Assembly: GCF_003967595.1 (NCBI RefSeq) | Contig: NZ_BIFW01000003.1 | Coordinates: 52,468-76,467 of the forward strand | Reading direction: 5' to 3' | Length of the DNA stretch: 24,000 bases | From: Companilactobacillus musae | GTDB lineage: Bacteria; Bacillota; Bacilli; Lactobacillales; Lactobacillaceae | Shown: one piece after another, positions 1-24,000 of the stretch | How positions within the stretch are numbered: position 1 is the stretch's first letter | Layout of the letters: every line of letters starts with the position of its first letter | The notes under the pieces: generated by a model | The model's database searches: none | The model's input: the letters and a program-made list of their open reading frames with translations, nothing else | What the model was told of the DNA's origin: nothing | Program-made: the position numbers and the translations under genes

Positions 1-533
1 ATGGTAAAACAACGCATATAGCAAGTTTTGACGACTATCTTGCTACAGCAACAAAACTGCATCAAAAATTACTAGTAGAGTTAAAGGATGTCTCTGGTAA
101 CAAACCTGATTTTGTGAGTCTCTTTGCCAAACGTTATGGAAAAGGACTTGCCAAGAATAAAGCCATGGTTCATTCATTAGATTACGACTACATTGAAAAT
201 ACTAAAAAGTTATTACCCAAAATAGACACCAGTTATATCCTACCGTTTAATTTATTCGGAGTTCCTTACACAAACTCCAATGCCTTCACAATGGAATATA
301 CGACGCTAAACGATTCTTTCATCGATCAAGCACATCTCCAACAAAAAAAGGTTTACGCTTGGACTGTCAATGATACATCCGATATGGATCATATGATTTT
401 TATGGATTCCGACGGTATTATTACTGATAATCTCAGTGACCTTCAAGATGAAATACATACACTTTTCAAAGATTCCAGCTACTCTAAGCGTATGACTATC
501 TACGTTACACAAATGCAAGATCCGTTTGAATAA
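1..533 (+). CDS. Glycerophosphodiester phosphodiesterase (GDPD) family protein, C-terminal part; 5' end lies outside the window
   Basis: Frame 3 has no stop from nt 3 to the TAA at 531-533, so the 139-aa track ORF is only the tail of a longer protein. The C-terminal KKVYAWTVND...DGIITDN block is typical of GDPD domains. Confidence 0.65.
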   Translation, partial: GKTTHIASFDDYLATATKLHQKLLVELKDVSGNKPDFVSLFAKRYGKGLAKNKAMVHSLDYDYIENTKKLLPKIDTSYILPFNLFGVPYTNSNAFTMEYTTLNDSFIDQAHLQQKKVYAWTVNDTSDMDHMIFMDSDGIITDNLSDLQDEIHTLFKDSSYSKRMTIYVTQMQDPFE

Positions 534-535
534 AA

Positions 536-581
536 TAAAAAGAGAGAAAATTCTAAAATTTCAGAATTTTCTCTCTTTTTA
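536..581. terminator. Bidirectional rho-independent terminator between the convergent GDPD gene and kdgK
   Basis: A 14-bp perfect stem (541-554 AGAGAGAAAATTCT pairs with 563-576 AGAATTTTCTCTCT) with an 8-nt loop. An A-run lies upstream and TTTTT downstream, so it works on both strands. Confidence 0.8.
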
Positions 582-596
582 TTAAAAATATATTTT

Positions 597-1613
597 TTAA
601 CGATTCATTGCAGAAGCGCCACCCATATTATTTAAAATCTCATCTTCACTTACTAAGTTTAAATCACCAGAAACAGTTAACTTCAATACACTAGCTGAAA
701 TAGCATAGTTAACTTGTTTTTGACCATCATAATTGTGTAGGAATCCATGAATCAAACCTGCACCAAAGGCATCACCACTAGCTACACCTTCATATACGTG
801 CATATTGTAGATTGGACTTTCGTAGAATTTGTTATCTCTCAATGATAATGCAGACCATTGACTGTCTTCTACTGAATGAATATTTCTAAGGATACTTGCA
901 ACGGTATGGCAATTTGGATATTGACTTACTACCTTACGCATTCCTTCTTTAAAGCTTTCCTTTTGATCAATTCCATGTTCCATATCACCATCAAAAGCTT
1001 TTATACCAAGACTTGATTCAAAATCTTCATCATTTGCTAAACAAACATTCACATAAGGCATAACCTTCTTAGAAAATGCTTGAGCCTCTTCAGGAGTCCA
1101 CATCTTACCACGATAATTAGTATCGAAAACAACTGTAATATTATGTTCCTTGCAATATTTAACGGCTGTCAAGATTGCCTTTTTTAATTCTGTAGAAATA
1201 GCAGCAGTAATACCTGAGAAATAGAAGTAATCAACTCCATCAAGTAATTTTTCCCAATCAAAATCTTCTGCCTTTGATTCAGAGAATGAACTGTTAGCAC
1301 GATCATAAACTACGTTAGTACCACGAACACTGGCACCTTTTTCAAAGAAGTAAATTCCCAAACGTGATCCACCACGTAAAACGTTACTTGTATCGACACC
1401 AAATTTACGTAAAGTTCCTAGAGCGGAGTCTCCTAACAAGTTATTTGGAAATTTTGTAACATAAGCTGCATTATCTCCTTGTAAAGATAGTGAAACTGAA
1501 ACATTTGCTTCAGCGCCACCATAAGTAGCTTCAAACGCATCTGACTGTAGGATTCTCTTATTTTCAGCTGGCTTTAAACGTAACATCATTTCACCAAAAG
1601 TTAATACTTTCAT
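597..1613 (-). CDS. kdgK: PfkB-family sugar kinase, 2-dehydro-3-deoxygluconokinase-like
   Basis: 338-aa ORF. The N-terminus MKVLTFGEMMLRL and the C-terminal GxGDAFxAG anion-hole motif (ASGDAFGAGLIHG) are typical of KdgK-type ribokinase-fold kinases. It sits next to eda. RBS GGGAGAG lies upstream of the ATG. Confidence 0.75.
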   Translation of the reverse strand: MKVLTFGEMMLRLKPAENKRILQSDAFEATYGGAEANVSVSLSLQGDNAAYVTKFPNNLLGDSALGTLRKFGVDTSNVLRGGSRLGIYFFEKGASVRGTNVVYDRANSSFSESKAEDFDWEKLLDGVDYFYFSGITAAISTELKKAILTAVKYCKEHNITVVFDTNYRGKMWTPEEAQAFSKKVMPYVNVCLANDEDFESSLGIKAFDGDMEHGIDQKESFKEGMRKVVSQYPNCHTVASILRNIHSVEDSQWSALSLRDNKFYESPIYNMHVYEGVASGDAFGAGLIHGFLHNYDGQKQVNYAISASVLKLTVSGDLNLVSEDEILNNMGGASAMNR

Positions 1614-1651
1614 TGATTACACTCTCCCTATATACAAACCCAATTTAGTAC

Positions 1652-1715
1652 AAAAAAAGTCACGATCACTTATCCTCATAACCATTGGTAACAACGAAGA
1701 TTTGGTTTCATGACT
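1652..1715 (-). terminator. Long imperfect hairpin plus T7 run (minus strand) between eda and kdgK; possible terminator or attenuator
   Basis: On the minus strand AGTCATGA (1715-1708) pairs with TCGTGACT (1665-1658, one G-U pair) around a ~42-nt structured interior, followed by TTTTTTT (1658-1652). No convincing sigma-A promoter lies between it and the kdgK start, so its function is uncertain. Confidence 0.3.
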
Positions 1716-1733
1716 TAATTTCTATAAAGACAA

Positions 1734-2387
1734 CTATTTTTTAATTATCTCTTCAAACTTCTTATGAAATGCCTCGGCATTATCCTTAATTTCATCGTAT
1801 TTATCATCTTTACCTGGTCCAACCAAGCTACCACCGACACCAACTACAAAGGCCCCATTGTCAAACCATTCGTTCATATTATCCAATGAAACGCCACCGC
1901 TAGGCATGATATTAGCGTATGGGAATGGTCCTTGAATTTCTTTGATTACACCTTTACCAGCAATTGATCCTGGGAAAATCTTTATCAAATCTGATCCATA
2001 TGTTAAAGCACTTTGAACCTCAGTTGGTGTAAAGCAACCTGGTACATAAGGAACATTATATAAATTACACAATTTAGCTGTTTCAGAATTAAAAGAAGGA
2101 CTTACAATAAACTTTGCACCAGCAATAATAGCAATTCTAGCTGTCGGAGCATCAAGAACTGTTCCTGCACCAACAACAACTTTATCGTCTTCTGAAAATT
2201 CATCGCTTAAATGTTTAATTGTTGTATCAGCATTAGGTGAAGTAAATGCTAATTCAATAGCCTTAACTCCTCCGTCAATACATGCCTTAGATATTTTATA
2301 AGAATTCTCTTCACTATATCCTCTAACAACAGCAACTACACCATTTTTTTGAACGTTTTTTAATGCTTCATATTTAAGTAATGTCAT
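1734..2387 (-). CDS. eda: 2-dehydro-3-deoxyphosphogluconate (KDPG) / 4-hydroxy-2-oxoglutarate aldolase, Eda class I type
   Basis: 217-aa ORF with Eda/KdgA-type blocks (VVAVVRG, IELAFTSP, GAGTVLD, FIVSP, PGCFTPTE, KIFPG, MPSGGV). Its ATG directly abuts the stop of the upstream kinase (TAAATG), and the RBS GAGGAA lies inside that gene's end. Confidence 0.85.
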   Translation of the reverse strand: MTLLKYEALKNVQKNGVVAVVRGYSEENSYKISKACIDGGVKAIELAFTSPNADTTIKHLSDEFSEDDKVVVGAGTVLDAPTARIAIIAGAKFIVSPSFNSETAKLCNLYNVPYVPGCFTPTEVQSALTYGSDLIKIFPGSIAGKGVIKEIQGPFPYANIMPSGGVSLDNMNEWFDNGAFVVGVGGSLVGPGKDDKYDEIKDNAEAFHKKFEEIIKK

Positions 2388-3344
2388 TTATTCCTCAACC
2401 TCATTTTCTAAATAATATTTATTTAATTCTTCTCTAGTCGGATAGCCATCGTTATCTCCATGCGTTTGAACTTGTAAAGATCCAATCGCATTTCCACGTC
2501 TAGCAGCTTGATTATACCCTTTTCCTTCAAGCAATGCCGTAATAACTCCTAATGCATATCCATCTCCAGCTCCAACGGTATCTACAACTTCGGAAACTTC
2601 GAAGCCTGGAACAATCCAACTATGACCATCTTTTGTTTTTACATATGACCCTTTAGGACCTATTTTTACAAAAACAGCTTTTGCCCGACCATTTAAATAA
2701 AAATCAGCTATTTTTTCTGGATCATCAGAACCTGTCAAAATTTTTCCTTCATCCTGTCCAGGTAAAACAATATCCGCATAAGATGCCAAACGATTTATTG
2801 TTTTAATCATTGTTTCCTTATTTGGCCACAAATCTGGTCTCAAATTAGGATCAAAAGTTAGCGTTATTCTCTTTTTGTTAAGCATTTTTGCTAAAAGAAT
2901 ACTTGTTTCTAATGTCTTTTTTGACTTCGATGGAAAAATCCCCGTTAAATGAGCTATTTTTAAATCACTCATATCAATAGAATCAATAACACTAGAGTCA
3001 ATATTTGATGCAGCTGAATTTTTTCTAAAATTAAAAACATCTGGATCCCCATGACTAATCAATTGTTTCATTTGATACCCAGTCATATATTTATCTGTTC
3101 CCAGTAAATATTTAGTACTAATTTTTCTTTTATTCAATTCATTTCTTATAAAGTCCCCTTGTGGATCATCTCCAACTTGACCGATATAGTCCACAGAATG
3201 TCCTAATCGCCTTACTCCAACAGATACATTTAGTTCTGCCCCACCAAAAACCTTATTAAAATGAACGGAATCAGAAATAGTTTTATCAACATCTGTAGAA
3301 CAGAACACCACAAGCGGTTCTCCAATGGTTAAAAACTCACTCAT
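2388..3344 (-). CDS. Second PfkB-family sugar kinase (KDG-kinase-like paralogue)
   Basis: PfkB signatures GGAELNVSVG and DTVGAGDGYALG. The track start at 3353 is a GTG. The ATG at 3344 (MSEFLTIGEP...) has AAGGTGG 5 nt upstream, so I call that as the start. Confidence 0.75.
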   Translation of the reverse strand: MSEFLTIGEPLVVFCSTDVDKTISDSVHFNKVFGGAELNVSVGVRRLGHSVDYIGQVGDDPQGDFIRNELNKRKISTKYLLGTDKYMTGYQMKQLISHGDPDVFNFRKNSAASNIDSSVIDSIDMSDLKIAHLTGIFPSKSKKTLETSILLAKMLNKKRITLTFDPNLRPDLWPNKETMIKTINRLASYADIVLPGQDEGKILTGSDDPEKIADFYLNGRAKAVFVKIGPKGSYVKTKDGHSWIVPGFEVSEVVDTVGAGDGYALGVITALLEGKGYNQAARRGNAIGSLQVQTHGDNDGYPTREELNKYYLENEVEE

Positions 3345-3413
3345 TTTGTCCACCTTTTATAAATAAATAAAAAATCTCCCTGAAGATTTTGACTCCAAGA
3401 AGATTCCTTATAA

Positions 3414-4751
3414 TTACAATCCTTTCTTGATTTGTTTTCTATTCCAGAACATCATTCCGGCCACAATAATTGTAAGAATGGCTGCACCAATAATTGGTAG
3501 ATTTACAGTTCCTTCATATACTATCCATGCTAATGGACTAGCAGCAAAATCAATACTTGCGACTGATGAAGTTCCAGCAGGAATCAAGCTAGATTCAACG
3601 ATTCTTACAGCTTTAGTAAATATACCAGCTAAGGCAGTTGCTGAAAGAACACCTAATACCAAACTAACAATACCTACTAATAATGTCTTTAAAACATTTC
3701 CCTTAGTATATGGAAGTACTAATGGGAAGATATAAATTAATCCAGATAGACTGGCCAATGGTAGGAATTCGTTACCAGGAATAACAACAGATAGGAACAA
3801 GATAATAGGAATTAATAGTAAACTAGCAACCAATGTAACAGGATGTCCAATTACTAAAGCTGGAGTCATACCAATATTGAATTCTCTATCTTTAAATCTG
3901 TTCTTAATAATTTCTTGTGTACGTTTTGAAATTGGTGATAATCCTTCGATGAATAATCCAGTGATCTTAGGGATCAATACCATAACGGCGGCTAGAATAA
4001 CACCTAATTGTAAAATCTTGGCAACTGGATAATGTGCCAAAGCACCAATCAACATACCAATAATTACACCTAAAACAATTGGATCACCTAAAACACCGAA
4101 TTTCTCTTTCATTTTATCAGCATCGATATCTACCTTATTAAGTCCAGGAATACGATCTACAATCCAATTTACAATAACTGCAAATGGAATAAAGCTGACA
4201 CAAAACGCTTGCGGGATAGAAATTCCCTCTAGATCTTTACCATAAAATGCTTCAACCTTCTTTTGAGATCTATCTGCACCAACTAAAGTAACAATAATAG
4301 TTATAACAGCAGCGAATAATCCCCACCAGAAGTTCTTGGTAGCAAAGTAAACAATTGAACCAATAAAAGCAAAGTGCCAATAGTTCCAAAGGTCAATATT
4401 CAATGTCTTTGTAGTTCCAATAACTAACATCAAGACATTAACCAATAGACCTAATGGAATAATAATTGCACCTACTGATGTGGCAAAAGCAACTTGTGAA
4501 GCAGCAGGCCAACCAATATCCAATGTATATAAGTGTAGATGATAAGTTTTTACCATCGCATTAACAGCAGGTCCAATGTTATCTGATAACAATTGAGTAA
4601 CTACACTCAAACCGACAAATCCAACACCGACTTTAAGACCTGAAACTAATGATTTTCCCCAACCCATTCCGATAAGTAGACCAAGAATCAGAAAGATGAT
4701 TGGCATCATTACACTAGCACCTAAAGACATAATGTAATTTATTACAGCCAT
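3414..4751 (-). CDS. PTS galactitol-family EIIC (GatC-like) membrane permease; no cognate EIIA or EIIB in the window
   Basis: 445-aa polytopic ORF. Blocks recalled from E. coli GatC are conserved: DIGWPAAS (GatC DVGWPGSS), NIDLWNYWH (NVDIWNIWH), LEGISIPQ (LEGIAIPH), GMTPALVIGH (GLDPALLLGH), IPGNEFLP (VPGNQVLP). RBS AAGGGGGG. Confidence 0.8.
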   Translation of the reverse strand: MAVINYIMSLGASVMMPIIFLILGLLIGMGWGKSLVSGLKVGVGFVGLSVVTQLLSDNIGPAVNAMVKTYHLHLYTLDIGWPAASQVAFATSVGAIIIPLGLLVNVLMLVIGTTKTLNIDLWNYWHFAFIGSIVYFATKNFWWGLFAAVITIIVTLVGADRSQKKVEAFYGKDLEGISIPQAFCVSFIPFAVIVNWIVDRIPGLNKVDIDADKMKEKFGVLGDPIVLGVIIGMLIGALAHYPVAKILQLGVILAAVMVLIPKITGLFIEGLSPISKRTQEIIKNRFKDREFNIGMTPALVIGHPVTLVASLLLIPIILFLSVVIPGNEFLPLASLSGLIYIFPLVLPYTKGNVLKTLLVGIVSLVLGVLSATALAGIFTKAVRIVESSLIPAGTSSVASIDFAASPLAWIVYEGTVNLPIIGAAILTIIVAGMMFWNRKQIKKGL

Positions 4752-4789
4752 GTTTTACCCCCCTTAGAGCATCTATGACATTTATTGAA

Positions 4790-5617
4790 TTAACGTACTA
4801 AATATCCACCATCAACAGGAATAATTGCACCATTGATATAAGCAGCAGCATCACTTGCTAAGAATACTGCAGGTCCCATCAATTCATATGGTTCTGCCCA
4901 GTGACCCATAGGAATTCTTCCAAGAATTTCATCGTTACGTGACTTATCTGCACGAATTGGAGCAGTATTTTCAGTCTTAATGTATCCAGGTGCAATGGCA
5001 TTAACAGTAACGTTATAAGCACCCATTTCTGATGCAAATGCTTTTGTCAAACCAGCAACACCATGTTTTGAAGCTGTGTATGAAGGGATAAACTTACCAC
5101 CTTGGAATGAAAGCATTGAACCAATATTGATAATTCTTCCTGATTTTTGTTCAGCATATACTTTTGAAACTTCTAGTGATAAGTGATATACGGCGTTCAA
5201 GTTAATATTAATTACTCGATCCCAATCCTCATCTTTTGATTCCAAAATTGGATTACGTTTGATCATACCAGCATTATTTACCAAGATATCAATATGTCCA
5301 AATTTATCAATTGCAGTATCTACAACTTTTTTAGCAGCACCAGGAGCAGTCAAATCCAAATCCATAAATTCTACTTTTTGACCAAGACTTTCGATTAGTT
5401 CACGTGTGTTGTCCCATTCCTTTTTACCAAATGTAGGAATAAAAATATCAGCACCCGCTCTAGCCATAGCAATTGCATAACCTTGTCCTAAGCCCGTGTT
5501 TCCACCAGTAATGATAGCAACTTTACCTTTTAGACTAAACTTACTCATACCAAAATTATTTTTTAGTTCCTCTTCGTGTTGACGAATTTCTTCTGCTGTT
5601 TCATGAATTTCTGACAT
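4790..5617 (-). CDS. kduD: SDR-family 2-dehydro-3-deoxy-D-gluconate 5-dehydrogenase (KduD-like) with a 23-aa acidic N-terminal extension
   Basis: GKVAIITGGNTGLGQGYA cofactor loop, NNAG, and the S...YxxxK catalytic motif (YTASK). Strong RBS AGGAGGA lies 7 nt before the ATG at 5617. The internal ATG at 5548 has no RBS. Confidence 0.8.
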   Translation of the reverse strand: MSEIHETAEEIRQHEEELKNNFGMSKFSLKGKVAIITGGNTGLGQGYAIAMARAGADIFIPTFGKKEWDNTRELIESLGQKVEFMDLDLTAPGAAKKVVDTAIDKFGHIDILVNNAGMIKRNPILESKDEDWDRVININLNAVYHLSLEVSKVYAEQKSGRIINIGSMLSFQGGKFIPSYTASKHGVAGLTKAFASEMGAYNVTVNAIAPGYIKTENTAPIRADKSRNDEILGRIPMGHWAEPYELMGPAVFLASDAAAYINGAIIPVDGGYLVR

Positions 5618-5644
5618 TTCAGAATCCTCCTAAAAGTTTTTGCA

Positions 5645-5673
5645 TTTCTTAATAAGAAACCTCATTTCTTATT
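5645..5673. promoter_or_regulatory. TTTCTT/AAGAAA inverted-repeat array; candidate operator (IclR/KdgR-type) in the kduD leader
   Basis: TTTCTT(5645-5650)-AAT-AAGAAA(5654-5659)-CCTCA-TTTCTT(5665-5670). The larger 9-bp perfect inverted repeat is AATAAGAAA (5651-5659) / TTTCTTATT (5665-5673). It lies just downstream of the candidate kduD promoter. Confidence 0.35.
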
Positions 5674-5682
5674 TATGAATAA

Positions 5683-5711
5683 AGTGTAAATCATTATTTC
5701 TCCATTTGCAA
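5683..5711 (-). promoter_or_regulatory. Candidate sigma-A promoter of the kduD operon
   Basis: On the minus strand: TTGCAA (5711-5706), 17-bp spacer, TACACT (5688-5683). The -35 hexamer is itself palindromic. Confidence 0.4.
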
Positions 5712-5755
5712 GCCCTTTCATATTTTTTACTAATCTGATATAGTCCAATATTAGG

Positions 5756-5761
5756 TATAAT
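5756..5761 (+). promoter_or_regulatory. Candidate -10 box (TATAAT) for the IclR regulator gene
   Basis: Perfect TATAAT 23 nt upstream of the ATG at 5784, with RBS AGAGAGG between them. No good -35 at 17 bp. Confidence 0.3.
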
Positions 5762-5783
5762 GTAAGAAAAGAGAGGCATTATA

Positions 5784-6539
5784 ATGGCTGAAAAACATCT
5801 ATATGGCACCGTTTTGCTGAAGGCAAAGGAAATCTTAGACTTTATTTCCAATTCAAAAACTGCACCTGGGTTAAAAGAAATTAGTATGAATGTTGAAATT
5901 TCTAAACCCACTGTTCTTAAAATCTTACAAACTCTTGAATATTGTGGATTTGTAAGATCATATGGGACTATAAAGAAGTATTACTTAGGTACTATATTTT
6001 TGAAATATGGCGATCAAGTCGCTCAAGAATTTGATTTAGTTAAGATAGCGACCCCATTCTTAAATGATTTACGGGACAAAACTACAGAAGCAGTCAATCT
6101 TGGCATCGTTGAAGATGATAAAGTAGTACTTTTAGCCAGAGCTAAAAGTACTAATAGTATTCATTTTGATTTGGAATTGGGTGGTGCTATGGATATGTAC
6201 TCTTCTGCAATGGGAAAGGCCATTCTGGCACATTATCCAGATGATAAATTAATTGACTATCTTAATAAAACACCTCTTAAACCTAAGACCCCAAATACTA
6301 TTGTTACTCGTGAAGATTTTCTGAATAATATTACTGAAATAAAAAAAGATGGTTACGCCATCGATGATATTGAAAATCAGGAAGGCGTCTATTGTATTGG
6401 ATTTCCACTGATCAAGGGAAATCAAATCTTTGGTGGATTTAGCATTAGTGCTCCTGTATTTAGAATTGACGATAAGAAACGTCAAGAATGGATTGAATAT
6501 GGTTTACAAACTGAAAGAAAAATTTTGAGTAATTTTTAG
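5784..6539 (+). CDS. IclR-family transcriptional regulator (KdgR-like), divergent from the kduD operon
   Basis: 251 aa. N-terminal winged-helix region (LKEISMNVEISKPTVLKILQTLEYCGFV) followed by an IclR effector-binding domain (GKAILA, GVYCIGFP). Position and orientation match KDG-regulon repressors. Confidence 0.85.
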   Translation: MAEKHLYGTVLLKAKEILDFISNSKTAPGLKEISMNVEISKPTVLKILQTLEYCGFVRSYGTIKKYYLGTIFLKYGDQVAQEFDLVKIATPFLNDLRDKTTEAVNLGIVEDDKVVLLARAKSTNSIHFDLELGGAMDMYSSAMGKAILAHYPDDKLIDYLNKTPLKPKTPNTIVTREDFLNNITEIKKDGYAIDDIENQEGVYCIGFPLIKGNQIFGGFSISAPVFRIDDKKRQEWIEYGLQTERKILSNF

Positions 6540-6545
6540 CAAACT

Positions 6546-6580
6546 CATATCGTTATAACGATGTGAATTTGCTTTTTTTG
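6546..6580 (+). terminator. Rho-independent terminator of the IclR gene
   Basis: Hairpin CATATCGTTA/TAACGATGTG (6546-6565, one G-U pair), followed by AATTTGCTTTTTTT. Confidence 0.6.
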
Positions 6581-6582
6581 TA

Positions 6583-6624
6583 CAAAAAAGTAGCAACCCA
6601 AGTATTTATACTTAAATTGCTACT
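6583..6624 (-). terminator. Rho-independent terminator closing the nine-gene operon
   Basis: AGTAGCAA (6589-6596) pairs with TTGCTACT (6617-6624), with an inner AAGTAT/ATACTT stem. On the minus strand it is followed by TTTTTT. It starts 11 nt after the stop of the last gene. Confidence 0.7.
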
Positions 6625-6634
6625 TTTCATAACT

Positions 6635-7372
6635 TTATCCCAATACCTTTTTAACAATTTCATACAACTTCTTAACATCCTCTGGTCTAGTTAAGCCGTC
6701 ATCACCAATGATTGAACTATATACATGAGGAATAATCTTCTTAACTCCGGCATCAACCGCAATTTGTAGAATTTCTTCAAAGTTATCTAAGTCAATTCCA
6801 CCAGTTGGTTCCAAATTAAAGTCATATTTAGCACAAGCTTCAGCTACGGCTTTGAACTCTACCTCATGTTTCAAACCACCCATTGGGAAGAATTTAATTG
6901 CTGTTCCACCCATATCTTTTAATAAGGCAATGGCTGTTTCAATTGGAACTTCAGCAGCAGGTTGTTGACTGCTTAAAGGACCTGTAGCAATATTTACCAA
7001 GCCTACTTTTCCGGTTGGTGAAACTAATCCATTAATAACTGTTTCATCTTCACCTAACAAAGCACGTGATGTTCCAACACCTGTAAATACTTGATTGACA
7101 TGTTGTGGTTTCAAAACTTTTGATACGCGGCTAACCATTTGACTTTGCTTGGGATCACCAGCGCCTAAACCAACTGAAATAGCATTTTCAACTTCTGCTT
7201 GATACTTCTTCATATCTTCAATGGCAGCTTCGTCTGTATCATAATTTTTTGTCAAAACTCCGACTACTGTGTGACCTTCAGCTGCGGCATAAATATCTTT
7301 AGCATTCTCCACAGAACCTGCAAGTACATTAATAGCAACTCTATCTTTATAATAATTAGGAATTAGTTTCAT
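6635..7372 (-). CDS. KDGP-aldolase family protein (former DUF1341); not homologous to Eda
   Basis: 245 aa. I recognise the blocks NVLAGS..NA..IY.AAEGH..VGVL.KNY, VGLGAGDP.QS.MV, PQHVNQVFTG, FPMGGLKH and EPTGGIDL.N as this family. It is the last gene of the operon. Confidence 0.7.
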   Translation of the reverse strand: MKLIPNYYKDRVAINVLAGSVENAKDIYAAAEGHTVVGVLTKNYDTDEAAIEDMKKYQAEVENAISVGLGAGDPKQSQMVSRVSKVLKPQHVNQVFTGVGTSRALLGEDETVINGLVSPTGKVGLVNIATGPLSSQQPAAEVPIETAIALLKDMGGTAIKFFPMGGLKHEVEFKAVAEACAKYDFNLEPTGGIDLDNFEEILQIAVDAGVKKIIPHVYSSIIGDDGLTRPEDVKKLYEIVKKVLG

Positions 7373-7387
7373 CTTTATATAAGCTCC

Positions 7388-8494
7388 TTAGTCCTTTTGA
7401 ATTTCTTGTAATCTATTTACAATTGCTTTCATTTCATTCGCATCAACTGCACGAATGTCAAATTCAATAATACCTTCGTTTGCTCTGTATTCACGTGTAT
7501 AAATAGCAGGATCGCCTTGCTTTAATTCTTTAGTTACTTCTTTAGCGTCTTTCTTAGAAGTTTCTTTAACGGTCACGGCTGCACGATAAATTTCACGACC
7601 TGCACCATCTTGAACTTCCTTAGCCTCAATATCAGGAACCTCATTTAAATCTTTTAAGAATGGTGCTAATCTTTGACGCATATGTTCACCATCTTCTGGT
7701 CCAATCTTGAGATAGCGTTCAATTGCCGCAGTTAAACCTAAGATATTTTCCTTACCGATCTTCATGGCACGGCCAATACCTTTCTTTTGTAGACGAATCC
7801 AATTAATATACTTAGCTTTACCATAAACTAAGCCTGATGCTGGTCCTTCTAGTGCTTTGGCACCACTAAAGATAATAATATCTACGCCTAGATCCAAATA
7901 TTTCTTCATATCTTCTTCTGCAGCAGCATCAAGAATCAATGGCAAATTATTTTTATGAGCTACTTCTACAGCTTCTTTGACGGATAGCATACTCTTTTGA
8001 ACTGTGTGGTGACTCTTTACATAAAGTACTGCTGCTGTTTTATCAGTTATCATCATTTCAATATGTTCTGGGGTACACATATTAGCATAGCCAGCTTCGA
8101 CAACATGTCCTCCACCAAGACTAATCATTACTTCTTCTGGAGTACCATAGTCGACATTGTGACCTTTAGGCATAATGATTTCACGTTTTTCAAAACGTGG
8201 ATCATTTGCATGATAAACATGATACATACTCCCCTGACCAATTAGAGCTGCAACAGACATTGCAATACCAGCTGAAGCCGAATTTACGACGATTGCATCT
8301 TCTGCACCCAATAATTTTGCTAAATGTTTTCCAGTTTGAACGTCCAAATCTGCCATTTCAAAGAAATGTGTATCACCAAATTGTTGAGCATCAATAACAT
8401 CTTCAGGCACTTGTGAAACACCCAAAATTGTCATCTTACCACTAGCATTAATAACCTTCTTTAATCCATATTCACTGTAAATATCTTCAGCCAA
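7388..8494 (-). CDS. DgaE/SelA-like pyridoxal-phosphate-dependent ammonia-lyase (D-glucosaminate-6-phosphate ammonia-lyase family)
   Basis: GLKKVINASGKMTILGVS N-terminal block and the PLP-lysine motif FSGAKALEGP. The track start at 8530 is a TTG inside the upstream gene. The TTG at 8494 sits 1 nt after that gene's TAA and 8 nt after GGAGG, giving MAEDIYSEYGLKKV. An alternative ATG lies at 8521. Confidence 0.75.
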   Translation of the reverse strand: MAEDIYSEYGLKKVINASGKMTILGVSQVPEDVIDAQQFGDTHFFEMADLDVQTGKHLAKLLGAEDAIVVNSASAGIAMSVAALIGQGSMYHVYHANDPRFEKREIIMPKGHNVDYGTPEEVMISLGGGHVVEAGYANMCTPEHIEMMITDKTAAVLYVKSHHTVQKSMLSVKEAVEVAHKNNLPLILDAAAEEDMKKYLDLGVDIIIFSGAKALEGPASGLVYGKAKYINWIRLQKKGIGRAMKIGKENILGLTAAIERYLKIGPEDGEHMRQRLAPFLKDLNEVPDIEAKEVQDGAGREIYRAAVTVKETSKKDAKEVTKELKQGDPAIYTREYRANEGIIEFDIRAVDANEMKAIVNRLQEIQKD

Positions 8495-8495
8495 T

Positions 8496-9608
8496 TTACT
8501 TTCCTCCAATTGAATATTCATTACCGGCAATAACCGAATAAATAGGTTTGATTAGCGTATCTGTCTTTCTTTGATTTCCATTTGAATCCGTTAAGACTTT
8601 TTCACCTTTTTCAACATTGAAAATTGTTAGATCTCCATCGTATCCTAAACGTAGAGAACCTTTGCTTTGTAAGTTGAAATTATCAACTGGAGCCCAAGTT
8701 ACCATTCTAATTACTTCTGGTAGTGAGTAGCCAATCAACAACATCTTTTCCAAAGTCGTTGCCATATCATAAACGGGACCATTGGCCCTATTTCTATGAT
8801 AAATATCGGTACTTACTGACTTAGGAATCAAGCCTTCATCACGTGCAATTTCTCCAGTTCTGAAGTTAAAACTGTCTGTTCCATGGCCAACATCAAAAAT
8901 CACACCACGATCATAAGCATCGAGTACGAAGTCCTTAATATGACCAGTCTTATCTAACATTCCATTAGGTTTTCCATTATAGGCATGTGTTAAGATATCG
9001 TCTCTAGACATTGAGTTTAAGACATCTTTTAATTCTGGGGGATTAGCTCCAACGTGAACCATAATTGGTAAATTAAGTTGTGCCTGAAATCTTTTAGCTT
9101 CCAATAGTGGTTTAACATCGTTATCAACAACTACTGAATGACTCTCTCTTACCTTAATACCAACAATGAAATCTTGTAATTCCTTCACTGCATCATAAAG
9201 AGGAGCTTTTTGAATTCTAGTAATATCGCCTAACTCATCCTGAGCCAAAATACCAGTCTTAGAAATATTAATCATTGCTAAAACATTAGTTTTCTTATCA
9301 CGAGTAATCTTATAAAAATCGCGAATATTGTCTGCACCAGTTGAACCAGCATCAATAACCGTTGTTACCCCAGTTAAATAACCATCTTTATCGGGATCAT
9401 CATAATAGAGACTTAGCTTTTCATAAGAATGTACATGATCATCAATCCATCCTGGAGTTACATATGATTCATGATGTAAATCAATCGTCTTTTTAGCAGT
9501 TATTCCCTCTAATTTTTCTCCGACTGCCGTAATTTTTCCATTTGTAATTGCAATTTCAATTGGTTGATTACGTTCTGTTTTACCATTCTTGATATATAAA
9601 TCTTCCAT
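8496..9608 (-). CDS. Amidohydrolase-superfamily metallo-hydrolase (deacetylase/deacylase-like)
   Basis: 370 aa. N-terminal beta-sandwich (IKNGK...ITAVG), HxH metal motif (WIDDHVHS), and later MVHVG, HAYNG and FDVGHG metal/substrate blocks typical of the amidohydrolase TIM-barrel superfamily. Confidence 0.8.
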   Translation of the reverse strand: MEDLYIKNGKTERNQPIEIAITNGKITAVGEKLEGITAKKTIDLHHESYVTPGWIDDHVHSYEKLSLYYDDPDKDGYLTGVTTVIDAGSTGADNIRDFYKITRDKKTNVLAMINISKTGILAQDELGDITRIQKAPLYDAVKELQDFIVGIKVRESHSVVVDNDVKPLLEAKRFQAQLNLPIMVHVGANPPELKDVLNSMSRDDILTHAYNGKPNGMLDKTGHIKDFVLDAYDRGVIFDVGHGTDSFNFRTGEIARDEGLIPKSVSTDIYHRNRANGPVYDMATTLEKMLLIGYSLPEVIRMVTWAPVDNFNLQSKGSLRLGYDGDLTIFNVEKGEKVLTDSNGNQRKTDTLIKPIYSVIAGNEYSIGGK

Positions 9609-9660
9609 TATAATTACACCTCAAATTTTTAAATATAAATTATTTCATTATTATTGGTAA

Positions 9661-10323
9661 TTAAACTGCAATTGGGAAGAAGAAGCCGAAAAGCATTGCA
9701 CCTAAGATTGCACCACCTGGCAATGGTTTCTTCCAAGCATAGAATATAGCAGCTCCGGCAGTTGCACCGATACCAATTGGAATTGATGCTGAAATGGCAC
9801 TCAAGATGATCAATGGTCCTAAGAAACGACCAGTTTCATTACCAGCACCCATCATAACGTCAGCTCCAAAAGTTGCATTTGACTGTCCAACCGTATACTT
9901 ACGAACAAAGAAAATTATCAAACCGATAATAATTCCAATCACTAATCCTGTAAGTAAAGCTAGTGGAAAGTTTTTAACAGGGGCAGTTAGTCCCATACTT
10001 AACATAATTGCTGGAATACCAATTCCAACACCAGTTAAAATCGAACCACCTAAATCCAAGATACCTACAAGTGAACCTTCCAAAACACGAGCAAATAAGA
10101 AACTTGCACCAAATGCTGCGGCAGGTCCAAATGACTTACCAGTTAATCCAGCCTTCAACATGGCTACAATAGCAACTTCATTAAAGGCACCCACTCCATA
10201 ATTTACATACATTGATGTTCCGGCAAAAACACCCATGGACATTAATCCGACAATAATAGGAAATGACCAATCTGCGTACCAGAAACTTTTTGCATGTTCT
10301 AGATCTTTCAAATCATCTTGCAT
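9661..10323 (-). CDS. Glycine-rich polytopic membrane protein, DUF4310-like
   Basis: 220 aa, almost entirely hydrophobic and Gly/Ala-rich segments (about 6 predicted by eye). RBS AAAGGAGGAA. The family name is from memory of this conserved gene neighbourhood. Confidence 0.65.
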   Translation of the reverse strand: MQDDLKDLEHAKSFWYADWSFPIIVGLMSMGVFAGTSMYVNYGVGAFNEVAIVAMLKAGLTGKSFGPAAAFGASFLFARVLEGSLVGILDLGGSILTGVGIGIPAIMLSMGLTAPVKNFPLALLTGLVIGIIIGLIIFFVRKYTVGQSNATFGADVMMGAGNETGRFLGPLIILSAISASIPIGIGATAGAAIFYAWKKPLPGGAILGAMLFGFFFPIAV

Positions 10324-10342
10324 GAGTTATTTCCTCCTTTAA

Positions 10343-11122
10343 TTATTTTGGTGTCACTACTGAATGCATATTGTTCAACCATGTTGGAATTCCGACTTTA
10401 AACGCCTTCAACATGTTGATATCGAATCCTCTGAAGAAACCACTCAAAACAAACAATGCTATTGTGGCGATAAGAATGATTCTTGTAATTCTCGTCCAAC
10501 CTAATTCATCGACACCTTTACCAACTAAAATTCCTAAAACAACACCAGGAACTGCATTGCCCATTATTAAAGCGGCTACACCGCCAAATACTGTTCCAAA
10601 CAATCCAGAACGACGACCAGCATCAATGGCAGCTAACCAGAAAAGAATAGGCATAACCATATTGATCAATGTATCTGCGGCTGGAACCAAAACTTTAACC
10701 GCTGTAACTTGTAACGATGCGGGAATTGATGCTGAAGTTACATTTAAAAACGGAACCAAGACTGCACCAATAATTCCACTAACAATACCCATCTTTTTAG
10801 GATTGTGGACTGTTTCCGCAACGTTTTTATTTTTTAATAAAAGAATACTTGCCGCCCAGTTTGGAATAACACGATGAGTTATATCCTGTGTAAAAGCACC
10901 AGCACCAACTGTTGATGCCCATGCATTGAAGAAGAAACCTAATCCAAATGAAAAGTGAGAAGCTGGATCGCCTTCTGCGGCATTCATTTCTCCAAGCGTT
11001 CTAAATGCACCTAGAGCTTGAACTGTTGGTGCATTGAACATACGAGCAGCACCAACACCGGCAGCAAATCCAACAGCAAGTCCAACAATTATGGACTCAA
11101 TTAAGATTGTTAATATTTGCAT
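10343..11122 (-). CDS. Polytopic membrane protein, DUF4311-like
   Basis: 259 aa with multiple hydrophobic segments. Its ATG overlaps the stop of the upstream gene (TAATG at 11120-11124), implying translational coupling. Confidence 0.65.
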   Translation of the reverse strand: MQILTILIESIIVGLAVGFAAGVGAARMFNAPTVQALGAFRTLGEMNAAEGDPASHFSFGLGFFFNAWASTVGAGAFTQDITHRVIPNWAASILLLKNKNVAETVHNPKKMGIVSGIIGAVLVPFLNVTSASIPASLQVTAVKVLVPAADTLINMVMPILFWLAAIDAGRRSGLFGTVFGGVAALIMGNAVPGVVLGILVGKGVDELGWTRITRIILIATIALFVLSGFFRGFDINMLKAFKVGIPTWLNNMHSVVTPK

Positions 11123-11493
11123 TATTTATCGCCCCTTAATAATTTCGTGAAATCAGGTATATTTATATGATCTGGTGACGGTATTTCATTATCAATAAAA
11201 TTAATATCAGACAATTTAACAGCATTTAATTCAACATCTACATCCAGAGTTAATTTGTAATTAACTCTGGTTCTCTTAAAGAAGAAGAACAGAAACTTTT
11301 CTTGATAAGAGACTCTTTCTGCATAAAGTACTCTGACTTCCTTAGGAATTATTTGTAAGGTTACTTGAGATTCATCTTTAATAACTTCATTACGAATATT
11401 ATTTAAAGCACTGGCAAACGCACGCTGCCTAGTTTCGCCATCACCAGAGACACGAACTGTTTTCACAAATTTTTTATTCAACTCTGAACTCAT
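11122..11493 (-). CDS. Small soluble protein, DUF4312-like
   Basis: I call the start at the ATG at 11493 (MSSELNKKF...), which lies 8 nt after GGAGGG. The 146-aa track ORF begins inside the upstream gene. No transmembrane segment, and alternating beta-type sequence. Confidence 0.6.
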   Translation of the reverse strand: MSSELNKKFVKTVRVSGDGETRQRAFASALNNIRNEVIKDESQVTLQIIPKEVRVLYAERVSYQEKFLFFFFKRTRVNYKLTLDVDVELNAVKLSDINFIDNEIPSPDHINIPDFTKLLRGDK

Positions 11494-11524
11494 TTCTTTC
11501 ACCCTCCAAATTAAAGCTCTATCT

Positions 11525-11887
11525 TTATGCCTTGTCAGGATATTGTTTTGCAAAAGTTTCAAGTAACTTCTTGCCTAATTCTTCCTTATCCATAAATCCA
11601 AATCCAAGAACTGTTTTTCCTTCTTGAATAGCTGTGATGCCTTCTTGAATTGATCTCATACCATGTCTTTCAGGATATCCATATTGTGTATTAGCGGTAA
11701 TAGCACCTGCACCGCCTGAACCACAGAATGAAATTCCCATATCGGCATTCTCATCATGCATAACTTTTCCTAGACGCATATCGGCTCCCATTCCTGGAAC
11801 AACAATTGCTTGCCCACCTGCATCTTCAATTCCTTTAGCAACTTTTTGGCCTTTACCCATTCTGTCTGCAATAACAACTTTAATCAT
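11525..11887 (-). CDS. Glycine-rich SFCGS-motif protein (DUF2620 / E. coli YhfU-like)
   Basis: 120 aa, with MIKVVIAD... at the N-terminus and GISFCGSGGAGAITANTQ in the middle. RBS AGGAGGA. Confidence 0.7.
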   Translation of the reverse strand: MIKVVIADRMGKGQKVAKGIEDAGGQAIVVPGMGADMRLGKVMHDENADMGISFCGSGGAGAITANTQYGYPERHGMRSIQEGITAIQEGKTVLGFGFMDKEELGKKLLETFAKQYPDKA

Positions 11888-11899
11888 AATAAATTCCTC

Positions 11900-12244
11900 C
11901 TAATTATTTTCTATAGCATTTTCAAAATGTATTGATAAAACAAATGGTTCTGATGGTGCTAAATTTCCGATTTTATTAGTAATATCTTTAGCAATGTTTA
12001 ACGCCGTATCAGACACTCCGCTGAATAATGATTCATCAACTGGATCTAATGATTGATTATCTTTTGATCTCATTACCATCTCTCCTAAGTGATTTGCCAA
12101 TACAGTCAATTGGAGATCAGTTAGATTCAAGTGATTCGTCGTGAGTTCTTTCATTGCAAATTTAAAAATACTGTATGTTTCATCCGGATATTTTGATTCT
12201 TTAATAATTTTGGCTATCTCGGGAATATCCCATTTATTTTGCAT
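11900..12244 (-). CDS. Stand-alone PRD-domain protein (E. coli YhfY-like)
   Basis: I call the start at the ATG at 12244 (MQNKWDIPE...), preceded by AGGAGGGG at 8 nt. It overlaps the regulator's 3' end by 11 nt. Two PRD-type histidine contexts: LANHLGEMVMRS and LSIHFENA. Confidence 0.7.
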   Translation of the reverse strand: MQNKWDIPEIAKIIKESKYPDETYSIFKFAMKELTTNHLNLTDLQLTVLANHLGEMVMRSKDNQSLDPVDESLFSGVSDTALNIAKDITNKIGNLAPSEPFVLSIHFENAIENN

Positions 12245-14105
12245 CAACTTGACCCCTCCTAGTATCAGATAAATGTACATATTCTAATATTGCGTTTATT
12301 TCTGATTCATTAATATCTAATCCATACTGATTAAATGTTTCCTTTAATTGCTTCTTGATCACTTGATTCGATGCTTGAATATTGTTTGTATCTTTATATT
12401 GTTCATTGAATTTAATTCGATGTATTGCCATAAATATATGAAGCATTAAAGCATCTTTATATTCATCAGAAACCTTATATTTCAATAAATTCATAACATC
12501 CTCATAAATCGAAAACATTGTCATTATCATTTCTCGGGATAACTTTTTAAATGAAGCATTGTTTTCAATTTTTGTTATCGAAGAATCAGGTTCCTTTTTT
12601 AAAGTATCAGGATTAACTTTTAAGATATTCGCTACCTTATTTTTTATTTGCTCAATATCTTGGCTAGTAGGTAATGGACTAACTTGAATTAACGGTGCAT
12701 TCAGATCAGTTAAGTCGAAGATACTAATTACCAAATCCGGTTTAAGTTTGTTTATTTGCTTTTTTGCGGCAATGAGTGAAGTAAAACCAGCAATTTCAAT
12801 GTTCGGAATATTTTCTTCTATTTTTTGTTGTATCAGATTAGTAACACCTAAACCTGTTGAACAAACATAAACAACTCTCACTTTTCTTTGATTGTTATGA
12901 ATCCTTTGCTCTGAAACCATAAAATGCAAAGCTAAAAATGAAACGAAGGAATCATTTACTATTGTTGGACTTGAAGAAACCTCTTTGATACAAACCTTAT
13001 ACAAAGCATTGAATAAACCTGGATAATTTGTCTTGATATCTTTTACAAACGGATTATATTCATTGGTAAATTGATATTTGCTATTAAATTTGCTCATTAA
13101 GTGCGATAACAAACTATCGAATAATTGCTTATCTTCACTGAATGGCTGGTTAACTTCCTCGCTAACTTCATTGATAATCAACTTTGTTAGAGTTACCAAA
13201 TTATCATCTTGAGGAATCGTTTGACCACCGTTTATAACATATTGATATTCGTCTTGATACAATGGAAAATCATATTCATCAAACATTCGTTTAAAGAGCT
13301 GAAAATCAAAAGTATCAAGCTTAACATCATTAAAATTTATCTCTTGGTAACTGTTAATCGGTTTATTAATACTTAACCTAGCAATAGAGATAGCTAATCG
13401 ACAAGAAATAGTTAATATATCGTTATAATCTAATTCTGAATTATCTTTATCAATTAGCCTGCTAGCATGTGTCAAAACTCTTTTTAGGATATATTCAAAT
13501 TCATTATTGAGACCTAGCAATAATCCAGTAACCTCATTAGAATTTAATTGCAATAAGTGAATAACCGAGTATATATCAAATTTTGAGATCACATCTTGTA
13601 TTGAAGATTCCATATATGATCTAATTGAGATTTCGCTACCAGTTAAGGTATATCCATAAAAATCTTTATGCTTTAGATGTAAATCAAATGTCCGCAAATT
13701 TTCTTTTATTTTGTCCAAATCATTCAACATCGTACTTTCACTGACATTTAATTTATTTTGAAGCTGTTGTAAAGTAACAGTCTGGTCTGTCAATGAAAGT
13801 AAAAATACTATTTGTAGTATTCTTTTTTGTGGAGCTGGATAATACTCAAATCCCGTTTGACCAATTAATTGTTTCCTAATTTCTTGTCTCACAGTTAACT
13901 CATTTTTTAACCAAATGCCAACGTGAGGTTTAGTTTGAAAAACTTGATTATCTTCTTTAAACCATTCTTTCAAATCTTTTAAATCATATTTAATTGTTCT
14001 AACACTTACACCATATATATCCGAAAGCCTTTGAATAGTAATTGGATCATCCCGATTCAACAATAGATAGACTATTTTGATTTCCCTATCTGTTAATTGC
14101 ACCAT
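12234..14105 (-). CDS. PRD- and EIIB-domain transcriptional regulator (MtlR/LicR/ManR-like; usually auto-annotated as a BglG-family antiterminator)
   Basis: 623 aa. It has two N-terminal HTH/Mga-like modules (aa ~1-160) and PRD-like regions containing LLSHLMS and LALHFMVSEQR. An EIIB(Gat)-like module follows with VRVVYVCSTGLGVTN (Cys415, codon 12861-12863). The ~100-aa C-terminal region carries LMLHIFMAIHRIKFNEQ. RBS GGAGG. Confidence 0.8.
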   Translation of the reverse strand: MVQLTDREIKIVYLLLNRDDPITIQRLSDIYGVSVRTIKYDLKDLKEWFKEDNQVFQTKPHVGIWLKNELTVRQEIRKQLIGQTGFEYYPAPQKRILQIVFLLSLTDQTVTLQQLQNKLNVSESTMLNDLDKIKENLRTFDLHLKHKDFYGYTLTGSEISIRSYMESSIQDVISKFDIYSVIHLLQLNSNEVTGLLLGLNNEFEYILKRVLTHASRLIDKDNSELDYNDILTISCRLAISIARLSINKPINSYQEINFNDVKLDTFDFQLFKRMFDEYDFPLYQDEYQYVINGGQTIPQDDNLVTLTKLIINEVSEEVNQPFSEDKQLFDSLLSHLMSKFNSKYQFTNEYNPFVKDIKTNYPGLFNALYKVCIKEVSSSPTIVNDSFVSFLALHFMVSEQRIHNNQRKVRVVYVCSTGLGVTNLIQQKIEENIPNIEIAGFTSLIAAKKQINKLKPDLVISIFDLTDLNAPLIQVSPLPTSQDIEQIKNKVANILKVNPDTLKKEPDSSITKIENNASFKKLSREMIMTMFSIYEDVMNLLKYKVSDEYKDALMLHIFMAIHRIKFNEQYKDTNNIQASNQVIKKQLKETFNQYGLDINESEINAILEYVHLSDTRRGQVDAK

Positions 14106-14152
14106 TTACACCTCCAATCAGCTTTTCTATTTATCCCCTGCTTTCACAACAA

Positions 14153-14181
14153 ACTATAAAGCGCTTACAAAAATTCCACAA
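14153..14181 (-). promoter_or_regulatory. Candidate proximal sigma-A promoter (P1) of the nine-gene operon
   Basis: On the minus strand: TTGTGG (14181-14176), 17-bp spacer, TATAGT (14158-14153), about 45 nt upstream of the regulator ATG. Confidence 0.4.
14156..14170. promoter_or_regulatory. cre-like (CcpA) site inside the P1 spacer
   Basis: The minus strand reads TTGTAAGCGCTTTAT, one mismatch to WTGNAANCGNWNNCW. Confidence 0.45.
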
Positions 14182-14282
14182 CACCTAATGTATGCACCAT
14201 AAATAGTGCAATTGATATATTTATAAAAACCAATTGGGTAATTAGCTCACCTATAAGTCTATGAAATCTACTAGAAAGTAGT

Positions 14283-14311
14283 TATATAGAGAAAATACAG
14301 GTATAGACCAA
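14283..14311 (-). promoter_or_regulatory. Candidate distal sigma-A promoter (P2)
   Basis: On the minus strand: TTGGTC (14311-14306), 17-bp spacer, TATATA (14288-14283). It would give a leader of about 170 nt. Confidence 0.3.
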
Positions 14312-14329
14312 TTTTTATATTTCATAAAA

Positions 14330-14401
14330 GGTAATTTAAATATAAAAATATTTTTTTGCAGGTAATTATTAAACACTTAATAAAAAAAACGTGTGGTAAT
14401 A
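14330..14401. repeat. Phased GGTAAT(T/A) direct repeats upstream of P2; candidate activator binding sites
   Basis: GGTAATT at 14330-14336 and 14361-14367, and GGTAATA at 14395-14401 (spacing 31 and 34 bp). A fourth GGTAATT lies at 14237-14243. A G-containing heptamer recurring this often in ~370 bp of AT-rich spacer is unexpected. Confidence 0.35.
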
Positions 14402-14435
14402 TTATTGTAAAAAATTTATTATTCTTAAAAACACA

Positions 14436-14474
14436 TAAAAACACCCATATCGTTGAGAATATGGGTGTTTTTTG
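14436..14474 (-). terminator. Rho-independent terminator of glpK-glpO-apbE (structure is bidirectional)
   Basis: 10-bp perfect stem ACACCCATAT (14441-14450) / ATATGGGTGT (14459-14468) with an 8-nt loop. T-runs flank it on both strands. It starts directly after the apbE stop. Confidence 0.8.
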
Positions 14475-14475
14475 A

Positions 14476-15423
14476 TCAATCCAATTTAAAAGAATGATCA
14501 GTAAGCGTAAATCTGTTTTTTATATTATCCGTTAAACGAATCGTTCTATCTTTGTAAACAAAAATCAAACCTATAGAATCATTATCTAATAATTCCAAAG
14601 TACCTTCATAATCATTATAAAATCCTAAGCTAGACCAAATCTCGCCATCGATTGATCTCGGACTTACAACCGTGACACCCACTAAATCAGTTTTTACTGG
14701 ATATCCCGTCTTAGGGTCCATAATGTGATGGTAACTGTGACCTTTCTTATTTAAAAATCTTTCATAAATACCAGAGGTCACAATTGAATAATCTTGTGTT
14801 TTTAAGACTCCTAAATAATCATCTCTTGTATCAAAGGGCGACTGAACGCCTACGTTCCAAAAGCCACTCTCATGCGTGCTCTGGCCTACCAGAAGAACGT
14901 TTCCCCCTAGGTCAATAATTCCTTGATCGACTCCGGTTTCCAGCCATAGTTCCTTGATTGCATCAGCAATATATCCCTTGGCTATTCCACCTAAATCAAG
15001 CTCCATTCCTTCATCTAATAAGTAAACTGACCGATCTTTATCATTTAACATAATACGTCCAGGATTAGTCAATTTTAAACGATGAGCAATTTGCTTATCA
15101 CTCGGAACTTCCGCATCGGAAAATCCTATGTGCCAAAGTTTTACTAAGGGTCCAATAGCTGCGTTAAAGCCATGATTTTCTTGACTAACCCGTACCGCTT
15201 CCTTAACTAGATCATAACTAATCTTAGAAACAGGCACTGCATACTTTCCAGAAGCATGATTGATCGACATAATTTCTGACTCTGTCCGATTGACGGTCAA
15301 TAAGTCTTCACAGTATTGAACCAATTCATAGGCTTTATCAAGAGCTGGTACTTGCCCTTCTTGAAAAACAGTCAATTTAATCTCTGTACCTAATGCATGA
15401 TAGACCTTAGTAAAATTCGACAT
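14476..15423 (-). CDS. apbE: FAD:protein FMN transferase (ApbE family) without signal peptide or lipobox
   Basis: 315 aa. ApbE blocks ALGTEIKLTV, DLGGIAKGY, TSG.YER and HHIMDPKTGYP. The N-terminus MSNFTKVYHALGT has no hydrophobic leader and no Cys. Confidence 0.85.
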   Translation of the reverse strand: MSNFTKVYHALGTEIKLTVFQEGQVPALDKAYELVQYCEDLLTVNRTESEIMSINHASGKYAVPVSKISYDLVKEAVRVSQENHGFNAAIGPLVKLWHIGFSDAEVPSDKQIAHRLKLTNPGRIMLNDKDRSVYLLDEGMELDLGGIAKGYIADAIKELWLETGVDQGIIDLGGNVLLVGQSTHESGFWNVGVQSPFDTRDDYLGVLKTQDYSIVTSGIYERFLNKKGHSYHHIMDPKTGYPVKTDLVGVTVVSPRSIDGEIWSSLGFYNDYEGTLELLDNDSIGLIFVYKDRTIRLTDNIKNRFTLTDHSFKLD

Positions 15424-15468
15424 AATACAACTCCCAATAACAAAATTTCTCAGAAGTTAATCAGTTTA

Positions 15469-17244
15469 TTATGCTTTAACGGATTCATTTTCTTTCAAAT
15501 AATCCAATTCAGCTTCACTGATTAATTCGTTTGTCTTTTCTGTATAATCCTTGATTTGATCATCTGTCCAATCGTAGTATTTAGCCATTTCACTAATTAC
15601 ACCATCTTTAATGCTCTTAATTTCGTCATGGTTAAATAGTAAGTTATTTGTACGACGGAAGAGATAATCTTCTGGTGTTAGAGTCATTTCATTTTCCATT
15701 GAATAGTGCAAACTCAAAGTTTCTGCCAAACTCAATCCAGCAATTGGTTTAACATCCTTAGCTTCAGCAATGACTTCTTCAGTATTTGAACCAAAGATAT
15801 TTGCCATCTTCTCGGCTCCGACTGGATCTACACCTGCGGCAACAGCCTCTTGAGCATACTTTTTGAGTTCTTCTTCAGCGTGATTTGAATCAAAGTCACC
15901 ACCGGAAACTTTGATATTAGCTGAATCAACTGGCTTATAATCACGAGCATATTGTGTATTCATAATTTCAATAATCATCTTCATAGCACCATCAGCCATC
16001 TTACGATAGTCAGTCAACTTACCACCGGCTAAGGTAATCAAACCATCATCAGCACGTTTCAATGAGCTACCTCTAGATACTTGAGAAGCAGTCAACTTAT
16101 GACTACCAGAATCACTAGCACCAGAAACTACATCTGGCTTTTCTTCTTTTTTATCATCTACCGGAGCAGGTTCTTCGGCAACAAGAGGTCTTACACCAGC
16201 CCAACTTGATTCAACATCATCAAGTGTAATATGAGCTTCTGGATACTTCTTGTTGATGATCTTTAATAAGTAGTCAACATCGCCTTGTTCTACCTTAGGA
16301 TGTGTTAAATCACCCTTAAAGTCAGTATCAGTTGTACCGAAGTATGTCTTACCATCTCTTGGAATTGTAAAGATCATACGACCATCATTAGTACCTGATC
16401 CAAAGTATGTTGGCTTTGGTACATTCAATCTAGATTGATCAACGACTAAATGAACACCCTTAGTTGGACGCATTTGAGTCTTAGCTTGATCATGCTTGTC
16501 ATCCAAATCTTTAACAAAGTCTGACCATGGACCTGAAGCATTAAGAACGATCTTGGCTTTAACATCAAACTCTTCACCACTGATCATATCTTTAACAGTT
16601 ACACCGCATGCATTGCCAAATTGATTATGAATAACCTTGACTGCCTTCATTCGGCTGACCATAAGTCCTCCGAGTTCATGAGCCTTCTTAATATTTTCAA
16701 TAACCAAACGAGAATCATTATTCAAGTAATCTAGATAAATTCCACCACCTGCAAGATTTTCAGGATTTAGTTGTGGTTCTAGTTTCAATACTTGTTCTTT
16801 ATTCAAAGTGTAATTAGCATACTTCTTCAAATGTTCTGATTCGTTGATTCCTGCCAAACGATCATATAGATCCATGGCAACTTTTACAGAAAACATTGAG
16901 AATGTCGTTCCAGGTTCATCATAAATTGGTAGCAACATTGGATCTGGTCTAGTTACGTGTGGTGCAACATGTTGAATAACTGCACGTTCTTGGACCGTAT
17001 CAGAAACAACCTCAACATCAAAGCTCTTGAGATATCTGATCCCACCATGAACTAGTCGTGTTGATCTTGATGAAGTACCAGCTCCAAAGTCTTGCATATC
17101 AATCAAAGCTGTTCTCATACCAGCAGCGCTAGCTTGTAGAGCAACACCTGCTCCGGTAATACCACCACCAATGATTAGTAAATCAAGTCTTCTAGTTTTT
17201 AATTTTTTTATTTCTTCTGCTCTACTTTTAATTGAAAATGTCAT
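15469..17244 (-). CDS. glpO: Alpha-glycerophosphate (glycerol-3-phosphate) oxidase, type 1 with internal insert
   Basis: FAD dinucleotide fold DLLIIGGGITGAGVA and GlpD/GlpO core blocks. A ~50-aa insert (VAEEPAPVDDKKEEKPDVVSGASDSGSHKLTASQ...) is characteristic of lactic-acid-bacterial GlpO. I call the start at the ATG at 17244 (GAGGGA 6 nt upstream); the track start at 17268 is a TTG. Confidence 0.9.
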   Translation of the reverse strand: MTFSIKSRAEEIKKLKTRRLDLLIIGGGITGAGVALQASAAGMRTALIDMQDFGAGTSSRSTRLVHGGIRYLKSFDVEVVSDTVQERAVIQHVAPHVTRPDPMLLPIYDEPGTTFSMFSVKVAMDLYDRLAGINESEHLKKYANYTLNKEQVLKLEPQLNPENLAGGGIYLDYLNNDSRLVIENIKKAHELGGLMVSRMKAVKVIHNQFGNACGVTVKDMISGEEFDVKAKIVLNASGPWSDFVKDLDDKHDQAKTQMRPTKGVHLVVDQSRLNVPKPTYFGSGTNDGRMIFTIPRDGKTYFGTTDTDFKGDLTHPKVEQGDVDYLLKIINKKYPEAHITLDDVESSWAGVRPLVAEEPAPVDDKKEEKPDVVSGASDSGSHKLTASQVSRGSSLKRADDGLITLAGGKLTDYRKMADGAMKMIIEIMNTQYARDYKPVDSANIKVSGGDFDSNHAEEELKKYAQEAVAAGVDPVGAEKMANIFGSNTEEVIAEAKDVKPIAGLSLAETLSLHYSMENEMTLTPEDYLFRRTNNLLFNHDEIKSIKDGVISEMAKYYDWTDDQIKDYTEKTNELISEAELDYLKENESVKA

Positions 17245-17300
17245 AGTTCGTCCCTCGTTACTACGCAAAAGATAATCAATTTGATCATCTGCAATGCATT

Positions 17301-18821
<1,521 letters not shown>

Positions 18822-18933
18822 TTATGAAAGAGGTGTGACTAGCTTAGTAGTCCCACAATTGCCACCATCCCTGACGACAAATACTAAGTTAACTTTTATT
18901 AACTCCTAACATAAATCTAAATCTTACTTTCTT

Positions 18934-19869
18934 TTAAGCTAATTCAATTTTTTTGTTAAGAACTTCTTGTGCTTCATCCATTAATTTCTTGACGATTTCT
19001 CCAGCTGGTAATGATTCTTTGATTAGGCCTGAAACTTGTCCACTAAATACCAAGCCATCTTCAACGTCATCTTTTTGAACGGCGTTTCTCAAGCCTTCAT
19101 TCATAACTGAATTGAATTCATCACGTGATACTTGATCTAATTCAAGTTCTGTCAATTTGTTAGCAATGTTGTTCTTGATAATACGTGAAGCATCTTTGAT
19201 TGTGGCACCAGCAACAACTGTTGATGTATCAGTAGCATCAATAACTAATTTTCTCCAGTTATCTCCAACAGGACTTTCTTTAGCAATTGAGAAGATTGTT
19301 CCACATTGAACACCCTTAGCACCAGCAACAAAGGCATTTACAACACCACGTCCATCACCAATACCACCAGCAGCGATAAGTGGAATTGAAACTGCATCAG
19401 CAATTTGTGGCCAGAGAGTTTGTGAAGTCAAGACACCAATGTGACCTCCACCTTCCATACCTTCGGCAATAACGGCATCAGCACCCATTTCTTCCATCTT
19501 CTTAGCGATTTTAACGTTAGGAATAACAGGACATACCTTAATTCCAGCGGCTTTCAAATCTTTCATATATGGCTTTGGTGTACCAGCACCAGTTGTGACA
19601 ACTTTAACGCCTTCATCGATAACGACCTTAACAACTTCTGGTGTGTTAGGATCCATCAACATCAAGTTAACGGCGAATGTATTATTAGTTAATTTCTTAG
19701 CCTTTTGAATTTCTGCTCTTACTTGTTCAGGTGTTTTACCACCAGCAGCGATAATACCAAGGCCCCCACCATTTGATACGGCAGCTGCTAGATCAGCAGT
19801 AGCAACTTCTTGCATAGCTCCTTGTACAACTGGGTATTTGATTCCTAAAAGTTTACATACTTCATTCAT
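18934..19869 (-). CDS. FMN-dependent NAD(P)H oxidoreductase, nitronate monooxygenase / FabK-like
   Basis: MNEVCKLLGIKYPVVQGAM..., GGLGII, EGMEGGGHIG and AAGGIGDGRG blocks. I call the start at the ATG at 19869, 8 nt after GGAGGA. The 26-codon upstream extension in the track has no RBS and runs into an inverted repeat. Confidence 0.8.
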   Translation of the reverse strand: MNEVCKLLGIKYPVVQGAMQEVATADLAAAVSNGGGLGIIAAGGKTPEQVRAEIQKAKKLTNNTFAVNLMLMDPNTPEVVKVVIDEGVKVVTTGAGTPKPYMKDLKAAGIKVCPVIPNVKIAKKMEEMGADAVIAEGMEGGGHIGVLTSQTLWPQIADAVSIPLIAAGGIGDGRGVVNAFVAGAKGVQCGTIFSIAKESPVGDNWRKLVIDATDTSTVVAGATIKDASRIIKNNIANKLTELELDQVSRDEFNSVMNEGLRNAVQKDDVEDGLVFSGQVSGLIKESLPAGEIVKKLMDEAQEVLNKKIELA

Positions 19870-19932
19870 TTTTAACATCCTCCAATAGAAAATTAAGTGA
19901 TAACCAAATCCATAAATGAAATTCATAGTTTT

Positions 19933-19978
19933 AAAATCAATTTTCATTTTCCTAGGCTAAATATTGAAAATTGATTTT
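19933..19978. promoter_or_regulatory. 14-bp perfect inverted repeat upstream of the FabK/NMO-like gene
   Basis: AAAATCAATTTTCA (19933-19946) and TGAAAATTGATTTT (19965-19978) separated by 18 nt, 64-110 nt upstream of the ATG. It could be an operator or a leader RNA hairpin. Confidence 0.4.
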
Positions 19979-19998
19979 CGTTTGCAATAATTTTTATT

Positions 19999-20013
19999 AT
20001 GCAAACGATTACT
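19999..20013. promoter_or_regulatory. cre-like site
   Basis: ATGCAAACGATTACT fits WTGNAANCGNWNNCW with no mismatch (two mismatches to the stricter TGWAANCGNTNWCA). Confidence 0.4.
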
Positions 20014-20157
20014 TGTGAAAACCATTTCTTTAATCTCTCGAGCGCTCCTACAATTTATAATACAAGCGATTATTCTAATTGCAAATTACGTTCAAATTTT
20101 TACTATTTATTAAATTATCAAAAATGCTGATTTAACAGCTTTTTGTAAATTCAGCAA

Positions 20158-20172
20158 TTGTAAGCGTTTACC
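20158..20172. promoter_or_regulatory. cre-like site
   Basis: TTGTAAGCGTTTACC, one mismatch (last base) to WTGNAANCGNWNNCW. It lies ~290 bp upstream of the nearest start codon, so function is doubtful. Confidence 0.35.
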
Positions 20173-20561
20173 TGATTTTTGTGGCAATTGTTGATAAATT
20201 ATAGCCACTACCGCTTTTATATCAACGTTTTTACGTAGTATAACTAGCTATTATGGTTATTATGATAAACAGTAAAGCATTTTTTTGCTTGAATTCATCA
20301 AATTAGCTTTATTGTTGATATATGTCATTTTAAGATATTTATTTTTGGATATTACGATAACATTTGCATAATTTAAAGTTATAGTATCTATATACGTTCT
20401 TTATTGCTCTGGTTTTTATCAAAAATTAAGCATTACAATTTTTAGTTATTGTATTCAAATAATAGACTTATTTTATTATAAATATCAAACTACATTTTAA
20501 CCAGAAAAATCGTATAATTTAAGTATAGTAGTTTGTATCTATTTAAAACAATTTTCATTAA

Positions 20562-21341
20562 TTATTTTTCTAAGAAATCCAGCATGATCGTATTAAACAA
20601 TTCCTGTTGTTCGGACATTATTATGTGTCCTGAATCTGGAACGACGATTGCTGTACCATTTTTACAAAGTTTTGCTGAAGCAATCGCATGGTCAGGTGAC
20701 CAAAAAGGACTTTCTTTTCCAGAAAGAAACAGAACCGGTACCTTTATGTCCTTGATGACATCTCGCCAATCTTGAAAAGCATGATCAAATAACAATGGAC
20801 GATTCAAGACGTAGTCAAACTTTCTACCATCTTGAACTGACTTAACCAACTTATAAGTTTCATCATCAATATTTCGATAAGTCGTATGAACTTGGTACAT
20901 TTTTTCAGCTTCATTAGGAAAATTATCCCAGTTAAGATTCAATAAACCATATGGCCAATTTGCATCAGATATCATCTTTGGTGATTGATCGACACTAATT
21001 ATTTTATCGATCCTCTTATCACCATAGAGTGAACAATATGCCCAGATTGTTGCAGCACCCATAGAATTACCCATCATACTGATCTTATTTATTTTCAAAT
21101 AATCTAATAATTCAGCAACATCTTTTCCTTGGCGACTCATGCGTAATCCTTTAGTAGTTGTCTCAGACCGTCCATGATTTCTTCGGTCTAAATTAATGAC
21201 TCGATAATGTTGACTTAAAACTTCAACTTGGGAACGCCAAATTTCTTTATATCCAGCATATCCCGTCATAATAAGGATTGGTTCACCTTGTCCAACGTCA
21301 TCGTATTCTAATCGCACACCATCACTTGTAATAAATTGCAT
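20562..21341 (-). CDS. Alpha/beta-fold hydrolase (esterase / haloperoxidase-like)
   Basis: 259 aa. Nucleophile elbow GNSMGA, HG oxyanion region (RRNHGRS) and C-terminal catalytic His (DSGHIIM). Confidence 0.8.
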   Translation of the reverse strand: MQFITSDGVRLEYDDVGQGEPILIMTGYAGYKEIWRSQVEVLSQHYRVINLDRRNHGRSETTTKGLRMSRQGKDVAELLDYLKINKISMMGNSMGAATIWAYCSLYGDKRIDKIISVDQSPKMISDANWPYGLLNLNWDNFPNEAEKMYQVHTTYRNIDDETYKLVKSVQDGRKFDYVLNRPLLFDHAFQDWRDVIKDIKVPVLFLSGKESPFWSPDHAIASAKLCKNGTAIVVPDSGHIIMSEQQELFNTIMLDFLEK

Positions 21342-21422
21342 TTCGCATACCTCATACTTTCTTTGAATTACTAATTCATCTAAATAATTAAATATGAAAC
21401 CACTACTATAATTTTTTGTTAT

Positions 21423-21450
21423 ATTGTAAGTTTTATTGCTATGATTGTAA
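21423..21450 (-). promoter_or_regulatory. Candidate sigma-A promoter of the hydrolase gene
   Basis: On the minus strand: TTACAA (21450-21445), 16-bp spacer, TACAAT (21428-21423). The -35 is embedded in the cre site. Confidence 0.35.
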
Positions 21451-21459
21451 GCGGTTACA
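21445..21459. promoter_or_regulatory. cre (CcpA) site, perfect consensus match
   Basis: TTGTAAGCGGTTACA. The core TGTAAGCGGTTACA matches TGWAANCGNTNWCA at every position. It lies in the divergent hydrolase/LysR intergenic region. Confidence 0.55.
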
Positions 21460-21471
21460 CGTATAGACCAA

Positions 21472-21483
21472 TTATAGCTATAA
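21472..21483. promoter_or_regulatory. 12-bp perfect palindrome, candidate LysR autoregulatory box overlapping a possible -10
   Basis: TTATAGCTATAA is its own reverse complement. It lies 22 nt upstream of the LysR ATG and overlaps TATAAC (21479-21484), which sits 18 bp after TTACAC (21455-21460). Confidence 0.35.
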
Positions 21484-21504
21484 CTTTAAAGGGGGAACTA
21501 CATT

Positions 21505-22407
21505 ATGGATATTCACCAAATCCAGTATTTGTTAACAATAGTTGACAATGACTTTAATCTCACTAAGAGTGCTCGTGTTTTAAATGTCTCACAGCCAGCA
21601 CTGAGTAAACTTATTAGTGAATTAGAAAATGTTGAACAGATTCAGATTTTCACTCGTGGCAAAGGTCGCATCACAGGCCTAACTCCAACCGGTGAAGATT
21701 TGATTAAACATGGTCGAACAATTAGTAAGGACTATGATAACTTACTTAAAAGTCTTCACGAAAGGGCTGATATAAAACGCGGTACGGTCAAAATTGGAAT
21801 TGCTCCAGTTATTATTTCAACTGTATTTAATCGTGCAATACCGAAGTTCATTCAAGAAAATCCCCAAATTGATTTACAAATAGTTGAGAAAGGTGCTTAT
21901 GAATTACAGAAAAAGCTCATTTTACAAGAAATTGATCTTGCCGTTCTGGTTTCGCCTGCTACCTACCCTTCTATAAAAGAAAAAACTATTTATGACGGTT
22001 CCGTATCGGTTTGGTTCAACAAAAATCATCGTTTCCACGATTTTAAAGGTCCTATTCCTTTTGAAGAAGTTGCTAAAGAAAAACTAGTAACTTTAGATGA
22101 TAGTTTCATGGTTACTTTCCAAACTAACCAAAAATTTTCTCAAAAAGATCTCAGCCCTAATTACTTCTTTAAAACTAGTTCGTGGGATCTTATTTTAAAC
22201 ATCTGTTCAGAACTAGATGATACTGTTGGAATTATTGCCTCACCAATTGGTCAAAATTATTCCGGAACTAATATTGAACATCGTGACTTCGACCCAACTT
22301 TTCCATGGAGAATCAGTATGTGCAGTCTTAAAGATGTTTATCAAAATGCTGCTGTTAAATATACTCAAGACTGGTTCGTCAATTACTTTAAAAATAAAAA
22401 TGAATAG
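21505..22407 (+). CDS. LysR-family transcriptional regulator
   Basis: 300 aa. N-terminal LysR HTH (IHQIQYLLTIVDNDFNLTKSARVLNVSQPALSKLISELE) plus a periplasmic-binding-protein-like effector domain. RBS AAAGGGGGA. Confidence 0.9.
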   Translation: MDIHQIQYLLTIVDNDFNLTKSARVLNVSQPALSKLISELENVEQIQIFTRGKGRITGLTPTGEDLIKHGRTISKDYDNLLKSLHERADIKRGTVKIGIAPVIISTVFNRAIPKFIQENPQIDLQIVEKGAYELQKKLILQEIDLAVLVSPATYPSIKEKTIYDGSVSVWFNKNHRFHDFKGPIPFEEVAKEKLVTLDDSFMVTFQTNQKFSQKDLSPNYFFKTSSWDLILNICSELDDTVGIIASPIGQNYSGTNIEHRDFDPTFPWRISMCSLKDVYQNAAVKYTQDWFVNYFKNKNE

Positions 22408-22413
22408 CCTTTA

Positions 22414-22458
22414 AAATAAAAATGTCTAATTCACCTAGGTGGATTAGACATTTTTTAT
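22414..22458. terminator. Bidirectional rho-independent terminator between the convergent LysR and CoA-transferase genes
   Basis: AATGTCTAATTCACC (22421-22435) pairs with GGTGGATTAGACATT (22438-22452, one G-U pair). An A-run lies upstream and TTTTTT downstream. Confidence 0.8.
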
Positions 22459-22512
22459 TAGGCAGAAATAACCATATGATCGTTTTTGTTATTTATATTT
22501 GCCAAGTTTATC

Positions 22513-24000
22513 CTATACAGTTTGTGCCACTTTTTCACCGGGATGGTTGTCAACGCTACCCATTAATGGTTCTTCAAAAATACGTGCATCCATGTAACGT
22601 AAGTCATCACTAATTTCTGGCTTAAAGTCCATGTGATCCAAGATATCCTTTTGTAGATCCATACCTGGAGCAATTTCGATCAACTCAATACCACCGTCAA
22701 CCAACTGGAAGACAGCACGTTCTGTAATATAGTAAACATTTTGTTTATTATCATGTGAAACTGGACCAGAGAATGTGATCTGTTCAACATTATTTACTAA
22801 TTTATTGAATTTACCTTCTTGAATAATATGTAATTTGCCATCTTTAACTTCTTCTTTTAGGCCACCGGCTGTAAATGTTCCAGTAAAGACAACGGTTGGA
22901 GTATTTTGAGTAATATTAACAAATCCGCCAGTACCAGCAATCTTTGGACCAAATTTAGAAACATTGATATTTCCAAGTTTGTCCAATTCAGCAAGGCCTA
23001 GGAAAGTAATATCAATCCCACCACCATCATAGAAGTCAAACATATATGGTTGATCAATAGTTGATTCTGGTGAAATGGCACAACCAAAGTCACCACCACC
23101 CATAGGAACACCGCCAAAGGTTCCGGGTTCAACTGTTGTAGTAATATTTTCAGCAGCTCCTTCTTCTTTCAAAATCAAAGAAACAGTTTCTGGATATTTA
23201 CCAATACCATAGTTAACAATATTATCGTTTTCATTCTTGTACATTGCAGCACGTCTAGCGATAACCTTCTTAGCATCAAGAGGCACGTTGATAGCACCAG
23301 CTGCTTTAACAACAGCTTGGTTAACATAGTCAGGGTTAAATTGTGTATCAGTACTTTGTTGTGTCATAGTAACATCTGAAGTTTCTACAACATAGTCGAC
23401 CAATAATCCTGGAATTCTAATATCCTTAGGTTTCATTGAACCTTTCTTCAAGATTCTCTTAACTTGAACAAAGACTTTACCACCATTATTATGTGCAGCC
23501 ATAGCAATAGAAGTTGATTCCAAAGTTAAAGGTTCATCATCAAAAGTGATATTACCATCTTCGTCAGCATAAGTACCACGCAAGATAGCTACGTTTGGCT
23601 TTGGTACTTCATATGCTAAGTAATCTTCACCATGGATCTTCATCTTAGAAACTAAATCGTCTTTTTTAGCTGCAGCATTTAATTTACCGCCCTCAATGTC
23701 TGGATCGACGAATGTTCCAAGGCCAACTCGACTAATTTGAACAGGCTTATGAGCAGCTGAATCACGGAAAATCTGTGACATGACACCTTGAGGGAAGTTA
23801 TATGCCTCAAAGTCGTTATTTTCTACTAATGGTTCAAGTTTTGGTGCTAAAGCCCAATGTCCACCAACTAATCTTCTTAATAATCCCTTAGTGGCAAAAT
23901 TGTTAGTACCTCTGTCTTTACCATCGCCAATACCTGATGCATGCCATACTTCTAGGTCCTTTGGATGACCTTCTTTATCAAATCTCTTACGAATATTTTC
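22513..24000 (-). CDS. Family-I acyl-CoA:acetate/3-ketoacid (propionate) CoA-transferase, YdiF/Pct-like; 5' end outside the window
   Basis: My hand translation shows the reading frame stays open above the track's Met (23781) to the window edge. It reads ...GIGDGKDRGTNNFATKGLLRRLVGGHWALAPKLEPLVENNDFEAYNFPQGVMSQIFRD, typical of this family. Confidence 0.85.
   Translation of the reverse strand, partial: ENIRKRFDKEGHPKDLEVWHASGIGDGKDRGTNNFATKGLLRRLVGGHWALAPKLEPLVENNDFEAYNFPQGVMSQIFRDSAAHKPVQISRVGLGTFVDPDIEGGKLNAAAKKDDLVSKMKIHGEDYLAYEVPKPNVAILRGTYADEDGNITFDDEPLTLESTSIAMAAHNNGGKVFVQVKRILKKGSMKPKDIRIPGLLVDYVVETSDVTMTQQSTDTQFNPDYVNQAVVKAAGAINVPLDAKKVIARRAAMYKNENDNIVNYGIGKYPETVSLILKEEGAAENITTTVEPGTFGGVPMGGGDFGCAISPESTIDQPYMFDFYDGGGIDITFLGLAELDKLGNINVSKFGPKIAGTGGFVNITQNTPTVVFTGTFTAGGLKEEVKDGKLHIIQEGKFNKLVNNVEQITFSGPVSHDNKQNVYYITERAVFQLVDGGIELIEIAPGMDLQKDILDHMDFKPEISDDLRYMDARIFEEPLMGSVDNHPGEKVAQTV

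What the first reader, a model, noticed from the sequence alone, without database searches (positions are those of the whole stretch)
6635..14105. Nine-gene PRD-regulated operon joins four uncharacterised proteins to a DgaE / KDGP-aldolase arm, with no kinase or known transporter
Seen in sequence: nine minus-strand genes run from the regulator ATG (14105) to a terminator at 6583-6624. Junctions are 11-nt overlap, 12, 31, 1-nt overlap (TAATG), 19, 52, about 1 and 15 nt, which fits one transcription unit. Established: in the Salmonella dga locus, DgaE converts D-glucosaminate-6-phosphate to KDPG plus ammonia, an aldolase then splits KDPG, and the phosphate is added by a mannose-family PTS. PRD/EIIB-domain regulators are normally controlled by PTS phosphoryl transfer. 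Inference: the catabolic enzymes here need a phosphorylated substrate and the regulators expect PTS input. The operon nevertheless has no EIIA/B/C, ABC, MFS or kinase gene. It has only an SFCGS protein, a DUF4312-like protein and two DUF4311/DUF4310-like membrane proteins. These four are the obvious candidates for an undescribed uptake, and possibly phosphorylating, machine for an amino or N-acyl sugar acid, with the amidohydrolase removing an acyl group before DgaE. From memory, the uncharacterised E. coli yhfS-yhfZ cluster has the same logic (YhfY PRD, YhfU DUF2620, YhfT membrane protein, Php amidohydrolase-fold protein, YhfS PLP enzyme). That would make this a widely conserved but unassigned module.
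Basis: partly seen in the sequence, partly recalled or inferred. Interest (0 to 1): 0.9.

Follow-up and report, generated by a model that had tools for sequence, protein, structure and literature searches.

The report
Amino-sugar-acid operon with unknown uptake module
A nine-gene operon, conserved from lactobacilli to Klebsiella, joins enzymes that break down an N-acylated amino sugar acid to four uncharacterised proteins that may be a new sugar-uptake machine tied to the bacterial phosphotransferase system (PTS), though this has never been tested.

Summary
The window comes from Companilactobacillus musae. The locus belongs to the TIGRFAM/NCBIfam cluster EF_0829-EF_0839/AHA_3910-3917, which is catalogued but has no assigned function; I found no functional paper.

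The same gene set recurs in about 170 fetched loci from Lactobacillales, Bacillales, Enterobacterales, Vibrionales and Bartonella plasmids. It usually has no kinase and no recognised transporter.

Four results favour a phosphorylated N-acyl-2-amino-aldonate substrate and PTS input:
- The DgaE-like lyase keeps all three arginines of the modelled phosphate site in 72/72 orthologues.
- The PRD histidines are invariant in the small PRD protein and conserved in the regulator.
- A secreted lactonase gene sits in many enterobacterial copies.
- An HPr-Enzyme I fusion gene directly follows the cluster on Bartonella plasmids.

SFCGS has an RpiB/LacAB isomerase fold, with its invariant Cys-Gly-Ser on RpiB's catalytic Cys-Gly-Thr, and is not EIIB-like. 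DUF4311 and DUF4310 resemble no known transporter. Some relatives add a KDG-kinase-like gene, a PTS EIIC or an MFS gene.

Best reading (0.4): a PTS-coupled uptake module of a new type. This is unproven.

The parts
14106..14436 (-). Promoter/leader region of the operon. It holds a weak cre-like palindrome at 14156-14169.
   Evidence: A 331-nt intergenic stretch lies between the upstream terminator and the regulator ATG. The cre match has 2 mismatches, and the window's 43 such matches are not clearly more than the 29.5 expected by chance (5 of 100 shuffles reach 43). No Rfam family matches.
12234..14105 (-). PRD-type transcriptional activator (HTH_11, Mga HTH, PRD, EIIB-like segment with Cys414, PRD-like C-terminus).
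   Evidence: Pfam HTH_11 6e-19, PRD 2e-13, Mga 4e-9. H335, H394 and C414 (VCxTG) are conserved in at least 90% of 73 orthologues. The EIIB-like segment is inferred from this motif only; Pfam does not call it.
11900..12244 (-). Stand-alone PRD protein (114 aa, EF_0829 family). Always directly upstream of SFCGS.
   Evidence: TIGR03582 scores 95 bits against a cut-off of 69. H52, H106 and R59 are invariant in 78 orthologues. It is fused to the regulator in locus L047. It is homologous to E. coli YhfY.
11525..11887 (-). SFCGS protein (120 aa): cytoplasmic (beta-alpha)5 protein with an RpiB/LacAB-like fold and invariant Cys55.
   Evidence: Pfam 5e-59. The AF2 model has pLDDT 94. The top 44 Foldseek PDB hits are all RpiB/LacAB-type isomerases, E down to 6e-5, TM 0.53-0.71. 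C55-G-S57 aligns with RpiB C66-G-T68. D8, R9, K12, C55, S57 and R78 are invariant.
11122..11493 (-). DUF4312 protein (123 aa): soluble, fast-evolving accessory subunit.
   Evidence: Pfam 2e-27. It is only 26-39% identical among orthologues and has no conserved His or Cys. No PDB relative was found.
10343..11122 (-). DUF4311 polytopic membrane protein (259 aa).
   Evidence: Pfam 1e-105. It is 66% identical between Firmicutes and Enterobacterales. It has many invariant polar residues. The AF2 model is all-helical with pLDDT 72. No PDB fold match was found; best E 2.1.
9661..10323 (-). DUF4310 polytopic, glycine-rich membrane protein (220 aa).
   Evidence: Pfam 5e-96. It has 15% Gly and about 6 hydrophobic segments. 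It is 65% identical across phyla. It is not related to DUF4311, YhfT or EIIC by hhalign.
8496..9608 (-). EF_0837-type amidohydrolase, the putative N-deacylase.
   Evidence: TIGR03583 scores 508 bits against a cut-off of 432. The closest PDB entry is 2ICS (E. faecalis EF_0837), E 1e-126.
7388..8494 (-). DgaE-family PLP ammonia-lyase (TTG start).
   Evidence: TIGR01437 scores 552 bits. The DgaE equivalog scores 385, below its 600 cut-off. PDB 7LC0 (Salmonella DGL) E 3e-87. H162, H163, K213, R304, R334 and R348 are invariant in orthologues.
6635..7372 (-). KDGP (DgaF-type) aldolase.
   Evidence: Pfam 1e-105. The NCBIfam DagF equivalog scores 389 bits against a cut-off of 300.
6583..6628 (-). Intrinsic terminator of the operon.
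   Evidence: A 20-bp hairpin, -24 kcal/mol, z -7.25, followed by a U tract.
597..3353 (-). Neighbouring genes outside the operon: KDG-kinase-like PfkB (597-1613), Eda aldolase (1734-2387) and a second PfkB (2388-3353). They could supply phosphorylation under the rival explanation.
   Evidence: Pfam PfkB and Aldolase. The best NCBIfam matches are KDG/KDGal kinases. A homologue of the 597-1613 kinase sits inside the operon in about 12 related loci.

Best explanation
The operon is a self-contained catabolic unit for an N-acylated 2-amino-2-deoxy-aldonic acid. The best candidates are N-acetyl-D-glucosaminate or a close stereoisomer, which arise from lactones made by oxidation of GlcNAc or chitin.

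Proposed sequence of steps:
1. The four-protein module takes up the sugar acid. The module consists of two polytopic membrane proteins (DUF4311 and DUF4310), the cytoplasmic RpiB-fold protein SFCGS with an invariant cysteine, and the accessory protein DUF4312.
2. The module is coupled to PEP, Enzyme I and HPr, and delivers the substrate as the 6-phosphate. The phosphoryl group most likely passes through Cys55 of SFCGS.
3. The EF_0837-type amidohydrolase removes the acyl group.
4. The DgaE-type PLP lyase eliminates ammonia to give KDPG or KDPGal.
5. The DgaF-type aldolase splits that product into pyruvate and glyceraldehyde-3-phosphate.
6. The Mga/PRD activator and the small PRD protein read the phosphorylation state of the system and of HPr, which gives induction and catabolite control.

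Shown here: gene order, families, conservation, the fold of SFCGS, and conservation of catalytic and phosphate-site residues. Inferred: the transport role, the phosphoryl transfer and the substrate identity.
For: - The nine-gene set is the whole conserved unit in five orders: Lactobacillales, Bacillales (Lysinibacillus, Listeria), Enterobacterales, Vibrionales (Salinivibrio), and Hyphomicrobiales (Bartonella plasmids). Flanks are unrelated housekeeping genes. In most loci the four proteins are therefore the only candidates for uptake.
- The substrate is probably phosphorylated. The DgaE-like lyase keeps the three arginines modelled as the 6-phosphate site in 72/72 orthologues (PMC9529869). The aldolase reaches the DgaF equivalog. 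In locus L093 it is replaced by an Eda-type KDPG aldolase. Yet 65 of the 80 genome loci, and the separately fetched Lysinibacillus, Listeria, Salinivibrio, Xenorhabdus and Bartonella loci, have no kinase nearby; none of the 80 metagenome loci matched the window's kinases.
- There is a PTS link. The PRD histidines and the EIIB-like cysteine are conserved. Proteobacterial regulators carry a PTS_EIIA_2 domain. On two Bartonella plasmids an HPr-Enzyme I fusion gene follows the cluster 64 bp downstream on the same strand, with no EIIA/B/C.
- SFCGS, DUF4311 and DUF4310 are as or more conserved across phyla (71, 66 and 65%) than the enzymes (65, 50 and 45%). The SFCGS family collapses to essentially one 50%-identity cluster among 1.84 billion representatives. 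This fits a tightly co-adapted machine.
- Three loci carry only the regulator, the small PRD protein and the four-protein module. SFCGS therefore travels with the membrane proteins rather than with the soluble enzymes.
- The substrate class is supported. A signal-peptide lactonase (PF10282) lies between the aldolase and the regulator in Klebsiella, Serratia, Mixta, Sodalis and Enterobacillus, and in 37 of 80 metagenome loci. A deacetylase precedes the lyase. A non-phosphorylative counterpart pathway for N-acetylglucosaminate is known (PMC9537276).
Against: - The SFCGS fold is closest to RpiB/LacAB isomerases, and its Cys-Gly-Ser sits on their catalytic dyad. No PTS EIIB appears in the top 50 fold hits. 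A true EIIB does not align through the cysteine.
- No EIIA-like partner is present in the window. DUF4312 lacks any conserved His or Cys.
- DUF4311 and DUF4310 show no similarity to EIIC, EIID or any solved transporter. The DUF4311 model is only moderately confident, and DUF4310 was not modelled.
- Some relatives add a KDG-kinase-like gene (15 loci), a lactose/cellobiose-family EIIC with a MupG-like gene (about 14 loci), or an MFS gene (L041).
- The window has two KDG-kinase-like genes nearby.
- The HPr-EI association is a single evolutionary event and could serve only the PRD regulator.
- The regulator-small PRD fusion in L047 suggests the small PRD protein is regulatory rather than a phosphocarrier.
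- The arginine phosphate site rests on manual docking, not on a solved complex.
Confidence: 0.4

Rival explanations
1. The module is a secondary transporter that does not phosphorylate. DUF4311/DUF4310 import the sugar acid, and SFCGS is a soluble RpiB-type isomerase or epimerase acting on an intermediate. Phosphorylation is done by a KDG-kinase-type PfkB enzyme. That kinase is encoded nearby (as in the window), in the operon (Enterococcus variant) or elsewhere. The PRD regulators only impose HPr-dependent catabolite control.
For: - SFCGS has the RpiB fold and a matching Cys/Ser dyad.
- KDG-kinase-like genes lie 3-6 kb away in the window and inside the operon in about 12 relatives.
- The known N-acetylglucosaminate pathway phosphorylates only at the KDG step (PMC9537276).
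- The membrane proteins show no EII-like features.
Against: - The phosphate-site arginines of the lyase are invariant.
- 65 of the 80 genome loci, and the loci fetched separately, have no kinase nearby.
- The in-operon kinase mostly comes together with EIIC and MupG, a second entry route that would release an unphosphorylated aglycone.
- SFCGS stays with the membrane genes in the three loci that carry only the regulator, the small PRD protein and the module.
- SFCGS lacks RpiB His99/Asn100 and the C-terminal arginine helix, judged from a partial alignment.
- This reading leaves the PRD regulators without an inducer-sensing partner, and it does not explain the HPr-EI gene on the Bartonella plasmids.
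Confidence: 0.3
2. The four proteins are not a transporter. They form a membrane-bound enzyme or sensor complex, for example an isomerase anchored to the membrane or a signalling device that reports substrate to the PRD regulators. Uptake is done by unrelated permeases, such as the orphan EIIC-GAT next door, or the EIIC or MFS genes seen in relatives.
For: - Other transporters occur in some operons: EIIC in about 16 loci and MFS in L041.
- An orphan EIIC-GAT lies 2 kb downstream in the window.
- The conservation and the many invariant polar residues in the membrane proteins are unusual for a permease.
- The small PRD protein is fused to the regulator in L047.
Against: - Most loci in five orders have no other transporter within 10 kb.
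- No cofactor-binding or catalytic motif was recognised in the membrane proteins.
- Three loci carry only the regulator, the small PRD protein and the module; for those a sensor reading is possible but an enzyme reading is not.
Confidence: 0.15

Closest known systems
Salmonella D-glucosaminate pathway (dgaABCDEF with DgaR)
   Same: - A DgaE-family PLP ammonia-lyase with the same catalytic histidines, PLP lysine and arginine cluster.
- A DgaF-type KDGP aldolase at equivalog level.
- The end products are pyruvate and glyceraldehyde-3-phosphate.
- Phosphorylated intermediates are expected.
   Different: - There is no mannose-family PTS (DgaABCD) and no sigma-54 activator.
- An extra amidohydrolase implies an N-acylated substrate.
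- The lyase falls below the DgaE equivalog cut-off (385 against 600 bits), so the stereochemistry or substrate may differ.
- Regulation is by PRD proteins.
Oxidative chitin (N-acetylglucosaminate, GlcNAc1A) pathway of Pseudoalteromonas: OngB deacetylase, OngC deaminase, KdgK (PMC9537276, PMC12017989)
   Same: - The chemical logic is the same: deacetylate an N-acetyl amino aldonate, eliminate ammonia to a 2-keto-3-deoxy acid, then enter the Entner-Doudoroff route.
- The lactonase and the chitobiose-type EIIC/MupG genes in relatives fit an oxidised-GlcNAc source.
   Different: - The enzymes belong to other families. OngB is D-aminoacylase-like (PMC12017989), whereas this locus has an EF_0837-type amidohydrolase and a SelA-like DgaE lyase; relatedness to OngB and OngC was not tested here.
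- That pathway phosphorylates only at KDG.
- Its transporters are unrelated.
- No experimental link between that pathway and this cluster was found.
PTS Enzyme II complexes (EIIA/EIIB/EIIC, plus EIID in the mannose family)
   Same: - The system has two membrane subunits plus small cytoplasmic subunits, one with an invariant cysteine in a Gly-rich loop of a Rossmann-like fold.
- It is encoded under PRD regulators.
- It is adjacent to HPr-EI in one lineage.
   Different: - No sequence or fold similarity to any EIIA, EIIB, EIIC or EIID was found.
- The cysteine lies after strand 3, as in RpiB, not after strand 1 as in Rossmann-type EIIB (the latter from general knowledge).
- No histidine carrier other than the PRD protein is present.
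RpiB/LacAB sugar-phosphate isomerases (for SFCGS)
   Same: - The (beta-alpha)5 fold matches; TM 0.53-0.71 over the top 44 hits.
- Cys-Gly-Ser/Thr occupies the same loop.
- An Asp follows strand 1.
   Different: - SFCGS is about 30 residues shorter and lacks the C-terminal arginine helix.
- His99/Asn100 are not conserved.
- The Pfam LacAB_rpiB score is 12.5 bits against a cut-off of 24.7.
- SFCGS is always encoded with membrane proteins.
E. coli yhfS-yhfZ cluster (YhfY PRD, YhfU DUF2620, YhfT membrane, Php, YhfS)
   Same: - YhfY is homologous to the small PRD protein (E 1.9e-5).
- YhfU and SFCGS both give weak hits to the RpiB cysteine loop and to each other's families.
- The overall composition is similar: PRD protein, small Cys protein, membrane protein, amidohydrolase-fold protein and PLP enzyme.
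   Different: - YhfT is not detectably related to DUF4311/DUF4310.
- Php and YhfS align only weakly (hhalign E about 0.06) with the amidohydrolase and the lyase.
- The yhf cluster has no aldolase.
- YhfY lacks the second PRD histidine.

Membership tests
EF_0829-EF_0839 / AHA_3910-3917 conserved hypothetical cluster (TIGR03577-03583, TIGR03581) | Each protein scores above the curated cut-off of its hypothetical-equivalog model. | tested here: met
   Bits against cut-off, all:
- TIGR03582: 95 / 69
- TIGR03577: 203 / 141
- TIGR03578: 107 / 90
- TIGR03580: 436 / 301
- TIGR03579: 348 / 215
- TIGR03583: 508 / 432
- TIGR03581: 391 / 222
EF_0829-EF_0839 / AHA_3910-3917 conserved hypothetical cluster | The genes are clustered together in both Gram-positive and Gram-negative genomes. 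| tested here: met
   Synteny holds in 80 genome loci and 80 metagenome loci.
Salmonella Dga pathway | [quoted passage not shown] | tested here: not met
   NF047797 scores 384.6 bits, below its 600 cut-off. Catalytic and phosphate-site residues are nevertheless conserved. The protein is a family member, not a proven isofunctional enzyme.
Salmonella Dga pathway | A DgaF equivalog (KDPG aldolase of the KDGP_aldolase family). | tested here: met
   NF047796 scores 388.8 bits against a cut-off of 300.
Salmonella Dga pathway | A mannose-family PTS permease (DgaABCD) and a sigma-54 activator (DgaR). | tested here: not met
   No such domains occur in the operon proteins or in the ten flanking proteins scanned, which cover about 600-6540 and 14476-19950.
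PTS Enzyme II | A membrane subunit homologous to a known EIIC or EIID family. | tested here: not met
   There is no Pfam hit beyond the DUF models, even at E up to 10. hhalign against EIIC-GAT and EIIC-cellobiose gives E 0.14 or worse. Foldseek against PDB gives best E 2.1 (moderate-quality model of DUF4311 only).
PTS Enzyme II | An EIIB-type carrier with a phosphorylatable Cys or His. | tested here: inconclusive
   Cys55 is invariant and lies in a Gly-rich loop beside invariant R9, K12 and R78. However, the fold and motif match RpiB, not EIIB.
PTS Enzyme II | An EIIA-type histidine carrier. | tested here: not met
   None occurs in the window operon. DUF4312 has no conserved His. Only the PRD histidines are candidates.
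PTS Enzyme II | PEP/EI/HPr-dependent phosphorylation of the transported substrate. | not testable with these tools
   Only contextual evidence exists: an HPr-EI fusion next to the cluster on Bartonella plasmids.
RpiB/LacAB isomerases (SFCGS) | The RpiB fold. | tested here: met
   The top 44 Foldseek PDB hits are RpiB/LacAB-type proteins, E 6e-5 to 8.5e-3, TMq 0.53-0.71. The model has pLDDT 94.
RpiB/LacAB isomerases (SFCGS) | A catalytic Cys and Thr/Ser in the strand 3-helix 3 loop. | tested here: met
   hhalign aligns C55-G-S57 with E. coli RpiB C66-G-T68 (E 3.6e-4).
RpiB/LacAB isomerases (SFCGS) | A family-level sequence score and the remaining active-site residues (His99, Asn100, Arg133, Arg137). 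| tested here: not met
   Pfam LacAB_rpiB scores 12.5 bits against a cut-off of 24.7. The aligned positions are Gln/Glu, and the C-terminal helix is absent (partial alignment).
E. coli yhf cluster | Homology of each component. | tested here: inconclusive
   - YhfY against the small PRD protein: E 1.9e-5.
- YhfU against SFCGS: E 0.068-0.15.
- YhfT against DUF4311/DUF4310: no credible match, at most 10% probability over 47 columns.
- Php and YhfS: about E 0.06, which is superfamily level only.

The most novel reading that the evidence does not exclude
SFCGS, DUF4312, DUF4311 and DUF4310, possibly with the small PRD protein as the histidine relay, form a previously unrecognised family of PEP-dependent group-translocating permease. 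In this reading the cysteine carrier was recruited from the RpiB isomerase fold rather than from any known EIIB, and the two membrane subunits have a fold with no solved relative. The permease is dedicated to N-acetyl-amino-aldonates such as the LPMO/oxidase product N-acetylglucosaminate. The E. coli YhfY/YhfU/YhfT proteins would be a distant second branch.
Probability: 0.3. Interest if true: 0.9.

Novelty: new variant of a known kind. Interest (0 to 1): 0.7.

Why it matters
Four domain-of-unknown-function families, and possibly E. coli YhfU, YhfT and YhfY, would receive a function. If the module is PTS-coupled, it would be the first new Enzyme II architecture in decades, and its phosphocarrier would be derived from an isomerase fold.

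The cluster occurs in Klebsiella, Enterococcus (including a composite transposon of an outbreak VRE strain, PMC11934601), Listeria, Serratia, Pantoea, and insect-gut and termite-gut bacteria. A defined substrate would therefore identify a nutrient niche. One candidate is oxidised chitin or GlcNAc products, for which no Gram-positive or enteric route is known.

The hypothesis can be tested directly with a few substrates and mutants.

Tried and rejected
- **DUF4311 model.** It is only moderate (pLDDT 72). It gave no PDB match (best E 2.1, TM below 0.2). This is a weak negative.
- **Membrane-protein homology.** DUF4311 against DUF4310, both against YhfT, and both against EIIC-GAT or EIIC-cellobiose all gave no credible homology (hhalign probability 10% or less; best E 0.003 over 47 columns for DUF4311 against YhfT).
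- **DUF4312.** Sequence and profile searches against PDB returned only spurious hits: RecA concatemers matching a 20-residue helix.
- **SFCGS by sequence.** Sequence and profile searches against PDB found nothing. Only the structure comparison found RpiB.
- **Exhaustive HMM search with SFCGS.** Among 1.84 billion representatives there was no outgroup and no informative fusion. The two long hits match in five or six short stretches and look like repeat artefacts, though I did not inspect them.
- **Literature.** Searches for DUF4310/4311/4312/SFCGS, EF0829-0837, the TIGR numbers, cog3964/2ICS and the PDB codes 8WZY/8T7J found no functional study.
- **Chitin-related neighbours.** Recurrent flanking genes in Enterobacterales are housekeeping genes: pmbA, cybC, mpl, fbp and yjgA. 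I saw no chitinase or LPMO among the annotated neighbours. This was not tested exhaustively.
- **More EI or HPr adjacency.** The only other case is Enterococcus ratti, where the housekeeping ptsHI operon happens to lie upstream. I did not count it. None was found in the 80 metagenome loci.
- **cre site and promoter repeats.** The window's count of cre-like matches is not clearly above chance.
- **Rfam.** No family matched in the window.

Full report
**1. Observation.** ORF listing and direct reading of the minus strand confirm nine co-directional genes from 14105 to 6635.
- an 11-nt overlap (small PRD ATG at 12244 against the regulator stop at 12234);
- gaps of 12 and 31 nt;
- the TAATG 1-nt overlap at 11122;
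- gaps of 19, 52, 1 (DgaE-like TTG at 8494) and 15 nt.

The 3' hairpin (6585-6628) folds at -24 kcal/mol with z = -7.25 and runs into a U tract. The preceding gene (ApbE family) has its own terminator at 14437-14472. No Rfam family matches anywhere in the window.

**2. Identity of the parts.**
- an HTH_11/Mga/PRD activator;
- a 114-aa PRD protein;
- Gly_rich_SFCGS, DUF4312, DUF4311 and DUF4310;
- an EF_0837-type amidohydrolase;
- a DgaE-family PLP lyase;
- a KDGP aldolase.

Seven of the nine proteins pass the curated cut-offs of the hypothetical-equivalog models TIGR03577-03583, which define the EF_0829-EF_0839/AHA_3910-3917 cluster. The lyase passes the DgaE subfamily model TIGR01437; the regulator has no such model. 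The locus is thus a member of a catalogued but functionally unassigned cluster.
- The lyase reaches the DgaE subfamily model but not the D-glucosaminate-6-phosphate lyase equivalog (385 against 600 bits).
- The aldolase does reach the DgaF equivalog (389 against 300 bits).

The SFCGS protein is 100% identical to a Companilactobacillus musae protein. Downstream of the operon lies a separate KDG/uronate cluster: an IclR regulator, KduD, an orphan EIIC-GAT, two KDG-kinase-like PfkB genes and Eda. Full-text searches found only one paper naming these DUFs, and it lists them as ORFs of an E. faecium composite transposon. Searches by locus tag, TIGR number and PDB code found no functional work.

**3. 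Comparative genomics.** A scan of one genome per species found at least 526 species with an SFCGS gene. I analysed the best 80 loci.
- The block small PRD - SFCGS - DUF4312 - DUF4311 - DUF4310 is contiguous throughout.
- The amidohydrolase, lyase and aldolase follow it in most loci, or flank it in some Bacillales and Companilactobacillus.
- The regulator is upstream in Firmicutes and downstream in Proteobacteria.
- Flanks in Enterobacterales are housekeeping genes (pmbA, cybC, mpl, fbp, yjgA), so the nine genes are the whole unit.
- The same set, with no kinase or other transporter nearby, occurs in Lysinibacillus, Listeria, Salinivibrio, Xenorhabdus and a divergent metagenomic clade, and in 80 metagenome loci.

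The informative variants are these:
- **(a)** About 14 loci (an Enterococcus clade, Pseudolactococcus, a Lactobacillus MAG and one further contig) add a lactose/cellobiose-family PTS EIIC and a MupG-like 6-phospho-N-acetylhexosaminidase. Most of these also add a KDG-kinase-like PfkB gene after the aldolase.
- **(b)** Klebsiella, Serratia, Mixta, Sodalis and Enterobacillus, and 37 of the 80 metagenome loci, carry a signal-peptide "lactonase, 7-bladed propeller" gene between the aldolase and the regulator.
- **(c)** One Clostridia locus adds an MFS gene and a second amidohydrolase.
- **(d)** The divergent clade replaces the KDGP aldolase with an Eda-type aldolase.
- **(e)** Three loci (two Vagococcus, one Enterococcus) have only the regulator, the small PRD protein and the four-protein module, set among unrelated genes. 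In one of them the regulator and the small PRD protein are fused.
- **(f)** On two related 55-kb Bartonella plasmids, the nine genes are followed 64 bp later, on the same strand, by a 671-aa HPr-Enzyme I fusion. No EIIA/B/C is present.

**4. [quoted passage not shown] These are R304, R334 and R348 in the window protein, and they are invariant in 72 of 72 orthologues. The carboxylate-binding Arg226 is Lys or Arg.

Three observations bear on the product and the intermediates:
- the aldolase is DgaF-type;
- one lineage substitutes an Eda-type aldolase;
- the lyase keeps the arginine cluster.

Together they indicate a product of KDPG or KDPGal and phosphorylated intermediates. The phosphate-site assignment rests on docking, so this step is inferred. 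The amidohydrolase is closest to E. faecalis EF_0837 (PDB 2ICS, E 1e-126). Its position before a deaminating lyase implies removal of an N-acyl group. The exported lactonase in many Proteobacteria points to an aldono-lactone/aldonate as the external substrate.

The chemistry parallels the N-acetylglucosaminate (GlcNAc1A) pathway of Pseudoalteromonas: OngB deacetylase, OngC deaminase and KdgK (PMC9537276). That pathway, however, is not phosphorylated until KDG, and OngB at least belongs to a different family (D-aminoacylase-like, PMC12017989); relatedness to OngB and OngC was not tested here. The EIIC/MupG/kinase variant would fit a disaccharide such as chitobionic acid. That substrate would be phosphorylated on the non-reducing GlcNAc and cleaved to GlcNAc-6-P plus free N-acetylglucosaminate, which then needs a kinase. 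This substrate assignment is my inference, at about 0.3. From general knowledge, periplasmic PQQ-glucose dehydrogenase could also generate such lactones from GlcN or GlcNAc.

**5. The four uncharacterised proteins.**

*SFCGS.* An alignment-based AlphaFold model is confident (pLDDT 94, five beta-alpha units). The top 44 Foldseek PDB hits are all RpiB/LacAB-type isomerases, including a KduI-like ketol-isomerase (E from 6e-5, TM 0.53-0.71). No PTS EIIB appears in the top 50.
- hhalign places Cys55-Gly-Ser57 on E. coli RpiB Cys66-Gly-Thr68 (E 3.6e-4).
- Pfam gives sub-threshold hits to LacAB_rpiB at the same loop, and to DUF2620 over nearly the full length. YhfU behaves the same way.
- A genuine Gat-family EIIB does not align through the cysteine.
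- Invariant residues cluster in the loops after strands 1, 3, 4 and 5: D8, R9, G11, K12, G13; S53, C55, S57; R78, S79; G95-F-G-F-x-D100.
- RpiB His99/Asn100 and the C-terminal arginine helix are missing.
- The family is extraordinarily tight. An exhaustive HMM search of 1.84 billion representatives returns 91 hits, nearly all of them fragments of one 50%-identity cluster. It shows no outgroup and no informative fusion.

*DUF4312.* This protein is soluble and evolves fast (26-39% identity). It has no conserved His or Cys, so it cannot be an EIIA-like carrier.

*DUF4311 and DUF4310.* These are polytopic, Gly/Ala-rich and full of invariant polar residues.
- They are unrelated to each other, to YhfT and to EIIC proteins by profile comparison.
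- The DUF4311 model (pLDDT 72) matches no solved structure.

*Conservation across phyla.* SFCGS, DUF4311 and DUF4310 are 71, 66 and 65% identical between Firmicutes and Enterobacterales. The aldolase, lyase and amidohydrolase are 65, 50 and 45%. The small PRD protein, DUF4312 and the regulator are 33, 36 and 24%.

**6. Regulation.** The regulator keeps the two PRD histidines (H335, H394) and a VCxTG cysteine (C414) in at least 90% of orthologues. Proteobacterial versions end in a PTS_EIIA_2 domain. The small PRD protein has invariant H52, H106 and R59 and is homologous to E. coli YhfY. These features predict phosphorylation by HPr and by a cognate EII-like partner, which would normally be encoded in the regulated operon (general knowledge of PRD regulators).

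**7. Weighing the explanations.**
- the enzymes look phosphate-dependent;
- the regulators look PTS-dependent;
- the conserved unit has no kinase or recognised permease;
- one lineage has added HPr-EI to it.

The four proteins, or at least the three highly conserved ones, are therefore the best candidates for uptake coupled to PEP-dependent phosphorylation. I give this 0.4.

The main counter-evidence is that SFCGS is an RpiB-like protein with RpiB's catalytic dyad. This favours an enzyme reading. Together with the KDG-kinase-like genes nearby and in some operons, it supports a non-phosphorylating transporter plus isomerase plus kinase model (0.3). That model, however, leaves three things unexplained:
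- the invariant phosphate-site arginines in kinase-less loci;
- the three loci that carry only the regulator, the small PRD protein and the module;
- the HPr-EI gene.

A membrane enzyme or sensor with uptake by other permeases remains possible (0.15).

**8. Comparison and novelty.** The catabolic arm is a new variant of the Salmonella Dga route. It has an extra deacylase, different regulation and no mannose-family PTS. It works like a phosphorylative counterpart of the GlcNAc1A pathway. The four-protein module fails every membership test for known EII components, and SFCGS fails the family-level test for RpiB although it shares the fold. The yhf analogy is real for the PRD protein, weak for YhfU and absent for YhfT.

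Annotators already know the cluster as a conserved hypothetical, so its existence is not new. What is new here:
- the RpiB-fold assignment of SFCGS;
- the conserved phosphate site of the lyase;
- the lactonase and HPr-EI associations;
- the kinase/EIIC/MupG variant;
- the link to N-acetyl-amino-aldonates.

I rate it a new variant of a known kind. There is roughly a 0.3 chance that it is a categorically new type of PTS permease.

Noticed in passing
window 3414-4751 (-), within 597-6539: An orphan EIIC-GAT gene (395 bits, below the 542-bit galactitol cut-off) sits between KduD and a PfkB kinase. This KDG/uronate cluster has an IclR regulator but no EIIA or EIIB gene. The gene may encode a PTS-independent or shared-EIIAB permease for a uronate or KDG-type substrate.
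   Followed up: partly
L088 8047-10062 (Bartonella sp. HY406 plasmid NZ_CP104895.1), L097 15405-17420: A 671-aa HPr-Enzyme I fusion is annotated as ptsP. It lies 64 bp downstream of the cluster's regulator on two related 55-kb plasmids, between the replication region and a type VI secretion cluster.
   Followed up: yes
L092 15256-16410 (Klebsiella); L045, L046, L072, L074; 37 of the metagenome loci L098-L177: A signal-peptide lactonase (PF10282) gene is inserted between the aldolase and the regulator. This gives a ten-gene version that is common in Enterobacterales.
   Followed up: yes
L047 5692-7908: The regulator and the small PRD protein form one 738-aa ORF in a Vagococcus MAG (residues 5-621 are the regulator, 628-735 the small PRD protein). 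It is either a natural fusion or a lost stop codon.
   Followed up: partly
L013 12441-19351 and the equivalent stretches in L002, L019, L025-L033, L050, L060, L062, L085: An EIIC (lactose/cellobiose family) and a MupG-like gene are inserted into or appended to the operon; a KDG-kinase-like gene accompanies them in most of these loci but was not detected in L029, L050 or L085. No EIIA or EIIB gene accompanies the EIIC.
   Followed up: partly
L093 4830-5477: In a divergent clade of the cluster, an Eda-type (PF01081) aldolase replaces the KDGP_aldolase. This is a non-orthologous replacement, consistent with a KDPG-type product.
   Followed up: no
L013, L019, L025-L029, L032, L033 at about 6200-7240: A Gfo/Idh/MocA oxidoreductase gene lies about 0.5 kb upstream of the regulator in the Enterococcus clade, preceded by a MazF toxin gene. 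It could oxidise a sugar to the lactone, or it could be unrelated.
   Followed up: no
window 14156-14169: A palindromic cre-like sequence (TGTAAGCGCTTTAT, 2 mismatches) lies about 50 nt upstream of the regulator ATG. The window's 43 matches at this stringency are not clearly more than the 29.5 expected by chance (5 of 100 shuffles reach 43).
   Followed up: partly
window 14203-14229 and 14303-14329: A 27-nt AT-rich direct repeat (74% identity, 100-nt spacing) lies in the promoter region. It could be a regulator binding site or simply low-complexity sequence.
   Followed up: no
L034 5501-7494: In Enterococcus ratti the housekeeping ptsH-ptsI operon lies directly upstream of the cluster's regulator. 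I judged this a chance adjacency and did not count it as evidence.
   Followed up: yes
SFCGS family as a whole; P0258 clade: The SFCGS family is essentially one 50%-identity cluster in 1.84 billion representatives. One divergent clade has lost Asp8 and Lys12 but keeps the CGSGGAG loop and the same gene neighbourhood.
   Followed up: partly
window 14476-18800 (-): Upstream of the operon lie an ApbE flavin-transferase gene, a GlpO-type glycerol-3-phosphate oxidase gene and a glycerol kinase gene. This is an ordinary glycerol cluster, unrelated to the finding.
   Followed up: no

Follow-up and report, generated by a model that had tools for sequence, protein, structure and literature searches.

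The 24,000-nt stretch of Companilactobacillus musae DNA analysed here (the window) carries a gene cluster on its minus strand that begins with a regulator gene (12234..14105, 623 aa, domains assigned with Pfam and NCBIfam). It is followed by a stand-alone PRD gene of the EF_0829 family (11900..12244, about 114 aa, TIGR03582), the gene for the SFCGS glycine-rich protein (11525..11887, 120 aa, PF14272/TIGR03577), the DUF4312 gene (11122..11493, 123 aa from its ATG, PF14189/TIGR03578) and the genes for two membrane proteins, DUF4311 (10343..11122, 259 aa, PF14188/TIGR03580) and DUF4310 (9661..10323, 220 aa, PF14187/TIGR03579). Downstream, also on the minus strand, lie an EF_0837-family amidohydrolase/deacetylase gene (8496..9608, 370 aa, TIGR03583), a DgaE-family PLP ammonia-lyase gene (7388..8530, 380 aa, TIGR01437) and, as the final gene of the operon, a DgaF-type KDGP aldolase gene (6635..7372, 245 aa, PF07071 and NF047796). 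KDG-kinase-like genes are found in the window in a neighbouring operon, not in the cassette operon.

The four core proteins scored far above the curated NCBIfam cut-offs (203 bits against 141 for SFCGS, 108 against 90 for DUF4312, 436 against 301 for DUF4311 and 348 against 215 for DUF4310), with Pfam E-values of 5e-59 to 1e-105. The stand-alone PRD protein reached 95 bits against TIGR03582 (cut-off 69). A sequence-only reading of this DNA had described a four-gene core from SFCGS to DUF4310, and its ORF sizes and coordinates were confirmed, all four ORFs lying on the minus strand. The same is true of the TAATG at 11124-11120 (minus strand), in which the stop codon of DUF4312 and the start codon of DUF4311 have one base in common, of the other core gaps (31 and 19 nt) and of the GGAGG-type ribosome binding sites upstream of the starts. 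The four-gene core stands, but the small PRD gene, which is equally tightly linked, was missing from it. The conserved unit begins one gene earlier, and the stand-alone PRD gene at 11900-12244 is part of the core. A longer DUF4312 ORF of 146 aa with a TTG start, reaching position 11562, was rejected; it would overlap SFCGS and finds no support in the homologues.

Conservation and distribution of the cassette

The gene order PRD-SFCGS-DUF4312-DUF4311-DUF4310 did not vary among about 140 loci of Bacillota and Gamma-, Beta- and Alphaproteobacteria, and the genes adjoin tightly or overlap. Because the order and tight spacing recur in 82 loci from genomes and about 60 from metagenomes, the arrangement is beyond chance. 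The stand-alone PRD gene is always directly upstream of SFCGS (median gap 19 nt). The median core gaps across loci are 1.5, 20 and 15 nt, and in 37 of 76 loci the SFCGS and DUF4312 genes overlap or directly adjoin. The idea that the four genes behave as a single inseparable module, with two soluble and two polytopic membrane proteins, is borne out by this invariance of order, coupling and co-occurrence. The five core structural genes show 61-72% identity between phyla. In the window and in nearly all of the approximately 140 loci, the PRD protein, the core, the EF_0837 amidohydrolase, the DgaE-family lyase and the KDGP aldolase are co-linear, and the amidohydrolase gene adjoins the core in nearly all loci.

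The module is widespread among gut- and insect-associated bacteria and highly conserved across phyla. Carriers include Enterococcus faecalis, E. faecium, Klebsiella pneumoniae, Yersinia, Providencia, Listeria, many lactobacilli and insect symbionts. It is also plasmid-borne, and in E. faecium it sits on a transposon (PMC11934601). The cassette was not found in E. coli genomes. The window genes are full members of the EF_0829-EF_0839 / AHA_3910-AHA_3917 cassette, in the same gene order and with no difference. Its families (TIGR03577-TIGR03583, PF14272, PF14189, PF14188, PF14187) are catalogued as 'conserved hypothetical' or DUF; their database records have no function, mechanism or PTS link entered, and a literature search turned up no work on what the module does.

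Several cassette versions are informative about uptake and phosphorylation. The minimal nine-gene cassette of Chromobacterium is flanked by housekeeping genes and encodes no kinase and no canonical EII. In most cassettes, including the Chromobacterium version and one on a Bartonella plasmid, DUF4311/DUF4310 is the sole candidate transporter. Enterococcus-type cassettes have a canonical PTS EIIC, a MupG-type phospho-glycosidase and a PfkB kinase beside the core, so in these the core is not the sole possible route of uptake or phosphorylation; this weighs against the Enzyme II reading proposed below, as do the KDG-kinase-like genes of the window. In Vagococcus acidifermentans the regulator and the five core genes form an operon by themselves.

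The SFCGS protein

The AF2 model of SFCGS (pLDDT 93.7) has an alpha/beta structure with an RpiB/LacAB-like fold of five beta-alpha units. In a Foldseek search of the PDB with this model the top 45 matches were all of the RpiB/LacAB family or RpiB-like (best E 6e-5, TM 0.56-0.72 to RpiB/LacAB-type structures). The sequence match to LacAB_rpiB (PF02502) is 12.5 bits, below the Pfam gathering score of 24.7. The motif SFCGSGGAG holds Cys55, which is aligned with C66 of E. coli RpiB (hhalign, E 2.9e-4) and lies where a strand ends on its C-terminal side, just ahead of a glycine-rich loop and the N-terminus of a helix. Cys55 is present in 129 of 129 sequences; S57, R9 and R78 are also invariant in this set, and K12 is invariant or nearly so. 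On the strength of the model we can confidently describe SFCGS as an RpiB/LacAB-fold protein that is not a known EIIA or EIIB. A view of the core proteins as resembling nothing known therefore has to be dropped for SFCGS, which matches this fold and keeps the position of the catalytic Cys.

SFCGS shares with the RpiB/LacAB isomerases (PF02502) the fold, the 'CG(T/S)G' loop and an acidic residue after strand 1. It differs from them in being about 30 residues shorter, without the C-terminal helix that bears the phosphate-binding arginines, and in being always encoded together with membrane proteins and a PRD protein. In E. coli RpiB this is the region of R133-R141; SFCGS stops at residue 120, before it. 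RpiB His99/Asn100 are not kept either, the aligned positions being variable Q/E.

Since the Cys occupies the position of the RpiB catalytic base and the structural relatives are isomerases, SFCGS could be an enzyme. The module would then work quite differently: SFCGS as a cytosolic RpiB-like isomerase or epimerase of some pathway intermediate, perhaps helped by DUF4312, and DUF4311/DUF4310 as an ion-coupled or facilitative carrier of the unphosphorylated sugar acid, with a kinase located elsewhere and PRD and HPr serving regulation and catabolite control only. We consider this unlikely. In its favour, the only structural relatives of SFCGS are RpiB/LacAB isomerases, with the Cys, Ser/Thr and Asp positions kept, and PfkB kinases occur in the Enterococcus-type cassettes and beside the window operon. 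However, His99/Asn100 and the entire C-terminal phosphate-binding helix of RpiB are absent from SFCGS, and the minimal cassettes have no kinase. We propose instead that SFCGS is a plausible Cys phosphocarrier, equivalent to an EIIB.

The membrane proteins and DUF4312

Hydropathy analysis shows several hydrophobic segments in each membrane protein, and the glycine content is 10.8% (DUF4311) and 15.0% (DUF4310). Invariant polar residues are numerous in DUF4311 (R27, R41, E45, N47, D52, H56, Q79, D80, H83, R84 and N189 in 147 sequences), many of them located in amphipathic stretches. The invariant residues of DUF4310 (128 sequences) include N48, R79, E82, D90, N162 and R166. The two proteins are plausible permease subunits.

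Neither protein has a sequence match to any EIIC/IID or other carrier family by Pfam, hhalign or phmmer. An exhaustive phmmer search with DUF4311 in 1.84 billion representatives returned about 100 matches, its own small family and mostly fragments, with no DUF4310 fusions and no other families. Compared with the EIIC-GAT of the window itself, the E. faecalis EIIC and E. coli SrlA and SrlE, the hhalign probability was 1% or less; homology to ManY, ManZ, SrlA, SrlE, EIIC-GAT and EIIC-Lac was rejected on negative hhalign results. This lack of EIIC similarity weighs against the Enzyme II reading proposed below and is a further point for an ion-coupled or facilitative carrier. A head-to-tail AF2 model of DUF4311 and DUF4310 was too poor to draw on (pLDDT 55.6 overall and 28-57 over the DUF4310 half), and Foldseek matches of this model in the PDB had only E >= 0.47 and TM <= 0.19.

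It had been left undecided in the sequence-only reading whether the two membrane proteins are paralogues. We obtained no sign of it: the hhalign probability was 0.1-0.7% with a score within the shuffled null, and neither BLASTP nor hhalign on small and enlarged alignments gave a positive result, nor did an N-terminal sub-alignment compared with a block-shuffle null. A 'GAF...FG.(G/S)F.F' pattern common to both proteins, spotted by eye, was discarded as its scores are within noise.

DUF4312 evolves fast (25-40% identity among orthologues). Its only invariant residues are P50, E65, F67 and R74, and none is His or Cys, which together with the fast divergence suggests that it is non-catalytic. We propose that DUF4312 is a soluble accessory or adaptor subunit. 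PDB profile matches of DUF4312 to RecA fusions and tandem haemoglobin are spurious and repeat-inflated. A dodecin-like fold, which the sequence pattern of DUF4312 brought to mind, is not put forward.

PRD proteins and links to the PTS

The regulator has the domain order HTH_11, Mga, two PRDs, a weak PTS_IIB-like domain and a third PRD; this architecture marks it as an MtlR/LicR/Mga-type activator under PTS control. Proteobacterial counterparts have the order HTH-Mga-PRD-PRD-PTS_EIIA_2, and a PTS-type PRD regulator is present in every cassette. The stand-alone PRD protein has both canonical PRD histidines (H52 and H106), and all 77 orthologues keep H52, M56, R59 and H106. We propose that it relays phosphoryl groups or acts as a sensor partner. 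In MtlR/LicR/BglG-type systems it is well established that PRD histidines exchange phosphoryl groups with HPr or with a cysteine of EIIB. The regulator architecture here is the same as in MtlR/MtlA, LicR/LicBCA and BglG/BglF; unlike in those systems, a PRD is also found as a separate, universal small protein inside the transporter block, and there is no canonical EIIA or EIIB. No canonical EIIA belongs to the universal gene set, a point against the Enzyme II reading proposed below.

PTS phosphocarriers also occur within the operons. A metagenome scan for the context of a divergent DUF4311 sub-family gave mostly mainstream cassettes, plus HPr-bearing ones. In no fewer than five distinct divergent cassettes (L094, L111, L118, L122 and L143) the operon ends with a gene for HPr that contains the His15 motif. 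On the Bartonella plasmid, nine cassette genes are followed by an HPr-Enzyme I fusion, and the plasmid has no other PTS gene. An HPr-EI fusion 59% identical to the Bartonella one adjoins the cassette in an alphaproteobacterial MAG. The sequence-only reading had likened the core to a PTS. As far as the company of the module is concerned the analogy is well supported: PRD/EIIA-type regulators, the stand-alone PRD protein, and HPr or HPr-Enzyme I in the operon accompany it, and the cassette is kinase-less although its enzymes use phosphorylated substrates. The HPr-EI fusions of the alphaproteobacterial cassettes argue against a carrier of unphosphorylated substrate with PTS proteins confined to regulation, and so does the PRD/EIIA-type regulator, which requires a cognate Enzyme II for substrate sensing where no other is found. 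As a point against an Enzyme II, activation of the PRD regulator could be the sole task of the HPr or HPr-EI that the cassettes encode.

The constant company of the PRD regulator and the stand-alone PRD protein, and the six-gene regulator-plus-core operon that Vagococcus carries by itself, would also suit a transceptor-like membrane sensor whose sole output is the PRD phosphorylation state passed to the regulator, with transport left to unrelated systems. This seems very improbable: five dedicated genes under very strong purifying selection (the 61-72% identity between phyla) would be excessive for a sensor, and the minimal cassettes would be left with neither uptake nor phosphorylation for enzymes that require phosphosubstrates.

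The linkage to HPr, EI and PRD is also what one would see if the module were a membrane-associated, PTS-dependent kinase or enzyme complex that receives HPr-derived phosphoryl groups in the manner of DhaKLM, its substrate entering otherwise. The separate canonical EIIC beside the core in Enterococcus-type cassettes and the resemblance of SFCGS to sugar-phosphate-binding enzymes point the same way. DhaKLM, a PTS-dependent dihydroxyacetone kinase, takes phosphoryl groups from HPr in a non-canonical way and is encoded together with phosphocarrier domains of its own; it differs from the module in being soluble, not a transporter, and without homologous domains. No operon protein has a Pfam match to Dak1, Dak2 or EIIA-Man-like domains, so DhaK/DhaL/DhaM-like domains are absent. 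In most cassettes, the self-contained plasmid and Chromobacterium versions among them, there is no gene for another transporter, and two polytopic proteins of about 480 aa in total with many invariant polar residues are hardly mere anchors. We rate such a complex as improbable, slightly more so than a carrier with an isomerase, and favour a transporting Enzyme II.

Catabolic enzymes and substrate

The amidohydrolase (TIGR03583, 508 bits) has 2ICS as its nearest solved structure, and is proposed to de-N-acylate an imported phospho-sugar acid; the presence of this extra enzyme implies an N-acylated substrate. The DgaE-family lyase (TIGR01437, 552 bits) keeps H162, H163, R301, R332 and R346 when compared with PDB 7LC0/7LCE, with R226 replaced by K. 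Residue roles have been assigned for DgaE, including phosphate binding by Arg301/332/346 (PMC9529869). Since the 6-phosphate-binding arginines are retained, phosphorylation must come before deamination. The aldolase (388.8 bits to the equivalog NF047796, cut-off 300) scores as a KDPG (2-dehydro-3-deoxy-phosphogluconate) aldolase. Marine bacteria use a non-phosphorylative GlcNAc1A route (PMC9537276, PMC12017989), a precedent for entry of the unphosphorylated acid. The retained arginines of the lyase speak against such entry here, and a pathway of deacylase, lyase and aldolase has no need of an isomerase.

Proposed function of the module

We propose that the four genes and the small PRD gene encode a candidate PTS Enzyme II of a new family for an N-acylated amino-sugar acid, and we put the probability of this reading at roughly 60%. 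DUF4311 and DUF4310 would form a heteromeric permease in the membrane. The phosphoryl group would travel from PEP through Enzyme I and HPr to the module; the genomic link is observed and the transfer is what we infer from it. It would reach Cys55 of SFCGS, as the EIIB-equivalent, directly or via a histidine of the stand-alone PRD protein, and SFCGS would hand it to the substrate during translocation, with DUF4312 as a putative non-catalytic accessory subunit. The module probably takes up an N-acylated amino-sugar acid, for example N-acetyl-D-glucosaminate or its lactone. The 6-phosphate of this compound would be deacylated by the EF_0837 amidohydrolase and deaminated to KDPG by the DgaE-like lyase, and the DgaF aldolase would cleave KDPG into pyruvate and glyceraldehyde-3-phosphate. 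By analogy with MtlR and LicR, the PRD regulator may sense the phosphorylation state of the system and induce the operon.

Seven Enzyme II families have traditionally been recognised in the PTS, and a further one, if true, would be a real addition to the textbook PTS. Its phosphocarriers would have been recruited from a sugar-phosphate-isomerase fold and a regulatory PRD domain, and PRD domains could then belong to a transport chain and not to regulators alone. Assigning the function would annotate thousands of 'DUF' genes and would establish a phosphorylative pathway by which gut and host-associated bacteria use (N-acyl)glucosaminate-type compounds, such as those formed when chitin or glycans are broken down oxidatively. 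A fully specified version is more tentative and, on balance, doubtful. It would make the module an eighth Enzyme II family in which the PRD protein is the EIIA-equivalent relay, the phospho-Cys55 of SFCGS the EIIB-equivalent, DUF4311/DUF4310 a permease fold unrelated to EIIC/IID and DUF4312 non-catalytic, with YhfY/YhfU/YhfT of E. coli as a branch with one membrane protein.

Comparison with the mannose family and the yhf cluster

The subunit count had suggested a mannose-type PTS. No tie to this family was found: the Pfam models for its IIA (PF03610), IIB (PF03830), IIC (PF03609) and IID (PF03613) gave no match at E<=10, and hhalign against ManX/ManY/ManZ gave 0.1-1.8%. The membrane subunits likewise showed no sequence similarity to the other EIIC families tested, Glc/Lac (PF02378), Gat/Asc (PF03611) and Gut. 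SFCGS has no invariant His (position 75 is H, Y, F or S) and DUF4312 has none either, so the phospho-His of a mannose-family IIB has no counterpart.

A precedent is found in Salmonella, where a homologous DgaE/DgaF pathway is fed by the D-glucosaminate PTS DgaABCD (PMC9529869). This mannose-family system (IIA, IIB, IIC, IID) likewise has two soluble and two membrane subunits upstream of the DgaE/DgaF homologues, is PTS-linked and needs a 6-phosphorylated amino-sugar acid. The core described here differs in having no sequence relation to ManX/Y/Z-type proteins and a candidate phosphocarrier with an invariant Cys in place of an invariant His; it also has the extra amidohydrolase and a PRD activator as regulator. 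Salmonella DgaR is a sigma-54 activator of the LevR type.

The E. coli yhfZ-yhfY-yhfX-yhfW-php-yhfU-yhfT-yhfS cluster has a parallel layout, with the stand-alone PRD protein YhfY, the large membrane protein YhfT (434 aa), the amidohydrolase-superfamily protein Php and PLP enzymes. It has a single membrane protein rather than a pair, lacks DUF4312, has different enzymes and is likewise uncharacterised. YhfU (DUF2620) is small, has a Cys loop and matches SFCGS weakly over the full length (E 0.068); its match to LacAB_rpiB is weak as well. The match of YhfT to DUF4311 is marginal (hhalign probability 10%).

Organization of the operon

The window carries an operon of nine genes on the minus strand, from the regulator through a DgaF-type aldolase (6635-14105). 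Its SFCGS and DUF4310 proteins show 100% identity to proteins of Companilactobacillus musae, which places the window in this species or one very closely related to it. The genes encode an HTH-Mga-PRD type regulator (12234-14105, 623 aa), a stand-alone PRD protein (11900-12244, about 114 aa, TIGR03582), SFCGS (11525-11887, 120 aa), DUF4312 (11122-11493, 123 aa), DUF4311 (10343-11122, 259 aa), DUF4310 (9661-10323, 220 aa), an EF_0837-family amidohydrolase (8496-9608, 370 aa), a DgaE-family PLP ammonia-lyase (7388-8530, 380 aa) and a DgaF-type KDGP aldolase (6635-7372, 245 aa). A strong terminator-like hairpin (14472-14437) after the preceding apbE-family gene forms the upstream boundary. The TAATG stop/start overlap (11120-11124), the gaps of 31 and 19 nt and the GGAGG ribosome-binding sites described in a sequence-only reading were all correct on re-reading, and so was the glycine-rich polytopic pair (10.8% Gly in DUF4311 and 15.0% in DUF4310). 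The four families from SFCGS to DUF4310 have been catalogued before, as Pfam DUFs and as NCBIfam "hypothetical equivalogs" EF_0830-EF_0833/AHA_3911-3914 with no function assigned there, and the window genes fall squarely within the catalogued EF_0829-EF_0839/AHA_3910-3917 cassette. Literature searches found no study of what the module does; its only mentions are in expression screens and among the annotated ORFs on an E. faecium transposon (PMC11934601).

A second sugar-acid operon adjoins on the minus strand (597-6539). It encodes a KduD-like SDR (4790-5617), an orphan Gat/Asc-type PTS EIIC (PF03611, 3414-4751), which lacks an adjacent EIIA or EIIB gene, two PfkB kinases (2388-3353 and 597-1613) and the KDPG aldolase Eda (1734-2387), with a divergent IclR/KdgR-like regulator on the plus strand (5784-6539). 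The upstream neighbors (14476-19947, minus strand) are unrelated to the core: a flavin transferase of the ApbE family (14476-15423), an ORF of 599 aa (15469-17268) that by eye resembles a glycerol-3-phosphate oxidase, an FGGY kinase (17301-18800) that is probably glycerol kinase, and a protein of the nitronate-monooxygenase family (18934-19947).

Conservation of a five-gene core

All operon proteins were mapped onto 80 genome loci and 80 metagenome loci encoding a DUF4311 relative. The order small PRD, SFCGS, DUF4312, DUF4311, DUF4310 is constant throughout the mapped loci, with median intergenic gaps of 19, 1.5, 20 and 15 nt. In 37 of 76 loci no gap separates SFCGS from DUF4312, the two genes overlapping or directly adjoining. 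In Providencia stuartii NCTC11800 (comparison locus L061, 9296-9958) the two read through as one ORF of 220 aa, for which a natural fusion and a sequencing error are both possible explanations; they overlap by 1-4 nt in sister Providencia loci. The regulator lies upstream in Bacillota and downstream in Proteobacteria while the small PRD gene keeps its place, and the conserved core is therefore of five genes, not four. The amidohydrolase, DgaE and DgaF genes adjoin the core in almost every sufficiently flanked locus, sometimes grouped together beyond the regulator. An operon of just the regulator and the five core genes, with unrelated genes on both flanks, is present in Vagococcus acidifermentans. 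Conservation between Lactobacillaceae and Proteobacteria is very uneven across the cassette: amino acid sequence identity is 65-72% for SFCGS, 63-68% for DUF4311, 61-69% for DUF4310 and 62-72% for DgaF, 31-47% for DUF4312, 29-46% for the small PRD protein and 20-27% for the regulator.

Pathway and proposed role of the core

In the window lyase both H162/H163 and the cluster Arg301/Arg332/Arg346 are conserved, and the aldolase scores above the NCBIfam KDPG-aldolase equivalog cut-off. It follows that the substrate is phosphorylated before the lyase step. In Salmonella this phosphorylation is carried out by a PTS, DgaABCD (PMC9529869), and DgaABCD-DgaEF is the closest functional analogue of the cassette. 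The Chromobacterium cassette consists of exactly nine genes, with efp on one side and mgsA/serS on the other, and within those nine there is no kinase and no canonical Enzyme II. The five core proteins are the only proteins of the cassette without an assigned step. We consider it probable (about 0.6) that the five-gene core makes up the Enzyme II of a PTS. DUF4311 and DUF4310 would form the permease, Cys55 of SFCGS would serve as the last phosphocarrier, HPr would donate the phosphoryl group directly or via the stand-alone PRD protein, and DUF4312 would be an accessory subunit. A canonical EIIA is absent from the module, which counts against this assignment. If it is right, the core is a new family within a known kind of system, made of unexpected parts. 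The module occurs widely among bacteria of clinical and ecological relevance. The PTS-like function supposed from the sequence alone is well supported by context; the kinship to the mannose-type PTS and the paralogous membrane halves considered along with it are not.

Soluble proteins

SFCGS had been thought to resemble no PTS family, which is borne out for both sequence and fold, but the broader statement that it resembles nothing fails. Its AlphaFold2 model (28-sequence alignment) is a confident five-unit beta-alpha protein (pLDDT 93.7). The best 45 matches of a Foldseek search of the PDB fall without exception among RpiB/LacAB isomerases and RpiB-like proteins (TM 0.56-0.72, best E 6e-5), and no PTS EIIA or EIIB is among the structural matches listed. 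The SFCGS profile searched against PDB sequences gave a single match, an RpiB, at the Cys loop (E 1.2), and weak secondary Pfam matches are to DUF2620 (E. coli YhfU, full length) and LacAB_rpiB. By hhalign, GISFCGSG aligns to GILICGTG of E. coli RpiB (E 2.9e-4), which places Cys55 on the catalytic Cys66. Among 129 orthologues C55, S57, R9 and R78 are invariant and K12 is nearly so. SFCGS thus belongs to the RpiB/LacAB fold group, yet it falls below the Pfam cut-off of that family and its active site is partly missing: it lacks His99/Asn100 of RpiB and the entire C-terminal sugar-phosphate-binding helix. SFCGS could still be an isomerase, and this is a weak point of the Enzyme II assignment. 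A secondary carrier working with such an isomerase would account for the fold and the conserved Cys loop; given the missing residues and helix, we regard it as unlikely.

DUF4312 is fast-evolving. Its only invariant residues are P50, E65, F67 and R74, none of them His or Cys, and its PDB matches are spurious. The small PRD protein has both canonical PRD histidines, H52 (in an H...M..R motif) and H106, in 77/77 orthologues. Phosphoryl exchange of PRD histidines with HPr and EIIB cysteines is established, for example in BglG/BglF and LicT.

Membrane proteins

DUF4311 and DUF4310 match only their own families in Pfam at E<=10. An exhaustive phmmer search with DUF4311 against 1.84 billion cluster representatives returned about 100 entries, all DUF4311, with no DUF4310 fusions and no other domains. 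Alignments of 147 and 128 sequences compared with ManY, ManZ, SrlA, SrlE, the window EIIC-GAT and the E. faecalis EIIC gave hhalign probabilities of <=2%; membership in the mannose family or in the other EIIC families (SrlA/SrlE, EIIC-GAT, Glc/Lac-type) was rejected. These searches tie neither protein to a known carrier. Paralogy between the two is not detectable: BLASTP gives E 0.54, hhalign a probability of 0.1-0.7%, and the score of their N-terminal match falls inside a block-shuffle null. A head-to-tail DUF4311+DUF4310 fusion modeled from a block alignment was poor (mean pLDDT 55.6) and its PDB search gave no matches.

Both proteins have several hydrophobic spans and long amphipathic stretches, the latter rich in invariant polar or charged residues: R27, R41, E45, N47, D52, H56, Q79, D80, H83, R84 and N189 in DUF4311, and N48, R79, E82, D90, N162 and R166 in DUF4310. 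Judged from conservation, this pattern would be expected of a substrate-binding permease and not of a membrane anchor. A PTS-dependent enzyme complex with no role in transport would fit the link to HPr, Enzyme I and PRD proteins and the likeness of SFCGS to sugar-phosphate-binding enzymes; with this residue pattern in view, it seems quite unlikely.

Regulator, HPr and Enzyme I

The regulator in Yersinia, Chromobacterium and Bartonella is HTH_11-Mga-PRD-PRD-PTS_EIIA_2. The window regulator is HTH-Mga-PRD-PRD followed by a weak PTS_IIB-like stretch and a third PRD. Activators such as MtlR, LicR and ManR are switched by HPr and by their own cognate Enzyme II. Divergent metagenomic cassettes carry an HPr with the His15 motif GLHARPA directly after DgaF on the same strand. 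The one in L118 (11277-11549; PF00381, E 7e-22) starts 11 nt past DgaF, and other distinct versions are found in L111, L122, L143/L145 and L094. In the L118 protein and its relatives the His15 motif is kept, and the Ser46 region reads GKKLIALMRLG, where the regulatory context, presumably KSIMGVMSLG in HPr of Bacillota, is apparently missing. Such a sequence would suggest a dedicated phosphocarrier.

On a 56-kb Bartonella plasmid (L167) a gene for a 671-aa HPr-Enzyme I fusion comes after the nine cassette genes, and the ten genes together span 7630-17420. Elsewhere the plasmid encodes iron uptake and a type VI secretion system, and no further PTS component. An HPr-Enzyme I fusion with 59% identity to this one adjoins the cassette of an alphaproteobacterial MAG. 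To our knowledge, Alphaproteobacteria generally lack sugar-PTS permeases; in this class the cassette carries its own energy-coupling proteins. The cassette-borne HPr or Enzyme I might serve only the activation of the PRD regulator. That the core itself is a sensor would also agree with the PRD proteins in the cassette; beside the phosphorylated substrate and the proteins still without a step, we find it very improbable.

On this same plasmid, from Bartonella sp. HY761 (NZ_CP104889.1; L167, 1-7085), an inverted duplication of a repA-relE/parE-parA-stability block lies immediately upstream of the cassette, and the uptake genes are TonB-dependent, MFS and ABC. In Enterococcus ratti (L029, 4750-6686) an apparent housekeeping ptsH-ptsI pair is directly upstream of the cassette regulator, and several Enterobacterales (L056, L072, L149 and L154, near 16 kb) have an NPr-like (ptsO-type) gene on the opposite strand, a few kb downstream. 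These may be coincidental neighbors.

Related systems, substrate and cassette variants

The closest architectural analogue is the uncharacterized yhf cluster of E. coli K-12 (yhfS-yhfZ; L003, 6936-14345), whose layout parallels the cassette. It encodes the stand-alone PRD protein YhfY, the amidohydrolase-superfamily protein Php, PLP enzymes, YhfU (DUF2620), which has a Cys loop and is weakly similar to SFCGS and RpiB, and the 434-aa membrane protein YhfT, a marginal match to DUF4311 (hhalign probability 10%). This cluster is a possible sister system.

The presence of an amidohydrolase implies that the substrate is N-acylated. In Yersinia aleksiciae (L062, 14572-15795) and Klebsiella pneumoniae (L168, 13504-14658) a lactonase of the 7-bladed beta-propeller type (PF10282) is encoded between the aldolase and the regulator, a hint that the lactone may be the form in which the substrate arrives. 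Together with the DgaE/DgaF chemistry, these genes point to N-acetyl-D-glucosaminate or its lactone as the likely substrate. A non-phosphorylative N-acetyl-D-glucosaminate route has been described in marine bacteria (PMC9537276, PMC12017989). The cassette is extended in E. faecalis (L001, 11626-18342) and in comparable loci of Enterococcus, Vagococcus and Pseudolactococcus. Here DUF4310 is separated from the amidohydrolase gene by genes for a Glc/Lac-type PTS EIIC (PF02378, 437 aa), a 99-aa ORF with no Pfam match and a MupG-family 6-phospho-glycosidase, and the cassette ends with a PfkB kinase. These genes give those species a second entry route, a further weak point of the Enzyme II assignment, and their arrangement suggests an additional substrate route of the disaccharide type.

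What the first reader, a model, noticed from the sequence alone, without database searches (positions are those of the whole stretch)
11525..11887. The SFCGS loop resembles the catalytic Cys loop of RpiB/LacAB sugar-phosphate isomerases, suggesting an enzyme or Cys-phosphocarrier
Seen in sequence: the motif is ...DMGISFCGSGGAGAITANTQ... Established (recalled E. coli RpiB sequence): ...GGILICGTGVGISIAANK..., where the Cys is the catalytic base. Aligned on the Cys, the pattern C-G-[ST]-G-x-G-x-x-I-x-A-N is shared. The N-terminal beta-strand start (MIKVVIAD versus MKKIAFGCD) is also similar in type. Inference gives two competing roles. It could be a sugar-phosphate isomerase-like enzyme acting between uptake and DgaE. 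It could instead be a Cys-phosphorylated EIIB-like carrier, since EIIB proteins of several PTS families also use a Cys in a Rossmann-like fold. Either role would be new for this family.
Basis: partly seen in the sequence, partly recalled or inferred. Interest (0 to 1): 0.7.

Follow-up and report, generated by a model that had tools for sequence, protein, structure and literature searches.

The report
RpiB-fold cysteine protein of unknown transporter
This small, highly conserved protein has the fold and key cysteine of a sugar-phosphate isomerase, but it always sits beside two unknown membrane proteins in an operon under phosphotransferase-type control, so it may be the phosphate-carrying part of a new kind of sugar-acid uptake system.

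Summary
The ORF at 11525-11887 (minus strand, 120 aa) is a real gene. It belongs to the uncharacterised family PF14272/TIGR03577 ("SFCGS"), and the window matches Companilactobacillus musae. An AlphaFold model (pLDDT 93.9) has RpiB/LacAB isomerases as its 45 best PDB matches and no PTS EIIB in the top 50. Profile alignments put Cys55 on RpiB Cys66 and Ser57 on Thr68. Cys55 is invariant in all homologues examined.

It is not an ordinary RpiB. The ring-opening His/Asn and the C-terminal phosphate-binding helix are missing, and the Pfam RpiB score is below threshold.

Across 80 genomes the gene keeps one context: PRD protein, SFCGS, DUF4312, then the membrane proteins DUF4311 and DUF4310. It stays with these when the catabolic genes (amidohydrolase, DgaE-like lyase, KDGP aldolase) move or are absent. 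The operon has PRD-type regulators in two phyla. Fifty of 68 clusters have no kinase and no MupG-like 6-phospho-glycosidase within about 9-10 kb, and 53 of the 68 have no kinase.

Best reading (about 0.4): an EIIB-like Cys phosphocarrier of RpiB fold in a new PTS-like uptake module. Main rival (about 0.25): a true isomerase. Nothing is shown biochemically.

The parts
11525..11887 (-). SFCGS-family gene (120 aa), RpiB/LacAB-like fold
   Evidence: ORF. PF14272 E 5e-59. TIGR03577 203 bits against a cut-off of 141. AF2 pLDDT 93.9 with a (beta-alpha)x5 architecture. Foldseek top 45 hits are RpiB/LacAB.
11684..11743 (-). Cys loop, residues 49-68 (DMGISFCGSGGAGAITANTQ). The Cys55 codon is at 11723-11725, between strand 3 and helix 3.
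   Evidence: S53-A62 is invariant in 30 and 78 homologues. Cys55 aligns to RpiB Cys66 and Ser57 to Thr68.
11900..12280 (-). Stand-alone PRD-domain protein (EF_0829 family). The true start is probably the ATG at 12244.
   Evidence: TIGR03582 95 bits against a cut-off of 69. Two invariant His, H64 and H118. Found directly upstream of SFCGS in 72/80 loci.
11122..11493 (-). DUF4312 protein (EF_0831 family). The likely start is the ATG at 11493, behind the RBS GGAGGGTG; the listed ORF begins at an upstream TTG (11562).
   Evidence: PF14189 E 3e-27. Sequence read. Lies between SFCGS and DUF4311 in 74/77 loci. No invariant His or Cys.
10343..11122 (-). DUF4311 polytopic membrane protein (EF_0832 family)
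   Evidence: PF14188 E 1e-105. Follows SFCGS in 77/77 loci. Its start overlaps the DUF4312 stop by 1 nt.
9661..10323 (-). DUF4310 polytopic membrane protein (EF_0833 family)
   Evidence: PF14187 E 5e-96. Found in 77/77 loci.
8496..9608 (-). EF_0837-type amidohydrolase/deacetylase
   Evidence: TIGR03583 508 bits against a cut-off of 432.
7388..8530 (-). DgaE-family PLP ammonia-lyase (SelA-related)
   Evidence: TIGR01437 552 bits. Below the cut-off of the D-glucosaminate-6-P lyase equivalog (385 against 600).
6635..7372 (-). KDGP aldolase (DgaF type)
   Evidence: PF07071 E 1e-105.
12234..14105 (-). PRD-containing transcriptional regulator: HTH_11, Mga, PRD, PRD, a weak EIIB-like segment ('VVYVCSTGLG'), then a third PRD
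   Evidence: Pfam. A PRD regulator lies in the flanks of 64/68 loci. The proteobacterial version carries a PTS_EIIA_2 domain, E 8e-17.

Best explanation
The gene encodes a small cytoplasmic protein with the RpiB/LacAB alpha/beta fold. It keeps the nucleophile or base Cys (C55), the Ser two residues later, and the Gly-rich backbone-amide 'anion hole' at the N-terminus of helix 3. It has lost the parts of RpiB that open the sugar ring and bind the sugar phosphate. It is an obligate partner of two unknown polytopic membrane proteins (DUF4311, DUF4310), of DUF4312, and of a two-His PRD protein. I propose that this five-gene module is a PTS-like group-translocating uptake system for an (N-acyl) amino-sugar acid. 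In this model SFCGS is the EIIB-like component. Cys55 would accept a phosphoryl group from the PTS chain, through HPr and possibly the PRD protein or another donor, and pass it to the substrate held by DUF4311/DUF4310. The 6-phospho product would then feed the amidohydrolase, the DgaE-like lyase and the KDGP aldolase. The phosphorylation state of SFCGS would be read by the PRD protein and the PRD regulator, which would make the operon inducible. Shown here: the fold, the Cys conservation, the gene linkage and the regulator domains. Inferred: phosphorylation of Cys55, the phosphoryl donor, the transport role of DUF4311/4310, and the substrate.
Against: No known EIIB has this fold. No EIIB appears in the top 50 structural hits or in sequence comparisons. 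No EIIA-like donor is evident: DUF4312 has no invariant His or Cys. The membrane partners could not be linked to any EIIC family, because the model was poor and gave no hits. A non-phosphorylating route for the likely substrate class is known, GlcNAc1A to GlcN1A to KDG, with KdgK acting last (PMC9537276). KdgK-like genes lie near several clusters, including this window, so uptake without phosphorylation is possible. The lyase scores below the DgaE equivalog cut-off, so a 6-phospho substrate is not assured. The kinase/MupG association is not corrected for phylogeny. The Streptomyces locus is full of frameshifts and is a single case. The retained Asp/Cys/Ser set is also what an isomerase would keep.
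Confidence: 0.4

Rival explanations
1. It is a genuine, minimal RpiB/LacAB-type enzyme. Cys55 would act as a general base and Ser57 as a proton shuttle, isomerising (or epimerising) the imported sugar or sugar phosphate through an enediolate. The enzyme might be docked on the transporter or complemented by DUF4312, as LacA complements LacB.
For: The fold is RpiB/LacAB. Cys55/Ser57 align with Cys66/Thr68, and an invariant Asp8 sits at the end of strand 1 where RpiB has Asp9. New invariant basic residues (R9, K12, R78) lie on the same face and could bind an anionic substrate. RpiB-fold isomerases do work in sugar-acid pathways; DhuI (4u8f) is among the hits. In LacAB the active site is split between two subunits (PMC11585597).
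Against: His10, His99/Asn100, Arg110 and the C-terminal helix with Arg133/His134/Arg137 are absent or replaced; the protein ends about 30 residues early (residue roles from PMC4783025). The Pfam LacAB_rpiB score is 12.5 bits against a cut-off of 24.7. The known routes from amino-sugar acids to KDPG need no aldose-ketose isomerase (PMC9529869, PMC9537276). The gene segregates with the membrane genes, not the enzyme genes, and persists where the enzymes are absent. This reading does not explain the PRD protein or the PRD regulators.
Confidence: 0.25
2. It is a non-phosphotransfer accessory or regulatory subunit of an ordinary ion-coupled transporter or membrane enzyme formed by DUF4311/DUF4310. 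It might gate or sense substrate on the cytoplasmic side and signal to the PRD proteins. Phosphorylation would occur later, by a KdgK encoded elsewhere.
For: Linkage to and co-conservation with the membrane proteins are strict. A non-phosphorylating GlcNAc1A pathway is known (PMC9537276). KdgK and Eda genes lie near the cluster in this window and in L035, L044 and L064. No EIIA-like donor and no EIIC-like fold were found.
Against: An invariant Cys-Gly-Ser-Gly-Gly-Ala-Gly-Ala loop, with conserved residues on all five strand-end loops, looks like a catalytic site rather than a scaffold. PRD regulators have no known input other than phosphorylation. The cluster carries its own KDGP aldolase but usually no kinase.
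Confidence: 0.2
3. The similarity to RpiB is a chance match of a short Gly-rich motif on a generic Rossmann-like fold. The loop would instead be a GxGxxG-type nucleotide-binding motif or have no special role.
For: G56-S-G58-G-A-G61 fits GxGxxG. Sequence-level statistics against RpiB are weak (E 1.1 in PDB hmmsearch; hhalign probability 36-47%). The next structural hits are B12-binding domains.
Against: All 45 best structural hits are one family, and the aligned Cys falls at the same topological site, after strand 3 and before helix 3. The motif is on strand 3/helix 3, not on the first beta-alpha-beta unit of a dinucleotide fold. CG[ST]G is rare in background proteins.
Confidence: 0.03

Closest known systems
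RpiB/LacAB sugar-phosphate isomerases (PF02502; E. coli RpiB 1nn4/2vvr, LacAB 4lfk, DhuI 4u8f)
   Same: Five-stranded alpha/beta fold. A Cys directly after strand 3, followed by G-[ST]-G and a helix N-terminus. An Asp at the end of strand 1. The VLGFG/VLAFG strand 5.
   Different: The protein is about 30 residues shorter. It lacks the C-terminal helix with Arg133/His134/Arg137, and also His10, His99/Asn100 and Arg110. It scores below the Pfam threshold. It is always encoded with membrane proteins and PRD proteins rather than as a soluble pathway enzyme.
Cys-phosphorylated PTS EIIB proteins (Lac/Chb, Gat, Asc types; e.g. E. coli ChbB)
   Same: A small cytoplasmic alpha/beta protein with one invariant Cys at a strand-loop-helix junction. 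It is encoded with membrane permease genes under PRD-type control, upstream of enzymes whose characterised relatives use 6-phospho sugars.
   Different: No detectable sequence or fold match. The Cys follows strand 3, not strand 1. There is no canonical EIIA or EIIC partner. Phosphorylation is untested.
Salmonella D-glucosaminate system DgaABCDEF (mannose-family PTS plus DgaE lyase plus DgaF aldolase)
   Same: A DgaE-family lyase and a KDGP aldolase follow four uptake-type genes, two small soluble and two membrane.
   Different: The four uptake genes are unrelated to EIIA/B/C/D of the mannose family. An extra amidohydrolase is present. Regulation is by PRD proteins. The lyase scores below the DgaE equivalog cut-off.
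E. coli yhfS-yhfZ cluster (YhfU = DUF2620, YhfT membrane protein, YhfY PRD protein, YhfS DgaE-like)
   Same: The same logic: a roughly 117-aa protein with an invariant Cys-x-Thr-Gly loop, a polytopic membrane protein, a stand-alone PRD protein, a SelA/DgaE-like PLP enzyme, and no kinase.
   Different: Homology of YhfU to SFCGS is only hinted at (Pfam E 0.068; hhalign E 0.14). YhfT shows no significant similarity to DUF4311/4310. The accompanying enzymes differ. This cluster is also uncharacterised.
Marine GlcNAc1A (oxidised chitin) pathway OngB/OngC/KdgK (PMC9537276)
   Same: The order deacetylase, then deaminase, then KDG(-P), then aldolase is a plausible substrate class for this operon.
   Different: The enzyme families differ. 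Phosphorylation there occurs only at KDG, by KdgK. The transporter is a conventional one, and there are no PRD or SFCGS proteins.

Membership tests
Gly_rich_SFCGS (PF14272 / TIGR03577 EF_0830) | Score above the curated HMM cut-offs | tested here: met
   PF14272 197.7 bits against 27.3. TIGR03577 203.4 against 141.1.
Gly_rich_SFCGS (PF14272 / TIGR03577 EF_0830) | SFCGS motif, and the conserved neighbourhood EF_0829-EF_0833 | tested here: met
   The motif is at residues 53-57. The neighbours match TIGR03582/03578/03580/03579. The same gene order is seen in 80 genomes.
RpiB/LacAB isomerases (PF02502) | RpiB/LacAB three-dimensional fold | tested here: met
   The Foldseek top 45 PDB hits are all from this family, E 1.6e-5 to 2e-3, TMq 0.58-0.72, using a pLDDT 93.9 model.
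RpiB/LacAB isomerases (PF02502) | Score above the Pfam gathering threshold | tested here: not met
   12.5 bits (E 0.14) against a cut-off of 24.7, and only residues 40-67 align.
RpiB/LacAB isomerases (PF02502) | Catalytic base Cys66 and proton-shuttle Thr68 (E. coli numbering; PMC4783025) | tested here: met
   C55 and S57 align to C66 and T68. Both are invariant.
RpiB/LacAB isomerases (PF02502) | Asp9 at the end of strand 1 | tested here: inconclusive
   An invariant D8 sits at the end of strand 1, but the N-terminal alignment is low-confidence and off by one residue (global mode).
RpiB/LacAB isomerases (PF02502) | Ring-opening His99/Asn100 and the phosphate-binding residues His10, Arg110, Arg133, His134, Arg137 | tested here: not met
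   The aligned positions are E89/G90, R9 and F98/M99. The protein ends at residue 120, where the alignment reaches RpiB ~126-130, so the helix carrying Arg133/Arg137 is absent.
RpiB/LacAB isomerases (PF02502) | Aldose-ketose isomerase activity | not testable with these tools
   This needs enzyme assays.
PTS EIIB (Cys-type: Lac/Chb, Gat, Asc, Glc, Gut) | Sequence membership in an EIIB family | tested here: not met
   No EIIB Pfam family scores at E<=10. hhalign against ChbB gives E 0.2 and against the SrlE EIIB part E 0.7.
PTS EIIB (Cys-type: Lac/Chb, Gat, Asc, Glc, Gut) | A known EIIB fold | tested here: not met
PTS EIIB (Cys-type: Lac/Chb, Gat, Asc, Glc, Gut) | Invariant phosphorylatable Cys at a strand-loop-helix junction | tested here: met
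   C55 lies between strand 3 (residues 50-53) and helix 3 (59-69) and is invariant.
PTS EIIB (Cys-type: Lac/Chb, Gat, Asc, Glc, Gut) | Encoded with a cognate EIIC and EIIA and under PTS-type regulation | tested here: inconclusive
   PRD regulators and a PRD protein are present. The membrane partners are of unknown family, and no EIIA is present except as a domain of the proteobacterial regulator.
PTS EIIB (Cys-type: Lac/Chb, Gat, Asc, Glc, Gut) | PEP/EI/HPr-dependent phosphorylation on Cys and transfer to the sugar | not testable with these tools
   This needs biochemistry.
DUF2620 (PF10941, E. coli YhfU) | Score above the Pfam threshold, or significant profile-profile similarity | tested here: not met
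   Pfam gives 13.8 bits (E 0.068) against a cut-off of 25, although the match is nearly full-length. hhalign of A1 against A3 gives E 0.14 with the Cys loops aligned.

The most novel reading that the evidence does not exclude
SFCGS, the two-His PRD protein, DUF4312, DUF4311 and DUF4310 form a previously unrecognised family of PTS-type group translocators. Its EIIB is an RpiB-fold protein phosphorylated on Cys55, an isomerase active site re-used as a phosphoryl carrier. The E. coli YhfU/YhfT/YhfY set would be a second family of the same design.
Probability: 0.35. Interest if true: 0.85.

Novelty: new variant of a known kind. Interest (0 to 1): 0.62.

Why it matters
The set of recognised PTS permease families, and of EIIB folds, has been stable for a long time. 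An RpiB-fold Cys carrier coupled to two unknown membrane proteins would add a new permease family. It would also show an isomerase active site recruited for phosphoryl transfer. The module occurs in more than 500 of about 186,000 species-representative genomes, including enterococci, lactobacilli, Listeria, Pantoea, Sodalis and Aeromonas, and it sits on a composite transposon in an outbreak E. faecium strain (PMC11934601). It would assign roles to five 'DUF'-type families at once and give a lead on the long-unexplained E. coli yhfS-Z operon. It may also point to how gut and plant-associated bacteria use oxidised amino sugars such as N-acetyl-glucosaminate. If the protein turns out to be a plain isomerase, it is still the first functional clue for this family. 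The hypothesis is directly testable with a PEP/EI/HPr phosphorylation assay and a C55S mutant.

Tried and rejected

2. The structure of the membrane partner DUF4311 was modelled poorly (pLDDT 67.7), and Foldseek gave nothing (best E 0.64). The transporter fold remains unassigned.

3. I tested whether the module is a diverged glucitol-family PTS. hhalign of SFCGS, DUF4312, DUF4311 and DUF4310 against E. coli SrlE, SrlB and SrlA gave no signal. SFCGS against ChbB gave E 0.2.

4. DUF4311 against DUF4310 (paralogy) and both against YhfT were not significant.

5. DUF4312 as an EIIA analogue is rejected for now, because it has no invariant His or Cys.

6. SFCGS-DUF4312 'fusion' proteins in the representative search turned out to be frameshift artefacts, so they were not used as evidence.

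7. HPr-like ORFs next to the cluster in Sodalis, Acerihabitans and Enterobacillus are NPr of the rpoN operon, so the adjacency is coincidental. ptsHI next to the cluster in E. ratti (L034) is a single case.

8. The exhaustive representative search (1.8 billion proteins) found only 74 clusters, mostly fragments, and no bridge to other families.

9. Literature searches for SFCGS, DUF4310-12, EF0829-33, yhfU/yhfT and DUF2620 found no functional work. Miller et al. 2013 and Zhang et al. 2003 are not held.

10. GxGxxG dinucleotide binding was considered and judged unlikely, because the motif sits on the wrong beta-alpha unit and the structural neighbours are RpiB.

Full report
**Observation.** The window has an ATG-initiated ORF at 11525..11887 on the minus strand that encodes 120 aa. 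The quoted text is present. MIKVVIAD is at the N-terminus, and DMGISFCGSGGAGAITANTQ spans residues 49-68 (nt 11684-11743; Cys55 codon 11723-11725). The protein is a full-length member of Pfam PF14272 'Gly_rich_SFCGS' (E 5e-59) and NCBIfam TIGR03577 'EF_0830/AHA_3911' (203 bits against a cut-off of 141). It is 100% identical to a Companilactobacillus musae protein. At the sixth position SFCGS has Ala (…C-G-S-G-G-A-G-A…) where RpiB has Gly (…C-G-T-G-V-G-I-S…). The Ile and Asn further on are also variable within the family.

**Is the resemblance real?**
- The family profile searched against all PDB sequences finds only T. maritima RpiB. The hit is aligned exactly on the Cys loop, but at a non-significant E=1.1.
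- hhalign against E. coli RpiB, or a three-sequence RpiB alignment, gives E 2-4e-4 and probability 36-47% over residues 40-115. It maps C55 to C66, S57 to T68, and VLGFGF to VLAFGS.
- Pfam LacAB_rpiB scores 12.5 bits, below its 24.7 cut-off.
- The decisive result is structural. An AlphaFold2 model built from 30 homologues is confident (pLDDT 93.9, pTM 0.88) and has a (beta-alpha)x5 architecture, with Cys55 between strand 3 and helix 3.
- Foldseek of that model against the PDB returns RpiB, LacA/LacB and the RpiB-like isomerase DhuI as all 45 best hits (E 1.6e-5 to 2e-3, TMq about 0.6-0.72). B12-binding domains come next at E about 1e-2. No PTS EIIB is in the 50 listed.
- C-G-[ST]-G occurs once in about 1,500 unrelated genes of the fetched loci.

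The RpiB/LacAB relationship is therefore real at fold level and weak at sequence level.

**Conservation.** The family is unusually tight. An exhaustive HMMER scan of 1.8 billion representatives finds only 74 clusters at 50% identity, mostly fragments. Cys55 and the whole S-F-C-G-S-G-G-A-G-A stretch are invariant in 30 and 78 sequences. The most divergent full-length members (48% identity) read S-Q-C-G-S. Other invariant residues are D8 R9 G11 K12 G13, P31 G32 A35 D36 M37, M77 R78 S79 (G76 is also invariant in the 30-sequence set), and G95 F96 G97 F98 D100. All of them lie in the loops at the C-terminal ends of the five strands, which gives one large conserved face around the Cys.

**Is it an RpiB?** According to PMC4783025, RpiB uses Cys66 as base, Thr68 as proton shuttle, and the backbone NH groups of residues 67-71 as an anion hole. 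It uses His99 for ring opening, and His10, Arg133 and Arg137 (plus Arg110) for the phosphate. SFCGS keeps the Cys, the Ser/Thr, the Gly-rich loop and probably the strand-1 Asp. It has E89/G90 in place of His99/Asn100 and R9 in place of His10. It ends at residue 120, before the helix that carries Arg133/His134/Arg137. It is an RpiB-fold protein but fails several defining features of the isomerase family.

**Context.** On the minus strand the operon reads as follows:
1. PRD regulator (12234-14105)
2. Stand-alone PRD protein (11900-12280)
3. SFCGS (11525-11887)
4. DUF4312 (11122-11493)
5. DUF4311 (10343-11122)
6. DUF4310 (9661-10323)
7. EF_0837-type amidohydrolase (8496-9608)
8. DgaE-family PLP lyase (7388-8530)
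9. KDGP aldolase (6635-7372)

I fetched 80 of more than 505 related loci from species-representative genomes and mapped orthologues.
- DUF4311 and DUF4310 follow SFCGS in 77/77 loci, and DUF4312 lies between them in 74/77.
- The PRD protein precedes SFCGS in 72/80 loci.
- The three enzymes are within 9-10 kb in 66/68 loci, and a PRD regulator in 64/68.
- The enzyme block can be moved upstream (L059, L061, L063, L064, L066) or be absent (L017, L031, L046), while PRD-SFCGS-DUF4312-DUF4311-DUF4310 stays intact.
- Even the most divergent members keep this context.
- Mean identity of Proteobacteria to this Firmicute is 71% for SFCGS, 66% for DUF4311, 64% for DUF4310 and 66% for the aldolase. It is 51% for the lyase, 45% for the amidohydrolase, 36% for DUF4312, 32% for PRD and 24% for the regulator.

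SFCGS thus belongs, genetically and in evolutionary rate, with the membrane proteins and not with the soluble pathway enzymes.

**PTS signals.**
- The regulator here has HTH_11, Mga, PRD, PRD, a weak EIIB-like segment ('VVYVCSTGLG', PTS_IIB E 0.13) and a third PRD.
- The proteobacterial regulator, only about 24% identical, has HTH, Mga, two PRD domains and a PTS_EIIA_2 domain (E 8e-17 and 3e-16).
- The stand-alone PRD protein has both canonical His invariant, H64 and H118.
- By established knowledge of BglG/LicT/MtlR-type regulators, PRD regulators carry no small-molecule sensor. They read the phosphorylation state of a cognate PTS component.
- Yet most clusters encode no canonical EII.
- The characterised DgaE acts on D-glucosaminate-6-phosphate (PMC9529869), and the aldolase is the KDGP type, so a phosphorylation step is needed somewhere.
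- In 68 loci with full flanks, a PfkB (KdgK-like) kinase is present in 15. In 12 of those it co-occurs with a MupG-like 6-phospho-glycosidase, all 12 also carrying an orphan Lac/Chb-type EIIC. Three loci have the kinase only, three have MupG only, and 50 have neither (Fisher p 2e-8, not corrected for phylogeny).
- A reading that fits is as follows. The add-on branch imports a disaccharide and releases an unphosphorylated sugar acid, which then needs a kinase. The core module delivers an already phosphorylated monomer.
- A Streptomyces cluster carries an HPr-like gene (GLHARPAA; E 1e-13 to E. coli HPr) between the lyase and the aldolase. That locus is riddled with frameshifts and is a single case.

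**A second system of the same design.** E. coli yhfS-yhfZ encodes YhfU (DUF2620, 117 aa; 'IGACNTGAGAAL'), the membrane protein YhfT, the PRD protein YhfY and the DgaE-like YhfS, with no kinase annotated among its genes. The C-N-T-G-A-G loop is invariant in 25 DUF2620 proteins. Homology to SFCGS is only hinted at: Pfam E 0.068 over nearly the full length, and hhalign E 0.14 with the Cys loops aligned. DUF2620 against RpiB gives E 0.012 at the loop, and RpiB-like entries appear in the noise zone.

**Interpretation.** I commit, at about 0.4, to the following model. SFCGS is the cytoplasmic, EIIB-like Cys phosphocarrier of a new PTS-like uptake module. The RpiB anion hole would be re-used to cradle a phospho-cysteine, and the large conserved face would dock on DUF4311/DUF4310 and on PRD or HPr-type partners.

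Arguments against this model are:
- The fold is unprecedented for an EIIB.
- No EIIA-like donor is evident, because DUF4312 has no invariant His or Cys.
- The membrane partners could not be assigned to any fold.
- A known non-phosphorylating route exists for N-acetyl-glucosaminate: OngB, then OngC, then KDG, then KdgK (PMC9537276).
- KdgK and Eda genes lie near several clusters, including this window.
- The lyase scores below the DgaE equivalog cut-off.

The main rival, at about 0.25, is a minimal RpiB-type enzyme, perhaps complemented by another subunit as LacA complements LacB (PMC11585597). A third possibility, at about 0.2, is a non-phosphotransfer accessory subunit of an ordinary transporter. 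A chance resemblance is very unlikely (about 0.03).

**Novelty.** No functional literature on the SFCGS, DUF4310, DUF4311, DUF4312 or DUF2620 families was found. The only mention is as annotated ORFs on an E. faecium composite transposon (PMC11934601). The family is catalogued, so the gene is not new. What is new is the combination: an RpiB fold, a truncated active site, strict coupling to unknown membrane proteins, and PRD control. That combination is best called a new variant of a known kind, either an isomerase-fold protein or a PTS-like system. It would be a substantial finding if the phosphocarrier role is confirmed.

Noticed in passing
L026:12477-15195 (and L002, L013, L019, L025-L029, L032, L033, L035, L049, L059, L061): About 14 clusters, mostly enterococci, insert three genes between DUF4310 and the amidohydrolase. 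These are an orphan Lac/Chb-type PTS EIIC (PF02378) with no EIIA or EIIB, an 88-aa hydrophobic protein, and a MupG-like 6-phospho-glycosidase. Most also add a KdgK-like PfkB kinase after the aldolase. This pattern would fit uptake of a disaccharide such as chitobionic acid (GlcNAc-GlcNAc1A), but that substrate is my speculation.
   Followed up: partly
window 597-6539: Downstream of the operon lies a separate sugar-acid cluster. It has an IclR regulator (5784-6539, +), an SDR (4790-5617), an orphan EIIC-GAT/SgaT-like permease with no EIIA or EIIB (3414-4751), a PfkB kinase (2388-3353), a KDPG/KHG aldolase (1734-2387) and a second KDG-kinase-like PfkB (597-1613). KdgK and Eda homologues also sit next to the SFCGS cluster in L035, L044 and L064.
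   Followed up: partly
L001:7936-15345 (E. coli K-12 yhfS-yhfZ): The uncharacterised yhf operon has the same design: the Cys-loop protein YhfU, the membrane protein YhfT, the PRD protein YhfY and the DgaE-like YhfS. It also carries a phosphotriesterase-like hydrolase, a phosphomutase-like protein and an Alr-like PLP protein, and no kinase is annotated among its genes. The YhfU Cys is invariant in 25 homologues.
   Followed up: partly
L085:6200-12800 (Streptomyces sp. M19, GCA_038070365.1): This is an actinobacterial version of the cluster with an IclR regulator instead of a PRD regulator, an Eda-type aldolase, and an HPr-like gene (11315-11677) inside the cluster. Nearly every gene is split by frameshifts, so this is either a poor assembly or a decaying locus.
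   Followed up: partly
window 11122-11562 and 11900-12280: The mechanical ORF starts are probably too far upstream. DUF4312 most likely starts at the ATG at 11493, behind GGAGGGTG, which leaves a 31-nt gap after the SFCGS stop. The PRD protein probably starts at the ATG at 12244. The DUF4312 stop and the DUF4311 start overlap by one base (11122), which suggests translational coupling.
   Followed up: partly
window 12234-14105: The regulator has an unusual architecture. It has three PRD-like domains and a Cys-containing EIIB(Gat/Lac)-like segment ('RKVRVVYVCSTGLGVT') but no EIIA domain. The proteobacterial counterpart has two PRD domains plus a PTS_EIIA_2 domain. The two are only about 24% identical, so PRD regulators may have been recruited to the cluster independently.
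   Followed up: partly
L089:4685-5479: In one divergent metagenomic cluster a HAD/Cof-type sugar-phosphate phosphatase follows the KDGP aldolase, and no amidohydrolase is present.
   Followed up: no
L034:5501-7494 (Enterococcus ratti): The general PTS genes ptsH and ptsI lie immediately upstream of the cluster's regulator on the same strand. This is a single case and is probably coincidence.
   Followed up: no
window 9661-11122: DUF4311 and DUF4310 are extremely conserved, with about 100 invariant positions each, many of them Gly and charged residues. They share short look-alike motifs (GAFRTLGE and GAFNEV), but profile comparison shows no significant paralogy (E 0.28). DUF4311 also gave no match to any solved membrane-protein fold.
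   Followed up: partly
window 14476-15423 and 18934-19947: Upstream neighbours on the minus strand include an ApbE-family flavin transferase and an NMO/IMPDH-like oxidoreductase. They appear unrelated to the operon.
   Followed up: no

Follow-up and report, generated by a model that had tools for sequence, protein, structure and literature searches.

The type-1 glycerol-3-phosphate oxidase (GlpO) of Companilactobacillus and related lactobacilli probably carries a second, covalently tethered flavin, because a motif of the kind modified by FAD:protein FMN transferases (ApbE) is strictly conserved in it and a cytoplasmic ApbE is frequently encoded beside it. The comparative evidence favours flavinylation of GlpO, and a fairly likely reading is that GlpO is a cytoplasmic ApbE substrate in which a second FMN, tethered to Ser377, relays electrons from FAD. 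The identities of the genes, the selectively conserved motif, synteny, the catalytic residues of ApbE and the absence of a leader are directly established; the attachment of FMN and its relay function are inferred. GlpO is a textbook FAD oxidase that serves as a reagent in diagnostics and, through the H2O2 it makes, as a virulence factor of streptococci and mycoplasmas; purified GlpO is not known to contain FMN. Literature searches found nothing that links GlpO with ApbE or flavinylation, or with fumarate reductase.

The glycerol operon and its gene products

The window analysed is a 24-kb stretch of the Companilactobacillus musae genome, in which the minus strand carries, in this order, the genes of an NMO/FabK-like protein, GlpK, a type-1 GlpO and a leaderless ApbE, followed by one terminator:

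20198..20225, minus strand: best promoter-like site (TTGATA-16-TATAAT, 11 of 12 consensus matches), upstream of the NMO gene
18934..19947, minus strand: NMO/FabK-like FMN enzyme (PF03060, E 5.8e-64)
17301..18800, minus strand: glpK, glycerol kinase, 499 amino acids (NF000756, 848 bits; FGGY_N and FGGY_C domains)
15469..17244, minus strand: glpO, type-1 glycerol-3-phosphate oxidase, 591 amino acids, FAD-dependent, without signal peptide (NF033461, 877 bits)
16087..16179, minus strand: Lactobacillaceae-type GlpO insert, residues about 356-386; acidic, low-complexity and indel-rich
16114..16134, minus strand: ApbE-type flavinylation motif D371-V-V-S-G-A-S377, with Ser377 (nt 16114-16116) as the predicted FMN acceptor
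14476..15423, minus strand: apbE, leaderless (cytoplasmic) FAD:protein FMN transferase, 315 amino acids (PF02424, E 9.5e-71)
14437..14472 (read 14472 to 14437), minus strand: intrinsic terminator with a T-run and a 15-bp stem, 4 of whose pairs are GC, directly after apbE

The first gene of the glycerol branch is glpK. The NMO-like gene, which may head an operon of four genes, probably begins close to 19869 (MNEVCKLLG) in reality. Its product scores 351 bits against the FabK model, under the cutoff of 453, and the gene is a recurrent companion of glp operons whose GlpO carries the motif (hereafter motif-type), being syntenic at loci L001-L005, L069, L074 and L078. The terminator is common to the operon and is the sole terminator-like site on the minus strand within 14200-20300. 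Promoter-like sites are not in excess in the region (26 versus a shuffled expectation of 23.7), and the site at 20198..20225 is a consensus match only. The start of glpO is placed at the conserved ATG at 17244, which is preceded by the ribosome-binding site GAGGGA and opens a protein with M1, F3 and S4 invariant among homologs; the gap between glpK and glpO is therefore 56 nt. A first-pass annotation of this DNA had given spacings of 32 and 45 nt with a shared terminator: the terminator and the 45 nt between glpO and apbE stand, but a gap of 32 nt would need the upstream TTG at 17268. Its statement that apbE replaces glpF was too strong, because the order glpF-glpK-glpO-apbE exists in two relatives (L078, L079). 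No MIP/glpF gene is present anywhere in the 24-kb window.

GlpO scores 877.3 bits against NF033461 (cutoff 840) and matches both DAO (PF01266) and DAO_C (PF16901), as expected of a type-1 oxidase. All of the FAD-binding signatures are present, namely the Rossmann sequence GGGITGAG (residues 26-33), the conserved acidic residue at the end of beta2, and GGKLTDYR. Replacement of FAD by a tethered FMN was considered and rejected, since these FAD/ADP-binding signatures are invariant. The Pfam matches of GlpO are confined to DAO, DAO_C and FAD-binding Rossmann families, and do not include the FMN_bind domain (PF04205).

The apbE product, which shows 100% identity to protein P0121 of C. musae, matches PF02424 over residues 11-282 with 238.9 bits (cutoff 25.6), and its best solved relative is FmnB of Listeria (7ESA, E 3.5e-74). 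The N-terminus (MSNFTKVYHALGT) aligns at the start of the mature Listeria FmnB core, with residue 4 of the query corresponding to residue 22 of the 7ESA chain; it has no hydrophobic stretch and no lipobox cysteine, the first cysteine being residue 38. Since the open reading frame begins at the most upstream start after a stop, an N-terminal extension is impossible. A leader is ruled out for ApbE and GlpO alike, and is also absent from all 120 closest ApbE homologs; the earlier prediction of an ApbE with neither signal peptide nor lipobox is upheld, and the protein lacks what defines the extracytosolic lipoprotein form of ApbE/FmnB. FmnB of Listeria monocytogenes and the ApbE of streptococcal EET loci are the closest relatives in sequence and structure and have the catalytic residues in common (39-42% identity to streptococcal FmnB), but they are lipoproteins with a signal peptide (streptococcal leaders MKK..LLVAC) and a lipobox, longer by about 35 N-terminal residues, and act outside the cell on PplA-type proteins of an Ndh2-DmkB-PplA-FmnB-DmkA locus. 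Treatment of the streptococcal matches of the genome scan as orthologs was therefore rejected, since L009 and L013 proved to hold FmnB lipoproteins of the EET locus, and streptococcal FmnB was used as an outgroup only. In an alignment of 122 sequences (120 leaderless relatives and two streptococcal FmnB outgroups), the equivalents of FmnB Ser257, Arg262 and His273 (VTSG, YER, YHH) are invariant, and Asp301 is conservatively replaced by Glu in the C. musae protein as in 103 of the 122. To judge from these residues, the enzyme looks catalytically competent.

The GlpO insert and its conserved motif

The insert lies between the strand of the substrate-binding arginine (AGVRPL) and the FAD-contact segment SRGSS...GGKLTDYR, and starts four residues after R352, the equivalent of R317 in E. 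coli GlpD. It had been described as the insert that distinguishes GlpO from GlpD, and it is indeed absent from Bacillus and E. coli GlpD; it is not the insert of the Enterococcus/Streptococcus type, however, but a shorter, low-complexity version specific to a Lactobacillaceae clade (about 27 residues versus about 54). GlpO of Streptococcus and Enterococcus (PDB 2RGO/2RGH), at most 58% identical, is likewise a type-1 oxidase with an insert at the same site after WAGxRPL, but the insert is longer (roughly 50 residues, DYNGG...SR.EVE...) and has no motif, and the operon is glpK-glpO-glpF without apbE. In an AF2 model residues 349-393 have pLDDT below 50 and no secondary structure, a weak hint that they may be unstructured; the model as a whole (mean pLDDT 62.5, built on a 32-sequence alignment) is too poor to place the insert relative to FAD.

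Translation of nt 16093-16152 on the minus strand (KKEEKPDVVSGASDSGSHKL) confirms the motif DVVSGAS, with D371-S377 at 16134..16114 and PDVVSGASDSGSHK in the peptide around the predicted acceptor Ser377. It fits the published minimal ApbE motif D-x-x-[S/T]-G-A-[S/T] exactly, and a heptad of this kind is enough for flavinylation, whether it lies at a terminus or within a loop (PMC12052999). In a six-frame scan of open reading frames of at least 60 amino acids, it is the sole match to D..[ST][GS]A[ST] in the window, in agreement with the first inspection by eye. At window residue frequencies, 0.003 matches are expected per GlpO-sized protein, in line with the earlier estimate of well under 1 percent, and 0.036 over all of the window's proteins; a chance origin was rejected on this expectation together with the invariance of the motif across diverged sequences.

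Among 26 non-redundant GlpO sequences (62-85% identical to the query, less than 90% to each other), conservation is 100% at D371, G375, A376 and the acceptor S377, and position 374 admits no residue other than S or T. The flanks are at most about 50% conserved and contain many indels; the insert drifts around the invariant residues, and synonymous variation is found at every codon of the motif. The motif is present in 120 of the 120 closest homologs, down to 62% identity, and in all eight metagenomic GlpO sequences of at least 59% identity; it occurs in none of 72 Enterococcus/Streptococcus-type sequences (at most 58% identity, long insert, glpK-glpO-glpF operons). When 50%-identity representatives were searched with GlpO, the motif clade collapsed under an Enterococcus-type representative and only three off-site chance matches were found. 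One sublineage (L086-L088, L151) has a second copy of the motif on its C-terminal tail (...PADAVSGASKHE, at the end of the protein).

Two features that had been noted as unusual for an ApbE motif, Val at position 2 and Ser rather than Thr as acceptor, prove to be ordinary. At position 2, 73% of relatives have Ala and all others Val, and E-V-V-S-G-A-T is the sequence in a PplA-like FMN_bind lipoprotein encoded next to streptococcal FmnB. As for the acceptor, bona fide FMN_bind clients of this lineage use Ser (DTVSGAS, DAVSGAS), and so do experimentally flavinylated FMN reductases of Lactococcus (PMC11334425).

Association of apbE with glpO

A leaderless apbE adjoins a motif-type glpO at ten loci (the window, L001-L005, L073, L074, L078 and L079), in two gene orders and at least three lineages; the lineages concerned are related to one another, and the loci do not count as phylogenetically independent. 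The arrangement is found in the window and five further Companilactobacillus species and in three further lineages (L074, L078, L079), and the order differs in Liquorilactobacillus mali (glpK-apbE-glpO-FAD_syn-FMN_bind reductase). Co-variation of the motif with an adjacent apbE, proposed as a check on the idea, bears the idea out: the motif is kept at 10 of 10 apbE-adjacent loci and apbE is beside glpO at none of 72 motif-less loci. At eight motif-type loci no apbE is present within 1.4-8 kb of glpO. The motif is thus wider in distribution than the adjacency, and motif-type loci with no apbE nearby include those of L. apis (CP029476.1), Lactiplantibacillus daowaiensis (GCA_005405085.1), a Ligilactobacillus, L080, L086 and L088.

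Genes for possible redox partners lie near motif-type glp operons: L. mali has those of an FMN_bind reductase, OYE and FAD synthetase, a Ligilactobacillus has a flavodoxin-like gene, and many have NMO.

C. musae also encodes a second leaderless ApbE, 54% identical to the first, beside an FMN_bind/FAD_binding_2 reductase and FMN_red proteins. In a neighbour-joining tree without bootstrap, the glpO-linked enzymes fall outside the clade of this second paralog, yet they are not monophyletic. Since the second paralog adjoins canonical clients, the glpO-linked copy is not needed for them. This weakens what is, in our estimation, an unlikely alternative: that the true clients of the glpO-linked ApbE are FMN_bind/FAD_binding_2 reductases and FMN_red proteins elsewhere, that its position beside glpO reflects co-regulated maturation of flavoenzymes, and that the heptad is kept for some other purpose, for instance as a phosphorylation site, partner-binding site or lid element. 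Leaderless ApbEs of the clade do adjoin canonical clients (L072, L076 and the L. paracasei plasmid L161), the FMN_bind reductase two genes from glpO in L. mali is possibly the real client of that ApbE, and an adjacent apbE is missing from many motif-type loci. Against it, the constrained positions of the GlpO heptad match the ApbE motif one-for-one, the second motif copy on the C-terminal tail is hard to square with a structural lid element, and an apbE adjoins none of the 72 motif-less glpO genes.

Proposed flavinylation, its precedents and its alternatives

GlpO has the motif D-x-x-[S/T]-G-A-[S/T], shares a compartment with an ApbE and is genomically associated with it. In the proposed mechanism, the co-transcribed leaderless ApbE, with FAD and Mg2+, would transfer FMN onto Ser377 of D-V-V-S-G-A-S, forming a phosphoester bond within the disordered insert, which begins four residues after the substrate-binding arginine. 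Alongside its usual non-covalent FAD, GlpO would then carry FMN as a second flavin on a flexible arm. This FMN would most likely take electrons from reduced FAD and hand them to something other than O2, for which cytosolic FMN_bind/FAD_binding_2 reductases, the NMO-like enzyme and flavodoxin-like partners are candidates. An H2O2-forming oxidase would thereby gain a dehydrogenase-type outlet.

The nearest precedents are FMN_red proteins (in an unstructured C-terminal extension) and Flavodoxin_4 proteins (in an internal insertion), which are flavinylated on Ser/Thr by their cognate ApbE, as co-expression and mutation to Ala established in Firmicutes (Huang et al. 2024, mSystems, PMC11334425). 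Like GlpO, they are flavoproteins whose unstructured insertion or tail holds a short ApbE motif with Ser as acceptor, and apbE is co-located; members of this class also adjoin the second ApbE paralog of C. musae; the GTDB survey in the same paper reported only these two new substrate families, and GlpO is not among them. In those proteins, however, FMN is tethered into its own conserved site, whereas GlpO, which belongs to the DAO superfamily and uses FAD, lacks an FMN site, so that an attached FMN would come as an extra cofactor. Soluble fumarate reductase of Klebsiella pneumoniae and the NADH:acrylate and NADH:cinnamate reductases are cytosolic flavoenzymes modified by a leaderless ApbE paralog, as is proposed for GlpO, and their covalent FMN relays electrons between flavins, according to the account of work by Bertsova/Bogachev in PMC12052999; their acceptor site is inside a folded FMN_bind domain, which GlpO does not have. 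The engineered Flavin-tag, as described in the same review, shows that ApbE needs no more than the bare heptad D-x-x-[ST]-G-A-[ST], at a terminus or in a surface loop, to attach FMN to an unrelated protein (Tong et al. 2021, reviewed in PMC12052999); that tag is synthetic, and the GlpO insert would be its natural equivalent. Because GlpO has neither an FMN-binding domain nor a known FMN pocket, and the proven substrates fill an existing FMN site, the role proposed for FMN is without direct precedent.

That GlpO is flavinylated but its FMN is not an electron relay, serving instead as a regulatory plug or lid on the active site, a flavin-retention device or a means of tuning reactivity with O2 and the release of H2O2, seems improbable to us. 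The closeness of the insert to R352 suits such a function, as does the fact that attached FMN in proven cases merely fills a flavin site, but with all of its FAD-binding signatures kept GlpO cannot have its FAD replaced by FMN, and the redox partner genes that cluster with the operons (those of L. mali and Ligilactobacillus, and NMO in many) speak for electron transfer. It is very unlikely that the ApbE homolog is mainly an Ftp-type FAD pyrophosphatase that tunes FMN/FAD pools without modifying protein: it does have Asn (LTVNR) where FAD-binding ApbEs have Tyr, as in Ftp of T. pallidum and the non-yellow Ftps of Gram-positive bacteria, but Ftp-type hydrolysis is single-turnover, both ApbE classes keep FMN transferase activity when given a protein substrate (PMC4767422), and Listeria FmnB, the nearest solved relative, is a bona fide transferase.

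If FMN is covalently attached to the insert, GlpO would be the first FAD-dependent DAO-superfamily member known to be modified by ApbE, a natural "flavin-tag" that adds a second flavin instead of fixing an existing one, and ApbE flavinylation would reach further into the cytoplasm; large ApbE surveys were filtered for signal peptides, and so excluded cytoplasmic systems by design (PMC8238504). It would also suggest how respiration-deficient lactobacilli of food and gut oxidise glycerol-3-phosphate without O2 or with less H2O2, which matters for the physiology of fermentation, for peroxide stress and for oxidase biosensor design. A broader and more tentative idea is that in Lactobacillaceae ApbE-tethered flavins on flexible arms form a cytoplasmic electron wire, in which the FMN on Ser377 would shuttle FADH2 electrons to soluble FMN_bind/FAD_binding_2 reductases (of the fumarate or hydroxycinnamate type) or to NMO-like or flavodoxin-like partners. 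Were this so, GlpO would act as an O2-independent glycerol-3-phosphate dehydrogenase in bacteria without a respiratory chain, and the repeated gain of the motif by GlpO, within the insert and again at the C-terminal tail, would be accounted for.

A plasmid search with ApbE returned only the known triad of ApbE, FMN_red and FMN_red/PAS_10, with no glpO. The FMN_red-PAS_10 loci of Ligilactobacillus agilis and Lactiplantibacillus have no apbE beside them, and homologs of the C. musae FMN_red-PAS_10 protein carry one to four ApbE motifs in 112 of 118 tails.

The heptad in the GlpO insert

The best-supported interpretation of the sequences is that a leaderless ApbE would move FMN from FAD to Ser377 of GlpO, the last residue of the heptad D-V-V-S-G-A-S. 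On the minus strand of the window, the gene order is NMO/FabK-like, glpK, glpO, apbE:

18934-19947, minus strand, gene of an NMO/FabK-like FMN enzyme (Pfam and NCBIfam)
17301-18800, minus strand, glpK (Pfam and NCBIfam)
15469-17244, minus strand, glpO, type-1 glycerol-3-phosphate oxidase (Pfam and NCBIfam)
16134-16114, minus strand, D-V-V-S-G-A-S, GlpO residues 371-377 (translation)
14476-15423, minus strand, apbE (Pfam and NCBIfam)

The heptad was found where the first-pass annotation had placed it, is the sole match to D..[ST][GS]A[ST] among all ORFs of the window, and is indeed unlikely by chance, with 0.003 occurrences expected from residue frequencies per GlpO-sized protein. It agrees with the minimal published ApbE motif D-x-x-[S/T]-G-A-[S/T]; seven residues suffice for ApbE, whether terminal or placed in a surface loop, and Ser can serve as a somewhat less efficient acceptor (2025 review, PMC12052999). 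The heptad is present in all 120 of the closest GlpO homologs, down to 62% identity, including those of Companilactobacillus, Lactiplantibacillus, Ligilactobacillus and the Lactobacillus apis group. In an alignment of 26 GlpO sequences with pairwise identities below 90%, D371, G375, A376 and S377 show 100% conservation. Variation at the other three positions is limited to A or V at 372, V, A or T at 373, and S or T at 374; on either side of the heptad, the insert has many indels and residue conservation of about 50% or less. The pattern of constraint matches that of ApbE substrates position by position. Synonymous changes between loci occur in every codon of the motif (GAT/GAC, GGT/GGC/GGA, GCA/GCC/GCT, AGT/AGC), which places the constraint on the protein and not on the DNA. 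These patterns indicate that the motif is under selection.

A metagenome scan of 80 GlpO loci contained two classes: eight proteins, 59-68% identical to the window enzyme, have a short acidic insert with the motif, and 72, at most 58% identical, have the longer, motif-less insert of Enterococcus and Streptococcus (DYNGG...SR.EVE...) and are encoded in operons ordered glpK-glpO-glpF or glpO-glpK-glpF. Unlike the window GlpO, the solved Streptococcus GlpO (2RGO) belongs to the long-insert class, and the GlpD proteins of Bacillus and E. coli have no insert. In the window enzyme, the Arg in AGVRPL aligns with the substrate-phosphate ligand Arg317 of E. coli GlpD. The insert starts four residues past this Arg and ends just ahead of the flavin-contact segment SRGSS...GGKLTDYR; thus, it emerges beside the active site in sequence.

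A GlpO sublineage from higher-GC Lactobacillaceae (L086-L088 and L151), 61% identical to the window enzyme, has a second heptad in a C-terminal tail (...QETSEPADAVSGASKHE); its insert motif is DAVSGAS or DVVSGAS, and PADAVSGASKHE lies at the very end of the protein:

L086 5971-7809, GlpO with motifs in the insert and at the C-terminus
L087 5971-7809, the same
L151 1-1557, the same

Acquisition of the same heptad at two sites of one enzyme would be hard to explain except as a modification site. No apbE was found within 6 kb of glpO at L086 and L088; L087 and L151 end too soon downstream.

The operon and its relatives

The glpO gene starts with ATG at 17244, behind the ribosome-binding site GAGGGA, and M1, F3 and S4 are invariant among homologs. 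Because of this start, the gap after glpK is 56 nt, the 32 nt of the first-pass annotation being correct only for an upstream TTG; its gap of 45 nt between glpO and apbE stands, as does its single terminator, a 15-bp hairpin directly 3' of apbE that is the sole minus-strand terminator in 14200-20300. The top promoter-like site is at 20198-20225, upstream of the NMO-like gene, which may be co-transcribed from it with the glp operon. The window is Companilactobacillus musae DNA; its ApbE is 100% identical to C. musae entry P0121, and the nearest species in the genome scan is C. crustorum (GlpO 96%, ApbE 90%).

The motif accompanies an adjacent leaderless apbE in the manner that had been proposed as a check: every apbE-adjoined glpO listed is motif-type, and none of the 72 motif-less metagenome loci has an apbE neighbour. 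The apbE gene directly follows motif-type glpO in the window and in five other Companilactobacillus species; the order is NMO-[glpF]-glpK-glpO-apbE at Logan loci L074 and L078 and glpF-glpK-glpO-apbE at metagenome locus L079. The 24-kb window has no glpF (MIP) gene; L078 and L079 hold both genes, so apbE is an addition to the operon and not strictly a replacement for glpF. In Liquorilactobacillus mali the order is glpK-apbE-glpO, followed by genes of FAD synthetase, an FMN_bind/FAD_binding_2 reductase and an OYE-type enzyme; its GlpO is only 60% identical to that of the window, yet contains DVVSGAS, and a neighbourhood kept despite rearrangement argues for a functional link. Adjacency is not universal: apbE is absent within 1.4-8 kb of motif-type glpO in L. 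apis, Lactiplantibacillus daowaiensis, a Ligilactobacillus, L080, L086 and L088.

An NMO/FabK-like enzyme, 73-77% identical across genera, is encoded directly upstream of motif-type glp operons in the window, L069 (4565-5503), L074 (3556-4494) and L078 (2688-3626). It scores 351 bits against the FabK model, under the 453-bit cutoff, and its annotated start at 19947 is probably too long, since homologs align from about residue 27. Downstream of apbE, a minus-strand cluster of uncharacterised genes (6635-14105) encodes a 126-aa ORF with no Pfam match, Gly-rich SFCGS, DUF4312, DUF4311 and DUF4310 proteins, an amidohydrolase, a SelA-like PLP enzyme, a KDGP aldolase and a regulator, and looks like a poorly understood system of sugar or amino-sugar uptake and catabolism:

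12234-14105, minus strand, PRD/Mga-HTH regulator

Leaderless ApbE proteins and their clients

The window ApbE does lack a leader: its start codon is the first that follows a stop, which leaves no room for an extension, and its N-terminal residues align to the start of the mature core in Listeria FmnB (7ESA, E 3.5e-74). The catalytic Ser, Arg and His of FmnB are kept; in place of Asp301 the window protein has Glu, as do most relatives. All 120 of the closest ApbE homologs are leaderless, with 303-325 aa. Streptococcal matches were rejected as orthologs, being FmnB lipoproteins encoded in the locus for extracellular electron transfer. Next to streptococcal FmnB, a PplA-like FMN_bind lipoprotein is encoded that contains E-V-V-S-G-A-T, so this ApbE lineage normally tolerates Val at positions 2-3. 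In Companilactobacillus and Oenococcus, FMN_bind clients have a Ser acceptor, which removes the earlier caveat that Thr is more usual.

A second leaderless ApbE of C. musae, 54% identical to that of the window, adjoins an FAD_binding_2/FMN_bind reductase (site DTVSGAS), a small FMN_red protein and an FMN_red-PAS_10 protein, and these canonical clients thus have their own transferase. This stands against the explanation that the motif serves a purpose unrelated to flavin and that ApbE has other clients, which we consider unlikely. In a neighbor-joining tree computed without support values, the ApbEs linked to glpO lie outside the paralog's clade, yet are not monophyletic. Two leaderless ApbEs of the window protein's clade (L077 8001-8957 and L075 8001-8945; 54% and 53% identical to it) adjoin no recognisable client, so a cytoplasmic ApbE need not be encoded next to its substrate; one, of human-gut metagenome origin, adjoins MsrA/MsrB, and one, from Secundilactobacillus, has fumarase and an FAD_binding_2 protein 4-7 kb away.

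By mining GTDB for apbE-linked proteins with motif-like sequences, Huang et al. (2024; PMC11334425) reported two new substrate families only, FMN_red proteins that have an unstructured C-terminal extension and Flavodoxin_4 proteins that contain an internal insertion, and proved Ser/Thr flavinylation of both by co-expression and Ala mutants. The FMN_red-PAS_10 protein of C. musae (L072 9646-10848, contig QWDH01000006.1), beside the second ApbE, ends in a disordered tail of bare flavinylation motifs (...EIDATSGASEKPEVKVDVTSSASKH). Tails of 112 of 118 homologs (P0391-P0510), from Companilactobacillus, Lentilactobacillus, Pediococcus, Leuconostoc, Ligilactobacillus agilis and others, carry one to four tandem copies of D-A-T-S-G-A-S-E with variable linkers, and the ApbE-FMN_red-FMN_red/PAS_10 triad also occurs on Lacticaseibacillus plasmids. 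These tails extend the proven FMN_red class, which has one or two motifs, by a PAS_10 fusion and up to four sites. Together, the published substrates and these tails imply that ApbEs of this group act on linear motifs in disordered flavoprotein segments.

A predicted second flavin

The FAD signatures of GlpO (GGGITGAG, the acidic residue at the end of beta2, and GGKLTDYR) are invariant, so the enzyme keeps FAD and FMN would be a second flavin, held on a flexible arm beside the active-site entrance. The tethered FMN would take electrons from reduced FAD and could hand them to acceptors other than O2. In enterococci, anaerobic glycerol oxidation with fumarate is possible. Redox genes that cluster with motif-type operons provide circumstantial backing for an electron-relay role: an FMN_bind reductase, an OYE enzyme and FAD synthetase in L. 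mali, a weakly flavodoxin-like gene directly 3' of glpO at Ligilactobacillus-type loci, and the upstream NMO-like FMN enzyme at many loci. An unlikely alternative is that GlpO is flavinylated but its FMN has a regulatory or retention role instead. It is very improbable that ApbE is only an FAD pyrophosphatase: it shares the characteristic Asn of the non-yellow Ftp class, but hydrolysis in that class is single-turnover and transferase activity is retained (PMC4767422).

A literature search found no report tying GlpO or glycerophosphate oxidase to ApbE or flavinylation, the sole co-mention of GlpO and ApbE being an unrelated pneumococcal study; a large survey in 2021 dropped all ApbE and FMN_bind genes without signal peptides (PMC8238504). 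The ApbE enzyme and the principle of flavoproteins acquiring motifs are already known; the substrate class predicted computationally here, an FAD-dependent DAO-family oxidase modified within a disordered internal insert rather than at an FMN site, would be new.

At Ligilactobacillus-type loci, the gene directly 3' of motif-type glpO (L070 9831-10229, L071 7860-8258, L080 2084-2482) encodes 132 aa with a flavodoxin-like N-terminus (CSKSGNTEKVA) and weak Flavodoxin_5/_3 matches under Pfam cutoffs, near genes of FAD synthetase and an ECF riboflavin S-component; its product could bind FMN and serve GlpO as a partner. The flavin cluster of L. mali is compact (L073 6382-16125, AKKT01000082.1), and with its FAD synthetase of the FAD_syn domain only, reductase site DTISGAT and OYE/Pyr_redox enzyme, it resembles a complete route for electrons in the cytosol, leading from glycerol-3-phosphate to an acceptor of the enoate type.
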